From positions 1,054,001 through 1,118,000 of the forward strand of contig CP060758.1 in assembly GCA_023205875.1 (NCBI GenBank): 64,000 bases of DNA, in the 5' to 3' direction. Of the stretch, positions 1 to 64,000 are shown piece after piece. The notes beneath the pieces were generated by a model. The model was given only the letters and a program-made list of their open reading frames with translations. It was not told the origin of the DNA and did no database searches. Position numbers and translations under genes: made by a program. Position 1 is the stretch's first letter, and each line of letters opens with the position of its first letter. This DNA comes from Chloropicon primus (taxonomy: Eukaryota).

Positions 1-660
1 GGCGTGGGCGCTCTCGGAAGCCGCCTTGGACGCCATCTCGCTCGTGGTCTTGGCACTCGCGCACTCCAGCTCGAGCTCCTTGCTCACGGACGCCGTGTTC
101 TCCTCCACGAGCCTCAGGGCCTCCTCCTTGTGGCTCCTTCGAGTCTCCACGAGCTGCCTCTCCAGCTCGGCGAGGCGGGCCTCCGCGGCGCGGACCTGGT
201 CCCTCAGATCCCTCCTCTCCTCCTGCCACTCCCTCCTCACCAGGTCCTGCATCTTGGACTCCACCTCGGTCCTGACGCCGAGGTACGTCTTGTCGAACTT
301 CCTCTCCAGCTGGGCCGCGCTGCGCACCGCCGCGTCCTTCTCGGCCTCCAGGTCCGCGACCTCCTTGGCCAGTCGCTCGATCCTCTCGTCCTTGCTCGCG
401 GCCGCCGCCCCCGACTCCTGCTGCCTCTCCGCCAACCTCGTGTTCTCCTCCTCGAGGGCGTCCACCAGGACCCTCGCCTCCTCCAGATCCCTTTCCAGCT
501 GCTTGGCCCTGGCCTCCGCCTCCCTTCGGCGCTTCAGCTGACCCCCCAGAAGGTCCTGAGGCGAAAGCACCGCATCGCTCAGGCCCTCCACCTCGGGCAT
601 CGAGGGCGACCTCGACGACGACGACGACCCCGTCTCCGCCCCCACCCTCACGTGCACCAT
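1..660 (-). CDS. Coiled-coil protein, 5' part (runs off the window start)
   Basis: Manual minus-strand reading from ATG 660 (MVHVRVGAETGSSSSSRSPSMPEVEGLSDAVLSPQDLLGGQLKRRREAEARAKQLERDLEEARVLVDALEEEN...) is open to base 1 with E/K/R/L heptad composition. It is not in the ORF track because there is no stop in the window. Confidence 0.7.
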   Translation of the reverse strand, partial: MVHVRVGAETGSSSSSRSPSMPEVEGLSDAVLSPQDLLGGQLKRRREAEARAKQLERDLEEARVLVDALEEENTRLAERQQESGAAAASKDERIERLAKEVADLEAEKDAAVRSAAQLERKFDKTYLGVRTEVESKMQDLVRREWQEERRDLRDQVRAAEARLAELERQLVETRRSHKEEALRLVEENTASVSKELELECASAKTTSEMASKAASESAHA

Positions 661-1196
661 CCGGTGATCCACGTCCCCATCCTCCAAAAAAAACAGCGAA
701 GACCCCTTCCCTCGGTTCCTCCTCGCCACGAGCACCCCCCTCCTCCAACCCGCCCTCCTCCCCCCGCTCCCCCTCTCCTGCCCCCCCCGCGACGCCCTCC
801 TCGCCCTGCACAACATCTCACCCCTCTCGTCCGCCCTCGCGCACGCGCTCTCTCGTCCGTCCAGCTGGATCGATCTGGCCCACCCGACAGATCTCCTCTC
901 GCTTTTTTTCGCTCCAACCTGACGATGCACCCGATGATGGGGCGGCCTTGGGCTTGAGGCTTTGGATGGAAGGAAGGGAACGCACAAACGGACGCAATGG
1001 CAAAGGGGGGGAGGAGGATCACGGCCCGGACTCTGTCTGGGTCGAAGCTCTCGGCATCGACGACAAGGTGTGTGTGTGTGTGAGGGGGGTCACCCTGGTG
1101 TGCACGAGCGAGCCAGGAGGCGCTCCTGTTGTGTGGGTTACACGTTTACAATAATACGTACATTACACGAGGGGGAGGGGGACCCCAAACCCGAGC

Positions 1197-1766
1197 TCAA
1201 GCCAGGTGCAGCCAAGCCCTGTCCCTCAGGTTGGTCTTGTTCGAGCCCACGAGCTGGTCCACCTTGACGCCCCTGTCGTAGACCCAGAACGTGGGGGTAT
1301 ACACCACGCTCTTGGACAAGACGGGCGTCCGGAACACGTCCGCGACGGCGAAGGTGTGCCTCGGGTGCTCCTTCCCCAGCGCGACCATGGAGGAGACCAT
1401 GCCCTTGCAGTGGTCGCACCACGCCGTGCCGAACTCCACGAAGAGTTTCGTGCCCTTCCGCCTGCTCTCCTCAATCAGGTGCTCCAAGTCTTCGTCAGAA
1501 TTTACGAAACTCACGCCCTCCATCGCGTCGTTCCCCCTGTAGGGCTTGGCCCTCGGCCTCGCCAGCTCCCTCGGCGCTGGCCTGAACCTCTCCCTCGGCC
1601 GCTGCACGACCACGTCCTTCTGGCTGCCATCCTCCAACGACGCCGCTCCTCCTGGAACTTTGAACCACGACGACGACGACGACGACGAGGAGGAGGAGGA
1701 GGAGGAGGAGGAGGAGGTCGACCCCGGCTTCCGTTCCCTTCTCCCCTGCGTGAACTTGGCCACCAT
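1197..1766 (-). CDS. Atypical thioredoxin-like protein (WCDHC)
   Basis: FVEFGTAWCDHCK active-site motif and YTPTF cis-Pro loop; Ser-rich N-terminal extension; ATG at 1766. Confidence 0.8.
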   Translation of the reverse strand: MVAKFTQGRRERKPGSTSSSSSSSSSSSSSSSSWFKVPGGAASLEDGSQKDVVVQRPRERFRPAPRELARPRAKPYRGNDAMEGVSFVNSDEDLEHLIEESRRKGTKLFVEFGTAWCDHCKGMVSSMVALGKEHPRHTFAVADVFRTPVLSKSVVYTPTFWVYDRGVKVDQLVGSNKTNLRDRAWLHLA

Positions 1767-1790
1767 CACCAACAACAAACAAACGAGAGG

Positions 1791-1830
<40 letters not shown>

Positions 1831-1902
1831 CCTTGCTCCCGTTCCCGCGTTTTTTCGTGTTTTTTTCTTGGCGGGAACAGAGTAGAGAGCGACAGAGGAA
1901 GG

Positions 1903-3192
1903 ATGGGGAGGGGGAGGGGGAGTGCGCCCGGGAGGTTGGACTTCTTGGGAGGGGTGAGCGACTACAGCGGGGCGCTCGTGCTGGAGGCGGCGATACAATT
2001 GGAGACGAGGGTGACGATAGAGGGAAGGAAGGAGGAGGAAGGGCAGGATGGGAACAACGAACTGGTCGTGGAGGTCGAGAGCGTGCAGTTCCCGGGGACG
2101 GAGGCCGTCGTCTTGGGTCTCCGGGACCTCGAGGCGAAGGCGAGGGAGAGCCTGGAGCGCGTGAGGCTTCACTTGTCGTCCAGGGGGGCGCCGAAGTGGT
2201 CCTCCTACGTCCTTGGAACGCTGTCGTCCTTCTGCAGGTACCTAGGACGTTTTCCGACAGAGAGCATCCGCGTCGTGGTGGACTCGGACGTGCCCCACGG
2301 GCAGGGCGTCAGCAGCAGCGCCTCGGTGGAAGTCGCGGTGGTGAGGGCGCTGAGGGACTATTTTGAGGTCGAGGAGGAGGAGAGCCTCGACCTCGCGAGG
2401 CTGGCCCAGAGAGCGGAGAACGAAGTGGTCGGCGCTCCCTGTGGCATTATGGACCAGGTCGCTTGCCTCTTCGGTACGCACGGCGCCGTTCTCCCCATCA
2501 ACTGCGCGAGCGTGTCCCTGTCAGACTTGGTGTATTTGCCTGACGACATTGTCCTCGTCGGGTTCCCCACTCGAGTCCAACACGACCTCGCGGGGGAGTA
2601 CACTCCGTACGAGAGGGCCCGGACGGCCACGGCGATGGCGGCCAAGATCGCGCAGACCTGCCCCAATTCGCCAGAAATCCGTTCCCTGAGCGACATCGGA
2701 TGCTTGTCCCTCTCCAAGTTCGAGGCTTGCGTCAAGCCCCTGCTTCCCAAGACGCTGAGCGGGAGCGCTTTCCTCGCAAAATACGAGGGCGTTGGCGAGA
2801 TCGATGCCCTGAGCAGAGTGAAGCCGGACGAGGAGTACCCGGTTCTGGATGCAATGGAATTCGCCGTGCAGGCTTCGCTCTTCGCCGGCATTGCGCTTTC
2901 CCTTCTGGAGAGCAACGCTTTCTCTGAGAAGGCGGTGCAGGACAAGGCGCTGGCTCAAGTTGGCGAGCTCATGCTCTTGCAGCACCAGTCTTACAACAAA
3001 ATAGGTCTGGGGCACGTGCTGACGGACAGCATCATTGACTTGCTCATGTCTTTCGGCCCGGGCAACGGCATATACGGAGCGAGGTCGAGCGGCGGTGGTT
3101 CCGGGGGAACCATTTGCATCCTGTGCAACGAAGCAGCTTTGCCCATCATAGAAAACATCGCAAAAGAGTACAAGATTGAACTGATCCTGTAA
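1903..3192 (+). CDS. GHMP sugar kinase, L-arabinokinase/galactokinase-like
   Basis: APGRLDFLGGVSDYSG, PHGQGVSSSAS (GHMP ATP loop), ENEVVGAPCGIMDQ and YGARSSGGGSGG resemble the kinase domain of plant ARA1. ATG at 1903. Confidence 0.85.
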   Translation: MGRGRGSAPGRLDFLGGVSDYSGALVLEAAIQLETRVTIEGRKEEEGQDGNNELVVEVESVQFPGTEAVVLGLRDLEAKARESLERVRLHLSSRGAPKWSSYVLGTLSSFCRYLGRFPTESIRVVVDSDVPHGQGVSSSASVEVAVVRALRDYFEVEEEESLDLARLAQRAENEVVGAPCGIMDQVACLFGTHGAVLPINCASVSLSDLVYLPDDIVLVGFPTRVQHDLAGEYTPYERARTATAMAAKIAQTCPNSPEIRSLSDIGCLSLSKFEACVKPLLPKTLSGSAFLAKYEGVGEIDALSRVKPDEEYPVLDAMEFAVQASLFAGIALSLLESNAFSEKAVQDKALAQVGELMLLQHQSYNKIGLGHVLTDSIIDLLMSFGPGNGIYGARSSGGGSGGTICILCNEAALPIIENIAKEYKIELIL

Positions 3193-4205
3193 AAAAAAAC
3201 CACGACGACGACGTATTAGTCGTGAAATAACTCTATTTATATTATACTTATCCGAGGCTGAAGGCTAAACCGACATCCTTCAGGGAGGAGCAAGGGGGAG
3301 GAGCAGGGGGGAGGAGCAGGGGGATTTCTTGTGGAAATCTTTGGAGTCCGGAGCCGCAAAGTTTTCGGTCTTGGATTCCTTGAGGAATGGGGGAACGAAC
3401 GAACCATTCTTTCTCCCTCCTTTCATCCATGAGGAATAGAATAGGGTTGATATCTTGATATATGCTTTGCTCTCTGATTGCTCTCTGAATGAAGATTAGA
3501 TTAGATGCTTGTTGTGTGTTTTTTCTTTTTCCCGGGAGTGAATTATCTCTTGGTATCTCTTGGTATCCCTGGCTCCGTCCTTCCTCGTCCTTCCTTCCTT
3601 CCCCTTGGACTTTGTATGGACTTTGTCCTTCCCCGTCTCTTTGCTAGGTTTTCCTCCATCGGTATTCGTCCTCTTCCTCTTTGCGTCTTGCGGTCTCTTT
3701 GCACCTGTTTTCTACACGAACGTCAAAAACCTAGCACCGACGCCTTCCCGCGAAAATCTCAGAAAGTGTCACTCGAGGAGGCTATGGGTTTGCCTTTTCC
3801 TTCGCCTTTGGCTTTGCCTTTGGCTTTGCCTTTGGCTTGGCACAACCCCAACAACAAGGAGAGGAGGGCGGGATTGATTTCACGTTCACTTCACGTTCAC
3901 TTCACTTGAGGCTTGCTTGCTTGGGAAGGTCAAGGAAAGGGGAAACCGGGACCGGGAACAAGACAACTTCAGGAGAGGAACACAGAACAAGGACACGCTG
4001 TGCGTGCGTGCGGGAAGAAAGCAAGACACGATTTAGGATTTCTTCTCCTTGCCAAGCGGCGCGAAAAACTTGGGTGCATTGGGAAGAAAGATCTGAACTT
4101 GCGTTGCGTCGGGACAGTGGATAAGTGGACATCACAAGCCGTTGTCTGTCCCAGTTGAATTGTGTTGACGTTGTAAAAAGGTTCTAGCGGAAAGGAGAAA
4201 GACAA

Positions 4206-7200
4206 ATGGGGTGCGGTTCCTCTGCTCCAGTTGATAATGTGGAGGCCCCTACTCCAAAGCCAAAGCAGAAGACACCAGAGGCCCCTGCAAAGGCCGAGGT
4301 GGCGGTATCTGCCAATGGTGCTCCAGCCTTGCCTACTTTGTTGCCTCAGCCTGAGAACCCAACGGGCAAGATCGTCATGATCGAGTGCGAGGGCGGCAGC
4401 GACAAGAAGGCCGACGGACACAGAGGAGACACCATCCCTATCTCCAACGCCCTGATTGAGAAGGGTTGGGAGTGCGTCCCGGTGTTCTACTCTGACGCCA
4501 AGTACGACGAGGTCAAGGCCATGGTTATGGCTGCTGATGGATTCATCACCAGAATCAACCCTGGAACTTACCCTGGCGTCACCCAGAGCAAGGTCGACGA
4601 GATGCTCAGGGAGGCTGCCGCCGCTGGCGTTGCCCCCATGCAGCACCCTGATGTGATGCAGAAGATGGGTGCCAAGGACGCTCTCGTCAAGATCGCCAAC
4701 TTGTCTTGCGGTATGTCCGACACCTACGCTTACTACGACATTGAGAGCTTCAAGGAGAACTTCCCAAAGAGTGTAGCGACTGGAGTCAGGGTCCTCAAGC
4801 AGAACCGCGGCTCTCAGGGTGAGGGCATCTGGGTCTGCAAGGTGAAGGAGGGCCAGGAGGGCGAGGTCAACGGTTCCACTGTCTTGGATTTGCAGGAGGC
4901 TGTTGACAACCACAAGGAGGAGAAGACCGTTGATGAGTTCATGACCTTCTGCGAGCAGTACATCGTCGGAGAGAACGGTCAGCTCATTGATCAGCGCTTC
5001 TTGCCACGCATTGTGGAGGGCGAGCTCCGCGTGAACATGATCTACGACAAGCCAACCGAGATCGTTCACAAGAAGCCAGCTGAGGGAGGAATCTCTGCTA
5101 CTCTCAAGTCGGGTGCCAAGTACGTGTCTTACCAGCCCGATGATCCACAGTTCAAGAAGTTGATGGACGACTTTGTGAACAAGGATCTTCCACAGATCAT
5201 GCCTTGCTTGGGCATGGAGGGCATGCCGATCCCATTGATTTGGACCTCTGACTTCATTCTTGGAGACAAGGTTGACGGCGAGGACACCTACTTTGTTGGA
5301 GAGTTCAACTGCTCCTGCGTTGGCATCACTCAGCAGCTCCACCTCAAGGACCAGGTCGCCGATGCCGTCATCAAGATCGTCGAGATGACCAAGGGAATCG
5401 AGAACCCAGCTCCACCGCTCCCAGTGCTGCTGAAGCAGCCTGAGAACCCAACGGGCAAGATCGTCATGATCGAGTGCGAGGGCGGCAGCGACAAGAAGGC
5501 CGACGGACACAGAGGAGACACCATCCCTATCTCCAACGCCCTGATTAAGAAGGGTTGGAGTTGCGTCCCGGTGTTCTACTCTGACGCCAAGTACGACGAG
5601 GTCAAGGCCATGGTTATGGCTGCTGATGGATTCATCACCAGAATCAACCCTGGAACTTACCCTGGCGTCACCCAGAGCAAGGTCGACGAGATGCTCAGGG
5701 AGGCTGCCGCCGCTGGCGTTGCCCCCATGCAGCACCCTGATGTGATGCAGAAGATGGGTGCCAAGGACGCTCTCGTCAAGATCGCCAACTTGTCTTGCGG
5801 TATGTCCGACACCTACGCTTACTACGACATTGAGAGCTTCAAGGAGAACTTCCCAAAGAGTGTAGCGACTGGAGTCAGGGTCCTCAAGCAGAACCGCGGC
5901 TCTCAGGGTGAGGGCATCTGGGTCTGCAAGGTGAAGGAGGGCCAGGAGGGCGAGGTCAACGGTTCCACTGTCTTGGATTTGCAGGAGGCTGTTGACAACC
6001 ACAAGGAGGAGAAGACCGTTGATGAGTTCATGACCTTCTGCGAGCAGTACATCGTCGGAGAGAACGGTCAGCTCATTGATCAGCGCTTCTTGCCACGCAT
6101 TGTGGAGGGCGAGCTCCGCGTGAACATGATCTACGACAAGCCAACCGAGATCGTTCACAAGAAGCCAGCTGAGGGAGGAATCTCTGCTACTCTCAAGTCG
6201 GGTGCCAAGTACGTGTCTTACCAGCCCGATGATCCACAGTTCAAGAAGTTGATGGACGACTTTGTGAACAAGGATCTTCCACAGATCATGCCTTGCTTGG
6301 GCATGGAGGGCATGCCGATCCCATTGATTTGGACCTCTGACTTCATTCTTGGAGACAAGGTTGACGGCGAGGACACCTACTTTGTTGGAGAGTTCAACTG
6401 CTCTTGCGTTGGTATCACTCAGCAGCTCCACCTCAAGGACCAGGTCGCCGATGCCGTCATCAAGATCGTCGAGATGACCAAGGCCAACCCACCAGCTGCT
6501 CCTGCTGCTGCTGAAGCCCCAGCCTTGCCTACTTTGTTGCCTCAGCCTGAGAACCCAACGGGCAAGATCGTCATGATCGAGTGCGAGGGCGGCAGCGACA
6601 AGAAGGCCGACGGACACAGAGGAGACACCATCCCTATCTCCAACGCTCTCATTGAGAAGGGTTGGGAGTGCGTCCCGGTGTTCTACTCTGACGCCAAGTA
6701 CGACGAGGTCAAGGCCATGGTTATGGCTGCTGATGGATTCATCACCAGAATCAACCCTGGAACTTACCCTGGCGTCACCCAGAGCAAGGTCGACGAGATG
6801 CTCAGGGAGGCTGCCGCCGCTGGCGTTGCCCCCATGCAGCACCCTGATGTGATGCAGAAGATGGGTGCCAAGGACGCTCTCGTCAAGATCGCCAACTTGT
6901 CTTGCGGTATGTCCGACACCTACGCTTACTACGACATTGAGAGCTTCAAGGAGAACTTCCCAAAGAGTGTAGCGACTGGAGTCAGGGTCCTCAAGCAGAA
7001 CCGCGGCTCTCAGGGTGAGGGCATCTGGGTCTGCAAGGTGAAGGAGGGCCAGGAGGGCGAGGTCAACGGTTCCACTGTCTTGGATTTGCAGGAGGCTGTT
7101 GACAACCACAAGGAGGAGAAGACCGTTGATGAGTTCATGACCTTCTGCGAGCAGTACATCGTCGGAGAGAACGGTCAGCTCATTGATCAGCGCTTCTTGC

Positions 7201-8711
7201 CACGCATTGTGGAGGGCGAGCTCCGCGTGAACATGATCTACGACAAGCCAACCGAGATCGTTCACAAGAAGCCAGCTGAGGGAGGAATCTCTGCTACTCT
7301 CAAGTCGGGTGCCAAGTACGTGTCTTACCAGCCCGATGATCCACAGTTCAAGAAGTTGATGGACGACTTTGTGAACAAGGATCTTCCACAGATCATGCCT
7401 TGCTTGGGCATGGAGGGCATGCCGATCCCATTGATTTGGACCTCTGACTTCATTCTTGGAGACAAGGTTGACGGTGAGGACACCTACTTTGTTGGAGAGT
7501 TCAACTGCTCTTGCGTTGGTATCACTCAGCAGCTCCACCTCAAGGACCAGGTCGCCGATGCCGTCATCAAGATCGTCGAGATGACCAAGGCCAACCCACC
7601 AGCTGCTCCTGCTGCTGCTGAAGCCCCAGCCTTGCCTACTTTGTTGCCTCAGCCTGAGAACCCAACGGGCAAGATCGTCATGATCGAGTGCGAGGGCGGC
7701 AGCGACAAGAAGGCCGACGGACACAGAGGAGACACCATCCCTATCTCCAACGCCCTGATTGAGAAGGGTTGGGAGTGCGTCCCGGTGTTCTACTCTGACG
7801 CCAAGTACGACGAGGTCAAGGCCATGGTTATGGCTGCTGATGGATTCATCACCAGAATCAACCCTGGAACTTACCCTGGCGTCACCCAGAGCAAGGTCGA
7901 CGAGATGCTCAGGGAGGCTGCCGCCGCTGGCGTTGCCCCCATGCAGCACCCTGATGTGATGCAGAAGATGGGTGCCAAGGACGCTCTCGTCAAGATCGCC
8001 AACTTGTCTTGCGGTATGTCCGACACCTACGCTTACTACGACATTGAGAGCTTCAAGGAGAACTTCCCAAAGAGTGTAGCGACTGGAGTCAGGGTCCTCA
8101 AGCAGAACCGCGGCTCTCAGGGTGAGGGCATCTGGGTCTGCAAGGTGAAGGAGGGCCAGGAGGGCGAGGTCAACGGTTCCACTGTCTTGGATTTGCAGGA
8201 GGCTGTTGACAACCACAAGGAGGAGAAGACCGTTGATGAGTTCATGACCTTCTGCGAGCAGTACATCGTCGGAGAGAACGGTCAGCTCATTGATCAGCGC
8301 TTCTTGCCACGCATTGTGGAGGGCGAGCTCCGCGTGAACATGATCTACGACAAGCCAACCGAGATCGTTCACAAGAAGCCAGCTGAGGGAGGAATCTCTG
8401 CTACTCTCAAGTCGGGTGCCAAGTACGTGTCTTACCAGCCCGATGATCCACAGTTCAAGAAGTTGATGGACGACTTTGTGAACAAGGATCTTCCACAGAT
8501 CATGCCTTGCTTGGGCATGGAGGGCATGCCGATCCCATTGATTTGGACCTCTGACTTCATTCTTGGAGACAAGGTTGACGGTGAGGACACCTACTTTGTT
8601 GGAGAGTTCAACTGCTCCTGCGTTGGCATCACTCAGCAGCTCCACCTCAAGGACCAGGTCGCCGATGCCGTCATCAAGATCGTCGAGATGACCAAGGCCA
8701 ACTCTTCCTAA
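4206..8711 (+). CDS. Four-repeat Cj0069-family (DUF6815-like) ATP-grasp protein with N-terminal MGCGSS acylation motif
   Basis: 1501 aa, intronless. Each unit has GGSDKxxDGHRxDT, RINPG, HPDxMxxxGAKDAL, DTYAYYD, VLKQNRGSxGEGIW, FLPRIxEGExR, HKKPAEGGxSATL, PLIWTxDFIL and GEFNCSCVG, matching my recollection of the bacterial Cj0069 family. Confidence 0.85.
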   Translation: MGCGSSAPVDNVEAPTPKPKQKTPEAPAKAEVAVSANGAPALPTLLPQPENPTGKIVMIECEGGSDKKADGHRGDTIPISNALIEKGWECVPVFYSDAKYDEVKAMVMAADGFITRINPGTYPGVTQSKVDEMLREAAAAGVAPMQHPDVMQKMGAKDALVKIANLSCGMSDTYAYYDIESFKENFPKSVATGVRVLKQNRGSQGEGIWVCKVKEGQEGEVNGSTVLDLQEAVDNHKEEKTVDEFMTFCEQYIVGENGQLIDQRFLPRIVEGELRVNMIYDKPTEIVHKKPAEGGISATLKSGAKYVSYQPDDPQFKKLMDDFVNKDLPQIMPCLGMEGMPIPLIWTSDFILGDKVDGEDTYFVGEFNCSCVGITQQLHLKDQVADAVIKIVEMTKGIENPAPPLPVLLKQPENPTGKIVMIECEGGSDKKADGHRGDTIPISNALIKKGWSCVPVFYSDAKYDEVKAMVMAADGFITRINPGTYPGVTQSKVDEMLREAAAAGVAPMQHPDVMQKMGAKDALVKIANLSCGMSDTYAYYDIESFKENFPKSVATGVRVLKQNRGSQGEGIWVCKVKEGQEGEVNGSTVLDLQEAVDNHKEEKTVDEFMTFCEQYIVGENGQLIDQRFLPRIVEGELRVNMIYDKPTEIVHKKPAEGGISATLKSGAKYVSYQPDDPQFKKLMDDFVNKDLPQIMPCLGMEGMPIPLIWTSDFILGDKVDGEDTYFVGEFNCSCVGITQQLHLKDQVADAVIKIVEMTKANPPAAPAAAEAPALPTLLPQPENPTGKIVMIECEGGSDKKADGHRGDTIPISNALIEKGWECVPVFYSDAKYDEVKAMVMAADGFITRINPGTYPGVTQSKVDEMLREAAAAGVAPMQHPDVMQKMGAKDALVKIANLSCGMSDTYAYYDIESFKENFPKSVATGVRVLKQNRGSQGEGIWVCKVKEGQEGEVNGSTVLDLQEAVDNHKEEKTVDEFMTFCEQYIVGENGQLIDQRFLPRIVEGELRVNMIYDKPTEIVHKKPAEGGISATLKSGAKYVSYQPDDPQFKKLMDDFVNKDLPQIMPCLGMEGMPIPLIWTSDFILGDKVDGEDTYFVGEFNCSCVGITQQLHLKDQVADAVIKIVEMTKANPPAAPAAAEAPALPTLLPQPENPTGKIVMIECEGGSDKKADGHRGDTIPISNALIEKGWECVPVFYSDAKYDEVKAMVMAADGFITRINPGTYPGVTQSKVDEMLREAAAAGVAPMQHPDVMQKMGAKDALVKIANLSCGMSDTYAYYDIESFKENFPKSVATGVRVLKQNRGSQGEGIWVCKVKEGQEGEVNGSTVLDLQEAVDNHKEEKTVDEFMTFCEQYIVGENGQLIDQRFLPRIVEGELRVNMIYDKPTEIVHKKPAEGGISATLKSGAKYVSYQPDDPQFKKLMDDFVNKDLPQIMPCLGMEGMPIPLIWTSDFILGDKVDGEDTYFVGEFNCSCVGITQQLHLKDQVADAVIKIVEMTKANSS
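4347..8700 (+). repeat. Intragenic tandem repeat, 4 near-identical units of about 1.1 kb
   Basis: The anchor CAGCCTGAGAACCCAACGGGCAAG recurs at 4347, 5436, 6543 and 7650 (spacings 1089, 1107, 1107); only a few substitutions are visible between units. Confidence 0.97.
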
Positions 8712-8826
8712 GTAATTTATGACCTTGCGTTGTGCAATGTTTTTCTGAAATAGCGATTAAAAGATGAAAATACACATTAACTACTACAAAAAGAATGCGT
8801 GTGTGCGTCTTCGCGACGACGCGTCC

Positions 8827-9984
8827 CTACTCTTGCGGTCGATCTTTACCCGCTTCAGGGCTCTTCGTGGTGTGCGTCGCCCAGTCCAGAACGTCACTCA
8901 CCCCCATCTCGAAAAGATCGATGATTTTGTCCTCCCCAGGAGGCAGAAGCGCGTACTGAAGCATCTTGCGCATGGAATAGGAGCACTCCGAGTATTTGCC
9001 TGGCGCGATGTCGCACTCAAAGGGCATGTTCGGAAAGCAGCAGATGGTCACGGGCTCCTCGCAGGGTGGCTTTGGAATGAAGTTGGTTCCCAGGCCCCCA
9101 TCGACGCAGGTCAGACCACGGTACGTCGAGGTCACCTTGGTGTTCATGTACAATGGCACGTGAGACGACGTCAACAGAGCTTGGATCAGGTCCTCCTTTG
9201 ACTCGAAGTCGTTCACGTACACCGACTGCAAGAACGGAGACTGTTTGTTCACCCTCGTGATGCTGACGTTCAGCCTTCCGTTCGCCCTCACGTGCACGTC
9301 GTCGGGGAACACCATGTTGGCATACGTCTCGACAACGCTGCGTACGTTCCCCACGGTCCCCTCCTCCCGAAGCTGCCTGTACATCTCGAGGAGGTTGCCC
9401 ATCAGCTCCTCCGCACTCAAGTCACAGACGAGGCAGGCGCTGATGAGGGATCCCGCGGAGGACCCCGCGAAGACGGTCTCGTCGCTGACGAGGCCAAGGC
9501 GCTTGAGAGCGACCGCGTTCCCCACAAAGTAGGGAAAGAGAAGGCCACCAGCGGAGAACCCAAACCCAAGGCCAGGGGAGAGCTTCATCTCCTCCAAGTT
9601 CCAGTTCAAAGGCGTCTCCCCTTGCCCGCCGGTCTCCTCCAAGCCTTCAACAAAGCTCCCCTCCTCCGGCCTGTACGCCGGTCCGCCGCTGGCTTCCTGG
9701 CTCGCGACCCTCGACCGCACGAGGTTTCCCAGCCTGTCGAGCGGGCCCACCCGTGAAGGACCGGTCCTGCCGTCTGCAGCCGGCCTCTTCCCCGAGAAGG
9801 GCGACTGCGACTCGGAGGTGCTGGGCTTACTGCCCTTCTCCCCCCCCCCTCCCGCGTGGGTCGAAAGGTTCCGGCGGCGGTGATTCCCTTGCCTCAACGG
9901 TCCCTGGCGCTTTCCTCCAGGTGGCGCGCGAATCACCGTCCCACCGAGGCGTCCCAGCTGCATCATCCCCACAGCAGATCTCAT
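8827..9984 (-). CDS. Patatin-like phospholipase, probably plastid-targeted
   Basis: FSAGGLLFPYFVG glycine loop, GSSAG nucleophile motif, DGG motif; basic Ser/Gly-rich N-terminus. Confidence 0.88.
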   Translation of the reverse strand: MRSAVGMMQLGRLGGTVIRAPPGGKRQGPLRQGNHRRRNLSTHAGGGGEKGSKPSTSESQSPFSGKRPAADGRTGPSRVGPLDRLGNLVRSRVASQEASGGPAYRPEEGSFVEGLEETGGQGETPLNWNLEEMKLSPGLGFGFSAGGLLFPYFVGNAVALKRLGLVSDETVFAGSSAGSLISACLVCDLSAEELMGNLLEMYRQLREEGTVGNVRSVVETYANMVFPDDVHVRANGRLNVSITRVNKQSPFLQSVYVNDFESKEDLIQALLTSSHVPLYMNTKVTSTYRGLTCVDGGLGTNFIPKPPCEEPVTICCFPNMPFECDIAPGKYSECSYSMRKMLQYALLPPGEDKIIDLFEMGVSDVLDWATHTTKSPEAGKDRPQE

Positions 9985-10641
9985 AATGCTGCTGCTGCTG
10001 CTGCTGCTGCAGCGATCAAAGGCAATCGTGCACCACCACCACCAAGACAGGTCTCAGGCTCCCTTTCCTTCAGCGAGCAGAGGTCCTCCTTTCCCTAGTC
10101 TCCAACCGAGATCTCTCCGCTCTCTCTCTCTCTCTCTCTCTCTCCCCCTCCTCAATCAATCGCTCCCCATGCTTGATCTCGTTCTCGTTCTCGTTCTCGT
10201 TCTCGTTCTCGTTCTCGTTGCTGGTGTGTTTGGTGTTTGGTGTATTTCTTCTCGCGCGCGTTCCCCTGTGGAGCAAAGTATCGTGTATCGTGTCGTCGTC
10301 TCCTCTTGCCTTCCCTCCCTCCGTCCCACCCCCAAGTCGTCGTCCGAATCGGTCGATGAAGGTATGTTTGGAAAGAGTCGAGTGGAGAGATACCTGTTCG
10401 ATCGTTTCGTTCGGTTCGTTCTCCTCTCCCCTCCGACTGGACTTTCCTCGTCTCTTGCTGCGATCAAACGCGCGTCCCTCTCCCCTCCTTGGTCGCAGCT
10501 TTGTGTTTCTGTCTCGTCGTGTCGTGCGTTACTATGGATGAGTGTATTGTGTTTACACCTTATTTTGGTTCCCCCCAACCACCAATCACAACTCACCTCA
10601 TCCAGAGCACCAGATCTGGAGCCACAAGCCGCGACCACGAC

Positions 10642-10675
<34 letters not shown>

Positions 10676-10920
10676 AGGACGGCGACGAGGACCACGACGA
10701 CGACCACGACGAGGAGAAGGAGGACTTCTGTCGAGAAGGAAGGAGGAACGATCGATCGAGGCGTAGGTGGAGGCAGGTGGGGGACGGGACGGGACGGGAC
10801 GGGACGTGGGCATCGGATTGGATAAGGACACGGACCCTTGGGGGGGGGGAAGACGGGGTGGGTGGGTGGGGTGTGAGACGAGAGAGGTTGTGACGGAAGG
10901 ACGTCTGGAGGGTTCGAGGG

Positions 10921-13905
10921 ATGGAGAGAGGGAGGGTGAGGAGTGCGGTGGGAACGCCCAAGGGCCTCGGAGTGAGTGCAGGGCTGAGGAGGGGAAGGGA
11001 AAACAGGAGGAGGATGTTGAGGAGGGCAGGGGGGTGCGCGAGGGTGGGGACGAGCCAGGGCCAGGGCCAGGGCAGGTGCACCGCGAGGACTGCGACCGCG
11101 GCTCCTCTGTTGCCGGAGAGGAGGGGGGGGGTTGGGAAGGGGAGGGGAACGAGGACGAGGGTAGCGGCCGTGCAGGAAGTCGTGGGGCAGCTGAGTGACG
11201 CCTGGAGCGTGGGGACGGCAAACGGGTTGCCTCCTCAGCTGGAGGGGATCGAGACGCAGCTCTTCCAGGCGTCCCTTCTTCCGGAGCTCCTGTACTTGTG
11301 GTTCCTGTCCCGCCCGGAGGCGAAGACGCCTCCGCTGGCGAACACGGGGGCTCGCATGCTCCTCCTCTTCGTCTTCGCTACGATACCCGCAGGCATCGCC
11401 GCCAAGGTGCAGTTCGGGGACACTTTGGCGAACGTGGACGTGCTCCACGGGACGAGCGAGTCGCTGCTGACGTTCTCCAACCTGGTTCTGGCTTTGGGTT
11501 TCTCGCGCGCCTTGTTCACCGTGGATGGGGAGGGGAAGGAGCTCGATTTGGGGGCCTTTCCTGCCAAGGGCATCGCCAAGTTCGTTGGCCTCATCGCCGG
11601 GGTTTGCGGCCTTGGCTTCCTGGCCTCGAACCTCTTGATCGACTCGTCCACGCTGGACATGGAGCCCAGCAACGCCTTGTCCCTGCCCACGTGGGCGGTC
11701 CACGTGTCCTCGGTGGCGGAGTGGACGCTCGCGACTTCGCTGGTTTGGAAGTTTGCGGAGAAGTCGGGCAACCAGGCCTGGAAGGGCTTGAGCGTGGCGA
11801 TGTGCCTGAACTTGCTCAACGCCTACACCCCTTGCACGTGGCACGCCTTTTACAACTCCCCGGCCATCGGCGCCCTCGTGCCGTTGCAGGCCTTGCTGAC
11901 CCTGACCGGGTCCTCGGCGAGGGCCTTTGCCGCGTACCGCGTCTGCGAGGAGGGAAAGAGGCTGGAGGCTCAGCCGGAGGCCCAGGCCAACACGACGGAC
12001 AAGGAGAGTTCTTCTTCTTCTTCTTCTTCTTCTTCTTCTGGAGGATTTGACGAGGGCGGCTTCCTGGTCAAGCTCGCCCTCTTCGCGGGAGTGGGGGCGT
12101 TCGGCATCAAGTACGGCGAGCTCTTGGCCCCAGACTTTTTCATGGACCCGAGCTACGTCAAGGCCCTCGCCTTGATTTTGCTCCCGACGGCCGCCACCGC
12201 GGCCCTCATTACCAACGGCGGGGATGGCAACAAGCCCAAGCTGTCCATGGCCGATGTCAAGAGCTTTGGCGTGGCGGGAACGGTGTCCTACATCATCACC
12301 GAGCTGGCGTTTTGGGCCGTGGCATTCCCACTGGCTTTCAGCTGGTATCGCGTGGCGGAGGGAAGCTGGCTGGACCTGAGCAACGCGGCGGACAAGGCCA
12401 AGCTCCTTGGTGCCGGGACGGTCTTCATCAACGGCGTGAGGCTGTTGGTTCCCCTGCGCCTGGCGGCCGCCTTGGCCCTGGCCCCCACCGTGGAGAAGGG
12501 GCTGAAGGGACTGGGAGTCGACCTGAAGAAGAGCGAGGACGGGGAGAGCGAGAGCAGCGATGCCCCAGCGCCAGGCTCGAAGAACTTTGAGGGGGAGTGG
12601 GCCGACAGCGCGGAGGTTGACAATGAGAAGACCTTCTCATTCACCCAGCTCGCGAAGAACTTGGCTGGCTTTCAGAAGAACAGGGATCCGGAGGGCCCCC
12701 CTCTGGGAGGTCCATCGGGTCTGGAGGACCTGTCGAGCAGGCTGCCGGACTGTCCCAAGACCAGGTGGGACTCTGATGGCGTGGACATCGATGCCGTTCA
12801 GAAGCAGTACCAGGAGGAGGACATCCCGGACATCTTGACCATCAACGCCAAGGAATCCATCACAGGGGACGAGGAGGAGTGGCTGAGGTCGAACAGGGAG
12901 GATCTCAAGAAGAAGCTGCTGAAGCACGGGGCCATTCTGATCAAGGGAATGGAGACGAGCAAGAGCGGCGCGGGCTTCAGGAGGGTGTACGAGGCCCTGG
13001 ACCTGGATGTGTGCCTCGACCCCATCCACACGTCTGGCCTGAGAAAGTTCGCCATCGAGCAGGACGGGATCTACGAGGAGGTGAACAAGCCAGGCCTCAG
13101 GCAGCACTACATTGGCTTGCACAACGAGTCCACCACGAACAGGACGGCTGCGTTTGGGGCATTCGTTTGTTTCCTCCCGGCCACCGAGGGCGGGGGGGAC
13201 TTCTTCGTCGCCGACGGGAAGAAGATTCTGAGGGACATAGACCCCAAGGTGCTCAAGGAGCTGTACGACAAGAAGATCCGCATCTCTGTGTCGAACCTTG
13301 ACTTTTTCAAGCCCATCATCGAGAACCGCAACTTGTTCGGGGACTTTGACAAGGAGGTTCTGGTGCCCAGGGCCAAGGAGGACCTGGCCAAGGCCATCGG
13401 CAGCACCGTGGCCCCCAAGTTCGACATGGACCTCGAGATGGTCTGGGGGGCCGACGGCGCGAACGACGGGTACCGCCTGCAAGCCATCGAGCTGCCGGAG
13501 ACGCCCATCAACAGGCACCCCATCACGAAGGAGCCCGTCTGGTTCTGCAACATGCACAACCACTCGAGGTTCCTCAGGGACAACAGGCCCTGCACCGTGC
13601 CGGAGGTGGGCATGACGGAGACCTTCTTCGGGGACCTCTCCGCGATCCCGGAGAACGTCTTGGAGGAGGTCGACCGCGCCTCGAGGAAGAACATCGTCCC
13701 CACGCCGATGCAGGCGGGAGACGTCCTCCTGGTGGACAACTACAGGATGCTGCACGGGAGGGACATTTTCCAGGGGGATAGGCTGCACGCCGTGAGCTGG
13801 TTCACTTGGCCGGAGGAGGCCAACATCAAGGAGGCCGTCTCCAACACCAGCGAAGGAAACAACTTGAACAAAATCTTGAACAAGTACGTGGACTCTTTGA
13901 AGTAG
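10921..13905 (+). CDS. Plastid membrane fusion protein: DUF3593 + DUF2499 (Ycf49-like) + extra TM module + TauD/clavaminate-synthase-like Fe/2OG dioxygenase
   Basis: FVFATIPAG...LANVDVLHGxSESLLT (DUF3593-like); EPSNALSLPTWAVHVSSVAEW (DUF2499-like); GVAGTVSYIITELAFW...VRLLVPLRLA (DUF1279/FAM210-like); IGLHNE and GDVLLVDNYRMLHGR (HxE...H Fe ligands). One uninterrupted 994-aa ORF. Confidence 0.75.
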   Translation: MERGRVRSAVGTPKGLGVSAGLRRGRENRRRMLRRAGGCARVGTSQGQGQGRCTARTATAAPLLPERRGGVGKGRGTRTRVAAVQEVVGQLSDAWSVGTANGLPPQLEGIETQLFQASLLPELLYLWFLSRPEAKTPPLANTGARMLLLFVFATIPAGIAAKVQFGDTLANVDVLHGTSESLLTFSNLVLALGFSRALFTVDGEGKELDLGAFPAKGIAKFVGLIAGVCGLGFLASNLLIDSSTLDMEPSNALSLPTWAVHVSSVAEWTLATSLVWKFAEKSGNQAWKGLSVAMCLNLLNAYTPCTWHAFYNSPAIGALVPLQALLTLTGSSARAFAAYRVCEEGKRLEAQPEAQANTTDKESSSSSSSSSSSGGFDEGGFLVKLALFAGVGAFGIKYGELLAPDFFMDPSYVKALALILLPTAATAALITNGGDGNKPKLSMADVKSFGVAGTVSYIITELAFWAVAFPLAFSWYRVAEGSWLDLSNAADKAKLLGAGTVFINGVRLLVPLRLAAALALAPTVEKGLKGLGVDLKKSEDGESESSDAPAPGSKNFEGEWADSAEVDNEKTFSFTQLAKNLAGFQKNRDPEGPPLGGPSGLEDLSSRLPDCPKTRWDSDGVDIDAVQKQYQEEDIPDILTINAKESITGDEEEWLRSNREDLKKKLLKHGAILIKGMETSKSGAGFRRVYEALDLDVCLDPIHTSGLRKFAIEQDGIYEEVNKPGLRQHYIGLHNESTTNRTAAFGAFVCFLPATEGGGDFFVADGKKILRDIDPKVLKELYDKKIRISVSNLDFFKPIIENRNLFGDFDKEVLVPRAKEDLAKAIGSTVAPKFDMDLEMVWGADGANDGYRLQAIELPETPINRHPITKEPVWFCNMHNHSRFLRDNRPCTVPEVGMTETFFGDLSAIPENVLEEVDRASRKNIVPTPMQAGDVLLVDNYRMLHGRDIFQGDRLHAVSWFTWPEEANIKEAVSNTSEGNNLNKILNKYVDSLK

Positions 13906-14086
13906 CCCAAGCACACAAGTTTTCCAATCCACCATTTTATAACACCATCCATAATCCTTTCGTTGTTTCGTCGTTTCCATGTGTTTCATGTGTCTCTTCT
14001 CGCAACGTTCCCCTCCTCCCCGAGAGGATTCCCGATTGATTCGCCCAGGCTCAGGGAAGGTTATCTCTTCAAAGGAGAAGGGGACG

Positions 14087-14803
14087 ATGGCGATGGCGCG
14101 AGGGGTCGCGAGGGGCCTGCGGGGGGGTGAGACGCAATGGGTGGGACGATGCCGGAGGTGGGACTATGACCGGAAGGGAACGACGGCCTTGGCCTCGGGG
14201 GCGGCCTTGGCCAAGACGCGGCGCCTGGGGAACGGAAACAAGAACAAGAACAAGGACGACCACGCCTCTTCCTCTTCGCGGCGGGGGGGGGGACACGCGA
14301 GGACGAACTCCGCGAGGGGGGCGAGGACTGGGTGGAGGGGGAGCGTCGCGGCTCGCGCGTCCCCGCCCGTGGTCCTGTGGTCCAACCCCGTCTTCAAGGC
14401 CGGGTTCATCGGGTGGGTATTGGCCCAGGTGCTGAAGGTCGCCACCTCGTACCTCACGACTCGCGAGCTGAGCTGGCGGCCCTTGTTCGACTCGGGCGGG
14501 ATGCCCTCCTCCCACTCGTCACTTTGCGTGGCATTCACCACCGCGGTGGCGGTGATCCACGGCCTCGGATCGTCCATCTTCGCCGCGTGCCTGGGATTCA
14601 GTTGCATTGTGATGTACGACGCGGCGAACGTGAGGCTGCAAGCGGGAAAGCACGCTCAGATCCTGAACAAGGTCGTGGAGCAGTCCGACTGGCTGGACGA
14701 GGGCTTGAGGAGCTTCAAGCTCAAGGAGGTGCTGGGACACACCAAAACTCAGGTGTTTGCGGGGGCCTTCTTGGGCATAGCAGTGGGTCTTCTCGTGAGG
14801 TGA
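14087..14803 (+). CDS. DUF212 / divergent PAP2-family membrane protein (YuiD-like)
   Basis: GGMPSSHS, MYDAANVRLQAGKHAQILN, EVLGHTKTQVFAG; transit-peptide-like N-terminus; ATG 14087. Confidence 0.9.
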   Translation: MAMARGVARGLRGGETQWVGRCRRWDYDRKGTTALASGAALAKTRRLGNGNKNKNKDDHASSSSRRGGGHARTNSARGARTGWRGSVAARASPPVVLWSNPVFKAGFIGWVLAQVLKVATSYLTTRELSWRPLFDSGGMPSSHSSLCVAFTTAVAVIHGLGSSIFAACLGFSCIVMYDAANVRLQAGKHAQILNKVVEQSDWLDEGLRSFKLKEVLGHTKTQVFAGAFLGIAVGLLVR

Positions 14804-14981
14804 CGACGTCGACGCGAGAACACGGCGGACGGAGGAGAGGAGCCGCGGGACAAACGGGTGAGCAGGAGCAAGTCTCTCTCTCTCTCTCTCTACTAAAAGA
14901 ATAAGAACCAGTCTCCCGGTTGTGTAAAGTATCACTTGGTTTGTTCAGCGAAGCGAGCCCGCCTCCAGCGCTCAACACGTT

Positions 14982-15672
14982 TCACCTTTCGACGCCGTCC
15001 TGCTTGTCCATGGACTCGGACAGCTCGTTGGCCGACTGGATGGCCTGGTAGAAGAGGTAACCGCTCAACGGAAGGCCCGTGAAGACGAAGATTCCCAGGA
15101 TCGGCTTGTACAGGAAATTCGTCGGGGGGATGACGCTGAAGATGGGATTCTGGTACGTGTACTCGAAGATCGAGGCAATCTTGAAAGAGCGGAGAGCGTT
15201 GCGTCAGACTCGAGACCTTGCACGCGTCACCTTCAAGCTCAACCGCGACACAGTGAGCCGCGTCCGTCGGGTGCTCCCCTTCGTGGTTCTTGCTTACCGC
15301 AGCTATGGCAATGATCCCAGAGGCCAGGAGGTAGACTCCAAAAGGCAGCTTCCCGTCCTGCTCCTTGAGCTCCTTCTCCTGCTCCCTCCTGATCCAAACC
15401 GGCGTCTCCTCCTCTCCCGCCGAGGTGCTCGGCCCCTCCCCCTCCCCCTTCGCCTCGACCTTGCGCCCCCTCCCCTTGGCATCCCTCTGCAGGAGCACCA
15501 GGTGCACGGTGGTGCCGCTCCTCCTCCCCCTCGCCTTCCTCCCTTCCTCCCCCCTCGTCCCCCCAGGAACCCTCCTCCCTCCTGTCCCGCTCCTCCTCCC
15601 CACCCCCACCCCCGCTCTCGCCCTCGTCCTCGCCCTCGTCCTCGTCGCGCTCACCCTCGCCATCGTCGCCAT
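14982..15672 (-). CDS. Small 2-TM plastid-type membrane protein; exons 15672-15298 and 15179-14982
   Basis: Removing a GTAAG...CAAG intron (15297-15180) joins PFGVYLLASGIIAIAA to IASIFEYTYQNPIFSVIPPTNFLYKPILGIFVFTGLPLSGYLFYQAIQSANELSESMDKQDGVER*. Arg-rich transit-like N-terminus. Confidence 0.75.
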
Positions 15673-16137
15673 CCTCAGCCAAGATCTTCCTTCTTATCCT
15701 TTCGGAAAGGCGGGAGCGGAGCTCTGCTCTGCCATGGCCAATCCATGGTGGATGGTGAGGAGGAGGAGGAGGGGGGGGAGACACCACGAGGAGAGGGTTA
15801 TCCGACCACGCACTCGTCCAGGAAACCTTGCCCTGTCGTGCCTGCGTTAATAATGGATGGATGGATGGATGGATGGATGGAACAAACACAACTTGCCAAC
15901 GACGACGACGACCGGCCAAGGTACCAAGGTACAATGACTTCATTCGTGATCCTCTCGATGGCGGAACCAGACAAAAGGCCGAGGGAGAATGCCGATGGCA
16001 CGGTTTCGTGTCCTCCCCCCCCCGGGCTGCTCTGGCCCTGCTTGTGTCCTCCCCCCCTGCCTCGATGCGATGCGATGCTGGTTTTCTTCAAAAAAGGGAA
16101 AGGTTCGCGCCTTCAGAGACAGCCAGAGAGGAGCGCC

Positions 16138-18732
16138 ATGGTGGGGGTCGAGGTCGAGGAGGGGGAGAGGGTGGTGGTGGGGAGGGAGGGGAAGGGGAAG
16201 GGGAAGGGGGAGGGGGAGGGGGACAGGATGAGGGTCACGCCGCACGAGGTGGTGCTCTGCGCTTTGAGCCTCGTGTACTGCAACCAGAACGCGCAGTTCG
16301 TCCTAAGGCAGGCGCAGAGCAACGTGGGTGTGGACATGGGGGGCATGGGGATGGAGGAGGACGGCTTCGAGGACGACCAGGCGGCGGCGGAGGTCGTGGG
16401 AAGGATCGAGGAGGTCGTGGAGGGACTGCCGAAGAGCCAGGGGAAGGCCCTCGCCGTCGGCCTGCCGCTGTCCGCTGGGGCTTTGGACTCCCTCTGCGAC
16501 TTCGTCCTGAGGAGGATCACCGCGGCGGGGGCGGGGCGGCAGGGGTCGAGGGGCGGCGTCGGGAGGTCCCGTCGCGCCGGAGACTTGCGCGTGGGCTTGG
16601 AGGAAGCCTTGGGGCAGGACGAGGGCGAAGAGGTCGCGAGAGCTCTCGAGTTCTTCCTCCAATCCATAGACACGCCGGACGACCTGAACATGTTCTTCGT
16701 GCAGATCCACAAGCTCGTCTGGCAGGACCGTAACCCGCAGGAGGGGGGAGCCGGGAACTTCCAGTCCTCCGGGGGGTCGAGGTGCGCGGTGGAGCCCCAC
16801 TCCCTGCTCGGGGTCTTCCTGCGAGAGTGCTGCGCGGCCTTTGAGTTGCTCTCTTTCGAGGGCGTGGGCCGGCTGCTCGGGAGGGTGAGGGCGTTCCAGG
16901 GGCCGCAGGATCATCACGACGTGCCCGCGACCCCTTCCCCGGTGGCGCCGCCCCGGCGGGAGGCGGCGGACGTGGCCAGGGACACTGGCGCTCTGCTGAG
17001 GACTTTCCTCCTCGACGTCCAGCGCAGGGACTACTACTCGGCCCTGAGCTCCCTGCACACCTACTTCGACTACTCTGCGGGGACGCACCAGGGGCTGGCG
17101 CAGGTGGACACCAGGTTGGGAAACTTTGAGCACGCGACTCTGGAGATGGCTCAGCTCCACATGAAGTTCGGACACATGCGGGAGGGCATCAAGGCCCTGG
17201 AGGAGACCCTCCGAAGCAGCCAGCAAAACACGAACCACATCTGCCTGATCCACTCGCTGGCTCTGATGTGCCAGGTCCTCGCCACGCCAGAGTACTGCTT
17301 CAATCAGAGCAAGCTTGCGTCGAGGATCATGGCATCGGATGCGGGCTTTTTGTACATCCTGAACGACTCAAACAGGAAGCACCTCAACTCTTTGCTGTAC
17401 CACTGCCTCCAGAGGGCCCGGTCCCTGAAGCTGCCCCACATCGAGGCTTTCGCCTGCGCGGAGATGATGAAGCAGAAGCTTCTGTGCTCGCCCAACACCG
17501 CCAAGGCCTCCGAAGAGCTCGAGAAGATGGGCAAGCTCCTCGACGAGATCTTGTACGTGGTGAACAACGAGAGCGCGGAGACGGACTGCGGGAGCGCCGC
17601 CCTTGAGGACCTCGGGCTCGAATTCAACAGCAAGCTCTCTCTCTACTCGGACATCCTGGGCAACAGGGAGATGCTGAGGGCGGGGCCCGGGTCGGTGAAG
17701 GACCTGGTGAAGGACCTCGTGACGACCCTCCAGCTCCTGCAGGTGACGAGGTGGGAGACAAAGGGCTGCAGGGACTACGCCATCAGCCTCGCTCAGAAGG
17801 TCTTGCCGAGGCCGGGCCACAGCAACAGAGATGCCGCTCTCGTGCTGCTGACCTCGTACACCCTCCTGCAGAGGGGGATCGGGGCGGCCGAGGAGACCCT
17901 GGAGCAGTCCAGGAGGCAGGACGAGGAGGAAGGGGGGGCGCTTAGGTTGAAGAGCAAGCACTTTCGGAAAGCAGAGCTCTTGGTGGAGTTCCACCGGTGC
18001 ATGTTCATCGGGCTGTACAGGGGGGCGAGCGAGGCCGCTGCAAAGGTTGCTCTGCTTTGCACGGCGAACCAGATGTTCGACGTGGCCATCTTCGTCGAGG
18101 CGCAGCGCTTGAAGTTCGCTGCCCTGCTCGAGGCGGGGGAGCACGAGGGGGCCAAGGACGCGGTGGATATGGCCTTCCAGGTGGCCTTCAAGTCTGGGCT
18201 CAGGGGCCAGTGCCTGCAGTGCTTGCTCCAGTACGGGAGACTTTACCTGGCCACCGGAAACGCGCAGGCCGCACTTCCGTACGTTCTCAGCGCGTACTGG
18301 CAGAGCAAGAGCGTGGAGATGGACGTGACGTTCTACAACTCGGTCTACCTGCTGGCCCACGCCTGGAAGCTGCAGGGCGGCTCCATGGTCCGCAGGGCGA
18401 TCGACCTGCTGAGGAAGCACCTCTCCTCCATCGTCTCCAAGTGCAGTTTGGAGGTCCAGGGCAGGGCCCACCTGCTTCTCTCCCGGTGTCTCCTCCTGGA
18501 CGGGGAGAGATCCAAGCAGGACGCCCTCGACCACTTGGGTCTGGCCTCCAAGGCGTTTGCCACCCTGGGTCACAGGGTCCTGCACAGGGAAGCCCTGTAC
18601 GTTACCGCCCACGCCTGCCAGCTCTACGGGATGATCCAAGAGAGAGACGAAGCGTCGAGGCACTTCAGGCAACTCCACGAGGTCGCAGAACATCACCCGG
18701 CACGGACACCGTCCGTCGTAACTGTCCTATAA
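16138..18732 (+). CDS. APC5: Anaphase-promoting complex subunit 5
   Basis: RDYYSALSSLHTYFDYSAG motif, SLLGVFLREC...FELLSFEG segment and TPR-like C-terminal half. Start ATG inferred. Confidence 0.8.
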   Translation: MVGVEVEEGERVVVGREGKGKGKGEGEGDRMRVTPHEVVLCALSLVYCNQNAQFVLRQAQSNVGVDMGGMGMEEDGFEDDQAAAEVVGRIEEVVEGLPKSQGKALAVGLPLSAGALDSLCDFVLRRITAAGAGRQGSRGGVGRSRRAGDLRVGLEEALGQDEGEEVARALEFFLQSIDTPDDLNMFFVQIHKLVWQDRNPQEGGAGNFQSSGGSRCAVEPHSLLGVFLRECCAAFELLSFEGVGRLLGRVRAFQGPQDHHDVPATPSPVAPPRREAADVARDTGALLRTFLLDVQRRDYYSALSSLHTYFDYSAGTHQGLAQVDTRLGNFEHATLEMAQLHMKFGHMREGIKALEETLRSSQQNTNHICLIHSLALMCQVLATPEYCFNQSKLASRIMASDAGFLYILNDSNRKHLNSLLYHCLQRARSLKLPHIEAFACAEMMKQKLLCSPNTAKASEELEKMGKLLDEILYVVNNESAETDCGSAALEDLGLEFNSKLSLYSDILGNREMLRAGPGSVKDLVKDLVTTLQLLQVTRWETKGCRDYAISLAQKVLPRPGHSNRDAALVLLTSYTLLQRGIGAAEETLEQSRRQDEEEGGALRLKSKHFRKAELLVEFHRCMFIGLYRGASEAAAKVALLCTANQMFDVAIFVEAQRLKFAALLEAGEHEGAKDAVDMAFQVAFKSGLRGQCLQCLLQYGRLYLATGNAQAALPYVLSAYWQSKSVEMDVTFYNSVYLLAHAWKLQGGSMVRRAIDLLRKHLSSIVSKCSLEVQGRAHLLLSRCLLLDGERSKQDALDHLGLASKAFATLGHRVLHREALYVTAHACQLYGMIQERDEASRHFRQLHEVAEHHPARTPSVVTVL

Positions 18733-18842
18733 TGCATCACATCATTCATATCACATCATCATATCACATCTGATCAGCCGCCTCGTTGGTGCCGAGTTGG
18801 CACGAACCAAAAACCCTTTTTCCTGCTCGGCGATCGATCGTC

Positions 18843-20201
18843 ATGTACAGAGCACTGGGAGGTCTGTTGCGACAACAAAGGAAGGTTACAGGTACTGCGT
18901 CCGCCGCACTTTTCCACAACACAAGCAAGACTTGTGGTTTCCCTCTTCCTCAACAAACACAAACACCGGTGCTCGTTTCTGCTTGTTCCATTCTCAACAC
19001 TGGAAAGGTTTTCTCCACCGATACGATGGCCAAGGACGAGATCAGGAAGGGCCTCGTGGGCGTGATCGCGGACAAGAGCGCCGTGTCGACCGTGGGAAGG
19101 AAGGACGTGGGGCTCACGTACCGTGGGTACAGGATCGAGGACCTCGCGAGGGAGTGCTCCTTCGAGCAGGTTCTCTGGTTGCTCACACGCGGGGCCTTGC
19201 CTACTCCGGACGAGCTCCAGCAGCTTCAGAAGAGGCTCGTCGCCGCTAGGAGGCTCCCGGACGAGGTCAAGACCTGCCTGGAGCAGATGCCGGCGACGGC
19301 TCACCCCATGGACGTTCTCCGCACGGGTTGCTCGGTCCTCGGCACGTTGGAGCCTGAATTGGTGGACAACGTCAGGATGACCAAGGAGCACGAGGACGTG
19401 ATCCGCATCGGAGAGAGGCTCACCGGAAGCTTTGGCCCAATGATTTGCTACTGGTACCACTTCCACCAGAGCGGCGAGAGGCTTGACATCGAGAGTTACC
19501 TGGAGGACGACGACTCCTTGAGCCAGGTCTTCCTCAAGCTGCTCTTCAAGTCCGCGGCCAAGCCTGACGCGCTCCACAACAAGGTCGTGGACACCAGTTA
19601 CATCCTTTACGCTGAGCACGATTTCGCGGCGTCCACTTTTGCGTCTCGCGTGACCGCTTCCACAATGTCCGACGTCTACTCCTGCATCTCCACCGCCATC
19701 GGGACGCTGAGGGGCAACCTTCACGGAGGGGCCAACGAGGCCGTGATGCACTTCCTGGAGGACCTCAACAACGAGCAGGAGGCCGCTGACATGGTGAACT
19801 CCAAGCTGTCCAAGAAGGAGGTGATCATGGGCTTTGGGCACAGAATCTACAAGAATGGCGACCCAAGGAACGCCGTCTTCAAGGACCTCTCCCACCAGTT
19901 GAGCCAAAAGCCTGAGGGCAAGCCACACCTCTACGCCATCTCACAGCATATCGAGGGCATGATGGAGAACCTCAAGGGAATGTACGCCAACGCGGACTTT
20001 TACGCCGCATCCGCCTACCACCAGGTCGGCATCCCAACCTACCTCTTCACCCCTCTCTTCGTCGTTGCAAGAACTTCGGGATGGATCGCTCACATTGTGG
20101 AGCAGAGGAGCCAGAACAGGATCATCCGTCCATCGAGCGCCTACATCGGGCCCGCTGAGAGGGACCTCCCCTCCGGCGGCTTCGTCAAGTCCAAGCTCTG
20201 A
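18843..20201 (+). CDS. prpC: 2-methylcitrate synthase / citrate synthase, PrpC type, with mitochondrial-type presequence
   Basis: LTYRGYRIEDLA, ILYAEHDFAASTFASRV, LHGGANEAVM, IMGFGHRIYKNGDPRN, LFTPLFVVARTSGWIAH, IIRPSSAYIGP; Arg-rich N-terminus MYRALGGLLRQQRK. Confidence 0.8.
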   Translation: MYRALGGLLRQQRKVTGTASAALFHNTSKTCGFPLPQQTQTPVLVSACSILNTGKVFSTDTMAKDEIRKGLVGVIADKSAVSTVGRKDVGLTYRGYRIEDLARECSFEQVLWLLTRGALPTPDELQQLQKRLVAARRLPDEVKTCLEQMPATAHPMDVLRTGCSVLGTLEPELVDNVRMTKEHEDVIRIGERLTGSFGPMICYWYHFHQSGERLDIESYLEDDDSLSQVFLKLLFKSAAKPDALHNKVVDTSYILYAEHDFAASTFASRVTASTMSDVYSCISTAIGTLRGNLHGGANEAVMHFLEDLNNEQEAADMVNSKLSKKEVIMGFGHRIYKNGDPRNAVFKDLSHQLSQKPEGKPHLYAISQHIEGMMENLKGMYANADFYAASAYHQVGIPTYLFTPLFVVARTSGWIAHIVEQRSQNRIIRPSSAYIGPAERDLPSGGFVKSKL

Positions 20202-20371
20202 GTGAGAGGAAGAGTGGGTCGATCGCCCGCGCGGCGTGTTTGCTGTGGGAGGATCAACAATTCAGACAATGAATGATATTTATTTGCGATTTTCTTCATT
20301 TATTCACACACCAAGAACTCCAGTTGCCCCTCCTCGAGCCCTTTCCTCGAAACGAAAGAAAAAAAATGAAT

Positions 20372-22351
20372 CTAGTACGTGATCGACACTTCCTTTCCTG
20401 TGAACTCGTTCACCATGCTCGCTGCCTCTTCCAGGGCCGTCTTGCCAAACTTGGTGATGTAATTGTTGCTGACGTTGATGGAAGCCGCGGCGCCCTCTGG
20501 GTTTGCCTTCATTGCCTGCGCCAAGGCGAAGGCGCCATCGTCCTTGATCTCATTGTAACCCAAGTCAAGCATGGCCAGCCCTTCCAACCCCACGATTTTC
20601 ATGGACTGCGAGATCGCACTCACTCCCTTGTCACCCAAGTTGTTTCCCCTGAGGTCCAATGTGCCGATAGTCTCGTTGAACCTGAGCGCGTCTGCCATGG
20701 CTTGGGCCCCGTCAGCGCCCAGCTTGCACCAGCCCAGCCGCAACGTCGTGATTTTGGAGTCAAACTTGATCTGATCCGCAAGGATCGTCGCGCCTTCCTC
20801 GCTCAGCGGATTGTACCCCATCTCCAAGGTCGTGATGCCCTTGTTCTCCTTGATGGCCTCCGCCAAAGCCTTCACGCCGTCCCCACCGATGTTGTTGCCG
20901 CCGATGTCCAAGTGGACCAGCGAGGTGTTCTGCTTGAGGGCCTCGGCCACGTCCATGGCCCCGGCGCTGCCCAAGTCGTTCATGTACAGGCTCAGCCATT
21001 CCAGCTTGCAGGAGTCCGCCTTGAGGTACTCGCAGAGGGACTGGATCCCTGACTGGCTCATCCCGCTGTTGGAGAGGTCCAACTTCTTCAGTGGCATCTT
21101 ATTCTGGGACAAGAGCGACTTCAGCAGCTGCTCCGTCCCCTCGTCCCCGATGTCGTTTCCACTGATGTACAGCTCCTCGAGCGTCTCGTTCTCCCTCACC
21201 CCCTCGCTCAAGGCCTTCGCCCCCAAGGCGCCGAGGTAATTGCCGCTGAGGTTGAGGACCTTGAGGCTGGCGTTCTGCTTCACGCCCTGCGCCAGAGCGA
21301 CGGCCCCGTCGTAGTCGATGACGTTGTTCCCCAAGTCGATCTTGCTGAGCTCCGTGTTGAACGACAGCATCTCCGCCAAGCCCTTCGCGCCGTCGTCCGC
21401 AATGTTGTTGCCGTTCAGGTTGATGCTCGTGATGTTTTGCCTCGTCTTGAGCAGCTCGGAGAGGCCGCTCGCCCCCTCGTCGCCCACGGCATTCCCCTCC
21501 AAGCTCATCTCCGTCAGGACCAGGTTGTTCTCAAGAGCCTCGCAAAGGGCGAGGATACCGTCCCCCCCGATGCCGTTCTTGCTCAGGTCCACGATCTCGC
21601 ACACATCGTTGAAGGCCAGCGCCGCGCTTATGTACGCGCACCCCTCGCTCCTCAGGTTCCTGCTGCTGAGGTCCACGTTCGGATAGTTCTTCAGCTCGGC
21701 GCACATCTCGTTCAAGCGCCCCCTGGCCTCCTGCCTCCACCTCCTCTCCTCCTTGTCCTTGTCCTTGTCTGCCATCGTGCTGGAGGCGCCCTCGCTGCCC
21801 TCGCCGCCCTCGCCCGAGGTGATCCCGAGGACGGAGTAGACCTTGCCCACCACCTTACGCCTCTTGACGAAGGCGGCCACGCCGGCGGCGAGGACGAGGA
21901 CGCCCAAGGCCGTCGAGGCGGCGTCCACGCCCAGGCCCGAAGCCCCTCTCCCGGGCGCGCTCGAGTCCACGACCGAGGCGGTCTCCCCGCGGTCCCCGCT
22001 GGTCGAGACGTCTCCCGAGGAGGAGGAGGAGGAGGTCTCGCCGTAGACCTCGTCCTCGTCGAAGAGGCCGTCCGCCTCCTTCTCCGCCTCGGCCGCCGTC
22101 GCAGCGTCGGCCTTGCTGTTTTCCTCCTCCAGCCCGCTCGCCACCTCCCTCCTCCTCTGCCTCCTCTCCTCCGTCGCCTCCTCGTTGAAGTCCAGGACGA
22201 AGCCTTGCCCCTGGTCCTCTTCCCCGGCGCGAACCACCACGACCTGCGACCTGCGAGTTCCCCTCGTCCTTCGGAGACCCCCTCCCGGCCTCCTCCTCCC
22301 GAGCCCTCCTTGGCTCCATCCCCCCCTCGCCCCGCTCGTACGAGTACGCAT
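20372..22351 (-). CDS. RNI-like leucine-rich repeat protein, plastid-targeted with one TM segment
   Basis: Many 28-aa LxLxxNxIGDxGAxxLAxAL repeats; transit-like N-terminus ending VVVVRA; TM segment ALGVLVLAAGVAAFV. Confidence 0.85.
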   Translation of the reverse strand: MRTRTSGARGGWSQGGLGRRRPGGGLRRTRGTRRSQVVVVRAGEEDQGQGFVLDFNEEATEERRQRRREVASGLEEENSKADAATAAEAEKEADGLFDEDEVYGETSSSSSSGDVSTSGDRGETASVVDSSAPGRGASGLGVDAASTALGVLVLAAGVAAFVKRRKVVGKVYSVLGITSGEGGEGSEGASSTMADKDKDKEERRWRQEARGRLNEMCAELKNYPNVDLSSRNLRSEGCAYISAALAFNDVCEIVDLSKNGIGGDGILALCEALENNLVLTEMSLEGNAVGDEGASGLSELLKTRQNITSINLNGNNIADDGAKGLAEMLSFNTELSKIDLGNNVIDYDGAVALAQGVKQNASLKVLNLSGNYLGALGAKALSEGVRENETLEELYISGNDIGDEGTEQLLKSLLSQNKMPLKKLDLSNSGMSQSGIQSLCEYLKADSCKLEWLSLYMNDLGSAGAMDVAEALKQNTSLVHLDIGGNNIGGDGVKALAEAIKENKGITTLEMGYNPLSEEGATILADQIKFDSKITTLRLGWCKLGADGAQAMADALRFNETIGTLDLRGNNLGDKGVSAISQSMKIVGLEGLAMLDLGYNEIKDDGAFALAQAMKANPEGAAASINVSNNYITKFGKTALEEAASMVNEFTGKEVSITY

Positions 22352-22861
22352 GACTCCCCTCACCAAGCAACAAGCAACAAGCACCAAACAACTGCCTGAC
22401 TGCTTGTGGCCAATGCAATGGTAGTACGGGTGTTCGTGATCCCCTCCTTTCCTTGAACCAACAAAGCAAAACCAAGCCGAGCCCAGCCGAACCGAGGCAG
22501 ACCTCTTCAACGTCATCATCATCATAATAATAATAGATAGATAGATGGATACCAAAGTCAGTCCAGTCCCCCAAAGTGTTCTCCTTCCTTGCTTTGCTTT
22601 GTTTGCTTTGCTTTGCTTTGCTTTGCTTTGCTTTGTTCGTCGTTTGTTTGTTCGCTTACCTCTGTTGTGCGTGTGTTGTGTGTTGTGTGTTGTGTGCTGT
22701 GTTGGTTTCGTCCCCTAGCGTCCTCCCCTGTTGTTGTTGTTGCTTGTTGTCGTCGTCGTTGTTGTTGGCGGCTCGGTCGCCTGACCCAACCCTCCTTCCC
22801 ACCTCAAGTTATGACTCATCCTTATCCAAAAAAAAGGGAAGGGAGGAAACCCTCGACACAG

Positions 22862-22867
22862 GACGAG

Positions 22868-22910
<43 letters not shown>
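22862..22910. repeat. (GAC)n microsatellite in the LRR/PNPase intergenic region
   Basis: About 14 GAC units; similar (GAC)n, (GA)n and (CAA)n tracts occur in many intergenic/UTR regions, e.g. 44538-44581. Confidence 0.85.
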
Positions 22911-22911
<1 letters not shown>

Positions 22912-23094
22912 GAGGGAACACAACAGAAAGAGGGAAGAAGAAGGACGGAGGGACTGGGACACATCACATCACATCACATCACATCACGACCAACAACAAC
23001 AGGAACACGAAGAAAGCAATCACTTGCATTGGATTGATTGATTGGATTGGATTGGATTGATTGATTGATTGGTTGGTTGGTTGGTGAGGGGGGG

Positions 23095-25641
23095 ATGAAG
23101 GTGGTGGTGGGAGGGAGGACAGGGACGGGGAAAGGGGTGAGGAGGGGGGGAGACGTGAGGAAGAGTTACGCTACCCCTTGTGTGGGGGGGCAGACTACTA
23201 CGCCCCGTCGTCTGCTGCTGGGGGCCGTCGCTGCGCGTCGCTCGTCCAGGAGCACCGTCGGCGTTGTCGGGTCGGGTCAGCGAGGGTGCCGCTGCAGGAG
23301 CGTGGCTTCGGAGGGCCTGGGGAACATCCCGAGGGCCACGCAGTTGGAGCTCGAGGTCGCGGGAGCCAAGGGAGATGCCGCCAAGGTTGTGGTGGAGACG
23401 GGGGAGATAGGGAGGCAGGCCGCGGGCGCAGTGACGGTCACGAGTGGCGAGACTGTCGTGTACTGCACGGCCTGCGCCGAGGGCGAACCGGACGCCTTCG
23501 AGGAGGGGGGGAGCACGGACGGCCAGCAGGGGGGGATGGTTCCCCTGACCGTGGTGTACTCGGAGAGGTTCAGCGCCGCGGGAAGGACCGCCGGGGGGTA
23601 CCTCAAGAGGGACGGCAGGCCCAAGGACCCTGACGTCCTGGTGTCGCGTTTGGTCGACCGCCCGATCAGGCCGATGTTTCAGAAGAACTGGCAGAGGGAC
23701 ACCCAAGTCACCTCATGGCTCCTTTCTTACGACGGGGAGACCAAGCCGGAGCCGCTCGCCATCACGGCCGCCGGGGTGGCCCTCGCCATCTCCGACATCC
23801 CGCTGAGCGCCCCCGTGGCCGGCGTTCGCGTGGGCATGGTCGACGGGGAAATGGTCGTGAACCCCACGACCTCTCAGATGGCCGAGGCGACGCTGGACCT
23901 GCTGGTGGCTGGGACGGAGGAGGGCGTCCTGATGATCGAGGGGAGCGCCGACCTCGTGGCGTCGGAGGTGGTGCTCGAGGCCGTGGACGTGGGCCACAAG
24001 GCGATCAGGGGAATGTGCAAGTCGATCTCCGAGTGGGCGGAAAAGGTGGGAAAGCCGAAGAGGGAGGTGAGCAAGGTGAAGGTGGATCACGACTCGATCA
24101 TCGCGACCATCCTTTCCGAGCGCGAGGATGAGCTGAGGGCCGCTCTCAGCGTCCCCAAGAAGCAGGAAAGGGCCGAGAAGCTGACTCAGCTCAAGGAGAG
24201 CCTGAGGCAAGCGTACTGCGAGGGGGAGAACCCCCTGGTAGCCTCCTTGAAGCACTACAATGCGGTGTTCAAGCAACTCATGTCGGACGTCGTGAGGCAG
24301 ATGGTCGTCCAGGACGGGGTGAGGATCGATGGCAGGGGGCTGGACGACGTCAGGCCCATCACGTCCAGGGCCCACGTCCTTCCCAGGACTCACGGCAGCG
24401 CCCTCTTCACCCGGGGGGAGACTCAGGCCATGGCCGTGGTGACGCTGGGCGACGAGAAGAGCGCCCAGAAGATGGATAACGTGCAGTCCACCTCGGACAA
24501 CGACATGAAGCGGTTCTACCTGCAGTACTTCTTCCCCCCATCGAGCGTTGGCGAGACGGGGCGCGTTGGGGCCCCTGGGAGGAGGGAGCTTGGGCACGGG
24601 GAGCTGGCGGAGAGGGCTCTCAGCGCCGTGATCCCCTCCCTGGAGGACTTCCCCTACACGATGAGGGTGGAGAGCACCATCACCGAGAGCAACGGATCGT
24701 CCAGCATGGCCAGCGTCTGCGGGGGCACCCTCGCCCTCAGGGACGCTGGGGTCCCTCTGACCACAAACGTGGCGGGGGTCGCCATGGGCCTCATCTTGAA
24801 CCAAGAGGACGGCTCGTACGTGATCTTGTCAGACATCCTTGGAAACGAGGATGCTCTGGGGGACATGGACTTCAAGGTCGCCGGGGACGCGGAGAACATC
24901 TCTGCCGTGCAGATGGACATCAAGGTGGAGGGAATCACGGTGGAGATCATGAGGGAAGCCCTCAGCAAGGCCCAACAGGCCAGGGCCCACATCCTGGGCG
25001 AGATGGAGAAGTGCAGCCCACCCCCCAGGAACGAGGTGTCGGACCACGCCCCGACGATCCACACGATCGATGTGGACCCCCAGTTCCTCGGCATGATCAT
25101 CGGCTCGGGCGGCAAGAACGTGAAGCAGCTGATCTCTGACTTTGGCCTCACCACCATCAACTGCAACGTGGACGGAAAGCCGGAGGGCACCATCGAGATC
25201 ATGGGGACCGGCCGCGCCAAGGTCCTCGCCTGCGCCTCGCACATCGAGAGCATGTGCAGGGTCCCGAAGGAGGGGGACGTGTACTCGCAAGCCCCCGTGG
25301 TGGAGATCCTGCCTTTCGGGTGCCTCGTGGAGCTGGGCCCCAGCAGGCAGGCCTTGTGTCACATCAGCGAGCTGGCCAACCAGAGGATAGACAAGGTGGA
25401 GGACGTGGTGAAGGAAGGAGAGCTCTTGGACGTCAAGGTGATCGAGGTCGCGGACGGCGGAAATAAGGTGAGGGTGAGTGCGAGGCATCTCCTCCCTGAC
25501 TTTGTGCCGGGCAAACCCCGCGAGGGAATGGAGGGAAGGGCCGGGGGAGGAGGCAGGAGAGGCAACGACAGGGGTGGCGGAGGGGGAAGGGGTGACGGGA
25601 GGAGAAGGGGGGGGAACAACAGGGACAGAGACAGAAGATGA
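23095..25641 (+). CDS. PNP: Polyribonucleotide nucleotidyltransferase (PNPase), plastid type
   Basis: ETGEIGRQAAGAV, SRLVDRPIRP, HGSALFTRGETQ, ESNGSSSMASVCGG, EDALGDMDFKVAG; KH and S1 domains. Confidence 0.95.
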   Translation: MKVVVGGRTGTGKGVRRGGDVRKSYATPCVGGQTTTPRRLLLGAVAARRSSRSTVGVVGSGQRGCRCRSVASEGLGNIPRATQLELEVAGAKGDAAKVVVETGEIGRQAAGAVTVTSGETVVYCTACAEGEPDAFEEGGSTDGQQGGMVPLTVVYSERFSAAGRTAGGYLKRDGRPKDPDVLVSRLVDRPIRPMFQKNWQRDTQVTSWLLSYDGETKPEPLAITAAGVALAISDIPLSAPVAGVRVGMVDGEMVVNPTTSQMAEATLDLLVAGTEEGVLMIEGSADLVASEVVLEAVDVGHKAIRGMCKSISEWAEKVGKPKREVSKVKVDHDSIIATILSEREDELRAALSVPKKQERAEKLTQLKESLRQAYCEGENPLVASLKHYNAVFKQLMSDVVRQMVVQDGVRIDGRGLDDVRPITSRAHVLPRTHGSALFTRGETQAMAVVTLGDEKSAQKMDNVQSTSDNDMKRFYLQYFFPPSSVGETGRVGAPGRRELGHGELAERALSAVIPSLEDFPYTMRVESTITESNGSSSMASVCGGTLALRDAGVPLTTNVAGVAMGLILNQEDGSYVILSDILGNEDALGDMDFKVAGDAENISAVQMDIKVEGITVEIMREALSKAQQARAHILGEMEKCSPPPRNEVSDHAPTIHTIDVDPQFLGMIIGSGGKNVKQLISDFGLTTINCNVDGKPEGTIEIMGTGRAKVLACASHIESMCRVPKEGDVYSQAPVVEILPFGCLVELGPSRQALCHISELANQRIDKVEDVVKEGELLDVKVIEVADGGNKVRVSARHLLPDFVPGKPREGMEGRAGGGGRRGNDRGGGGGRGDGRRRGGNNRDRDRR

Positions 25642-25748
25642 GGGAGGAGGAGGACAAGGTGGACGCTCTTAAATATTTTTTTTGTATAAATTACAAAGAG
25701 AGAGAGAGAGACAAACGGGTTCATCGATCACTTCCATGAGAAAGCTTT

Positions 25749-26842
25749 TTAGAGCCCGAGCTCCTTCATCGTTCTCGCGGGCATGGCGTACCTAGCGTCC
25801 ACGGGCTCGAGCCCCGGGTACCCGAGCAGGCTCAGCCCAGCGATACCGAAAAACGTGTGGAAGATGTCGACCTCGTCGTCCGGCCTGTCCGAGATCCCTC
25901 CGTCAATCTCGTCCTGGCACGACAGTATGAAGTGGATGAGCTTGCTCCTGTCCACCCAGTGCAGCCTGCCGAGCATCTGGAGCGAGGAGAGCACCCACCA
26001 AGTGTAGCAAACGTCGTGCCTGGCGATCGAGTGAGCAGAGAGAGAAGGAGAGAAAGAGAAGGTCAGCGGATGGAACCCGATGAAGCAAGATTGTTCGATG
26101 CCGGATCAACTCACAATTTCTGTGGCCTCCCGTTGAGGCCTCCCCCCTTGGTCTGCCTCTCGCACAGCCACCAGGCCAGCCTGTCCTTGTCCACCCGGTC
26201 CAGGGCGCCGAGCAGGGTCAGGGCCCCAACGCAGCAGAACACTTGGCCGGCGTGGGTCTCGTCCCCGGGCCTGGCCCCGAAGCCCTCGTCAAAATTCCGG
26301 CACGCCAGGACGAACTCCACGGCCTTTGGCACGTCGATCTTGGACTCCAGCGGCTTGACCCCCAGCAGCGTGAGGCAGGACGCGGCACAGTACGAGAACC
26401 TCGTGTCCACCTCCCCCCACTTGTCCCCTCGGAAGCTCCCGTCCTCTGCGCTCTGCAGCCCGGCCACGAACGCCGCGGTCCTCTCCCTGTCCTCCCCCGA
26501 GAGCTCCTCCTCCAGCGCCCCGTAGGTCACCAGGACCTGCACTGCGCTCAGCGTGTACAGCAAGTGAGAGTCGTGCCCCGGCGCGCTCCCGAACCCCCCG
26601 TCCCCATTCCAGCACGCCATGACGTCCTTGACGACCTCCTCCCTCGGCAGCCTTTCCTTGAACTCCTTCCCCTCCTCGTCCTCGGCCAGCAGCCACAGGG
26701 CCGTGGTCCCCCAATAGATCCCACTCAGCCTGAGGTACTCGCTCGCCACATACTCGTACCCCGCCTTGTCCTTCTGGAACTCCACCACGTACTCCGCGTG
26801 CTTCTCCTTCCGCAACACCAGACTGCCAACAGACTCCATCAT
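25749..26842 (-). CDS. RABGGTB: Rab geranylgeranyltransferase type II beta subunit; exons 26842-26115 and 26019-25749
   Basis: YLRLSGIYW, HDSHLLYTLSAVQ, GDKWGEVDTRFSYCA. A GTGAGT...CCAG intron (26114-26020) restores GLNGRPQKLHDVCYTWW; GGISDRP and DIFHTFFGIAGLSL follow. Confidence 0.93.
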
Positions 26843-27072
26843 CAATCAAACCAATCAAGCACACTCCACCTGTCTGTCTCTCGACCTAATTCCTCGACTT
26901 GCTTTGACTTGAGTTGACCGCGGCGCCGGTGGTGTATTGGTCCCGAGGCCAAGACGAGCAAGACGTTTCCTCGTCACCGTCACCGTCACCGTCACCGTCA
27001 CCGTCACCGTCGCGTCCCGGTCCTTTCCTGGCGGGAAAGGGGCAGAAATGGTATGACGTTTTTTTGGCGGGA

Positions 27073-28620
27073 ATGGCGACTGCGTTGGAGAGGTTCGAGG
27101 AGTGGCTGGGGAGGGAGAGGGTGGAGGTGGATAAGCAAGTGGTGAGGATTGAGGTGAAGGAGGGAGATGGAACGAGGCACTGCGCGGTCTACGCAGCGAG
27201 GGACTTGGACTTGGACTTGGTGGAGGGGAAGGAGGATGTTGATGGGGATGGGGATGGGGAAGGGGAACCGACGACGGCGACGGTGGCGGTGAGGATACCC
27301 AAGGACGCGTGCCTGACAAGGCGGACGACGGAGTGCGCCAGGAGGTTGGAGGATTCCGAGGTCGGGGGCCCGCTCGCACTCATCGTCGCTCTGATGCACG
27401 AGACCTCCCTCGGCGCCAGGAGCAGGTGGAGGCCGTACCTCGACCTCATCCCCACCAGGGAGGACTCGCTCCCGGTGTTCTGGAGCGACGAGGACTTGAG
27501 GTACTTGGCGGGGACGAGCTTGGAGGAGAAGGTGGAGCTGGACAGGGCCCTGATGGCGGAGGACTACGAGGCGATCGTGCGTCCCTTCTTTGAGGAGGCG
27601 GGGGCCGAGGGCTCGGGGGGCGGGGTGACCGTGGACGACTTCAGGGCGGCCGCCAGCCTGGTGGCGAGCAGGGCTTTCCGGGTGGACTCCAAGCACGGGG
27701 ACGGCATGGTCCCCGTCGCGGATCTCTTCAACCACAGGACTGACAAGGAGAACGTGAGGATATACGGCGACTCGGACGACGAGAGCGACGAAGAGGAGGG
27801 CGAAGGAGAAGCTGGGGAGCAGAAGCAGAAGGAGGAGTGCCTCGAAATGTTGGTCGTCCGGGGCGCGAAGAAGCACGAGGAGGTCTTCAACACCTTTGGG
27901 GTGCACGGCAACGCTGGACTGATTCACAAGTACGGCTTCTCTGAGCTGGACAACTCGCACACGGAGGTGGAGGTTTCGGAGGAGCACGTCGCTGAAGTTG
28001 TGGGCGAAGCGGAGTACAAGGCGGCCCTGGAGGCTCTGGGGCTGGAATCCGCGGTTGCGGAGGGCGAGGAGGGGGAAGGGGACGAGGGAATCGAGAGCTC
28101 CAGCGAGGAAGAAGCCGAGGTGAAGCTGCCGGCGGACTTTGTGGTCACTCCGGACGGGGACCTCTCGGAGGATTTGAAGGCGGTCTTGGAGCACGCCTCC
28201 AAGTCCGCCGGTTCCAAGGACAGCGCACTGCTCTTCCACCAGCTGGTCTTGGAGGTCCTCACCCTGAGGATGTCCGCCTACCCCAGGCTCCAGGAAGGGG
28301 GCGGCGACGACGCCCAGGAGGAGGAGGAGGGAGGCGGGTCGTCGTCCAAGGAGGACCTCTCTTTTCTTCGCCAGAGCTTTGAGCCGTGCGTGGCCGGGGG
28401 TGGCTGCACTTACGCGGGAAAGGCCGCCGGTCTGGTGCTGAGGATCACAGAGAAGCGCGCCCTGGAGACGGCCATGCTCAACACCGTGGACAGGCTGAGG
28501 GCCCACGCCGCGGACAAGAAGGGGAACAGGAACAATAAGGAGGAAGTCGGCCAGAGGAAGAAGAGGAGGAAGATCGTCTCGGGCACAATCTACGATCCCA
28601 CAGTCGTTTTCGAGAAATAA
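27073..28620 (+). CDS. SETD6/Rkm4-like protein lysine methyltransferase
   Basis: SRWRPYLDLIP, ASLVASRAF, MVPVADLFNH, EVFNTFG...LIHKYGF of the Rubisco-LSMT-type SET family. Confidence 0.85.
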   Translation: MATALERFEEWLGRERVEVDKQVVRIEVKEGDGTRHCAVYAARDLDLDLVEGKEDVDGDGDGEGEPTTATVAVRIPKDACLTRRTTECARRLEDSEVGGPLALIVALMHETSLGARSRWRPYLDLIPTREDSLPVFWSDEDLRYLAGTSLEEKVELDRALMAEDYEAIVRPFFEEAGAEGSGGGVTVDDFRAAASLVASRAFRVDSKHGDGMVPVADLFNHRTDKENVRIYGDSDDESDEEEGEGEAGEQKQKEECLEMLVVRGAKKHEEVFNTFGVHGNAGLIHKYGFSELDNSHTEVEVSEEHVAEVVGEAEYKAALEALGLESAVAEGEEGEGDEGIESSSEEEAEVKLPADFVVTPDGDLSEDLKAVLEHASKSAGSKDSALLFHQLVLEVLTLRMSAYPRLQEGGGDDAQEEEEGGGSSSKEDLSFLRQSFEPCVAGGGCTYAGKAAGLVLRITEKRALETAMLNTVDRLRAHAADKKGNRNNKEEVGQRKKRRKIVSGTIYDPTVVFEK

Positions 28621-28734
28621 GAAATAGTCTAATCTAAGCGCCACACGTATTTATATTTATGGAACCGAAACATCCAGCCACGCCAGCTGGCAGAGCGGAG
28701 AAGAAGAGCAAAGCGGAGAAAGCGGAGGGCGAGG

Positions 28735-30531
28735 ATGGAGGATTACCATCATCACCACCACCACCACCTCGTTGGTGTGGAGGGGAACGGTGCGCGACCC
28801 GATCTTGCGTTGTTGTACGGCGCGGGTCTGTCCGTGTGCCTTTACGTGTTCTACCTGGTGACCGACTACAGGCTCGTGCCTTCCATAAGGGTGGTGTGCG
28901 ACAGGCTCCACGTGCCTGACGATGTGGCTGGGAGCACGCTCCTCGGGGCTTCACTCAACGCGCCGGAGCTCTTCACGAGCGCGGTGTCGGCGTTCACGGG
29001 AGGGGCTTCTTCGAACGGCGTTGGAGTGGGCCTCGTGATGGGGAGCTTCAACTTCAACATCTTCCTTATCACGGGAATCACGGCCCTCGTGGCGAGGAAG
29101 AAGCTCCGGAGCAGGCAGCTCAGGGTGGAGTGGATCTTTTTGCAGAGGGACGTTTACTTTTACGCCCTCGCGGTGGTGCTTCTCGTGGTCTTCTGCGGGG
29201 ACGCGAGGCTCGAGTGGTGGGAGTGCTTGACGATGGCGCTGGTTTACCTCTGCTACGTGGTGGTGTGCCTGCTGACGGGAAGGCTGACGAGGTTCCTCTG
29301 CCCCACCAGGGCCTACAAGCCAAGGAGGAGGAGGAGCGCCCTGATTCAAGTCACAGAAAGGGGCGAGTTCGACGTTACGATCTTTCCCAAGAACTTGGAG
29401 AAGACCAAGACCTTCTCCAAGTCCGACTTGAACGCCGAGGAAATCGTGGAGAGCCTCAAAGGGGAGACCGCGTACAGGCTGGGCCTCCCAGTCTCCCTGG
29501 AGAGCCTGAGGGTGCAGAACGCCCCGCCCCACGAAGTCATACTCACGAGGTCCCAGCAGCTCTCGGCGAAGGCCAGCTCGGGCGGGGAGGTTGTGGAGCC
29601 CAGCGAGGCCGGCCGCAGCTGGAGCTCCGCGCCGACGCTTGCGGCTGACGAGGCGACCCCCCTGCTCGGAGCATCGCCGTACGCGAACCTGACACGGGCG
29701 TTCTCCAACCCAATGACCGTGAAGGAGATCGACTTTGGCAGGCGCCTGACCAAGGAGGAGCGGATGGAAGTCATCCACGTGGTTTCGAATCCGGAGGCTC
29801 CGAGCAAGATCAACGTGGACATGAGGTTGGTGAACTGCGCCCACGACGAGATGAGCAAGGGACAGCCTTGGGCCACGGACGTGCTTCAGATCGCGGAGAA
29901 CATCGAGCTGGAGGAGGAAGCCGAGGCCTACCACTCGCAGCACCTGCTGGCTTGGCCAAAGTACGGCAGCCCGGGCGAGAAGGCCGTCTACCTCTTGAAG
30001 TTTCCGCTCAACGCGTTGATCACGCTCACGATACCAAGTGGACAGGACCTTTACCCGCTGTCCATCTTGCTGTCCATCCTGTGGCTGGGGGCCACGTCGT
30101 TCCTCCTGTCCCTGTGCTCGGTCCGGTTCGGCCGGGCGCTTCTGATCCCGGACTCTGTCGTGGGGCTGACGATAGATTCGATCGGGACTTCACTGCCCAA
30201 CTTGCTCGCTGCGGTGGTGGCCGGAAGAAGTGGGAGGTCTGAGACCGCAATATGCCAGGCCTTTGGTTCGAACACATTCGACGCCCTCGTCGCGTTTGGG
30301 CTCGTGCAGTTCATCAAATCGGCCACAACAGGCTTTGAGCCCATTGGGCTGCTGAGCGCGGGAGGCGTGGAAAGGGACTCCATCATCGACCTGGTCCTCT
30401 TGTTCCTTTACGTGTGGTTCTTCTACTTTTTTCGATTCAGGCTGACGAGGGGGTTCGGGTGGATCTGCATCTGCTTGTACGCGGGGTGGCTGGGGTACCA
30501 GCTCTTCTTGGTGTATTCCAGCGGGAAGTGA
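28735..30531 (+). CDS. NCKX-like cation/Ca2+ exchanger (CaCA family)
   Basis: alpha-1 repeat DDVAGSTLLGASLNAPELFTS...GSFNFNI and alpha-2 repeat GLTIDSIGTSLPN...GSNTFD; two TM clusters around a long loop. Confidence 0.85.
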   Translation: MEDYHHHHHHHLVGVEGNGARPDLALLYGAGLSVCLYVFYLVTDYRLVPSIRVVCDRLHVPDDVAGSTLLGASLNAPELFTSAVSAFTGGASSNGVGVGLVMGSFNFNIFLITGITALVARKKLRSRQLRVEWIFLQRDVYFYALAVVLLVVFCGDARLEWWECLTMALVYLCYVVVCLLTGRLTRFLCPTRAYKPRRRRSALIQVTERGEFDVTIFPKNLEKTKTFSKSDLNAEEIVESLKGETAYRLGLPVSLESLRVQNAPPHEVILTRSQQLSAKASSGGEVVEPSEAGRSWSSAPTLAADEATPLLGASPYANLTRAFSNPMTVKEIDFGRRLTKEERMEVIHVVSNPEAPSKINVDMRLVNCAHDEMSKGQPWATDVLQIAENIELEEEAEAYHSQHLLAWPKYGSPGEKAVYLLKFPLNALITLTIPSGQDLYPLSILLSILWLGATSFLLSLCSVRFGRALLIPDSVVGLTIDSIGTSLPNLLAAVVAGRSGRSETAICQAFGSNTFDALVAFGLVQFIKSATTGFEPIGLLSAGGVERDSIIDLVLLFLYVWFFYFFRFRLTRGFGWICICLYAGWLGYQLFLVYSSGK

Positions 30532-30804
30532 AACCGGGTGTTTGTTTGGGCGGGGCTGGGGGAAAGGTTTAATGTTGTGTATATGTATATATCGACACCT
30601 TGTACAACATTAAAGGGTGGGTTGGATCACGACCTGTGTGTAATCATCTGTTACAAAAACGTAGAGGTTAAAAACTCGTTCGATTTTGTGGACGGAAAGG
30701 AAAACCGGGGTGCGATTCTGAAAAAAAAAACATGCAAGGCTTGAATGAGAGGACGACTTCTCTCTCTCTTCTCTGTGTGTGCGTGTCATCTCGGTGACGG
30801 TGGC

Positions 30805-31443
30805 TCAGGGCTTGAGCCAGGTCAGGAAACCCAGTCCCTCGGAGGTAGCATGCTGGACGCCCATGCTGACCCTACGGAGGGCTTCGGGAGAGGGGCCTTG
30901 GTAGGATCTCGTACCAGCCACGTTTGAGGAGCCGGCCTGTGCACCACTGGCCTCGGAATCGGAATGCTGTCCACCCTGCGAGGCGACCATGGGTCCGTAT
31001 CCCTCGGCTCCGTAGTGGCCATCAGCCATCGCATGGACGTACGGCTTGTACGCGTGGTAGTGGTCATGGCTGTCAGAAGCGGACTTGGACACGGATCCAG
31101 AGGTTCCGGACACGGCACCCTTCCAGTTCTCCGCGTGAGCGCTGGATTGTCCACCACCCTCGGACTTGGCGTTACCGCCGGCGCCGTAAACGGCGTGGGA
31201 GGAAGACCTGTCGAGGGTGTTGATTCCCGAGACGATGCCGTTGGCAAACGCGGTGGCAATGTCCTCGGACCTGCCTTTCGCATTGCCAGCTCCGTGCAAG
31301 GACGCCTCCGATCCTCCGAACCCGTACACGTTCACCGACGCGGGCTTCCACTCAGGGTGGGGGAGGTGAGGGTGAGGGGGGGAGGTCGCGGAAGCGGCCG
31401 TGGCGGCCAGGCAGGCCAAGACGATCGAGAGAGTAGTTCTCAT
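30805..31443 (-). CDS. Secreted Gly/Ser/Ala-rich protein, cluster member 1 (212 aa)
   Basis: ATG 31443 gives signal peptide MRTTLSIVLACLAATAASA. Segment GGSEASLHGAGNAKG resembles member 4 (GGSRGSAHGDWAFAYGG). Confidence 0.75.
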   Translation of the reverse strand: MRTTLSIVLACLAATAASATSPPHPHLPHPEWKPASVNVYGFGGSEASLHGAGNAKGRSEDIATAFANGIVSGINTLDRSSSHAVYGAGGNAKSEGGGQSSAHAENWKGAVSGTSGSVSKSASDSHDHYHAYKPYVHAMADGHYGAEGYGPMVASQGGQHSDSEASGAQAGSSNVAGTRSYQGPSPEALRRVSMGVQHATSEGLGFLTWLKP

Positions 31444-31944
31444 GTTGTTGTTTGCTGGTGGTTTGCTGGTGTAGGTTTTGTTTGCTTTATTGCTTTGTTG
31501 CCTGGGGTGGGCGACGTGTTCGTCTCGATTATGTGGTCCCCTCTCTGTTTCGCCGGACCTATATACGCCAGGAGCCGGCCATCGCCAAAGATTTGCCATG
31601 ATTTGCCATGATTTATCCACGGCAAATTTGCTGTCCACAACAAAATTTTGCCGTAACGGGCGGGCACGGCGGAGCGGACGGGAGGGGAGAAGGAGAACCC
31701 GGGACGATGGCGATTGGGGAATGGGGAGGGGTCCCAGTCGCGGATGCCTCGTCGCCGAACGCAGGAAAACATGTCTTCTTCCGTCCCTGAACCCTGGACT
31801 TTCCTCCGCTCCATCGCCGTCCACGTGCCGATGATGGCACGGTCCCTGTCTACGGCCTCGTGCGCTGGTTCTGTCGCGCGGCGGGGGAGGTGGGGACGGA
31901 CGTGTTCCATGCCGTGAGCGCCGGCAACACATCCGGCCTAACCC

Positions 31945-32332
31945 CAAGGGCGGGCCGCACTCGACCGAGGAGGAGGAGTCCCTGTCCCTGCTCCCGAGAT
32001 CTTCCGTCAAGATTTCCGTGAATCGCTCCAGCCTGACCCTCTCGTCGGCGGCGTGCTGGTCGAAGAGGACCAGAGTGCTTCCGCAGACCGAGGCCACGAA
32101 CTTGTTGTCCACCTGACCCAGGCACAGGGCGCGGTCCAGCATCCCTCGAGTGATGCTCGCGGGCACGATGCTCGTCTCCAAGTAGCTCAGGCTCTTGATG
32201 TCTCCCACGCCAATCCCGGTCCTTCCCGCTCGGAACGCCGCATCCACTCTGAGCCTGACGGCTTCCCTCCCTCCCCCCGCGCAGCACTCGCAGGCTCCCG
32301 CTTTTGGGATCATCGCCCGGCTGCTCTTCCAC
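31945..32332 (-). repeat. 388-bp inverted duplicate of MLH3 coding segment 37882-38269
   Basis: The reverse complement matches 37882-38269 from GTGGAAGAGCAG to CCGCCCTTG. Translations in more than one frame are identical in the ORF track; includes the DQHAADERVRLE codons. Confidence 0.95.
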
Positions 32333-32691
32333 CCCTTCCTCCCCTTCGATGAGATGCTTGCTTCGCTCTCAGCGCAGAACAGGGGGCCAAGGCGTCCAAT
32401 CATCAGTCTGGAGGTTTTAGGGGAGTGTCCTTCGCCCCCAAACACGCGCACGCACAGGGAATGGGAGAGAGGGTCGGCCTCGCCTCGCCTCGCCTTGGTC
32501 GCCGGGCTCAATGGTATATATTTTTTTCACAAAAGTAATACACATTAATTACCTGGGCCAGGACGACGACGACGACGACGACGACGACGACAACCGACCG
32601 GTCGGAAGCATGCAAAGGGCTTGATCATTGGTCTTGAGATGTTATTGTTGTTCCTGCTGCGGCTGGGATCGCTCCGCGCCGTGGGGCAAAC

Positions 32692-33585
32692 CTAGCGGTC
32701 GCCATTGAAGAACTTGGGCGTGAAATGGTTGAGTCGGTCGCGCTGGGTGAGGGCACCCGTAACCGCCCCACTGTTGTTTTCAGGATCTGACGTGCCTCCG
32801 TTGTTCCCGAACTCGAAGATCTTCCTGAAGTTGTCCTGCTGCTGGAAGTTGTTCACGTTGAAGGACTCCGAGAGGACGGTTGCCGTTGCCTCGGACATGA
32901 TGGGGCCGGACACGGCATTGAGCTTGGAATCGAAGCCGTCGTACCCCCTCGTCGTCTGAATGGGTCCCTGGCCTGAGGCCTTGAAGGAACCCCTGGCCAC
33001 GCCGCCGCCGATGAAGTTCAGACCCCCAATGGGCCCGACCCCGCCGCCCGCAGTGATCTCGTTCGAGGCGCTGGTGTACTCGTTGCCCGAGCTCGTGTAC
33101 GCGGCGTTCTTGGAAATCACCGCGCCTCCGCCAGCAGTCGGCCCGCGGATGACGTTTTCCGCTATTGCCGACGCGATGGAAGCCATGACAGCCCCCCCCG
33201 GCGGAGTCCCCTTCCTGGCGAGCACGATGCCGAGATCGAGATCCTTGCCGTCCCCCTCGCCGATCAGGGGCGTGTCTCCGTGGTAGGCCAAATTCGACTG
33301 CACGGTCTTCGCTTCGTTGCCTCCATCGTCCATCGGGTCGAAGGTGAACATAACGTCCACGTTCGGTGGCGTCCCAGTCCCCTGAGCGGACGCCTGGGCG
33401 TTGTCGGACCGGGTGAAGGACGCCCCAGAGACCGAGGAGGCGCTCCTCCCCTTGTTGGAGAAGTGGCCCCTGTAGTACGGATTGCCATTCGCCAACACCT
33501 GGAAGGGAGCGGAGCTCAGGGCCAGGACAAGGGCCAGCGCCAGTCGGGTGGCGCAGTGAGAAGAAGAAGAAGAAGAAGAAGTCAT
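32692..33585 (-). CDS. Secreted Gly/Ser/Ala/Asn-rich protein, cluster member 2 (most divergent)
   Basis: ATG 33585; signal peptide RLALALVLALSSAPFQVLA; small-residue beta-like composition; no Cys in the mature part. Confidence 0.7.
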   Translation of the reverse strand: MTSSSSSSSHCATRLALALVLALSSAPFQVLANGNPYYRGHFSNKGRSASSVSGASFTRSDNAQASAQGTGTPPNVDVMFTFDPMDDGGNEAKTVQSNLAYHGDTPLIGEGDGKDLDLGIVLARKGTPPGGAVMASIASAIAENVIRGPTAGGGAVISKNAAYTSSGNEYTSASNEITAGGGVGPIGGLNFIGGGVARGSFKASGQGPIQTTRGYDGFDSKLNAVSGPIMSEATATVLSESFNVNNFQQQDNFRKIFEFGNNGGTSDPENNSGAVTGALTQRDRLNHFTPKFFNGDR

Positions 33586-33913
33586 CGTGCTTGGTCGTCG
33601 GCAACTCAGGAGATAATGGAAAGCACAATGAGAACTTTCGCGCGCCCCGATTATTATTGGAGCGAAAATGTTGGCCATGGAAAAAAAAAGGCAAACCAAG
33701 AGTCCATTGCCCCAAGCCCATTTTGCCCCTGATCGTGGCAAACAAACGACATCGACGACGAGGGAAGTAGTCCAGGGCTCATCCCGCACAGGACAGAGAT
33801 GATGGGTTTGAAACGAGAACGACCTTTTCTTTTGCATTCCAGTCATTATTCATCGTTGTTTTAAGGCGCTCGCGCGCTCGGCTCCGCTTGTCCCTCCACG
33901 TTTCGCTCCACGT

Positions 33914-34498
33914 TCAGCCCAGGGTAGTGAAATACTGGGACGGGAAGGAGGGGCTCAGGGACGGCTCCATGCGGAACAGGTAGACGAGGTCCCTGTTGCT
34001 GAAGGCTCCGGCCGACCCCGAGCTGGCCACGGCCCCGGCGGCCGTGGGCGTGGCCAGGAACGCGTCCCTTCCGTTGGAGGCGGCGTGGGCGCGCCTGCCC
34101 AAGGACGCCGCGCCGAACCTCGTGCGGGTCTCGCCACTCGGCACTCCAAAGTTGCTCATGACCGCCTCGGTCGAGGCGTCGGCCTCGGTGGCCTCCTCGT
34201 CGACGGCGTCGTGGGACGCCGCGCGAGCGTCCCCCGTGGCGAAGGACCGGGACGCCTCCCCGACCTCCGCGAGGGACCCGGAGGCCGTGGCGGAGCCGTC
34301 GTAGTGCGGGCTCGAGAAGGACCTCGCCACGTCGTCCGACACCGCCTTCGAGAAGCCCGCGTTGATCCCAAAGGACCCGTTCCAGAGCAGCCTCCTCTGC
34401 TGCTGCTGCTGCTCCTCGCACCTCGCGCCGCTCACCGCCAGCGCGGCGAGGGCCACACACCACACCAGAAGCGCCCTCCTGGTCGTCACCGTCACCAT
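33914..34498 (-). CDS. Secreted protein with RRLL propeptide, cluster member 3
   Basis: Signal ALLVWCVALAALAVSGARC, then EEQQQQQRRLL. Mature VPSGETRTRF...AASNGRDAFLATP...FPSQY aligns by eye with member 4. Confidence 0.78.
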   Translation of the reverse strand: MVTVTTRRALLVWCVALAALAVSGARCEEQQQQQRRLLWNGSFGINAGFSKAVSDDVARSFSSPHYDGSATASGSLAEVGEASRSFATGDARAASHDAVDEEATEADASTEAVMSNFGVPSGETRTRFGAASLGRRAHAASNGRDAFLATPTAAGAVASSGSAGAFSNRDLVYLFRMEPSLSPSFPSQYFTTLG

Positions 34499-35244
34499 CT
34501 CGTCGTCCTCGTCCTCAACCTCTCGTCCAACCAACCTCTCTCTCGCACCTCTTCAAGAAGTGGGTCCGTCCGTTACTCGTTCGCGCCGCGTTACTCTCTC
34601 TCTCTCTCTTGTGCGCGCGCGCGGTGATCTCCAAGCAAGGAGAGCAACAAGGGGAAAGAAGTTCAGTGCTGGTTGCGCGCGATCGTCCGTCGCCCGTCGT
34701 CGTCGTCGTCGTCGTCGTGGGAGTTCTTCCTCTTCCTCCTCTGACGACGACGACGACGACGACTGCTGGTGTGGTGGGCGCCCAAAAAAAAACAGCGCTT
34801 CACTGCTGCTGTGATTGCGATTGCCATGGCCTTGGCGTGCCGGGATCCCAAGGACAAGAAGCAAGAGCAAGATCCTCCTGGGGGGAGGGAGAGGGGGCAC
34901 TCCGGGGACCGCGACGATGGGGGGGAGCCGTTCGGAGACGTATAGTATGCCGCAGCCGGGGCTCTTGCTCCTGCATGCATTGTTGACAAGTTTGTTTTCC
35001 TTTCCTGTGAAGAGTTGTTGTAATACAAATTATGCAAAAAGTGGTTGGTTTTTTTCGTCATGCAGTCGTCGTCGTGGCGGTCTCCCCATCTCCATTTCCT
35101 CCCCATCCATCCATCCACCCGCCACCCTTAGAGCCCAGGAGAGCCCTCGCCAAAGCTTTGGCCGTCGTCGTTGTCGCGCTAGCAAGCAAGCAAGCAAAAG
35201 GGGGGGACGAGCTCGCTCGTCTCTCATCTCACCTCATCTCTTGA

Positions 35245-36399
35245 TCAGTCCCCTCCCCTTCCGAGGGCTTGGACCCAGGTGAGGCCGAAGGGTCTCACGA
35301 GCCTGCTGTTGGTGTAAAGGGCTCCCTGGAGCCCGTAATCGGAGTAGGAGGAGCCGGACTCACTCGTTCCGGTCGCTCCGGTCCAGTGGGGGGTGACGAT
35401 GGCGAGGTCCGTTCCCTCGGCGACGTCCCACCCGCCATCACCGTCGGCGGAGGCGGTGACCTCCGATCCGGAGGTGCCGCTCGGCTCGTACCACTTGGTA
35501 TTCATGTGAGCGAAGGCGTTGCTTGCGGCTTTCGTGTCAGAAGATGCCGTCTGGACATGGCTCACGGCGTTGGCCTCCCCCTCGACCTCCCCGGAGGACA
35601 CGTAGTCCACCGAGTCGGCCTCGGACGCCTTGCCGTGGGGCGAGTCGAATGAGGCGGCCGCGTTGCCGCCGTAGGCGAAGGCCCAGTCCCCGTGAGCCGA
35701 TCCGCGGGAGCCACCTTGCGTCGAGGAGAACGAATACACCGGGTAGTGAGGCTCGGCGGTCAGCAACCTCCTGCCCTGGGTCCAGTCCAGGGGGAATTGG
35801 GAGGGGAAGAGGCTCGCGACGTCGTTGAATTGGACCTGGCCGACGTGGAACAGGGCCGAGTTGGTCTTGGCTCCCTCTCCTCCTGCTTGGGCGTAGGCCC
35901 CCGACAGCTCGGGGCTGTTGAGGAACACGTCCCGCCCCTCCGAGGCGGCGAACGGGTAAACATTCCCTTCGCTGCTTGACAGGAAATTGGTCTCGGACTC
36001 TCCGTAAGGGACGTGGTGCACGTTCTGCATGTAGGCCCTGGTGTCCGTGACGGCGTTCGACACGTCCAAAATGAAGTTTCCTTCGTCGTCCAAATTCTCA
36101 AACTCGTAGGTCCTGGCCTTGGAAGTGGCCTCGGCCTCGGCGGCCCCGTCGGGCTGGGCCTGGACGTAGGACCCGCTGTTGGACAGGGATCCCGCGTAGC
36201 TCGGGATGTTCAGGGCCTGCTCCGAGTTTGCGGATACCGCACTGGCGTGGCCGTGGTTCCAAACCTTGGTCCTCGACGAGATCTGCGCCCTTGCCAATCC
36301 ATCCAGGGGCATGGGCTCATCACCGACCGAGACTGCCGCGGTAAAGGGCGCGGAGCCCAACGTCAGGGCCATCGCGATGCAGAGTGCCTTGGTGTTCAT
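35245..36399 (-). CDS. Secreted two-domain proprotein with internal GRRLL, cluster member 4
   Basis: Signal MNTKALCIAMALTLGSAPFTAA. Domain A VPYGESETNF...AASEGRDVFLNSP...FPSQF; then GRRLL; domain B YGGNAAASF...EPSGTSGS...GTDLAIVTP. Confidence 0.8.
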   Translation of the reverse strand: MNTKALCIAMALTLGSAPFTAAVSVGDEPMPLDGLARAQISSRTKVWNHGHASAVSANSEQALNIPSYAGSLSNSGSYVQAQPDGAAEAEATSKARTYEFENLDDEGNFILDVSNAVTDTRAYMQNVHHVPYGESETNFLSSSEGNVYPFAASEGRDVFLNSPELSGAYAQAGGEGAKTNSALFHVGQVQFNDVASLFPSQFPLDWTQGRRLLTAEPHYPVYSFSSTQGGSRGSAHGDWAFAYGGNAAASFDSPHGKASEADSVDYVSSGEVEGEANAVSHVQTASSDTKAASNAFAHMNTKWYEPSGTSGSEVTASADGDGGWDVAEGTDLAIVTPHWTGATGTSESGSSYSDYGLQGALYTNSRLVRPFGLTWVQALGRGGD

Positions 36400-36862
36400 G
36401 GTTTACTTCCTTGCTTGTTCGCACGAGTGCGTGCGTGTATGCGTGTATGTGTGCAAGTGTGTAAGCGTATGTGTTGGCGCCGGTGTTGGTCGCCGGGATC
36501 GGTCCGTGTTCTGTTCCCGAGTTCTGTGTCCTGCCTCCGGTCCCCTGCTTCCTTCGTTCCCCTCTGATCGCTGTTTTGCGTTTGCTGTCGCTTTCACATT
36601 CATAATTTTGGATTGCGCAATGGCGTCTGTGGTGGTCGGCCGCCGCGAGGGACGACGACGACGACGACGAGGAGGAGGAGGACGAGGAGGAGGAGAGGAC
36701 CGCTCTGTAGGTGACACCTGAGGCTGAGGATGACGCATCCCCTCATCCGAGCCTCGGGAACGAACACCAACACCAGGAGGATGACGCATCATCAACAACA
36801 ACATCATCACCACCATCAACATCGTCATCATCACCATCACTTGAGCACCAACTTGAGGGAGG

Positions 36863-38770
36863 ATGGTGGGCCAGCCTCCTCCACCGGGGAGGCTGAGGAG
36901 GGTGGACCTCAAGTCCGCGCAGTGCCTGGGGTACGGGACGCTAGCGACGTGCCAGTCGTTCGCCTCGATGGCGAGGGAGGTCGTGGAGTCGGCACTGCGG
37001 TGCTCGGCCCAACCTCCTGAGAAGAAGGAAGAGTTCGAGAGGGGCGTCCCTCTCAGAGTCAGGGTCATACTGGACGCGGACAGCCTCCGCGTCCGGGTGG
37101 ACCTGGAGGGCTTCGGCGCGGAGGCCGACGCCCTGCTCGGGGACGAGGGCCTTCGAGCCCTGACCAAGTTCGCCACCGTGTCGGTGGTGACGAGGGCGGG
37201 GGGCTCCCTGGACACGACGGAGGTCCTGTGGAAGGGGGGCGACCTCGTGGGCAGCGGGCGGAGCTCGACCTGCCGCCACAGCTACGGCTCGACCATCATC
37301 CTGAAGGACGTGCTGACGAACCTCCCGGTGAGGAGGAGGATCCTCCTGGGCGCGAGGAGGGAGAGGCACCTCGCCCAGCTCAGGCGCCACATGTTTCCCG
37401 CGATGGCGTCCAACGGCCGCGTGTCCTTCGACTTCTTCTGCGCGGGCAAGGCCGGGAGGGCGTTCGGGAGCGCCCCCGGGGCGGGCGTCCAGAGGATTCT
37501 TGTGGACACGTTCGGCCTCGATCCCAAGGCCCTTGCCCAGGTGTCCTGCGAGGCCCGAGGGGCCGCGGCTACCCTGTGCTACGCGAGGGACTGGAGGAAC
37601 CAGCACCAAGTCTTGTTCGAGCACCTGTTCGTGAACGGCAGGGAGGCCGACTGCCGGGCCGTCGCGGGCGAGGTGAAGCTGGTGGCCTCCGGCCTGTTCC
37701 GCGAGCAGGGCCTCGGCACGATCAGGGACAGGCGGAGGAGGGCCTGCTTCTCGTTCGTCCTCTCGGTGACGTGCGCCCGTGATGTCCGACAGTCGGAAGC
37801 CCTGGAGCGTGTCCTGCAGCGTGTCCTCGCGAGCTTCCAGTCCGCGGAGAGCGAAGCGAGGCGGGAGGAGGAGACCCAAAAGTGGAAGAGCAGCCGGGCG
37901 ATGATCCCAAAAGCGGGAGCCTGCGAGTGCTGCGCGGGGGGAGGGAGGGAAGCCGTCAGGCTCAGAGTGGATGCGGCGTTCCGAGCGGGAAGGACCGGGA
38001 TTGGCGTGGGAGACATCAAGAGCCTGAGCTACTTGGAGACGAGCATCGTGCCCGCGAGCATCACTCGAGGGATGCTGGACCGCGCCCTGTGCCTGGGTCA
38101 GGTGGACAACAAGTTCGTGGCCTCGGTCTGCGGAAGCACTCTGGTCCTCTTCGACCAGCACGCCGCCGACGAGAGGGTCAGGCTGGAGCGATTCACGGAA
38201 ATCTTGACGGAAGATCTCGGGAGCAGGGACAGGGACTCCTCCTCCTCGGTCGAGTGCGGCCCGCCCTTGAGGTTCCGACCCACGCTGGAGGAGATCCACG
38301 CCCTCGAGTCGTACGGAGACCGAGTCGAGCGGTGGGGCTGGCGAGCCTCCTTCTCCGAGTCCAGCAACACGGTGTCCTTGTCCTGGATCCCTTGCATCCA
38401 GGGCAGGAAGCTGACCGTGCAGGACTTCCGCCAGTACCTGCAGCAGCTGCGCCTGACGGGCGGCTCGAGCTCCATGATGCCGGACGCGATCACCTACGTC
38501 CTGGGGTCCAAGGCCTGCCGGTCGGCCCTCAAGTTCGGGGACGCCCTGTCCGCGAGCGAGTGCGAGGACCTCGTGGAGAGCCTGGCCGGCACCCGGATGC
38601 CGTTCCAGTGCGCGCACGGGAGGCCGACGTGCGCCCCCCTCATCGACCTGGCCAAGCTGGCCAGCGCGGAGAGGACGATGACGAGGGGGACGACGAGGGG
38701 GAGGCGTTTTGACATGGAGAGACTCAGGTCTTGGGGAGCGGCGGTCAACAAGAGGAGGAAGCGGGTTTAG
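36863..38770 (+). CDS. MLH3: MutL homolog MLH3 (compact, with divergent N-terminal ATPase region)
   Basis: LGQVDNKF, DQHAADERVRLE endonuclease motif, SKACRSALKFGD and PFQCAHGRPT, which are MLH3-type C-terminal motifs; GSTIILKDVLTNLPVRRR in the N-domain. Confidence 0.88.
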   Translation: MVGQPPPPGRLRRVDLKSAQCLGYGTLATCQSFASMAREVVESALRCSAQPPEKKEEFERGVPLRVRVILDADSLRVRVDLEGFGAEADALLGDEGLRALTKFATVSVVTRAGGSLDTTEVLWKGGDLVGSGRSSTCRHSYGSTIILKDVLTNLPVRRRILLGARRERHLAQLRRHMFPAMASNGRVSFDFFCAGKAGRAFGSAPGAGVQRILVDTFGLDPKALAQVSCEARGAAATLCYARDWRNQHQVLFEHLFVNGREADCRAVAGEVKLVASGLFREQGLGTIRDRRRRACFSFVLSVTCARDVRQSEALERVLQRVLASFQSAESEARREEETQKWKSSRAMIPKAGACECCAGGGREAVRLRVDAAFRAGRTGIGVGDIKSLSYLETSIVPASITRGMLDRALCLGQVDNKFVASVCGSTLVLFDQHAADERVRLERFTEILTEDLGSRDRDSSSSVECGPPLRFRPTLEEIHALESYGDRVERWGWRASFSESSNTVSLSWIPCIQGRKLTVQDFRQYLQQLRLTGGSSSMMPDAITYVLGSKACRSALKFGDALSASECEDLVESLAGTRMPFQCAHGRPTCAPLIDLAKLASAERTMTRGTTRGRRFDMERLRSWGAAVNKRRKRV

Positions 38771-38795
38771 GTTTTAGGGTTTAGGTGCCTAAACC
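38763..38795 (+). repeat. Short interstitial telomere-like tract (TTTAGG/TTTTAGGG) with inverted CCTAAACC
   Basis: GGGTTTAGGTTTTAGGGTTTAGGTGCCTAAACC, overlapping the MLH3 stop codon. Confidence 0.6.
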
Positions 38796-38873
38796 TGGGG
38801 GGGTTGTAACGTGTTTAATTTATATTTTTTTGATAAACACCTTGAAAACTTATATCATGCGCAAAATCAGCCG

Positions 38874-39566
38874 CTAGCCGTAGTGGTAGTAACTTCCGGT
38901 GATCGCGTTCACGGGGATCGAGGCGGCGAGGGAGTACCCGTTGTTCCTCAAGCTCTGAAGCTGGCCGGCGTAGGCGTGGTACTCCTTTCCGTACCCGGAC
39001 CCGGCGCTGGAGAAGCCGCCACTGAATGAAGGAGACACAAGAGAAACATCGCCACCGTGGGCGCCCTCGGTGTTCGTGTTCATCTTGCCCCTGGCACGGC
39101 CGCCGAAGAGGGTGTGGGCACTTCCAGTATTCGCCCAGTGGTCCCGCTTCTGGCTCGTCACACTCGTGGTGTGCGCGTTGCTCCCCTCGTTGCTGTTATC
39201 GGGGTCGGGGTCGCCGCTGCCGCCAATCGTCGTGGAGTTCACGACCGAATCGGTGTTGGGGCCAAAAGCTCCGAGAACGGCAGAAGCGGACTCAGTTAAT
39301 GTTGAAGACGCCGTCAGTCCGTTCAGGATCGTCGACACTGCGTTTCCTCCGATTCCCTGGACGAATCCGTTGGCTTGGACGTTGGTCCCCCCGAGCACAA
39401 CGCTGGCCTGGGGCATGAACGTCGGTTTTTGGATGTTGGGCTTGGGCGGGTCCGTCATGCCGAGCACCGGCGAAGGGGGAAGAAGAACCATTGCCGTGAT
39501 CGCGACGACGGCGAAGAGGCCAATGCCGGGCTTGGAGGCCTGGCGAGGCCGAGAGGAGTTCCACAT
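38874..39566 (-). CDS. Secreted Gly/Ser-rich protein, cluster member 5
   Basis: ATG 39566; signal GLFAVVAITAMVLLPPSPVLG. IGGNAVST, HTLFGG and FSGGFSSAGSGYG...YAGQLQSLRNN have counterparts in member 6. Confidence 0.75.
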   Translation of the reverse strand: MWNSSRPRQASKPGIGLFAVVAITAMVLLPPSPVLGMTDPPKPNIQKPTFMPQASVVLGGTNVQANGFVQGIGGNAVSTILNGLTASSTLTESASAVLGAFGPNTDSVVNSTTIGGSGDPDPDNSNEGSNAHTTSVTSQKRDHWANTGSAHTLFGGRARGKMNTNTEGAHGGDVSLVSPSFSGGFSSAGSGYGKEYHAYAGQLQSLRNNGYSLAASIPVNAITGSYYHYG

Positions 39567-39994
39567 CGTCGTCTTGTGTCGTGCTGATGCTGATGCTGAT
39601 GCTGATGCAACGGGGGTTGCGATATGGTATGCTACTAGGTTCACAAGGGTCAAAGGCAAGAGGTGAGCACAGAAGGAGAAGGAGAAGGAGAAGGATGAGA
39701 GGTTATTGCTTTGGTTCGGCATCCGCTTCCCTCGAGTTCTGACGCCCCTGTACCGCTCCAGAGTGCCATGGCCCATGAGAGCGGCAAACGTTGTGGATAA
39801 ACTTTTTTCTCGGACCAAATCTCTTTTTTTTTCCATACGGCATTCCGAATTATTTGCCACAGTAACGGAAATCAGAGCGATCGAGAAAGGGAATGGCGCC
39901 TTGGCCCTCACAGAATGCGCGCGACCGCCGGCGCCGATCACGACCAAACACAAACAATACAACCAAACAACAAAACAACCAAGCAAGCAACCAT

Positions 39995-40903
39995 ATGACT
40001 CCTTCACCACGTCGCCCTTGTCGTGGGTCGCGTCCGGCTCCTGGGAGCATGTCTTGTGTTGTTTCGCTTTCCGTCCTCCTCCTCCTGGTGGCGCTGCTGG
40101 CCGCGGGTCCTGCCCCCGTCGCGGCTGACACCGCACTCGTGCTGGGGTTCACCAGCGCGAGCCACAAGCAGGTGGACGACGACAACGGGATGACGAACTC
40201 TTCGGAGTCCGGGCACTGGAAGAGCAGCGTCGGGTCCGGGGTGATCGGAGGGAACGCCGCGTCTTCCCTCAATTACGCGGGCCTGGCCAGGACATCGTTC
40301 ACGAAGACGGGCACGGCCGGATTCCAGAACGGCAACGAGAACAACCAGGGCATGGCCCTGTCCGGCTCCCTCGCCTCCACCGGGTTGGCCTCCAGCGCGC
40401 TCACCGGGTCGAGGACCACAATGTCCAGGACCGGTGCCACGACCAACGGGAATACCCTCAACTTGTTCGGTGGCCTCTCCATCGGCAGCGGAGGCGACGG
40501 CATGGCGGCGGACAGCCTGGTCGGGAATGTGGCCAGCACTGGCGCCGAGGAGGGCCTCTTTGGCGACGACTTGGGAGGCGTGTTCGGCGGCCTGCTCGGA
40601 AGCAACCTCGGCAGCGACAGCGACGGGGCCACGGCCGAGGGCTCCAAGTCCACCGAGGGAGCCGCCGCCGTGGACGCCACGTACCACACCAACTTGTTCT
40701 CCGGTGGCCTCGTCTCTTCGGGCGCTGGGTTCGGTCAGGCGGAGTCGGCCGAGGGCTCCTTCGCCGCTTTCGCCGGGCAGTCGATGCAGGTGCAGGCGAA
40801 CAACAACTTGTACGCCATCTTCCCGTCCTACATGTTCACGCACCCCGCTCCCATCATTCACAACGGGGGTCCCGGCGATTACGGAAGGAGGCTGTTCGCG
40901 TGA
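39995..40903 (+). CDS. Secreted Gly/Ser/Ala-rich protein ending GRRLFA, cluster member 6
   Basis: Signal VVSLSVLLLLVALLAAGPAPVAA; IGGNAASS, LNLFGG, FSGGLVSSGAGFG...FAGQSMQVQANN, IFPSY. Divergently oriented to member 5; alternative ATG at 40049. Confidence 0.78.
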   Translation: MTPSPRRPCRGSRPAPGSMSCVVSLSVLLLLVALLAAGPAPVAADTALVLGFTSASHKQVDDDNGMTNSSESGHWKSSVGSGVIGGNAASSLNYAGLARTSFTKTGTAGFQNGNENNQGMALSGSLASTGLASSALTGSRTTMSRTGATTNGNTLNLFGGLSIGSGGDGMAADSLVGNVASTGAEEGLFGDDLGGVFGGLLGSNLGSDSDGATAEGSKSTEGAAAVDATYHTNLFSGGLVSSGAGFGQAESAEGSFAAFAGQSMQVQANNNLYAIFPSYMFTHPAPIIHNGGPGDYGRRLFA

Positions 40904-41140
40904 GCGCCTCGTGGCCGTCGGCCCGAGCACGCACGCCGCACAATAATGGATGCTGTTTTCGGTTAAAAAAAGAAAAAGATAACGGACATCCGTCTTCGTG
41001 TCAAAAAACAAAACAAAAGCAAAGCAAAGCATTTTCATTTCGTCGCAGCCTTTTTCCTCCTGTATTTAATAAGTCTTGGGCTTGCACCCGCTCCGGCCCG
41101 CTGTCCTCGGCTTCCATAAGACCTCGATCGATCGATCTCA

Positions 41141-42466
41141 TCAGACCTTCTGCCTGTCCATCTCCCTCGCGATGATGACCCTCATGATCTCGTTGGTTCC
41201 CTCCAAGATGGAGTGGACCCTGAGGTCCCTCACGATCCTCTCGGCGGGGTAATCCATCAGGTAGCCGTACCCCCCGTGGAGCTGCAGGCACGTGTTCGCA
41301 ATGTCGAAGCACGAGTCCGTGGCGAAGCGCTTTGCCATCGCGCACTCCGCGGTGGCCGACGCAATCTTGGCGTCCAAAGCCCTGGCCGCCCTCCTCACCA
41401 TGAGCCTGCTGGCCGCCAGCGACGTCGCGCAGTCCGCCAGCTTGAACTGGGTGTTCTGGAACTTGTCCAGGGGCTTGCCGAACTGCTTCCTGCTGCTCGT
41501 GTACTCCCTGGCCGAGTCCAAGGCGAAGGCGGCACCGCCGACGGAGCACGTCGCGATGTTGATCCTGCCTCCGTCGAGTCCCATCATCGCGATCTTGAAC
41601 CCCTCCCCCTCCTCCCCCACCCTGTTCTCGGCGGGAACGACGGCGTCGTCGAAGGACACCACGCAGGTGGGCTGGGAGTTCCACCCCAGCTTCTTCTCCG
41701 GCTTGCCAAAGCTCACGCCCTCCTGGTCCTTCTCCACCACGAAGCACGTGATCCCCTTGGCCTTGTCCGCGCCGGGGTCCGTGCGAGCCATCACAATGTA
41801 AACGTCGCTCGTTCCCGCACCGCTGATGAAGGCCTTGGCGCCGTTGAGGACGTACGAGCCGTCCTCCTGCTTCACCGCGCTCGTCTCCAAGCTCGCCGCA
41901 TCGCTGCCGCTGTTCGGCTCCGTCAGGCAGTACGAGGACAGGAGCTCCATGCAGGTCATCCTCTGCAGGTACTTCTCCTTCTGCTGCTGGGTGCCGAAGG
42001 TGTCCAACACGAAGCAGTTCATGTTGTGTATCGTCAGGTAAGCCGTAAAGGAGATGTCCCCGTAAGCCAGGGCCTCGAATATCACCGCGGCGTCCTCCCT
42101 TCCGAGGCCGGTCCCTCCGTACTCCTCCTGGCAGTAGATCCCCCCGAACCCAAGCTCCGCGGCCTGCTTGAGCGTGTCCACGGGAAAGTGCTTGGTCTCG
42201 TCCCACTTGGCCGAGTGGGGCGCCAGCTCGTTCAGCGCGAAGGACCGCGCCACCTCCCGAAACTCCACCTGCATCTCCGTAAGGCCGAACGTCTCGTGGC
42301 AGGCCGAGGAGGACGACGTCGAGTACGACGCCGCGTACGACGCCGCCCCGCGCACCACCGAACACAACGCCGCACTGGTCTTCTTCCACCCCTGGCCTTG
42401 GTTTGGCAGCAGGGCTCTTCCCACCGCCGCTCCAAGCCGCCAGCCCTCCTTTCTCCACAACATCAT
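41141..42466 (-). CDS. ACAD8: Isobutyryl-CoA dehydrogenase (ACAD8-like), mitochondrial
   Basis: AYLTIHNM, SYCLTEPNSGSDAASL, NGAKAFISGAG, GKPEKKLGWNSQPT, GLDGGRINIATCSVG, RDLRVHSILEGTNEIMR. Confidence 0.9.
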   Translation of the reverse strand: MMLWRKEGWRLGAAVGRALLPNQGQGWKKTSAALCSVVRGAASYAASYSTSSSSACHETFGLTEMQVEFREVARSFALNELAPHSAKWDETKHFPVDTLKQAAELGFGGIYCQEEYGGTGLGREDAAVIFEALAYGDISFTAYLTIHNMNCFVLDTFGTQQQKEKYLQRMTCMELLSSYCLTEPNSGSDAASLETSAVKQEDGSYVLNGAKAFISGAGTSDVYIVMARTDPGADKAKGITCFVVEKDQEGVSFGKPEKKLGWNSQPTCVVSFDDAVVPAENRVGEEGEGFKIAMMGLDGGRINIATCSVGGAAFALDSAREYTSSRKQFGKPLDKFQNTQFKLADCATSLAASRLMVRRAARALDAKIASATAECAMAKRFATDSCFDIANTCLQLHGGYGYLMDYPAERIVRDLRVHSILEGTNEIMRVIIAREMDRQKV

Positions 42467-42908
42467 CGTCGCCGTCGCTGTCGTCGTCGTCGTGGGTATG
42501 TTGTGATAAATACGAATAGAACACGGTATGGGGTTGGTGTTTGCCTCCGCCTTCCCCTGTCCTTCTCCTCGGGAGTCTCCTCCCTCCTCCGTCTCCTTCT
42601 CCTTCTCCGCTAGATATATTGACACGTCAGGTTCCGTCAACCCAACCCCGGAGGGGAGAGAGGAGAGGGGATCACAAGCACAAGCACCAACCAAGGCGAT
42701 GGAACGAACGAGGGTTCTTTTTTATCTATTTTTTTAATTCAGTAAGAAAGAAAAGTACAATTGTGATCGAAAGGAACATGCAGGCACCCCCACGACGACG
42801 ACGTCGTGGGGGTGCTCGGTGGTGCTGGGAAGGAGAAGCTTTCTTGCTCTAAAACCTCCTTCCTTCCCGCCTCCAGGGGGGGGGGCACGGCAACACGGGT
42901 TTCGGGCT

Positions 42909-44068
42909 CTACTCCTTGCAATCGTTGACCCCGTCGGTCCCGATGGCGAACTGAGCGTCCCTCTCCGCCAGGCAGGGCGAGGAGATGATCTTGACCATCC
43001 TGTTCTCCCCCCTCCCCTTCTTGAACCAGAGCCTGGTGGTGGTTCCGTGGGCCATGATGTTGCCCCCGATGGCCTTAATGCTCGGGCCGGCGAACATGCC
43101 CCCCGCCCCGTCCAGGTTTGCGGCCACCACCTGGTTCGTCACCACGATGGCCACCCCGAACTCCTCGGCCAGCCTCTGGAGCTGCCTCAGGAAGCGGCCC
43201 AGGTGGACCTGGCGCACGCTCAGCTCCCCCCTCCCGTTGAACTCGGACCTGTACAGCGAGGTGGCGCTGTCAACGATGATCAGCGCGAAGCGGGCCTCGG
43301 CCATCATGGAGGCGGCGGCCACGAGGAGCTGCGCCTGGTGGTCGGTGTTGTGCGCCCTGGCGTAGGCAACGTTGTCGAGGACGTCGCTCGGGTTGAGGTT
43401 GAACCTCTCCGCAATGGCGTGCAGCCTCTGCGGCCTGAAAGTCCCCTCCGTGTCGATGTACAGGGCCTTTCCCTCTCCCCCTCCCTGCTGGAGGGGCAGC
43501 TGGCAAGTCACGCAGAGGGTGTGGCAGAACTGGGTCTTCCCGCAGCGGTACTCGCCGTAGATCTCGGTGATGCTGCCGGCCTCCAGTCCGCCCTCCAGAA
43601 TCGCGTCCACCTAGAACAAAGAACGAAGGAGGAAGTTAGGGCGACGAAAGAGAGCTAGAGAGCTAGGCAGAGGTGGGGCGGTTCTCGGGACCTCGGGTTT
43701 GTGTCGACGCGCGCACTCACCTCCTTGCACCCCGTGTGTATCATGATCTTCTCCTGCTGGTTCTCCGCTATGACTGTCGCGGTGGTGAACCCCATGGGCA
43801 CGATGGTCCAGGCGACCTGCTGGAGCTTTTCAACCTTGTTCTCGCTGATTCCCTTGATCTGGCAGAGCTCCTTCTTGGAGAGGTGCGCGAGGCACTCCAC
43901 GGTGTGGACTCCCCCCTCAATGAGTTTCTTGATGTCCCCCGCGCTTATCCCTTTGGACGTCAGTGTCTGTATGGGTATCGGTCCCATTGCGAGCTCCTCC
44001 ATCTCTCTCTCCGCCGCCTCCCTCATCTCCTCATTCTCCTCCACCCTCTGCGCCACCGCTGCAGCCAT
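42909..44068 (-). CDS. RAD51: DNA recombinase RAD51; exons 44068-43721 and 43610-42909
   Basis: GTGAGT...CTAG intron (43720-43611) joins IHTGCKE to VDAILEGG. HhH segment [14 protein letters not shown], Walker [38 protein letters not shown]. Confidence 0.93.
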
Positions 44069-44538
44069 ACTTCACCCCTTAATCCTTCCCTTCACCCCCT
44101 CCCCCTCTCTCCCTCTCCCTCTTCCTCTCCCTCTCCCTCGTGGTCTTCGTTGCTGGCGAATGAATGAACGAACCCACGACCGACCGACAAAACAAAATCA
44201 CGCCGTCGCTCACGCCTCGTCCTGGTCCTGGTCTTCGTCCTCGTCGTGGTGGTGGTCGGTGTGTGTGTTGGGTTCTGTCCTGTTCTGTTCTGTTCTGTCC
44301 TGTCGTGTTTTTGTGTGTTTGGTTTAGGCGGCAAAGTTTGTTCTTCGCGTTTGATATTTGAAGTATTACACTTTTTTGTAGTTTGTGTTTACACTCTTCC
44401 TGTCCTGGCGGCGCGGTTTCCTTCCCTGTAGTAATCCCTTGTTGCCCCGCCCTCCAGAAGAAGGCCTCCGGAGGCGAAGCCCCCGCCCCCAAGAGAGAAG
44501 AGAGCGAGAGAGCGAGCGCACCCCGGGCGACCCAACAC

Positions 44539-44582
<44 letters not shown>

Positions 44583-44588
44583 GACAAG

Positions 44589-45147
44589 ATGGTAAGAACA
44601 GGAACACGAGGAAGACGACGGAGAACACAAGAGTGCATGACGCAACGACTTCACTTCACAACAACAACACAACACAAACGGCCTGCCTTCCTTCCTGCAG
44701 TGAACTGACTTTTTGTTCTTGGTTTTTTTGGTTTTGTGGTAGGGACGCGTGAGGACGAAGACTGTGAAGCGTGCGAGCCGCACGATCATCGAGAAGTACT
44801 ACAACAGGATGACCTTGGACTTCGACATTAACAAGCGTCTTTGCGACGACGTTGCCGTCATTCAGTCCAAGAGACTGAGGAACAAGATTGCGGGGTTCGC
44901 AACCCACCTCATGAAGCGTATCCAGAGAGGACCAGTCAGGGGAATCTCCCTGAAGCTTCAGGAGGAGGAGCGGGAAAGGAGACTCGACTACGTCCCTGAG
45001 GTCTCCGCCATCAACACGGACAAGATCGAGGTCGACAGGGACACCATGGCTATGCTCAAGTCTCTCAACATGGGTAACCTCCCTGGCGTCCAGCTCCAGC
45101 AGAGCGGTGGATCCGGAGGATACAGGGGAAGAAAGAACAACAACTAG
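44589..45147 (+). CDS. RPS17: 40S ribosomal protein S17 (eS17); exon 1 is ATG only (44589-44591), exon 2 44743-45147
   Basis: ATG|GTAAG...CTGAC...TAG|GGA CGC GTG gives [21 protein letters not shown] and [18 protein letters not shown]. Confidence 0.95.
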
Positions 45148-45570
45148 ACGGGGAGGGTCCCCAGGCGGTTTTAGTGAGCCGGCCAGAACGCTCGCTCTTC
45201 TTCTTTTGTGTATATACAAAACAAAAACGTTTTGCCCTCGTCTCCGTGTGGCCAGACACACACACGCACGGGAGAGACTGCCGGTGAGGAGCCGGAGGAA
45301 GGTGAGGGCCTATATTAAGTAAAAAGAGCGGGCGAGAGTCAGGTCTGACTGCCTTTGAGACAAAACCAACCAACCAGTTTAATATCTAGTTATATAGTAT
45401 CCTTTCTTAAGCAAAAGCAAAAAGCAGAACAACAAAACCAAAAATAAAGCCTGTATTTTTTGGCAACGTTTATTTTCGCTCGCTCGCTTGCTTGCGTCGT
45501 GGTCGGTGTGAGCAACAACAAGAACAACACTGGTGATGCGTCGTCGTCGTCGTCGTCGTCGTTTGGGTGG

Positions 45571-48500
45571 TTAGTTCAGGGTCCCCTTGCAGGTCGGGGC
45601 GCCGCACTTGCACTCGATCTTGTTGGCAGCGTCCTCCTCCTGGAGCCTGTAGTCGAAGGTGAGCTCCTGTCCTGGCAGTATGTCGCATCTGGCGAAGAAG
45701 GCCAGGTGGGGCAAACCAGCCTTGGAGTCGTAGGCCGACTTGATGTAGCAAGAGGGGGCGCAAGAGTGGTTCATGAACCTGCCGATCGAACCGACGTCCG
45801 TGCTGTCGATGACCTGCCTCTCGTTTGCGGTGAATAGGTATAGGTCCTTGTTCTCCAGTTTGTACCTCAGCTCCCTCTGGTTCGCAACGCTGGGCCGAAC
45901 GATGTCCCCGCGGTACTCCACCACGGTCTCTCCCTCCTTGATGGCGACCTTGGCGAACAGGCCCCACCCGTGGATCACAGACTTGCCAAAGGTGACCTTG
46001 GCCTTCTCCGCCGCGGAGCACTTCTGGATCTGCTCCAGGAGGGGAACCACATCGAAAACGATCGTGGGGTCCTCGCTCTCGCTCTTGGCCTTCTGCTTCT
46101 TCCTCTTCCTCTTCAACTTCGCTTCCTCGACCTGGCCAGGATTCCTCTTGCGGTAAGCCAAGCTCAGCTTGTTGATCTCTAGGCCCTCCTTGAGCAGCCA
46201 CTGCATCACGGTGTACTTGTCCTCCTTCAACACCTTGGCCCTCACCTTCCTCTTCTTGGGATGCAACAGCCTCGCCCGGTTCTCAAACTCCTCCAGGGTC
46301 ACCAACTCCACGCCCAGATCCTCCGCGGCAGCGTCCTCTGCCACCGGCTCTCTCACCTCCTCCTTCGGTGCGCCGTCGGCCGCGGCCACGGGGCGTGCCG
46401 GAGACCCCAGCTCGGGGTTCTTGGACAACTCCTCCTCCCTGAACTTGGAAACCAGCGAGGCTACCTCCTCCTCGGACGGGGAATCGCACGACAGAAGATT
46501 GACAGTGTCGTCGTGGTATTCCGCAACAAATTCGATCAATTCCGTCACCTTTGTTCGGATAACCGTGTGAAGCTCATCTTCCGGCATCAAAGTGACGGAA
46601 TCAGACAACGAGACGGGGTCGTTGGCGGGTTTCGGGCTCCCTTCCCCGCCTTGCAGCTTTGGCATGGCCGAGGCAGGTGTCCCGGCGGCTTTCCTCGGCA
46701 CCTCGACTCGTCTCGTGTGCACATGAAAAATCCCGCGCATGCCATTGCACACGATGTAGATCGCGTCCGGAATTTTGCCAATCCTTGGCTTCCTGTAATC
46801 CCCTTCCTTGGCGAGCCACTGGACCTTCTCCACAACCATTCTGGGCTCGAACCACTCGAAGCTCCCGTCGTCGTAAATGATCCTGAGCCTGCCATCCAGG
46901 AAGTTGAAATCGTCCACGACACCATAGTAGAAAGAGTCGTCCTCCCACTCCACGGACACACGCCATCCCACGCAAAACAGTCCGAGGCAAAGGGGGTGGA
47001 ACAGAGATCCCTCCTGCCTGAACAGAAGCTCAAAGGGAGGCCGCCTTTTCCTCTTGGCCGTCAGCTGAGGCTGAAACAAGTCCTTCCACTTGATCACCTC
47101 GTCCCCGAATTTGATGGACCGCATCAGGGTAACCGGGGCGGCAGTTGGCAGGGCCGAGACTTTCAGATACGCCGGCGGCGGCTTCAAGACCGCCACATGC
47201 AACACGGACTTGTCCAAATCAAAGCCCTCCACAGTGCAAGTCAGGGTTTTGCTGCCAGGAAGAGAGTGACTGAGCTTGAGCTCGGCGCCAACAACGCCCT
47301 TGCCAGGGAACATGCCGAGAAACGCTTTGAATTCCATCATCTGGATCAAGCGGTTGACAACCCAAGGCACAACCTCCTCTGCCGTGGTCGGCTCCACGGG
47401 TCGCTGAGCAGCTTTCTTCGCCTCTTCTTCCTCTTCGACGCCCTTGGCCACCGCTTCCACGACTGCATCGACGAAAGACTTCACGGCCGCGTCAACCTCG
47501 GCATCTTCTGCGGCTACATTGTCCTTCTGATCGCCGCCGCTCTCCTTGTTCATGGCGTTGGCATCGTCCTCGGGTCCTTGCACGGCCACGGGGTGCTTCT
47601 GCAGCCACTGCTCTGCGGTCCATGCCTTGAAGCTCGGAATTTTCTTTTCCTTGCTGGGAAACTTGACCCTGTAGGCAAGACCACGCACGAAGGCTTGCTT
47701 GCCGGTACGAGGCCTTCGCTCTGCCCTCTGGTTGTTCATTGTGGGCCTGACGTCAATCGGAATGTTCTTCCTGGACCGGCTGAATCTGCTCGACTCGAAA
47801 CCATTTTCAAGCAGCCAGATCCCCACCGTTTGCTGCGTCTGGTCGACCTCCTTGCTCATGTGGATGCTCTTCTTCCACTCGCTAGGCTCCCAACCATGAC
47901 CTGCCAGTTCCACAAACATTTCTGGAGTCAAGTAAAGGCCGAGGAAGCTCACTTCTTTGGAAGACGTGCAAAGGTGACCAGTCAAGCCATTGCACTCGAC
48001 AGGAACGATCGTTGGCTGCTTGATCCGCTCCTCGCTCCACTCAAATTTCTCTTTGCCGAAATCAAGCCACTCCTTCATTCCATCGTCGTACCAGACGTGA
48101 ACTTTGCCATCAAACGGGTTGTAGGCCCCGACTTGGCCATAGTAGAACTGCTTGTCATCCTCCCACCAGATACCAACCCTCTTGCCTACGCAGTGCCCCA
48201 AGTCCTTCCGCGGCGGCGCCTCCTCGTCCATGCCGGGCAAAGTTGCGGGGCCAGAAGAAGACGACTCTGAAAGATTCATCTCCCACCTTATCTTCTGATC
48301 CGTCAACTTCAGCCACTCCAGGTACCCCGTCTGATACTCGATCCTGTGAACATCGTGCTCCCTACTATACGCCACAACTTTAGCAGAGTGCCACTTGTCT
48401 TCCTCGGACCAAAAAATCGAAAATTTCTGCCCAACCACGGCCATTCCCAGCTGCCTGCGAAGGGTCTGCTTGTCATCGACCAAGGCAGCCTCGCTCTCCC

Positions 48501-51500
48501 CGGGTGGCTTCTTTTCTATGTCCCCAGAAGCAATTCCAGTGTCTTGGCCCACGACCTGCTGCAGTATGCCTGCCAAGACTTCTTGGATAGCTCTCTCGTC
48601 GCCGTCCTCTTGCGAGGGCTCGGGCGACTTCTCTGACAAGTCAGTCTCCGTGCCTTGGGTCGCACCACCTTCATCGGGGCCACACTCTGTCGGCTCCACA
48701 ACTGACGGGTCTTTCACTGATTGAGCCACATCGTCGTGTGCACTAACCTGCTGGACTATTTCCTCGACTATCTCAGTCACGGCATTTTCGACCTCGTGAT
48801 GCTCCATGCGTGCTCTCCATTGCTCGTACTGTTCCCTTCGCCTCGTGTTCATCAAAAGTCTGAAGAGCTGCTCTTTTTCCAACTTGAATTGACCAAGCCA
48901 GTCACTCATGGGTAGTGCAGGATCCCCAGCCTCGTTGCAAGCCCACAAAGACGTCTTCCACTTCTTCGCATGGGATTTCCCCCCCACCTTCTCGAAGATG
49001 GATGGCGGAAGAGTTTTGCCATCGTACAACACGTTCTGAGTACGAACGTTCATAACGCCAAAGGCTTTGCCGCAGCAGACTTTGATCTCCTCTGGGCAAC
49101 CTTCTGGAAGGGGAAGCAGCTCAACTGGTTTTGTCACCCACGATTTTCTTGCTCTGCCATTGGACTTGGGCAGCTTAGCTTTGGTCTCTTTGGGAGGAAG
49201 CGCAACCTCCACGACGGGCAGCGGCTCTGGTATCCAGAATCCCTTGGTGCTGCTGATGCCTCGGCCGCTTCCCTTGGCCTCCCTCTCCCAACCAAGAGAG
49301 CGATCCAAGGGTTCCAATCTCGAGCACCCGCTTGGGCATTTGATGTCAAGGGGCGGCAGGTCAATGTGAAAGACGTACTGCGAGGGATCCGTCAAGCACT
49401 TCTTCCCTTCTATCTCAACTTCACTTGTCGCAGGGAGCAATCCCTTGCCCGGTTTTATCTCTTTGCTGTGTCTCGCGCAGTAGGCCCGGCATTCAATCGT
49501 CCCATTCTCTGTCTCGATGGTCTCCATCTCAAAGCCTTTCATCCTCGCGCAGAGTGGATGGAAAGCGACGTAGCAGCTGTCGCACTGGATGATTACACCC
49601 TGCTCGACTTTACAAATCGAACATTTCTTCGTCCACCGGTCTTTGTGGATGTGCTGGACTCTAGCGATGGGTTCTACTCGCTCCTGGTCAAGGACGGTTA
49701 GCTCTGGGATCCACTGGCAGCAGGCAACATGGCACCAGTGACCCTTAATGGTCGTTGGCTTTAGGGCCCCTCCCTCCACTGGGCAAACGCAGCACTGCGG
49801 CGCCTTTTCCCCCTTTTTCTGGTTCTCGCATGCTCTGCACAGCCAGACATCATCAAGAGCAGGACGCTTCATGACCCCATAACAGAATTGGTGTACAGTG
49901 ACCCCACAAGCCGTACAAGTGATGAACTGGTTGAAATCATAGTCGTAGTCAAGGTTGCAGACTGAGCAGTGGTCTTTCGCCCACCTCGCCCTCACAGGAG
50001 TGAATGACTTGAGGTTCACGGCATTCCATGGCCCCTTGGCCCTTCTCGGCGCAGATGAATCGATCCCACTTTGAGTTTTTGAAGGGGCGAGCTTCTCTGC
50101 TGCCGGCTTCTTCTTCTTCTTCTCAGAGCCCGCCGAGGCTTTGGCGAGGTATTCGCCTTGGAGATGCGCTCCAAGCTCCGTCCAGGCATTCTTCACAGCT
50201 TCCTCCTCCTCGTTGACGGACCGTATCGAGAAGCCCTTTTTCTTTCTGGCTTGCACCAAATAGTCCACAGCAAAAAGACGCTTTGCCTCCATTTGCAACT
50301 TGGTGCCCTGGTTGAGGAAGGTCACGCCCTTTGAGAACTTGGAAGCCTTGCGGTGCTTGGTGAATATCTCTCGACAAATGACGCACTTGTACGGGACCTC
50401 GCTGTTCGGGTTCTTGGCCTGCATTGCGATCACGTTCGCCGCCTCAGGATCGCACCTCCCGTGAATCCAACTGTTGCAAGAGTCGCAGCACGCCATGTCC
50501 TTCTCAGTCGGCAAGTACAAGTCCTCACAAACTTTGCAAAAATCTCCATTCTCATAGCAATTCTTGCACGATCTGCAGAGGTTCGTCCAGCGGCGCGCCT
50601 CGTGAGAAACCCCACCCTTCAGCACGCAGTTACAGCTCTTGCATCTGGGAGTTCCATCGTCAACCACGACTTTCTCGGCTCCGGGCTCTGCCTGATCAGG
50701 AGGGGGCACATCAACCTCCTCAACGCCCTGGCAATCCTCTCCCCTCTGAATCCTTTCCGCGATATCAATGGCCTTGAAGTAGTTGCAAGATTTGTGGGAC
50801 TTTGTGATCCTTTGGGTTCTGAAATTTTCCACGTATTCCTTGAAAGGCAAAATGTCGCCCTTTCCAATCCAGCCGTAGTCCGCTCCCCTCTGCTCCTTAG
50901 AGCTCGGGCCAAGATAAATGACGCTGAGCGTCTTTACTTTCCTCAGCCTCTTCACAGCATCTGGGAGCTGATTGAGATCGACGATCTGGGCCGGCCAGAA
51001 AGGGCATCCTCTGCTCTTGGCCCACACGATGTCATTCACTTCGAAATGCTCGAGGGGCACCACAGGTAGTTTCTCCTCCACCTTTGCGACTTGGACCGGA
51101 GGTTCCTCCCTTTTGGCTTTCTTTGGTTTGCTTCCATTCGTAGGGTAGCCAAAGTCTTCGATGACCTTTGGTTTCGGGACCCTGAGGCCGGCGGCTATCC
51201 TCTTCTTCATGGCTGCAGACAATTCCTCCTCCTTGGCCTTAGCCTTTGCCGCCTTTTCCTCCGCAGTCTCCTCTGGTTTTTTCCTTTTCACCGTTTTGCC
51301 CACTTTGGCTTGGGCACTGGCATCGCCCGCCTTCCCCTTCTTTAGCTTACCGTCCTTGTAGACGTAACCCAAAGCACTGCAAGCCTGCTGGATGGCCATC
51401 TCCCTTTGTGTCACCAACTTCGGATTCCTTTGCTTCTTCTTTAATGCCTTGGTGGTGGTGGTGCTTTTGTCCAACGACGCGTGTTCCTCGAAGTGATCGA

Positions 51501-53132
51501 GAAACGGCACAACTTGGGAGGAATCGACGACGCCTCGATCCCTGACATCCTTTCCGAAGAAAAGGATAGAGACCCTCTTATTCTTGCTGCTTTGGCCACC
51601 GTTCATGGCCTCGTCAGGATCCACCAGCTTCTCGCAGGGCCACCAAGGATACCCCTTCATTCTGGCCCAAACAATGTCCTCGGGCCTCGCCCTGACAAGC
51701 TGCTGCATCTTCCTCTGAGCCTTGGCAACTTCTTTCCGCGGAGACTTGACCTTCTTTTTTGGCATGGACTCGGGGTCAACGACTCGGTACTTTGTGTCCC
51801 CGGCATCCAAGTCCACGTACTCGATCAGCAGGTCCTCCTCATACTGAACGCAGTGCTTGAACTTCTTGCTCTTGCCTTCCTGCTTGTGAGCAATTACGGT
51901 CGCGGAGCAAAACTTTTTGAGGTCGTCAAACCAGATCTCAACCCTCGTGCGAACGGGGTGAAATGTCCGGCTCTTCTTCTTCATCCTCTTCTTCTCCTTG
52001 TCCTTGCCTCCCTCCTCCTTGGCTTGCTTCACTGCACTCGCCGCGGCAACCTTTCTCTTCTTCGGCGCCCCCTTCACCTCAACCAGCCGGTATACCGTGC
52101 CCCCGTCATGCAGATCGACGGGCTCTTCGTCCCCATCGTCGTACCTGATGTGGTGAAGCTCCCCCTTCCCCTTCTTCTTCTTCGTCACCATGACGACGGT
52201 TCCGGGATAGTACTGAGGGGGGTTATCGAACAAAACCTCGAGCCTCGTTCCCACGGGCAAAGATCCAGGCTCTGCTGCCCCCTGCGCATCCTGGTCCGTC
52301 GCCTTGGTCTTCCGCTTTCCCCCGGTCCGGTTCCTCTTCTGATCTCCGCTCTCCACTTTGCTCTTTCTTCCCCTCTTCTTGCCCGTCTTCAGCGGTCCCG
52401 TCTCCGTGTCGTCGCTGCCCTCCGGGAGCAGGCGGTACATCGTTTCCCTGGAGCGAGGGTCGAGGTCATCCTCGTCCCCATCGTCGTACCTGACGTGGTA
52501 CAGCTGCCTGCCCCGGGCCTCGACCTTGGCCTCAATAGTCCCCGGGTACCAGCCGCCTGGCAGGGAGCCACCGGCCTCGAAGTGCACCTCCACCCTCCGT
52601 CCCACCAGGTCCGCCTCCTCCACCACCCGGAACGTCGTGGCATCGGCGTGCAGGTCCTCCTCCCCCACCTCGCCGTCGTCGTACCTGATGCTGTAGATTC
52701 CCGTCTCCCAATCGAACGCGGTGACCACGCCACCAAAGTACTGCTTCGGGTTGTCCCACAGGATCTCAACCCGGGTCTCCACAGGAACGAGATCCGAGGA
52801 GCCGGCAGAACCCCCTGCGGCAGCGTGTTCAAGGGGCGCCGGAACCGCCGCCTCGGCCACCTCACCCACGACCTCGTCGAGCAGCTGGACAATCTCCCCG
52901 TTCCCTCTACCGCCGTCCTCTGTCGTCGACGGGACGGCCGACGGGACCTCCACCACTCTCACACGGCTGTGCTTCGCTACCCCCCCCTCGCTCCCGCTCG
53001 TGCTCGCGTTCTGGTTGGTGTCCTCCCTCCGCTCGTCCTCGCGTCCGTTCGAAGGAACTTCCGCTTCGTTCTCCTCCTCCTTCTCCCCTCTTCCACCTTC
53101 GCGTTCGCGTTCGCCCACAACAAAGCAACCGT

Positions 53133-53163
<31 letters not shown>

Positions 53164-53328
53164 CTTCTTCTTCTTCTTCGTGTTCGTGTTCGTGTTCGTT
53201 TGTTGTTGCTTGGCGATCATCTTCCTTTGTTTTTGTTTTTGTTTTTGTTGTTGCTCCTCTCCTCCAGGTGGAGGTTGTGGTGGTGTTCCCCTCCCCCCTC
53301 CCCCTTCCTCCGTCCCCGTGTCCACCAT
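45571..53328 (-). CDS. Trithorax/ATX-like histone H3K4 methyltransferase (Tudor-like x7, PWWP x2, PHD x2 + ePHD, SAND-like x2, SET, post-SET)
   Basis: YDDG Tudor-like repeats; WARMKGYPWWP and WAKSRGCPFWP; PHD cysteines; CPVEGGALKPT; FGKSVIHGWGLFA, RFMNHSCAP, ELTFDY, CKCGAPTCKG. First ATG at 53328 (the track start at 53388 is TTG). Confidence 0.88.
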
Positions 53329-53404
53329 CCCTCCTCTCCTCTCCGGCACTGTCCTCGCCGTCCCTTCACTGACTCGCTCTCCCGCCAAGGCGAAGAGCTA
53401 AAAA

Positions 53405-54727
53405 ATGGCGGGAGACGACGCCGCGGAGGAGGGGAAGGAGGGGGAGGGGAAGGCCTGGACCAGGGACAAGATCCAGACAAGGCTCAATGCGAGTGTGCTG
53501 GCGGTCGCCAGGAGGGACGGAGGCGGAGGGGAACAACAACAACAACAACAACAAGACTTGTGGGGGAACGTGGTGGCCGTCGGCTTGTACCAGCTCAGGA
53601 GCGAGGAGGGGGAGGCGGGTGGAGATGGGGAGACGAAGAAGCAATTCAGGACGGGGGGGCTGCAGCTCTTCAGGTGGGGAACTGGGAACGAGGATCGGGG
53701 CCGTCCCGAGTCCGAGGCTCCCGGAAACCCGCAGCAGGTTCATCCTCACCCTGGGGGGAGGAGGTTCACCCCCATCGGCTTGGGCTCCCCCGGGGGAGTC
53801 GAGGTGATCGACACGAGGAGCGGGATTTTCGAGATCAAGTGGTTCCGCCGGGAGAGCCCGGCCGCGCGCTCCGTGGCCCTGGCGAAGGCGGGCGGCCACG
53901 TCTCCGTCCACCGGGTCGTGTTGGAGAGGACGGAGGGAGGCGTCGTGGTCGGGGGGGAGGAGGAGGTCGCCTCCTGCTCGCTCACGGACGACAGGGACGG
54001 GGTGTTCTGCCTCTGCGTGGACGTTGGCGGCGCTCAGGGGCCGGGGGACGCTCCAGGGTCGGCCTCCCTGGCCGCGTCCACGTCGGACGGCCTCCTGCAC
54101 CTGCTGGCGTGCGACGGGCCGAGCATCCGGCCGGTGTGCCAGTGGGAGGCCCACGCCCTCGAGCCCTGGGCCGTGTGCTTCGACAAGCGCGACCCGAACC
54201 TGATCTTTTCGGGGGCGGACGACTCCGTCCTGCAGTGCTGGGACGCGAGGGCCGCCGGCCCGGCGTCCGACCCCCTCAAGGTGTTCGCCAGGAGGGGTGT
54301 CCACGAGGCCGGGGTGTGCTGCATCAGGACGCACGAGGCCGGGGGGGACCACTTCCTGACCAGCAGCTACGACGAGAGGATCCGGCTGTGGGACCGGAGG
54401 AACTTGGCGAGGCCCGTGGTGGCCCAGGAGGTCGAGACGGGGGGCGGGGTGTGGAGGATGGACTGGTGCCCGAGCGACCCGTCCCTGCTCCTGGGGGCCT
54501 GCATGCACGGGGGGTGCAAGGCCCTGGAGGTCGACCTCGCGGGGGGTCGCCTGTCCCCGTTGGCCGAGTACACCGCGCACGAGTCCATCGCCTACGGGGT
54601 GGGCTTCCTGGGCGAGACCACGGCGAGGGGGGGGGCGACGAGGGTGGAGGTTGCCTCCTGCAGCTTTTACGACAACCAGCTCCACGGCTGGGAGTTCGAG
54701 GTGCCGTCTTCTTCTGACTTGGCTTGA
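53405..54727 (+). CDS. DPH7: Diphthamide biosynthesis WD40 protein (methylated diphthine methylhydrolase, WDR85)
   Basis: AHALEPW, FSGADD, SYDERIRLWDRRN, GGGVWRMDW, ACMHGG, HESIAYG, ASCSFYDNQLHGW. Confidence 0.85.
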   Translation: MAGDDAAEEGKEGEGKAWTRDKIQTRLNASVLAVARRDGGGGEQQQQQQQDLWGNVVAVGLYQLRSEEGEAGGDGETKKQFRTGGLQLFRWGTGNEDRGRPESEAPGNPQQVHPHPGGRRFTPIGLGSPGGVEVIDTRSGIFEIKWFRRESPAARSVALAKAGGHVSVHRVVLERTEGGVVVGGEEEVASCSLTDDRDGVFCLCVDVGGAQGPGDAPGSASLAASTSDGLLHLLACDGPSIRPVCQWEAHALEPWAVCFDKRDPNLIFSGADDSVLQCWDARAAGPASDPLKVFARRGVHEAGVCCIRTHEAGGDHFLTSSYDERIRLWDRRNLARPVVAQEVETGGGVWRMDWCPSDPSLLLGACMHGGCKALEVDLAGGRLSPLAEYTAHESIAYGVGFLGETTARGGATRVEVASCSFYDNQLHGWEFEVPSSSDLA

Positions 54728-54977
54728 GAGCGTGGATCTTCGATCTTCGAGTGTGGTGGACGACTGACAATGGAAAGAGCTTGTGCTTCTCTCCCTCCTC
54801 CTCCGATTCTATTTTAATTTGCTACTAATGTGGGCTTGTGCCGCTTCAAGTACTTGCGGATGTCCATCGTCCATCGATCTTTTGCGCTCCGTAACGCATC
54901 ATGCCCCTGGCCCGTTACCCTCAGGTGGGTTTTTGAAAACCTCCTTTTTTCCCTCCAAAAAAAAACTCGAAAAACCT

Positions 54978-55056
54978 TTTCGCGCGCGAACGCAAGCGCG
55001 AGAACAAAAAAAAACGCAAAAAGGTTTTTGCGCAAAGGTTTGCGCAAAGGTTGCGC
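54978..55056. promoter_or_regulatory. Candidate E2F site and TTTGCGCAAA palindromes upstream of RNR1
   Basis: TTTCGCGC at 54978-54985 fits the E2F consensus TTTSSCGC; tandem TTTGCGCAAAGG units lie just upstream of ATG 55104. RNR genes are classic E2F targets. Confidence 0.5.
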
Positions 55057-55103
55057 GGGGGTTCTTTGAAACGGCACGACACGGCACGGCACGGCACGGC
55101 ACG

Positions 55104-57560
55104 ATGTTTGTGATCAAGAGGAGCGGGAAGGAGGAGCCCGTGCACTTTGACAAGATCACGGCGCGGATCAGCAAGCTGGCGTACGGTCTGAACCCGGACT
55201 TCTGCGACCCGATCCTTGTGGCGCAGAAGGTGACCGCGGGGGTGTACAAGGGGGTGAAGACGAGCGAGCTGGACGAGCTCGCGAGCGAGACCGCGGCGAG
55301 CATGGCGACCCAGCACCCGGACTACTCCACGCTTGCGGCCAGGATCGCGGTGTCGAACCTGCACAAGAACACCCTGAAGATCTTCACGGACGTCATCGAG
55401 GTCATGTACAGGCACGTGAACCCCAAGAACGGCCAGCGGGCCTCGTTGGTGGCGGACGACGTGTACGAGATCATCATGAGGAACGCCGAGAGGCTGAACA
55501 GCGAGATCATCTACGACAGGGACTTCGTGTACGACTACTTCGGGTACAAGACCTTGGAGAGGAGCTACTTGCTGAGGGTGAACGGGAAGATCGTGGAGAG
55601 GCCCCAGCACATGCTCATGCGCGTCTCCGTGGGAATCCACAAGGAGGACATCGACAGCGCGGTGAAGACCTACCACCTGCTGAGCGAGAAGTGGTTCACC
55701 CACGCCTCCCCGACCCTGTTCAACGCGGGGACGCCGAGGCCGCAGCTCTCGAGCTGCTTCCTGCTCACGATGAAGGACGACAGCATCGAGGGGATCTACG
55801 ACACGCTCAAGGAGTGCGCCGTGATCAGCAAGAGCGCCGGAGGCATCGGGCTGAGCATCCACAACATCCGGTCGACGTCCTCGTACATCAGGGGGACGAA
55901 CGGGACCAGCAACGGCATCGTCCCGATGCTGCGCGTGTTCAACGACACCGCCAGGTACGTGGACCAGGGGGGCGGCAAGAGGAAGGGCGCCTTTGCCGTC
56001 TACCTCGAGCCCTGGCACCCGGACGTCTTCGACTGGCTTGACTTGAGGAAGAACCACGGGAAGGAGGAGGCCAGGGCCAGGGACCTCTTCTACGGTCTGT
56101 GGACCCCCGACCTGTTCATGAAGAGGGTGGAGTCCAACGGGGACTGGAGCCTGTTCTGCCCCAACGAGGCGCCGGGCCTGGCAGACTGCTGGGGAGCCGA
56201 GTTCGAGGAGCTCTACACCAAGTACGAGAGAGCGGGCAAGGCCAGGAAGACCATCAAGGCCCAGACCCTGTGGTTCGCCATCCTGGAGGCCCAGGTGGAG
56301 ACCGGGAACCCTTACATGCTGTTCAAGGACGCGTGCAACAGCAAGTCCAACCAGCAGAACTTGGGGACCATCAAGTCGAGCAACCTCTGCACGGAGATCA
56401 TCGAGTACACCTCGCCGGACGAGACCGCCGTGTGCAACCTGGCCTCCATCGCCCTGTCCAGGTTCGTCGTGGACAGGAACGCCCAGGAGGACCAGTACCA
56501 GAAGAAGGTGGCGGGCAGCATGGGCGCCGAGGGAAGGTACTTCGACTTCAAGAAGCTCGAGGAGGTCACCACCCAGGTCGCGATCAACCTGAACAAGATC
56601 ATCGACGTGAACTTCTACCCCGCGGAGACGGCTCGCAACTCCAACATGAGGCACAGGCCCATCGGCATCGGCGTGCAGGGCCTCGCGGACGCCTTCATCA
56701 CCCTCGGCATGCCCTTCGACTCGGCGGAGGCCGCCAAGCTGAACCAGGAGATCTTCGAGACCATCTACTACGCCGCGCTCAAGGCCTCCATGGAGACGGC
56801 CAAGAGGGACGGCCCGTACTCCTCGTTCAAGGGCTCGCCCGTCTCCAAGGGCATCTTGCAGTTCGACATGTGGAACGTGACGCCAAGCGACAGGCACGAC
56901 TGGGCTCAGCTCAGGAAGGACATCGCCCAGTACGGTGTGAGGAACTCCCTGCTCTTGGCGCCGATGCCGACGGCCTCCACCTCCCAGATCCTCGGCAACA
57001 ACGAGTGCTTCGAGCCTTACACCAGCAACATCTACACGAGGCGCGTCCTGTCCGGGGAGTTCGTGGTGGTGAACCAGCACCTCCTCCACGACCTGGTGTC
57101 CCTGAACTTGTGGAACAAGGACATGAAGAACACGCTGATCGCGCACAACGGCAGCGTCGCCAAGCTCGACATCCCTGACAGGTTGAAGAACATGTACAAG
57201 ACGGTGTGGGAGATCAAGCAGAGGACCCTCATCGACATGGCGGCGGACCGAGGCGCCTTCATCGACCAGAGCCAGAGCTTCAACGTCCACATGAGCGATC
57301 CAAACTTCGGGAAGATGACCTCCCTCCACTTCTACGCCTGGAAGAAGGGTCTCAAGACGGGAATGTACTACCTGAGGACCAGGGCGGCCGCGGACGCGAT
57401 CAAGTTCACCGTGGACCAGCAGGCCCTCAAGGCCGCGGAGAAGAAGCTCAGCAAGGAGAACGTGGACGCGGAGGCCCTCTCCAAGAAGAGCGACAAGGAG
57501 CTCGCGGCAATGGTCTGCTCCTTGGAGAACAAGGACGAGTGCTTGATGTGTGGGGCCTAA
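55104..57560 (+). CDS. RNR1: Ribonucleoside-diphosphate reductase large subunit
   Basis: ATP-cone MFVIKRSG...[50 protein letters not shown]-terminal CLMC. Confidence 0.97.
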
Positions 57561-58023
57561 GGGGGCGTTCTCCAGTCCCACCACGAGGCGAAGCGGGACC
57601 ACCGTTGTCATTTCTTCCGAGGCTTTTGCTTTGTTTGTTTTTCGGGAAAATCAATAACAAGAGCCTCGTTTTCATTTTCTGGTCTGTAATACCATCGAAC
57701 CAACAACATCATGAATTCATTCTCCCTTTCCTCTCTTGCTCTTCCCTTCCTTCCTTCCTTCCCCTGAGGAGGAGATGATGGACAATGTTGACCCCCCCTA
57801 AGGACAGGACAGGTGGAATGGATTATTGTTGTTGCTCAAACCCCTGGACAGGACAACACACACACACACACGAGGACGAGGACGAGGACGAGGAAAGAGG
57901 GGGAGTCGAGTAGAGCGCGTGCAAAGGAAGGAAACAAGGGACGACAAGGGACACTCAGACAGCTTGGGGCCAGACCAAGAACCAGGAAGACAACGAAACG
58001 GGAACCCATTTTGTTGTCCAAGA

Positions 58024-58857
58024 ATGTCGCAACCTTACCCCAAGGTCCAGCACGAGGGGGGGGATAATCAGGGAGACCAAGCCGGGGGAACGGCTTACCC
58101 TGCGATGAACAAGGGCGCAGGTGCAGCTACTGGTGGCGATCCTTACCAGGCCGTTCCAACCAAGCCTCCTGTGCAGGCCGCCCCCACCAAGCCTCCGGCC
58201 CAAGCGTACCCGGGTGCCCCACCACAGCCAGGTCAGCCGGGTTACGGGCAGACACCAGCCCCAGGGTACGGCCAGCCCCCTGCCCCAGGGTACGGGCATC
58301 CACCAGCCCCAGGGTACGGCCAGCCCCCTCCAGGCCAGCCGGGTTACGGCCAGCCACCAGCTCCTGGGTACGGCCAGCCCCCTGCCCCAGGGTACGGGCA
58401 TCCACCAGCCCCAGGGTACGGCCAGCCCCCTCCAGGCCAGCCGGGTTACGGCCAGCCACCAGCTCCTGGGTACGGCCAGCCCCCTGCCCCAGGGTACGGG
58501 CATCCACCAGCCCCAGGGTACGGCCAGCCCCCTCCAGGCCAGCCGGGTTACGGCCAGCCACCAGCTCCTGGGTACGGCCAGCCCCCTGCCCCAGGGTACG
58601 GTCATCCACCAGCCCCAGGGTACGGTCATCCGCCAGCGCCTGGGTACGGTCATCCGCCCCCACAGCCGGGTTACGGGCAGCCCCCTCCAGGCCAGCCGGG
58701 TTACGGCGCTCCCGCATATCCCCAGGCCGCCCCGACGCAGGGCTACCAAGCTGCACCCACCAAGTCCCGCTCCCACAGGTCCGGAAGGAGAAGGCACCGG
58801 AGAAGAAAGTCCCACTCCTCCTCGGACTCTTACTCTTACTCTGACGACGACTGGTAG
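58024..58857 (+). CDS. Pro/Gly/Tyr/Gln tandem-repeat protein with basic-then-acidic tail
   Basis: ATG 58024 MSQPYPK...; many PGYG(Q/H)PP units; ends RSHRSGRRRHRRRKSHSSSDSYSYSDDDW; no signal peptide. Confidence 0.7.
   Translation: MSQPYPKVQHEGGDNQGDQAGGTAYPAMNKGAGAATGGDPYQAVPTKPPVQAAPTKPPAQAYPGAPPQPGQPGYGQTPAPGYGQPPAPGYGHPPAPGYGQPPPGQPGYGQPPAPGYGQPPAPGYGHPPAPGYGQPPPGQPGYGQPPAPGYGQPPAPGYGHPPAPGYGQPPPGQPGYGQPPAPGYGQPPAPGYGHPPAPGYGHPPAPGYGHPPPQPGYGQPPPGQPGYGAPAYPQAAPTQGYQAAPTKSRSHRSGRRRHRRRKSHSSSDSYSYSDDDW
58232..58710 (+). repeat. Coding minisatellite: 24/30-bp units arranged in a 102-bp higher-order repeat
   Basis: The block PAPGYGQP-PAPGYGHP-PAPGYGQP-PPGQPGYGQP (34 aa) occurs about 3 times nearly identically, plus partial copies. 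Confidence 0.9.
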
Positions 58858-59193
58858 GCGGCGGGCGCCTTCGAGGTGGTGGACACGCAAAGGCGTCCAC
58901 TCGGTTCGAGAGGAAAAGGAGGATGTATACCATTATTCATTGTCTTACGAATGGAACCGCTTGTTGTTCTTGTTCTTGTTCTTGTTCTCTTGTCTCCCCA
59001 GCACCCGCCTTTGTCTTCGCCTTTGTCCTTGTTGTCGATCGATGTCTTTCTTGTCCCTGGGATCCCTGCCCTTTTCTCGAGCGCATCGCCAGCCGTTATG
59101 GAGGCGGGCGGCCAGGACGGGGACGGCGGCGATGGCCAGGAGGAGGCAGCCTCCAAACAGAGACACAGGGGCGAGGACGAGAAGGACTTGACC

Positions 59194-60408
59194 ATGACGA
59201 CGTGTGCGAGAAAGGTACCTCCTTCGACGAGGAGGGGTCAGGGGGCGGAAGGGAGGCTGCGAGGGGCCGTGCTGGCGCTCCTGGTGGTGGCCGCCTCGTG
59301 CGAGGTCGCCGTCTCCAGGGGGGGGCACCACCAGGAGGGTGAGGGGTCGCACCCGAGGCTCCTTCAGTCGCACGCCAGACTGTGCAACGAGCTCGAGCGA
59401 GACGTCGCCCACGCGGAGCTGCTGAGGGAGAGGCAGAGGAAGAGCGAGGGGGGCGCGCAGGGGAGGGAGCCCATGGTCAAGTGCATGACGCACCACTACG
59501 ACGCCGCGAGGGGTCACGAGGGTCACCCCCCGCTGTCCATTCACGTGAACGCCCCCGTGACCCTCAAGTCGCTCTCCGTGAACGCCACGATGAGGACGGC
59601 GGACTTTCCCTCCGCCCGCGTCGGTCTGCGGGCCAGGGCCATGCCCCGCTTCTACAAGGACCTGGTCCCTCTTGGCCTCAGCAAGTCGGTGGAGGTGGGT
59701 CTCAAGGGCAGCACCTTCATGAACGTCACGGGGCCGGAGCTCCACGGGCTCCTCGACGAGCACCGCGACGACCACGAGGGCTGGGTCCAGGTGGGTTGGA
59801 CCTCCGCCCCCGACCACGCCGACTACCCCGAGTCCGGGGAGCTCCTCGGCTTGACGCGGTCCCCAAGGAGGTTCACCCACCTCGACCAGCTGGAGCAGCT
59901 GGAGCAGCTGGGTCTGGAGTGGGAGAGCGACCACGCCGTGATGGGGCCGAACGCCACCCTGGACGCCTTCCTGAGGGAGAGGACGGGGTACCACGCCGGG
60001 AACGGCGGGAGCCTCGGAACCTGGACCCTGGTGGTGGACCCGTCCGTGGCCGTGCGGGGCTGGTCCGTCAGGATGTGCTTCGACGCCAAGACGAACTACG
60101 AGACGATCTGCAGGAACCAGCCGGGTTTCTCGCTCCGCGGCGGGGAGGACGACGAGGCGATGCGGGTGGAGGCCATGTCGGGCCGGGCGAGGGCACCCGA
60201 GTTCTGCCTCCCGGGGTTCCGCGTGTTCTGCGCGGCCAGGCAGAGGAGGATCAACGAGGACATCACTTGCGCGGCCAAGGGCCGGTCCTGGAACCCCTTC
60301 ACTCGGGTGACCCAAAACTACTGCTGCAAGAAGTTCCGGTGGCTGTTCTGGAGGCACTGGGCCAGGAAGACCTTCAACCCCGTCTGCAGGAGGTTCTACA
60401 GGACCTGA
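59194..60408 (+). CDS. Orphan secreted protein with Cys/Arg/Trp-rich C-terminus
   Basis: Hydrophobic segment AVLALLVVAASCEVAVS, HPRLLQ motif, GC3-rich codons, 6-Cys cationic tail. Start ATG inferred. Confidence 0.65.
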   Translation: MTTCARKVPPSTRRGQGAEGRLRGAVLALLVVAASCEVAVSRGGHHQEGEGSHPRLLQSHARLCNELERDVAHAELLRERQRKSEGGAQGREPMVKCMTHHYDAARGHEGHPPLSIHVNAPVTLKSLSVNATMRTADFPSARVGLRARAMPRFYKDLVPLGLSKSVEVGLKGSTFMNVTGPELHGLLDEHRDDHEGWVQVGWTSAPDHADYPESGELLGLTRSPRRFTHLDQLEQLEQLGLEWESDHAVMGPNATLDAFLRERTGYHAGNGGSLGTWTLVVDPSVAVRGWSVRMCFDAKTNYETICRNQPGFSLRGGEDDEAMRVEAMSGRARAPEFCLPGFRVFCAARQRRINEDITCAAKGRSWNPFTRVTQNYCCKKFRWLFWRHWARKTFNPVCRRFYRT

Positions 60409-60571
60409 GAGGGAGAGGGAGAGAGCAAGCCAGTGAGGTGTTGTTCCTCGGAGGGAGTGAAGCTCTTGTTGTTATTTTTATCATCATTTATCGTCATTGT
60501 TATGCACTTCTTTTGCTTGCTTGGGGTTTGGTTGTTCGTCCGCAACGTCCGTAACGTGTGTCGCCCCTCCT

Positions 60572-61225
60572 TCATCCTCCGACGCCGAAGAACGATCCGA
60601 GTACGCTGAAGCCGATGTTCTGGAAGATTCCGAAGGCCTCGCTCGGCGACATGAGCGGTGGGTTGGGGGCATTGCCTCCGTTGATGCCGGTGATGAGCTC
60701 GTTGAAACCTTCATCCTTTGTCGTTTGGTTTAGCGTAGTGTACATCGCCATGTTTTCTTGCAAACCCGCTTCGGCGCCAGTCAACGCCTCCATCAGGCTT
60801 TCCTCCTCGGTCGCGTTCAGCGGTATTCCCATCGTGGCCTGCGGGACGGTCCCATAGCCGTCGGTCCCGACCGTGCTATTCACCGGCGGCTGTTCGGCGT
60901 TGACTGCGTTGATGGCAGAGTTCACTCCATTGCCGCTGTCCCCGCCCTCGAAGAACCGGGTGAAGGTGTTGCGGATACCTCTCAAGGGAACGCGGAGGGG
61001 AACGATGTCCTCAACGACGCTGGGAACGCTGCTGGGAAGCACGGCCTGCGCGTTCACCTGGCTCAGCGGGTTCAGGTCGAAGTCCGTCGGAATTCCGAAC
61101 GAGGCGAGGTTGAAGACCTGCAGGGAGCGGCCGGTCTTGGAGCACCTCGCGCCCCCGAGGACGAGGGACACCAGCAGGGCCACCAAGCCCACAGAAAAAA
61201 AAGCGGATGAAGACCTCGTCTTCAT
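60572..61225 (-). CDS. Orphan secreted acidic protein with GRSLQ propeptide motif
   Basis: ATG 61225; signal SAFFSVGLVALLVSLVLGGARC followed by SKTGRSLQ. Confidence 0.65.
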   Translation of the reverse strand: MKTRSSSAFFSVGLVALLVSLVLGGARCSKTGRSLQVFNLASFGIPTDFDLNPLSQVNAQAVLPSSVPSVVEDIVPLRVPLRGIRNTFTRFFEGGDSGNGVNSAINAVNAEQPPVNSTVGTDGYGTVPQATMGIPLNATEEESLMEALTGAEAGLQENMAMYTTLNQTTKDEGFNELITGINGGNAPNPPLMSPSEAFGIFQNIGFSVLGSFFGVGG

Positions 61226-61518
61226 GGTCGTGGTCGTGGTCGTGGTCGTGGTGAGGAGCGAGATGAGTCCGAGTGTCGGTCCGTGGTCGCCCGCCCTTGT
61301 ATGCAGGAATTCTTGACACACACACACTCTCTCTCTCCGGCAAGGGCGGCAGAGAGAGGGGCGAAAACGAAAAAACCCTCGGAAGCCGTTTGCCGTGACC
61401 CTGTGATCCCACGGACAAGACAATCACGGAACAATGGCGGACGTGACCCAACGGCGAGACGACCGTGCCGTGCATGAGCGGGCGGCGTGCGTTCCTCGCT
61501 CGCTCGACAAAAGGGAAG

Positions 61519-62715
61519 ATGAGGAAGGCGACCACCAACGTACTCGCCCTCGCCCTCGCGATCGCACTCGCGGCGGCCTCCGTGTCCAGTGCCCTCGGCG
61601 CCCGTTTCGTCCCAAGGGACGAGCACATCGACATCGGTCGGAGGCGCGCCCTCCTCGTAACGGACGGGAACGGCAGCACGACGGACTTCGTGGAGACGGA
61701 CTTTTCCTCGCCCCACAACTTCTTGATGCTGTCGCCAACGAGAGAGGGGGCTTACCCGGCCGTGGTCTTCGCCCATGGCCTCTGCGGCCCCGGAAAGACC
61801 TACCACGAGTTTCTCCACGGCATCGCGCGGGAGGGCTACGTCGTCGTCGCGAACCTCGAGCAGCAGGACTGCAGCGAGAGCCTCTTCACCGTCTTCTCGA
61901 GTAGCCCGTTTCCCAAGCTCGAGGCCGCGGCCAACGGCGGGGTCATGCTCGGCAACCTGCGCCAGGAGGTGGACTTCCTCCTGGGGAACTCGTCCTTCGA
62001 CGGCGAGAACCTCGCTCTGGTCGGGCACTCCATGGGGGGAGGCGCCGTGATCGACTTGGCGGCGGAGCTGGCGTCCTCCCACCCCGGACTCGTCAAGGCC
62101 GTGGCGGCCATCGCGCCGTGGAACGGAATTGGCGCCAAGGGCGCCCCCAGACCAAGCCGGGTCGCGCACGAGATCAAGGCCCCCCTCCTCCTCATCTGCA
62201 GCAACATGGACCAGCTCGTGCCGTGCTCCGGCGAGATCGGGTCCTACACCGGCGCCAGCAAGAATCCCATGGCCAAGGGCCTCTTCAACACCCTCTTCAA
62301 GGGCACCGACGGTGAGTCACAGACCCTCCTTTCTCTCCCCGGACAATGGCACTGACGCTAGCTGGTTTCTTCTCGCTTTCGTTGTCTCTGACCCCTCTCT
62401 CACTCTCACTCTCACTCACTCAATACTCTCTCATTGTGCGGGAAAGACACCTGGTTCGGCGGCGTGGAAGCGATCAAGGAGGACGCCATGCGTGGCGAGT
62501 CGAACGTGACGTACGTGGACCTGCCCGACGGCGGTCACTTTGCTTTGGCTGGAATCTCCAAGGAACAGCTGGAGGGCATTGGGGAGGAGTGGGGGCAGCC
62601 CAAGATGTTGGTGGACATGATGCTGGCGTCGGGGGAGATCAACCTCGGAAACCCAGAGGACACGGGGGAGGAAGTCAGGGAGGACGTCATCGACTTTCTC
62701 AAGCAACACTTGTGA
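61519..62715 (+). CDS. Secreted alpha/beta hydrolase, chlorophyllase/cutinase-like; exons 61519-62311 and 62447-62715
   Basis: Signal VLALALAIALAAASVSSALG; YPAVVFAHG, GYVVVA, GHSMGGG, probable Asp (NMDQLV) and His (GGHF). A GTGAGT...AAG intron (62312-62446) restores the frame. Confidence 0.78.
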
Positions 62716-63338
62716 CTCACAAGTTGTGACCGCACGGACTCTCTCCTTCTACCAGATCTCCGTGTATCATCTTCCAGGTCAAGTCGGCTTTGGAAGGGGA
62801 CCTAAACATCCAGAGAGAGAGGTGCTTGTGGGATTGTTATTTATGGATTTGATTATTTGTGGTCGTCGTCGGTGACTTGGTAGTGTAATGTACAAGCATC
62901 ACATCATTCTGCTGCTTTTATTGCCCATTTTGGGCCTATTTTTCCGGTACGAATAGTGGAGTGACGGATCCAGATCGTGTCCGATGGCTGTAAAAATTTG
63001 TCAGCAGGGGTTTGTATTTTATATTTGGACATTCGTTGAATATGGTGTATCTTCCCGTCGTCCTTGAGCCTGTAGAGGTCCATCTGTCGGACCACTAAAA
63101 CCCAAACCACAGCCCTCCATGGAGGGTGAGGACGATGTGTGAATGGAGTCCGTGATGAAGAGGCCTGTTCCGGGTGGAGTGCAATAGAGGGCACCAGAGA
63201 ATAAAGAGATTGAATCGTAAACCTTACCCTGATCCACTCTTCTGCTGGAATCCGTCGTCTTATGCGACCTGATTTAGGGCCGACTAAAACCCAGATCACA
63301 CTTAAGACCTATACCAGAAGGAAAACATGCGGGGGCTT

Positions 63339-64000
63339 GGAGGCACCACGGAAAGGTTGGATGATGCGACGGTGTCTTTCACTTAGGCTTCTTTTGTTCT
63401 CCGGCTCCTTTCCTTGGCCAGGTCGTCCTTCCTTTCTTCCTCGGGCAAACCCTACTCAAGGCACTTACGACCCACGAGAGGGCCTTTTAGGCGTTAGGTT
63501 TTAGGACTCCCAAGGCTTTAGGAAACGCGGTGCTTTGGAGGCACCACGGAAAGGTTGGATGATGCAACGGTGTCTTTCTCTTAGGCTTCTTTTGTTCCCC
63601 GGCTCCTTTCCTTGGCCAGGTCGTCCTTCCTTTCTTCCTCGGGCAAACCCTACTCAAGGCACTTCGGACCCACGAGAGGGCCTTTTAGGCGTTAGGTTTT
63701 CGGACTCCCAAGGCTTTAGGAAACGCGGTGACTCGGAGGCACCACGGCAAGCTTGGATGATGCGACGGTGTCTTTCTCCTAGGCTTCTTTTGTTCCCCGG
63801 CTCCTTTCCTTGGCCAAGTCGTCCTTCCTTTCTTCCTCGGGCAAACCCTACTCAAGACACTTCGGACCCACGAGAGGGCCTTTTAGGCGTTAGGTTTTCG
63901 GACTCCCAAGGCTTTAGGAAACGCGGTGACTCGGAGGCACCACGGCAAGCTTGGATGATGCGACGGTGTCTTTCTCCCAGGCTTCTGTTGTCCTCGGGCT
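63339..64000. repeat. 198-bp tandem satellite containing telomere-like TTTTAGG/TTAGG motifs (continues past the window end)
   Basis: GGAGGCACCACGG recurs at 63339, 63537, 63735 and 63933 (period 198); each full unit has CCTTTTAGGCGTTAGGTTTT and GCTTTAGG. Confidence 0.95.

Follow-up and report, generated by a model that had tools for sequence, protein, structure and literature searches.

A putative acyl-anchored chain of four near-identical Cj0069-family ATP-grasp units in the green alga Chloropicon primus

What enzyme is encoded by a reading frame that spells out one domain four times behind a lipidation-like N-terminus, and what would the repetition be for? A locus of Chloropicon primus, a very small marine green alga, contained in the 64-kb window analysed here (the whole stretch of 64,000 nucleotides), raises this question. 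The window's ORF list places at 4206–8711 of the forward strand, the strand of all features below, one intron-free ATG-to-TAA frame of 1501 aa, and there is no paralog of the four-unit gene elsewhere within the window. The frame comprises an N-terminal MGCGSS (4206–4223), followed by a 41-aa Pro/Lys/Ala-rich spacer (4224–4346) whose final 11 residues reappear at the ends of linkers 2 and 3, followed by four 349-aa units with periods of 363, 369, and 369 aa, followed by a four-residue tail and the stop codon (8697–8711). The ORF and the unit alignment thus confirm a preliminary description, made from the sequence alone, of four domains joined by Pro/Ala linkers behind MGCGSS and a Pro/Lys-rich spacer.

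The four units are 99.3–99.9% identical in DNA, with pairwise differences of 1–7 in 1047 nt. Nine sites vary across the units: five are synonymous, and four yield the substitutions E38K and E42S, which are present in unit 2 only. Specifically, unit 1 (4347–5393), a complete Cj0069-family ATP-grasp domain, unit 3 (6543–7589), and unit 4 (7650–8696) are identical in protein, unit 4 differing from unit 1 by one synonymous change, while unit 2 (5436–6482) carries E38K and E42S, the serine at position 42 being shared with relatives P0002 and P0234. The Pro/Ala linkers are of two types: linker 1 (5394–5435; 14 aa, type A) resembles a linker of relative P0122 and is found in short-read contigs; linker 2 (6483–6542; 20 aa, type B) is nearly identical to a linker of relative P0234, and its region is spanned by a 223-nt contig from a relative in an RNA library; and linker 3 (7590–7649) is an identical copy of linker 2.

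Profile searches identify the units as members of the Cj0069 family. In particular, one unit scores 365.9 bits against NF033816 (Cj0069_fam; cut-off 150) over positions 1–334 of 334, and the frame contains four stretches matching DUF6815 (PF20668) over 105 of 105 positions (484 bits against a cut-off of 28), so that the Cj0069/DUF6815 assignment of the preliminary description is borne out. Bacterial members occur in Campylobacter/Helicobacter, in Corynebacterium, and on chromate-resistance plasmids. The named bacterial members seen are single-domain proteins of ~345 aa that lack the acylation motif, in contrast to the four units and MGCGSS of the C. primus chain. The family had been taken to be bacterial and single-domain as a whole, which proves too narrow: named eukaryotic matches include Cymbomonas, Tetraselmis, Pycnococcus, Bryopsis, Nephroselmis, Vitrella, Pavlova, Lotharella, cryptophytes, dinoflagellates, and Aureococcus, and of 305 proteins that carry a complete unit (a set enriched for long proteins), 40 contain two to five.

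The proposal of a recent bacterial import is likewise not supported: the unit is 72–75% identical to those of Bryopsis, Vitrella, and clusters with Tetraselmis and Pycnococcus, as against ~51% for the best named bacteria, which are of Helicobacter type. In a tree whose root is not fixed, the named sequences closest to the unit come from green algae and Vitrella, and starred branches part the unit from all 10 named or locus-based bacteria. Spread across green plants had been named as a test of recent transfer and novelty, and the outcome is mixed: the family is broad, but it is patchy within Chlorophyta. These comparisons suggest that the Cj0069-type enzyme is likely an old resident of microbial eukaryotes, not recently imported into C. 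primus. Base composition was considered as a sign of transfer and set aside, since a GC3 of 0.74 lies at the low end of, but is no outlier among, the window's gene-like long ORFs (~0.70–0.91).

Previous work gives little guidance on function. In the literature searched, from which subscription journals are mostly missing, no measured activity was found for any Cj0069-family member, the term DUF6815 was absent, nothing was found on the family's eukaryotic range, kinship to GshB, or tandem habit, and Cj0069, in the texts accessible, figured as no more than an entry among secreted, antigenic, or hypothetical proteins. The unit has no match in a phage collection, and the ESM Atlas yielded DUF6815 clusters only, with no lead on function.

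The N-terminus is predicted to direct lipidation. MGCGSS matches the motif MGxxxS with Cys at position 3, for which G2/C3 dual acylation is described in the accessible part of PMC6678300, and would specify N-myristoylation (G2, S6) and S-palmitoylation (C3). The pattern MGCG[TSA]S is kept in relatives, Tetraselmis chuii starting with MGCGTS, in agreement with the N-myristoyl/S-palmitoyl signal previously read at this position. Dual acylation and membrane anchoring of the chain are likely; several homologs start instead with what appear, by eye, to be organelle-targeting leaders.

The AF2 model of one unit (pLDDT 96) matches ATP-grasp structures with a Foldseek probability of 1.00 and VIA-align Z scores of 17–21.6, in a comparison that covered folds ranked high by Foldseek, substantiating the ATP-grasp assignment first made from motifs. 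DcsG (PDB 6jil; Z 21.6, rmsd 3.6, 282 aligned), GshB (PDB 1gsa; Z 21.1, rmsd 3.6, 278 aligned), RimK (Z 20.6), and ArgX/LysX (Z 20.3; range for RimK/LysX/ArgX, PDB 5zct, 3vpb, and 3vpd, 20.0–20.6) are tied within ~1 Z; Ddl reaches at most 17.8. Profile-profile comparison gives GshB as the best match (97.1%, E 5.5e-11), followed by RimK (95.5%, E 1.5e-8), and comparison of the profile with single E. coli proteins gives GshB 85%, RimK 53%, and DdlB 0.5%. A phmmer search of one unit against PDB sequences returned nothing significant.

The unit shares with GshB not only the fold but also many active-site residues. Specifically, D28 and T29 align with D19 and S20 of E. coli GshB (89 and 78 of 102 rows), R69 with R86 (93/102), K110 with K125 (98/102), K151 with K160 (99/102), E226 with D208 (92/102), R228 with R210 (98/102), D302 with D273 (101/102), E319 with E281 (96/102), and N321 with N283 (99/102). 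The ATP/Mg-site set of ATP-grasp enzymes, namely two lysines (K110, K151), a Gly-rich loop (G155/G158/G160), an Asp (D302), and Glu-x-Asn (E319, N321), is present, each residue in 96–101 of 102 rows. The agreement at D28-T29, R69, and R228 supports a protein that works like GshB, not membership in GshB: R225, R233, N235, and D88 of GshB (invariant in 20 of 20 GshB rows) are replaced by K242/243, S250, T252, and N71, and the score against TIGR01380 is 16.3 bits, far under the cut-off of 299. Where GshB has N-V-T-S, the unit has N-C-S-C, a family motif that places two conserved cysteines (C322 in 85 and C324 in 92 of 102 rows) beside the metal-binding Glu/Asn, at the position of the GshB T285/S286 loop. 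It is a matter of speculation that these cysteines may serve as a redox gate or as an acyl-thioester relay.

The conserved site points to a probable active amide ligase, which would work via an acyl-phosphate, the chemistry described for ATP-grasp ligases in the accessible part of bioRxiv 10.1101/2021.03.09.434688. The best explanation as a whole, which we hold tentatively, is an acyl-anchored tandem amide ligase making a glutathione-like peptide. Each unit would act as an ATP/Mg-dependent carboxylate-amine ligase; its predicted myristoyl and palmitoyl anchors would hold the chain to the cytosolic side of a membrane; the repeated units would provide several active sites per anchor; the product would be a small thiol or gamma-glutamyl peptide for redox or metal stress; and the enzyme would be used in a stage absent from ordinary culture, in line with the published RNA-seq depth of 0 for the gene (see below). 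The product is the more doubtful part: that it is a glutathione-like compound, and neither a tag on proteins nor a ring, is somewhat less likely than not. A single 349-aa unit should be easily expressed, making the family's reaction directly testable.

Gene associations touch on thiol chemistry at several points. Among 108 long matches, seven, which fall into two distinct clades of the tree, carry a fused GST and one a glyoxalase; the others include fusions with histidine phosphatase (8), EF-hand (3), C2 (3), phosphagen kinase (2), and adenylate kinase (1), in a set in which dinoflagellate gene models may be chimeric. On bacterial plasmids, chrA/chrB or an Fe-Mn SOD is found no more than 6 kb from the gene in six of seven records examined (from 25 matches; two of the seven are the same element), and overlaps chrA by 4 nt in one record; these chromate-operon genes belong to a distant subfamily (26–35% identity). 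At chromosomal bacterial loci, no neighbour family occurs in more than four of 18 sequence groups, in a scan that covered 40 of 44 recurring neighbour sets and in which 58 of 72 loci retained the family ORF (an overlapping antisense frame taking its place in others), and nine chromosomal loci showed no shared neighbour either. The absence of a conserved partner gene there fits the use of common substrates.

Several observations tell against a glutathione-like product, in addition to the low GshB score and the four replaced GshB residues: true GshB is encoded alongside in four of the five Cj0069-bearing proteobacteria tested; fusion partners other than GST are equally common; and the sole family-bearing genome among 14 control genomes is that of Corynebacterium glutamicum, which uses mycothiol, not glutathione. 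Non-orthologous replacement of GshB by this family is rejected, as those four genomes carry both.

An unlikely but substantive alternative is a RimK/LysX-like ligase that would tag proteins by attaching amino acids to a carboxylate, acting at the plasma or flagellar membrane of a cryptic stage, motile or gamete. In structure, RimK and LysX/ArgX are as close to the unit as GshB is; they resemble it in the P-loop and the substrate-loop region, and are the sole PDB sequence matches of the family profile (E 0.018–0.47). Among the domains fused to it in eukaryotes are DM10, MORN, CH, EF-hand, PDZ/C2, adenylate kinase, and phosphagen kinase, all of which are common in flagellar proteins. Proteins such as calflagin and RP2 reach flagella and cilia by way of G2/C3 dual acylation (PMC6678300, accessible part). 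C. primus is non-motile in culture and has an almost full flagellar gene set (PMC6731263, accessible part), and the gene, A3770_05p40310, has an average RNA-seq depth of 0, which could partly stem from the handling of repeat-mapping reads, with neighbours at 3.47 and 80.56 (PMC6731263 Supplementary Data 2); the same paper gives, in the part accessible, a depth of 0 for many IFT genes, and a depth below 1 for 15.6% of genes. Against protein tagging, the R-S-N loop motif of RimK is not kept, being aligned to S-A-T in the unit, and the NCBIfam matches at E up to 0.1 include no RimK-family model; near the bacterial members, neither a carrier nor a target gene is conserved; some homologs bear the apparent organelle-targeting leaders; and the published BLAST table (PMC6731263) lists none for Chlamydomonas, Gonium, and Volvox, which are flagellates, but does list a homolog for the non-flagellate Bathycoccus.

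Other expression data are sparse. In three single-organism runs, guessed to be RNA, contigs reach only the 3′ end of the convergent neighbour, not the ORF, a gap that proves nothing. An identical 247-nt metatranscriptome contig covers 8545–8791 and may be DNA or the 3′ end of the neighbour; the remaining metatranscriptome contigs are 80–97% alike and derive from relatives. The gene goes unmentioned in the accessible part of PMC12301720, including one supplement.

The single-species story of a fresh bacterial import and a unique tetramer does not stand. What is left standing is a family whose GshB-like active site is intact, in bacteria and in many abundant marine protists, and an enzyme that eukaryotes repeatedly multiply into tandem chains. 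The acylated, culture-silent Chloropicon gene is a candidate marker of the motile or sexual stage that the genome implies and that is unseen in culture. We consider improbable the most far-reaching version of these ideas, in which Cj0069 would be an unrecognised GshB-derived family making an undescribed thiol peptide or protein tag via a redox-gated N-C-S-C, the homogenised eukaryotic chains would be aimed at membranes, flagella, and organelles, and the acylated four-to-five-unit Chloropicon form would mark a hidden motile or stress stage.

Tandem repetition appears likely to be an overlooked habit of the family. Bryopsis has five units, Effrenium four, Symbiodinium three, and Tetraselmis two, near-identical within each chain as in C. 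primus, in proteins known from uncharacterised database entries alone. Bryopsis BSKO_01637 (GMH33803.1) has an N-terminal adenylate kinase where the C. primus chain has the acylation motif, and dinoflagellate chains add histidine phosphatase, GST, EF-hand, or C2/PDZ, which the C. primus chain lacks. In 20 of the 40 multi-unit proteins, all units are at least 93% identical; both C. primus linker types are found in relatives that are 90–94% identical, while units within each chain are 99–100% alike. A dN/dS of 0.10–0.16 against three relatives shows that the unit is under purifying selection. The units are probably repeated catalytic beads, whose sequences unequal crossing-over or gene conversion would keep alike, and not a fixed tetramer.

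A fixed pseudo-tetramer, in which fusion would mimic a GshB/RimK-type oligomer and which the title of the preliminary description proposes, seems rather improbable. GshB and RimK are homotetramers, C. primus and Effrenium both have four units, and the C. primus linkers are short (14–20 aa). Four does not look like a fixed stoichiometry, however, because unit number ranges from two to five across species; read depth in C. primus hints at five, and linkers in relatives span ~6 to 50 aa. In a two-unit AF2 model, used to model packing as the 1501-aa chain is above the folding limit, both units are folded (pLDDT 88) but their arrangement is undefined (pTM 0.54, weak evidence; linker pLDDT <50), and a one-unit homodimer prediction, with the alignment unused, scored 0.00 against a mark of 0.32 and is evidence neither way. 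PsnB, a graspetide ligase related to these enzymes, is dimeric (bioRxiv 10.1101/2021.03.09.434688, accessible part).

It is quite improbable that the unit is, instead of a peptide ligase, a cyclase resembling DcsG, an ATP-grasp kinase, or a module for nucleotide binding (as in PPIP5K/ITPK or synapsin). DcsG leads the fold list, PPIP5K2 (Z 18.5) and synapsin (Z 17.7) are matched, and the adenylate kinase, phosphagen kinase, and histidine phosphatase fusions suggest phosphoryl chemistry; on the other side, the kinases lie ~3 Z below the ligases, GshB-type residues beyond the ATP site (D28/T29, R69, R228) are conserved, and DcsG, compared by fold, is only 11–13% identical, with no pathway context.

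The four-unit array itself recurs in a second C. primus record, QDZ21513.1, on a contig of another length; N-terminus, four units, and unit-2 variants all agree, but 45 aa are absent where unit 2 meets linker 2. Both linker types are present letter for letter in short reads from two DNA runs, which represent one sample, possibly the source sample, and are therefore not independent of the assembly. No listed contig from these runs spans the array. Long repeat contigs have 4.2–5.2x the flank depth, where a four-unit model predicts 3.8–3.9x, and linker 1 has 1.8–2.1x against a predicted 1x, which hints that some copies of the chromosome carry a fifth unit; contig depth is, by the tool's own warning, a poor measure of copy number, and the values fit four to five units. 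One cluster contains both one-unit and two-unit forms that agree at their ends, so that single forms may be collapsed short-read assemblies. An assembly artefact, or neutral amplification of a silent, decaying gene, for which the unit identity, the uncrossed array, the RNA-seq depth of 0, and the common single-unit assemblies of close relatives would speak, is very improbable in view of the second four-unit record, two distinct linker types with unit-specific variants, a depth of at least ~4x flanks, the low dN/dS, and tandem chains on megabase contigs elsewhere (Bryopsis, 11.4 Mb). The 12 chromosome-5 rows of PMC6731263 Supplementary Data 8 contain no large indel in the gene. Two SNPs in the gene, with allele frequencies of 0.30 and 0.32, fit mis-mapping among the repeats.

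Translation of the array gene (4206-8711, forward strand) reveals a single open reading frame (ORF) of 1501 aa and, together with comparison of the units, confirms the previously described four-unit chain with its MGCGSS start and linkers. In particular, MGCGSS and a Pro/Lys/Ala spacer extend through residue 47; units 1-4, of 349 aa each, occupy 4347-5393, 5436-6482, 6543-7589, and 7650-8696 (all forward strand), joined by linker 1 (14 aa) and linkers 2 and 3 (20 aa each); and a C-terminal tail of four residues follows unit 4. The units differ from each other at 1-7 of 1047 nt; the protein sequence is identical in units 1, 3, and 4, with E38K and E42S confined to unit 2. Flanking genes encode a GHMP kinase (1903-3192) and a patatin-like protein (8827-9984, reverse strand), the latter convergent with the array gene and 115 nt from its stop (gap 8712-8826); contigs of putative RNA from the patatin-like side extend to 8729. 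Short tandem repeats lie upstream of the array gene at 3800-3910 (12-nt unit near 3808-3840, 11-nt unit near 3879-3908).

The array recurs in QDZ21513.1 (A3770_05p40310, Chloropicon primus), which falls in one 90% cluster with the window protein, matches it in N-terminus, four-unit layout, and unit-2 variants, and also has an upstream neighbour annotated as galactokinase. QDZ21513.1 lacks 45 aa at the junction of unit 2 and linker 2 (end of unit 2 plus linker 2), probably through a spurious intron or assembly slip of that annotation. Both linker types are present letter for letter in two short-read DNA runs from one sample, possibly the source sample. Relative to flank depth, and with contig depth being a poor measure of copy number, long repeat contigs have values of 4.2, 4.4, and 5.2 (3.8-3.9 predicted for four units), linkers 2/3 1.8-2.6 (2 predicted), and linker 1 1.8-2.1 (1 predicted). 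The array therefore comprises at least about four units, and some chromosome copies may carry a fifth. No piece among the listed short-read contigs bridges the whole array; a 223-nt contig of a relative, from a marine RNA library (X20), bridges a unit-linker-unit junction and may not reflect transcription.

The profile search bears out Cj0069/DUF6815 membership: one unit scores 365.9 bits against NCBIfam Cj0069_fam (cut-off 150; 334 of 334 positions), and Pfam DUF6815 is matched four times in the chain. The AF2 model of one unit (102-row alignment; pLDDT 96, pTM 0.92) and structure searches agree with the proposed ATP-grasp fold, with DcsG (Z 21.6), GshB (21.1), RimK (20.6), and ArgX/LysX (20.3) tied within about 1 Z, followed by PPIP5K2 (18.5) and Ddl (17.8). 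Profile-profile comparison matches the family to GshB (97.1%, profile of 20 sequences) and RimK (95.5%, profile of 27); one unit scores 16 bits against GshB models, below both cut-offs (272 and 299). The family keeps the equivalents of E. coli GshB D19/S20, R86, K125, K160, D208, R210, D273, E281, and N283 (78-101 of 102 rows), which we take to be catalytic, whereas D88, R225, R233, and N235 are replaced, and GshB N-V-T-S corresponds to N-C-S-C (C322 in 85 and C324 in 92 of 102 rows). The residues kept, the residues replaced, and a dN/dS of 0.10-0.16 against three relatives point to a unit built as an active GshB-like ligase would be, with a substrate site distinct from that of GshB; judged by sequence, the unit belongs to neither the GshB nor the RimK family.

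Ligase activity is accordingly a prediction that we hold with good confidence. Each unit would most likely bind ATP/Mg, phosphorylate a carboxylate, and pass the acyl group to an amine, the acyl-phosphate chemistry described for ATP-grasp ligases in bioRxiv 10.1101/2021.03.09.434688. A glutathione-like product is a more tentative proposal; true GshB is also present in 4 of 5 Cj0069-bearing genomes tested. Fusion partners among 108 matches of the longer-protein search are GST (7), histidine phosphatase (8), EF-hands (3), C2 (3), phosphagen kinase (2), and glyoxalase, adenylate kinase, AMP-binding, CH, and MORN (1 each), with DM10 and PH fusions from a separate search. On proteobacterial plasmids, genes of a distant Cj0069 subfamily (26-35% identical to the Chloropicon query) lie inside or beside chrB/chrA and Fe-Mn SOD genes (L007:4463-6924, L008/L009:2753-7014, L010:2153-6927, L005:4133-6969, L006:72-5967; own coordinates of each locus); in one case the gene shares 4 nt with chrA. 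Specifically, of 7 loci examined among 25 plasmid matches, two being the same element, 5 have chrA or chrB no more than 6 kb away, 4 have an Fe-Mn SOD gene nearby, 6 have one or the other, and 1 has neither. Our literature search found no paper linking an ATP-grasp gene to chromate-resistance/SOD operons, and the loci of closer bacterial homologues that were compared have no neighbour gene in common.

The N-terminus points to membrane anchoring, which we consider quite probable: two acyl groups would likely tether the chain at the cytosolic membrane face, and the tandem copies would likely supply several active sites per anchor. An MG start with Cys within eight residues is present in 50 of 173 leader-bearing proteins, mostly near relatives (in 3 the apparent start falls within a unit and is false), and MG with an early Cys also in T. 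chuii. Seven homologues (P0037, P0040, P0043, P0046, P0047, P0056, P0059) have basic, hydrophobic leaders that by eye resemble mitochondrial presequences, so targeting appears to differ between lineages. The main alternative, RimK-like protein tagging at a flagellar membrane, would accommodate the dual G2/C3 acylation by which calflagin and RP2 reach flagella and cilia (PMC6678300) and the expression data: in culture, A3770_05p40310 has an average RNA-seq depth of 0 (neighbours, 3.47 and 80.56; depth under 1 in 15.6% of all C. primus genes; PMC6731263), as do many flagellar genes of this non-motile alga, which keeps a nearly full flagellar set (same paper). Of 13 comparison genomes (PMC6731263 Suppl. 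Data 2), 3 have homologues (Micromonas commoda, M. pusilla, Bathycoccus), whereas Chlamydomonas, Gonium, Volvox, Ostreococcus (2), Helicosporidium, Auxenochlorella, Chlorella, Coccomyxa, and Klebsormidium have none. The absence from Chlamydomonas, Gonium, and Volvox and the presence in Bathycoccus speak against a flagellar role, and we regard flagellar tagging as rather unlikely.

The Cj0069 family is already known but uncharacterised, and the Chloropicon gene is a variant of it; Cj0069 appears as a secretion-screen hit, antigen, or hypothetical protein (PMC2764114, PMC4013439, PMC5841378), a search on DUF6815 found no paper, and the portions of text and supplement of PMC12301720 examined do not mention the array gene. 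Among the best 120 of 2576 similar-length homologues, the top named proteins are eukaryotic (Cymbomonas, Vitrella, Pavlova, Lotharella, Hanusia, Baffinella, Nephroselmis) and the top named bacterium is Helicobacter (51% identity); further members, identified through protein clusters, belong to Tetraselmis striata (686 aa, two units), Pycnococcus provasolii, and T. chuii. The family is sparse in bacteria (8 of 401 sampled proteobacterial genomes, 1 of 14 control genomes). In trees of 231 units (FastTree, from 365 thinned at 88% identity) and 63 hand-picked rows (IQ-TREE, LG+G4), with the root on a long branch, the named rows nearest to the Chloropicon units are a Pycnococcus cluster and Bryopsis (path 0.48-0.49); a 100/100 branch (IQ-TREE) sets off each of the two groups into which the 10 named or locus-based bacteria are divided. 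The green-algal group also contains Vitrella (support 96 in FastTree, only 81/46 in IQ-TREE), and Nephroselmis clusters with Helicobacter-type bacteria, implying at least two eukaryotic lineages. The observation in the preliminary description stands and its interpretation holds in part, but a recent, one-off bacterial import into Chloropicon is not supported, nor is Cj0069 a single-domain bacterial family. P0126 (homologue, 924 aa) joins a bacterial-type and a green-alga-type unit, 54% alike and in separate tree parts; it is either a real two-lineage chimera or a mis-assembly.

Of 418 proteins, a set in which long proteins and cluster mates are over-represented, 305 contain complete units: a single one in 265, two in 30, three in 6, four in 3 (two of which are the Chloropicon gene itself), and five in 1. 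The 40 multi-unit chains are dispersed across the tree, and in 20 of them every unit matches the others at 93% identity or higher; some short-read cases may be assembly loops. Effrenium has four units, Symbiodinium three, and Bryopsis BSKO_01637 (P0121, 11.4-Mb contig) five, 93-98% alike, behind an adenylate kinase; in three related bacterial loci an adenylate kinase gene lies directly behind the Cj0069-family gene (e.g. L038:1642-2304). Relatives 90-94% identical carry a type-A-like (P0122) or type-B-like (P0234) linker, with units 99-100% alike within the chain, and P0002 and P0234 share S42 with Chloropicon unit 2; the array therefore seems older than 99% unit identity suggests, with unequal crossing-over or gene conversion probably keeping its units uniform. 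Where single-unit relatives share their ends with two-unit forms, the assembly may have collapsed the repeat. A two-unit AF2 model has both units folded (pLDDT 88) in an undefined mutual arrangement (pTM 0.54); we lean towards units acting as beads rather than as a fixed tetramer. The interest is family-wide: a GshB-like orphan ligase repeatedly multiplied and retargeted by eukaryotes.

Elsewhere in the window, a 994-aa ORF (10921-13905, forward strand) fuses DUF3593, DUF2499, and a TauD-type dioxygenase domain, and a 2585-aa ORF (45571-53328, reverse strand) occupies a low-GC stretch (GC about 0.54, GC3 0.72).
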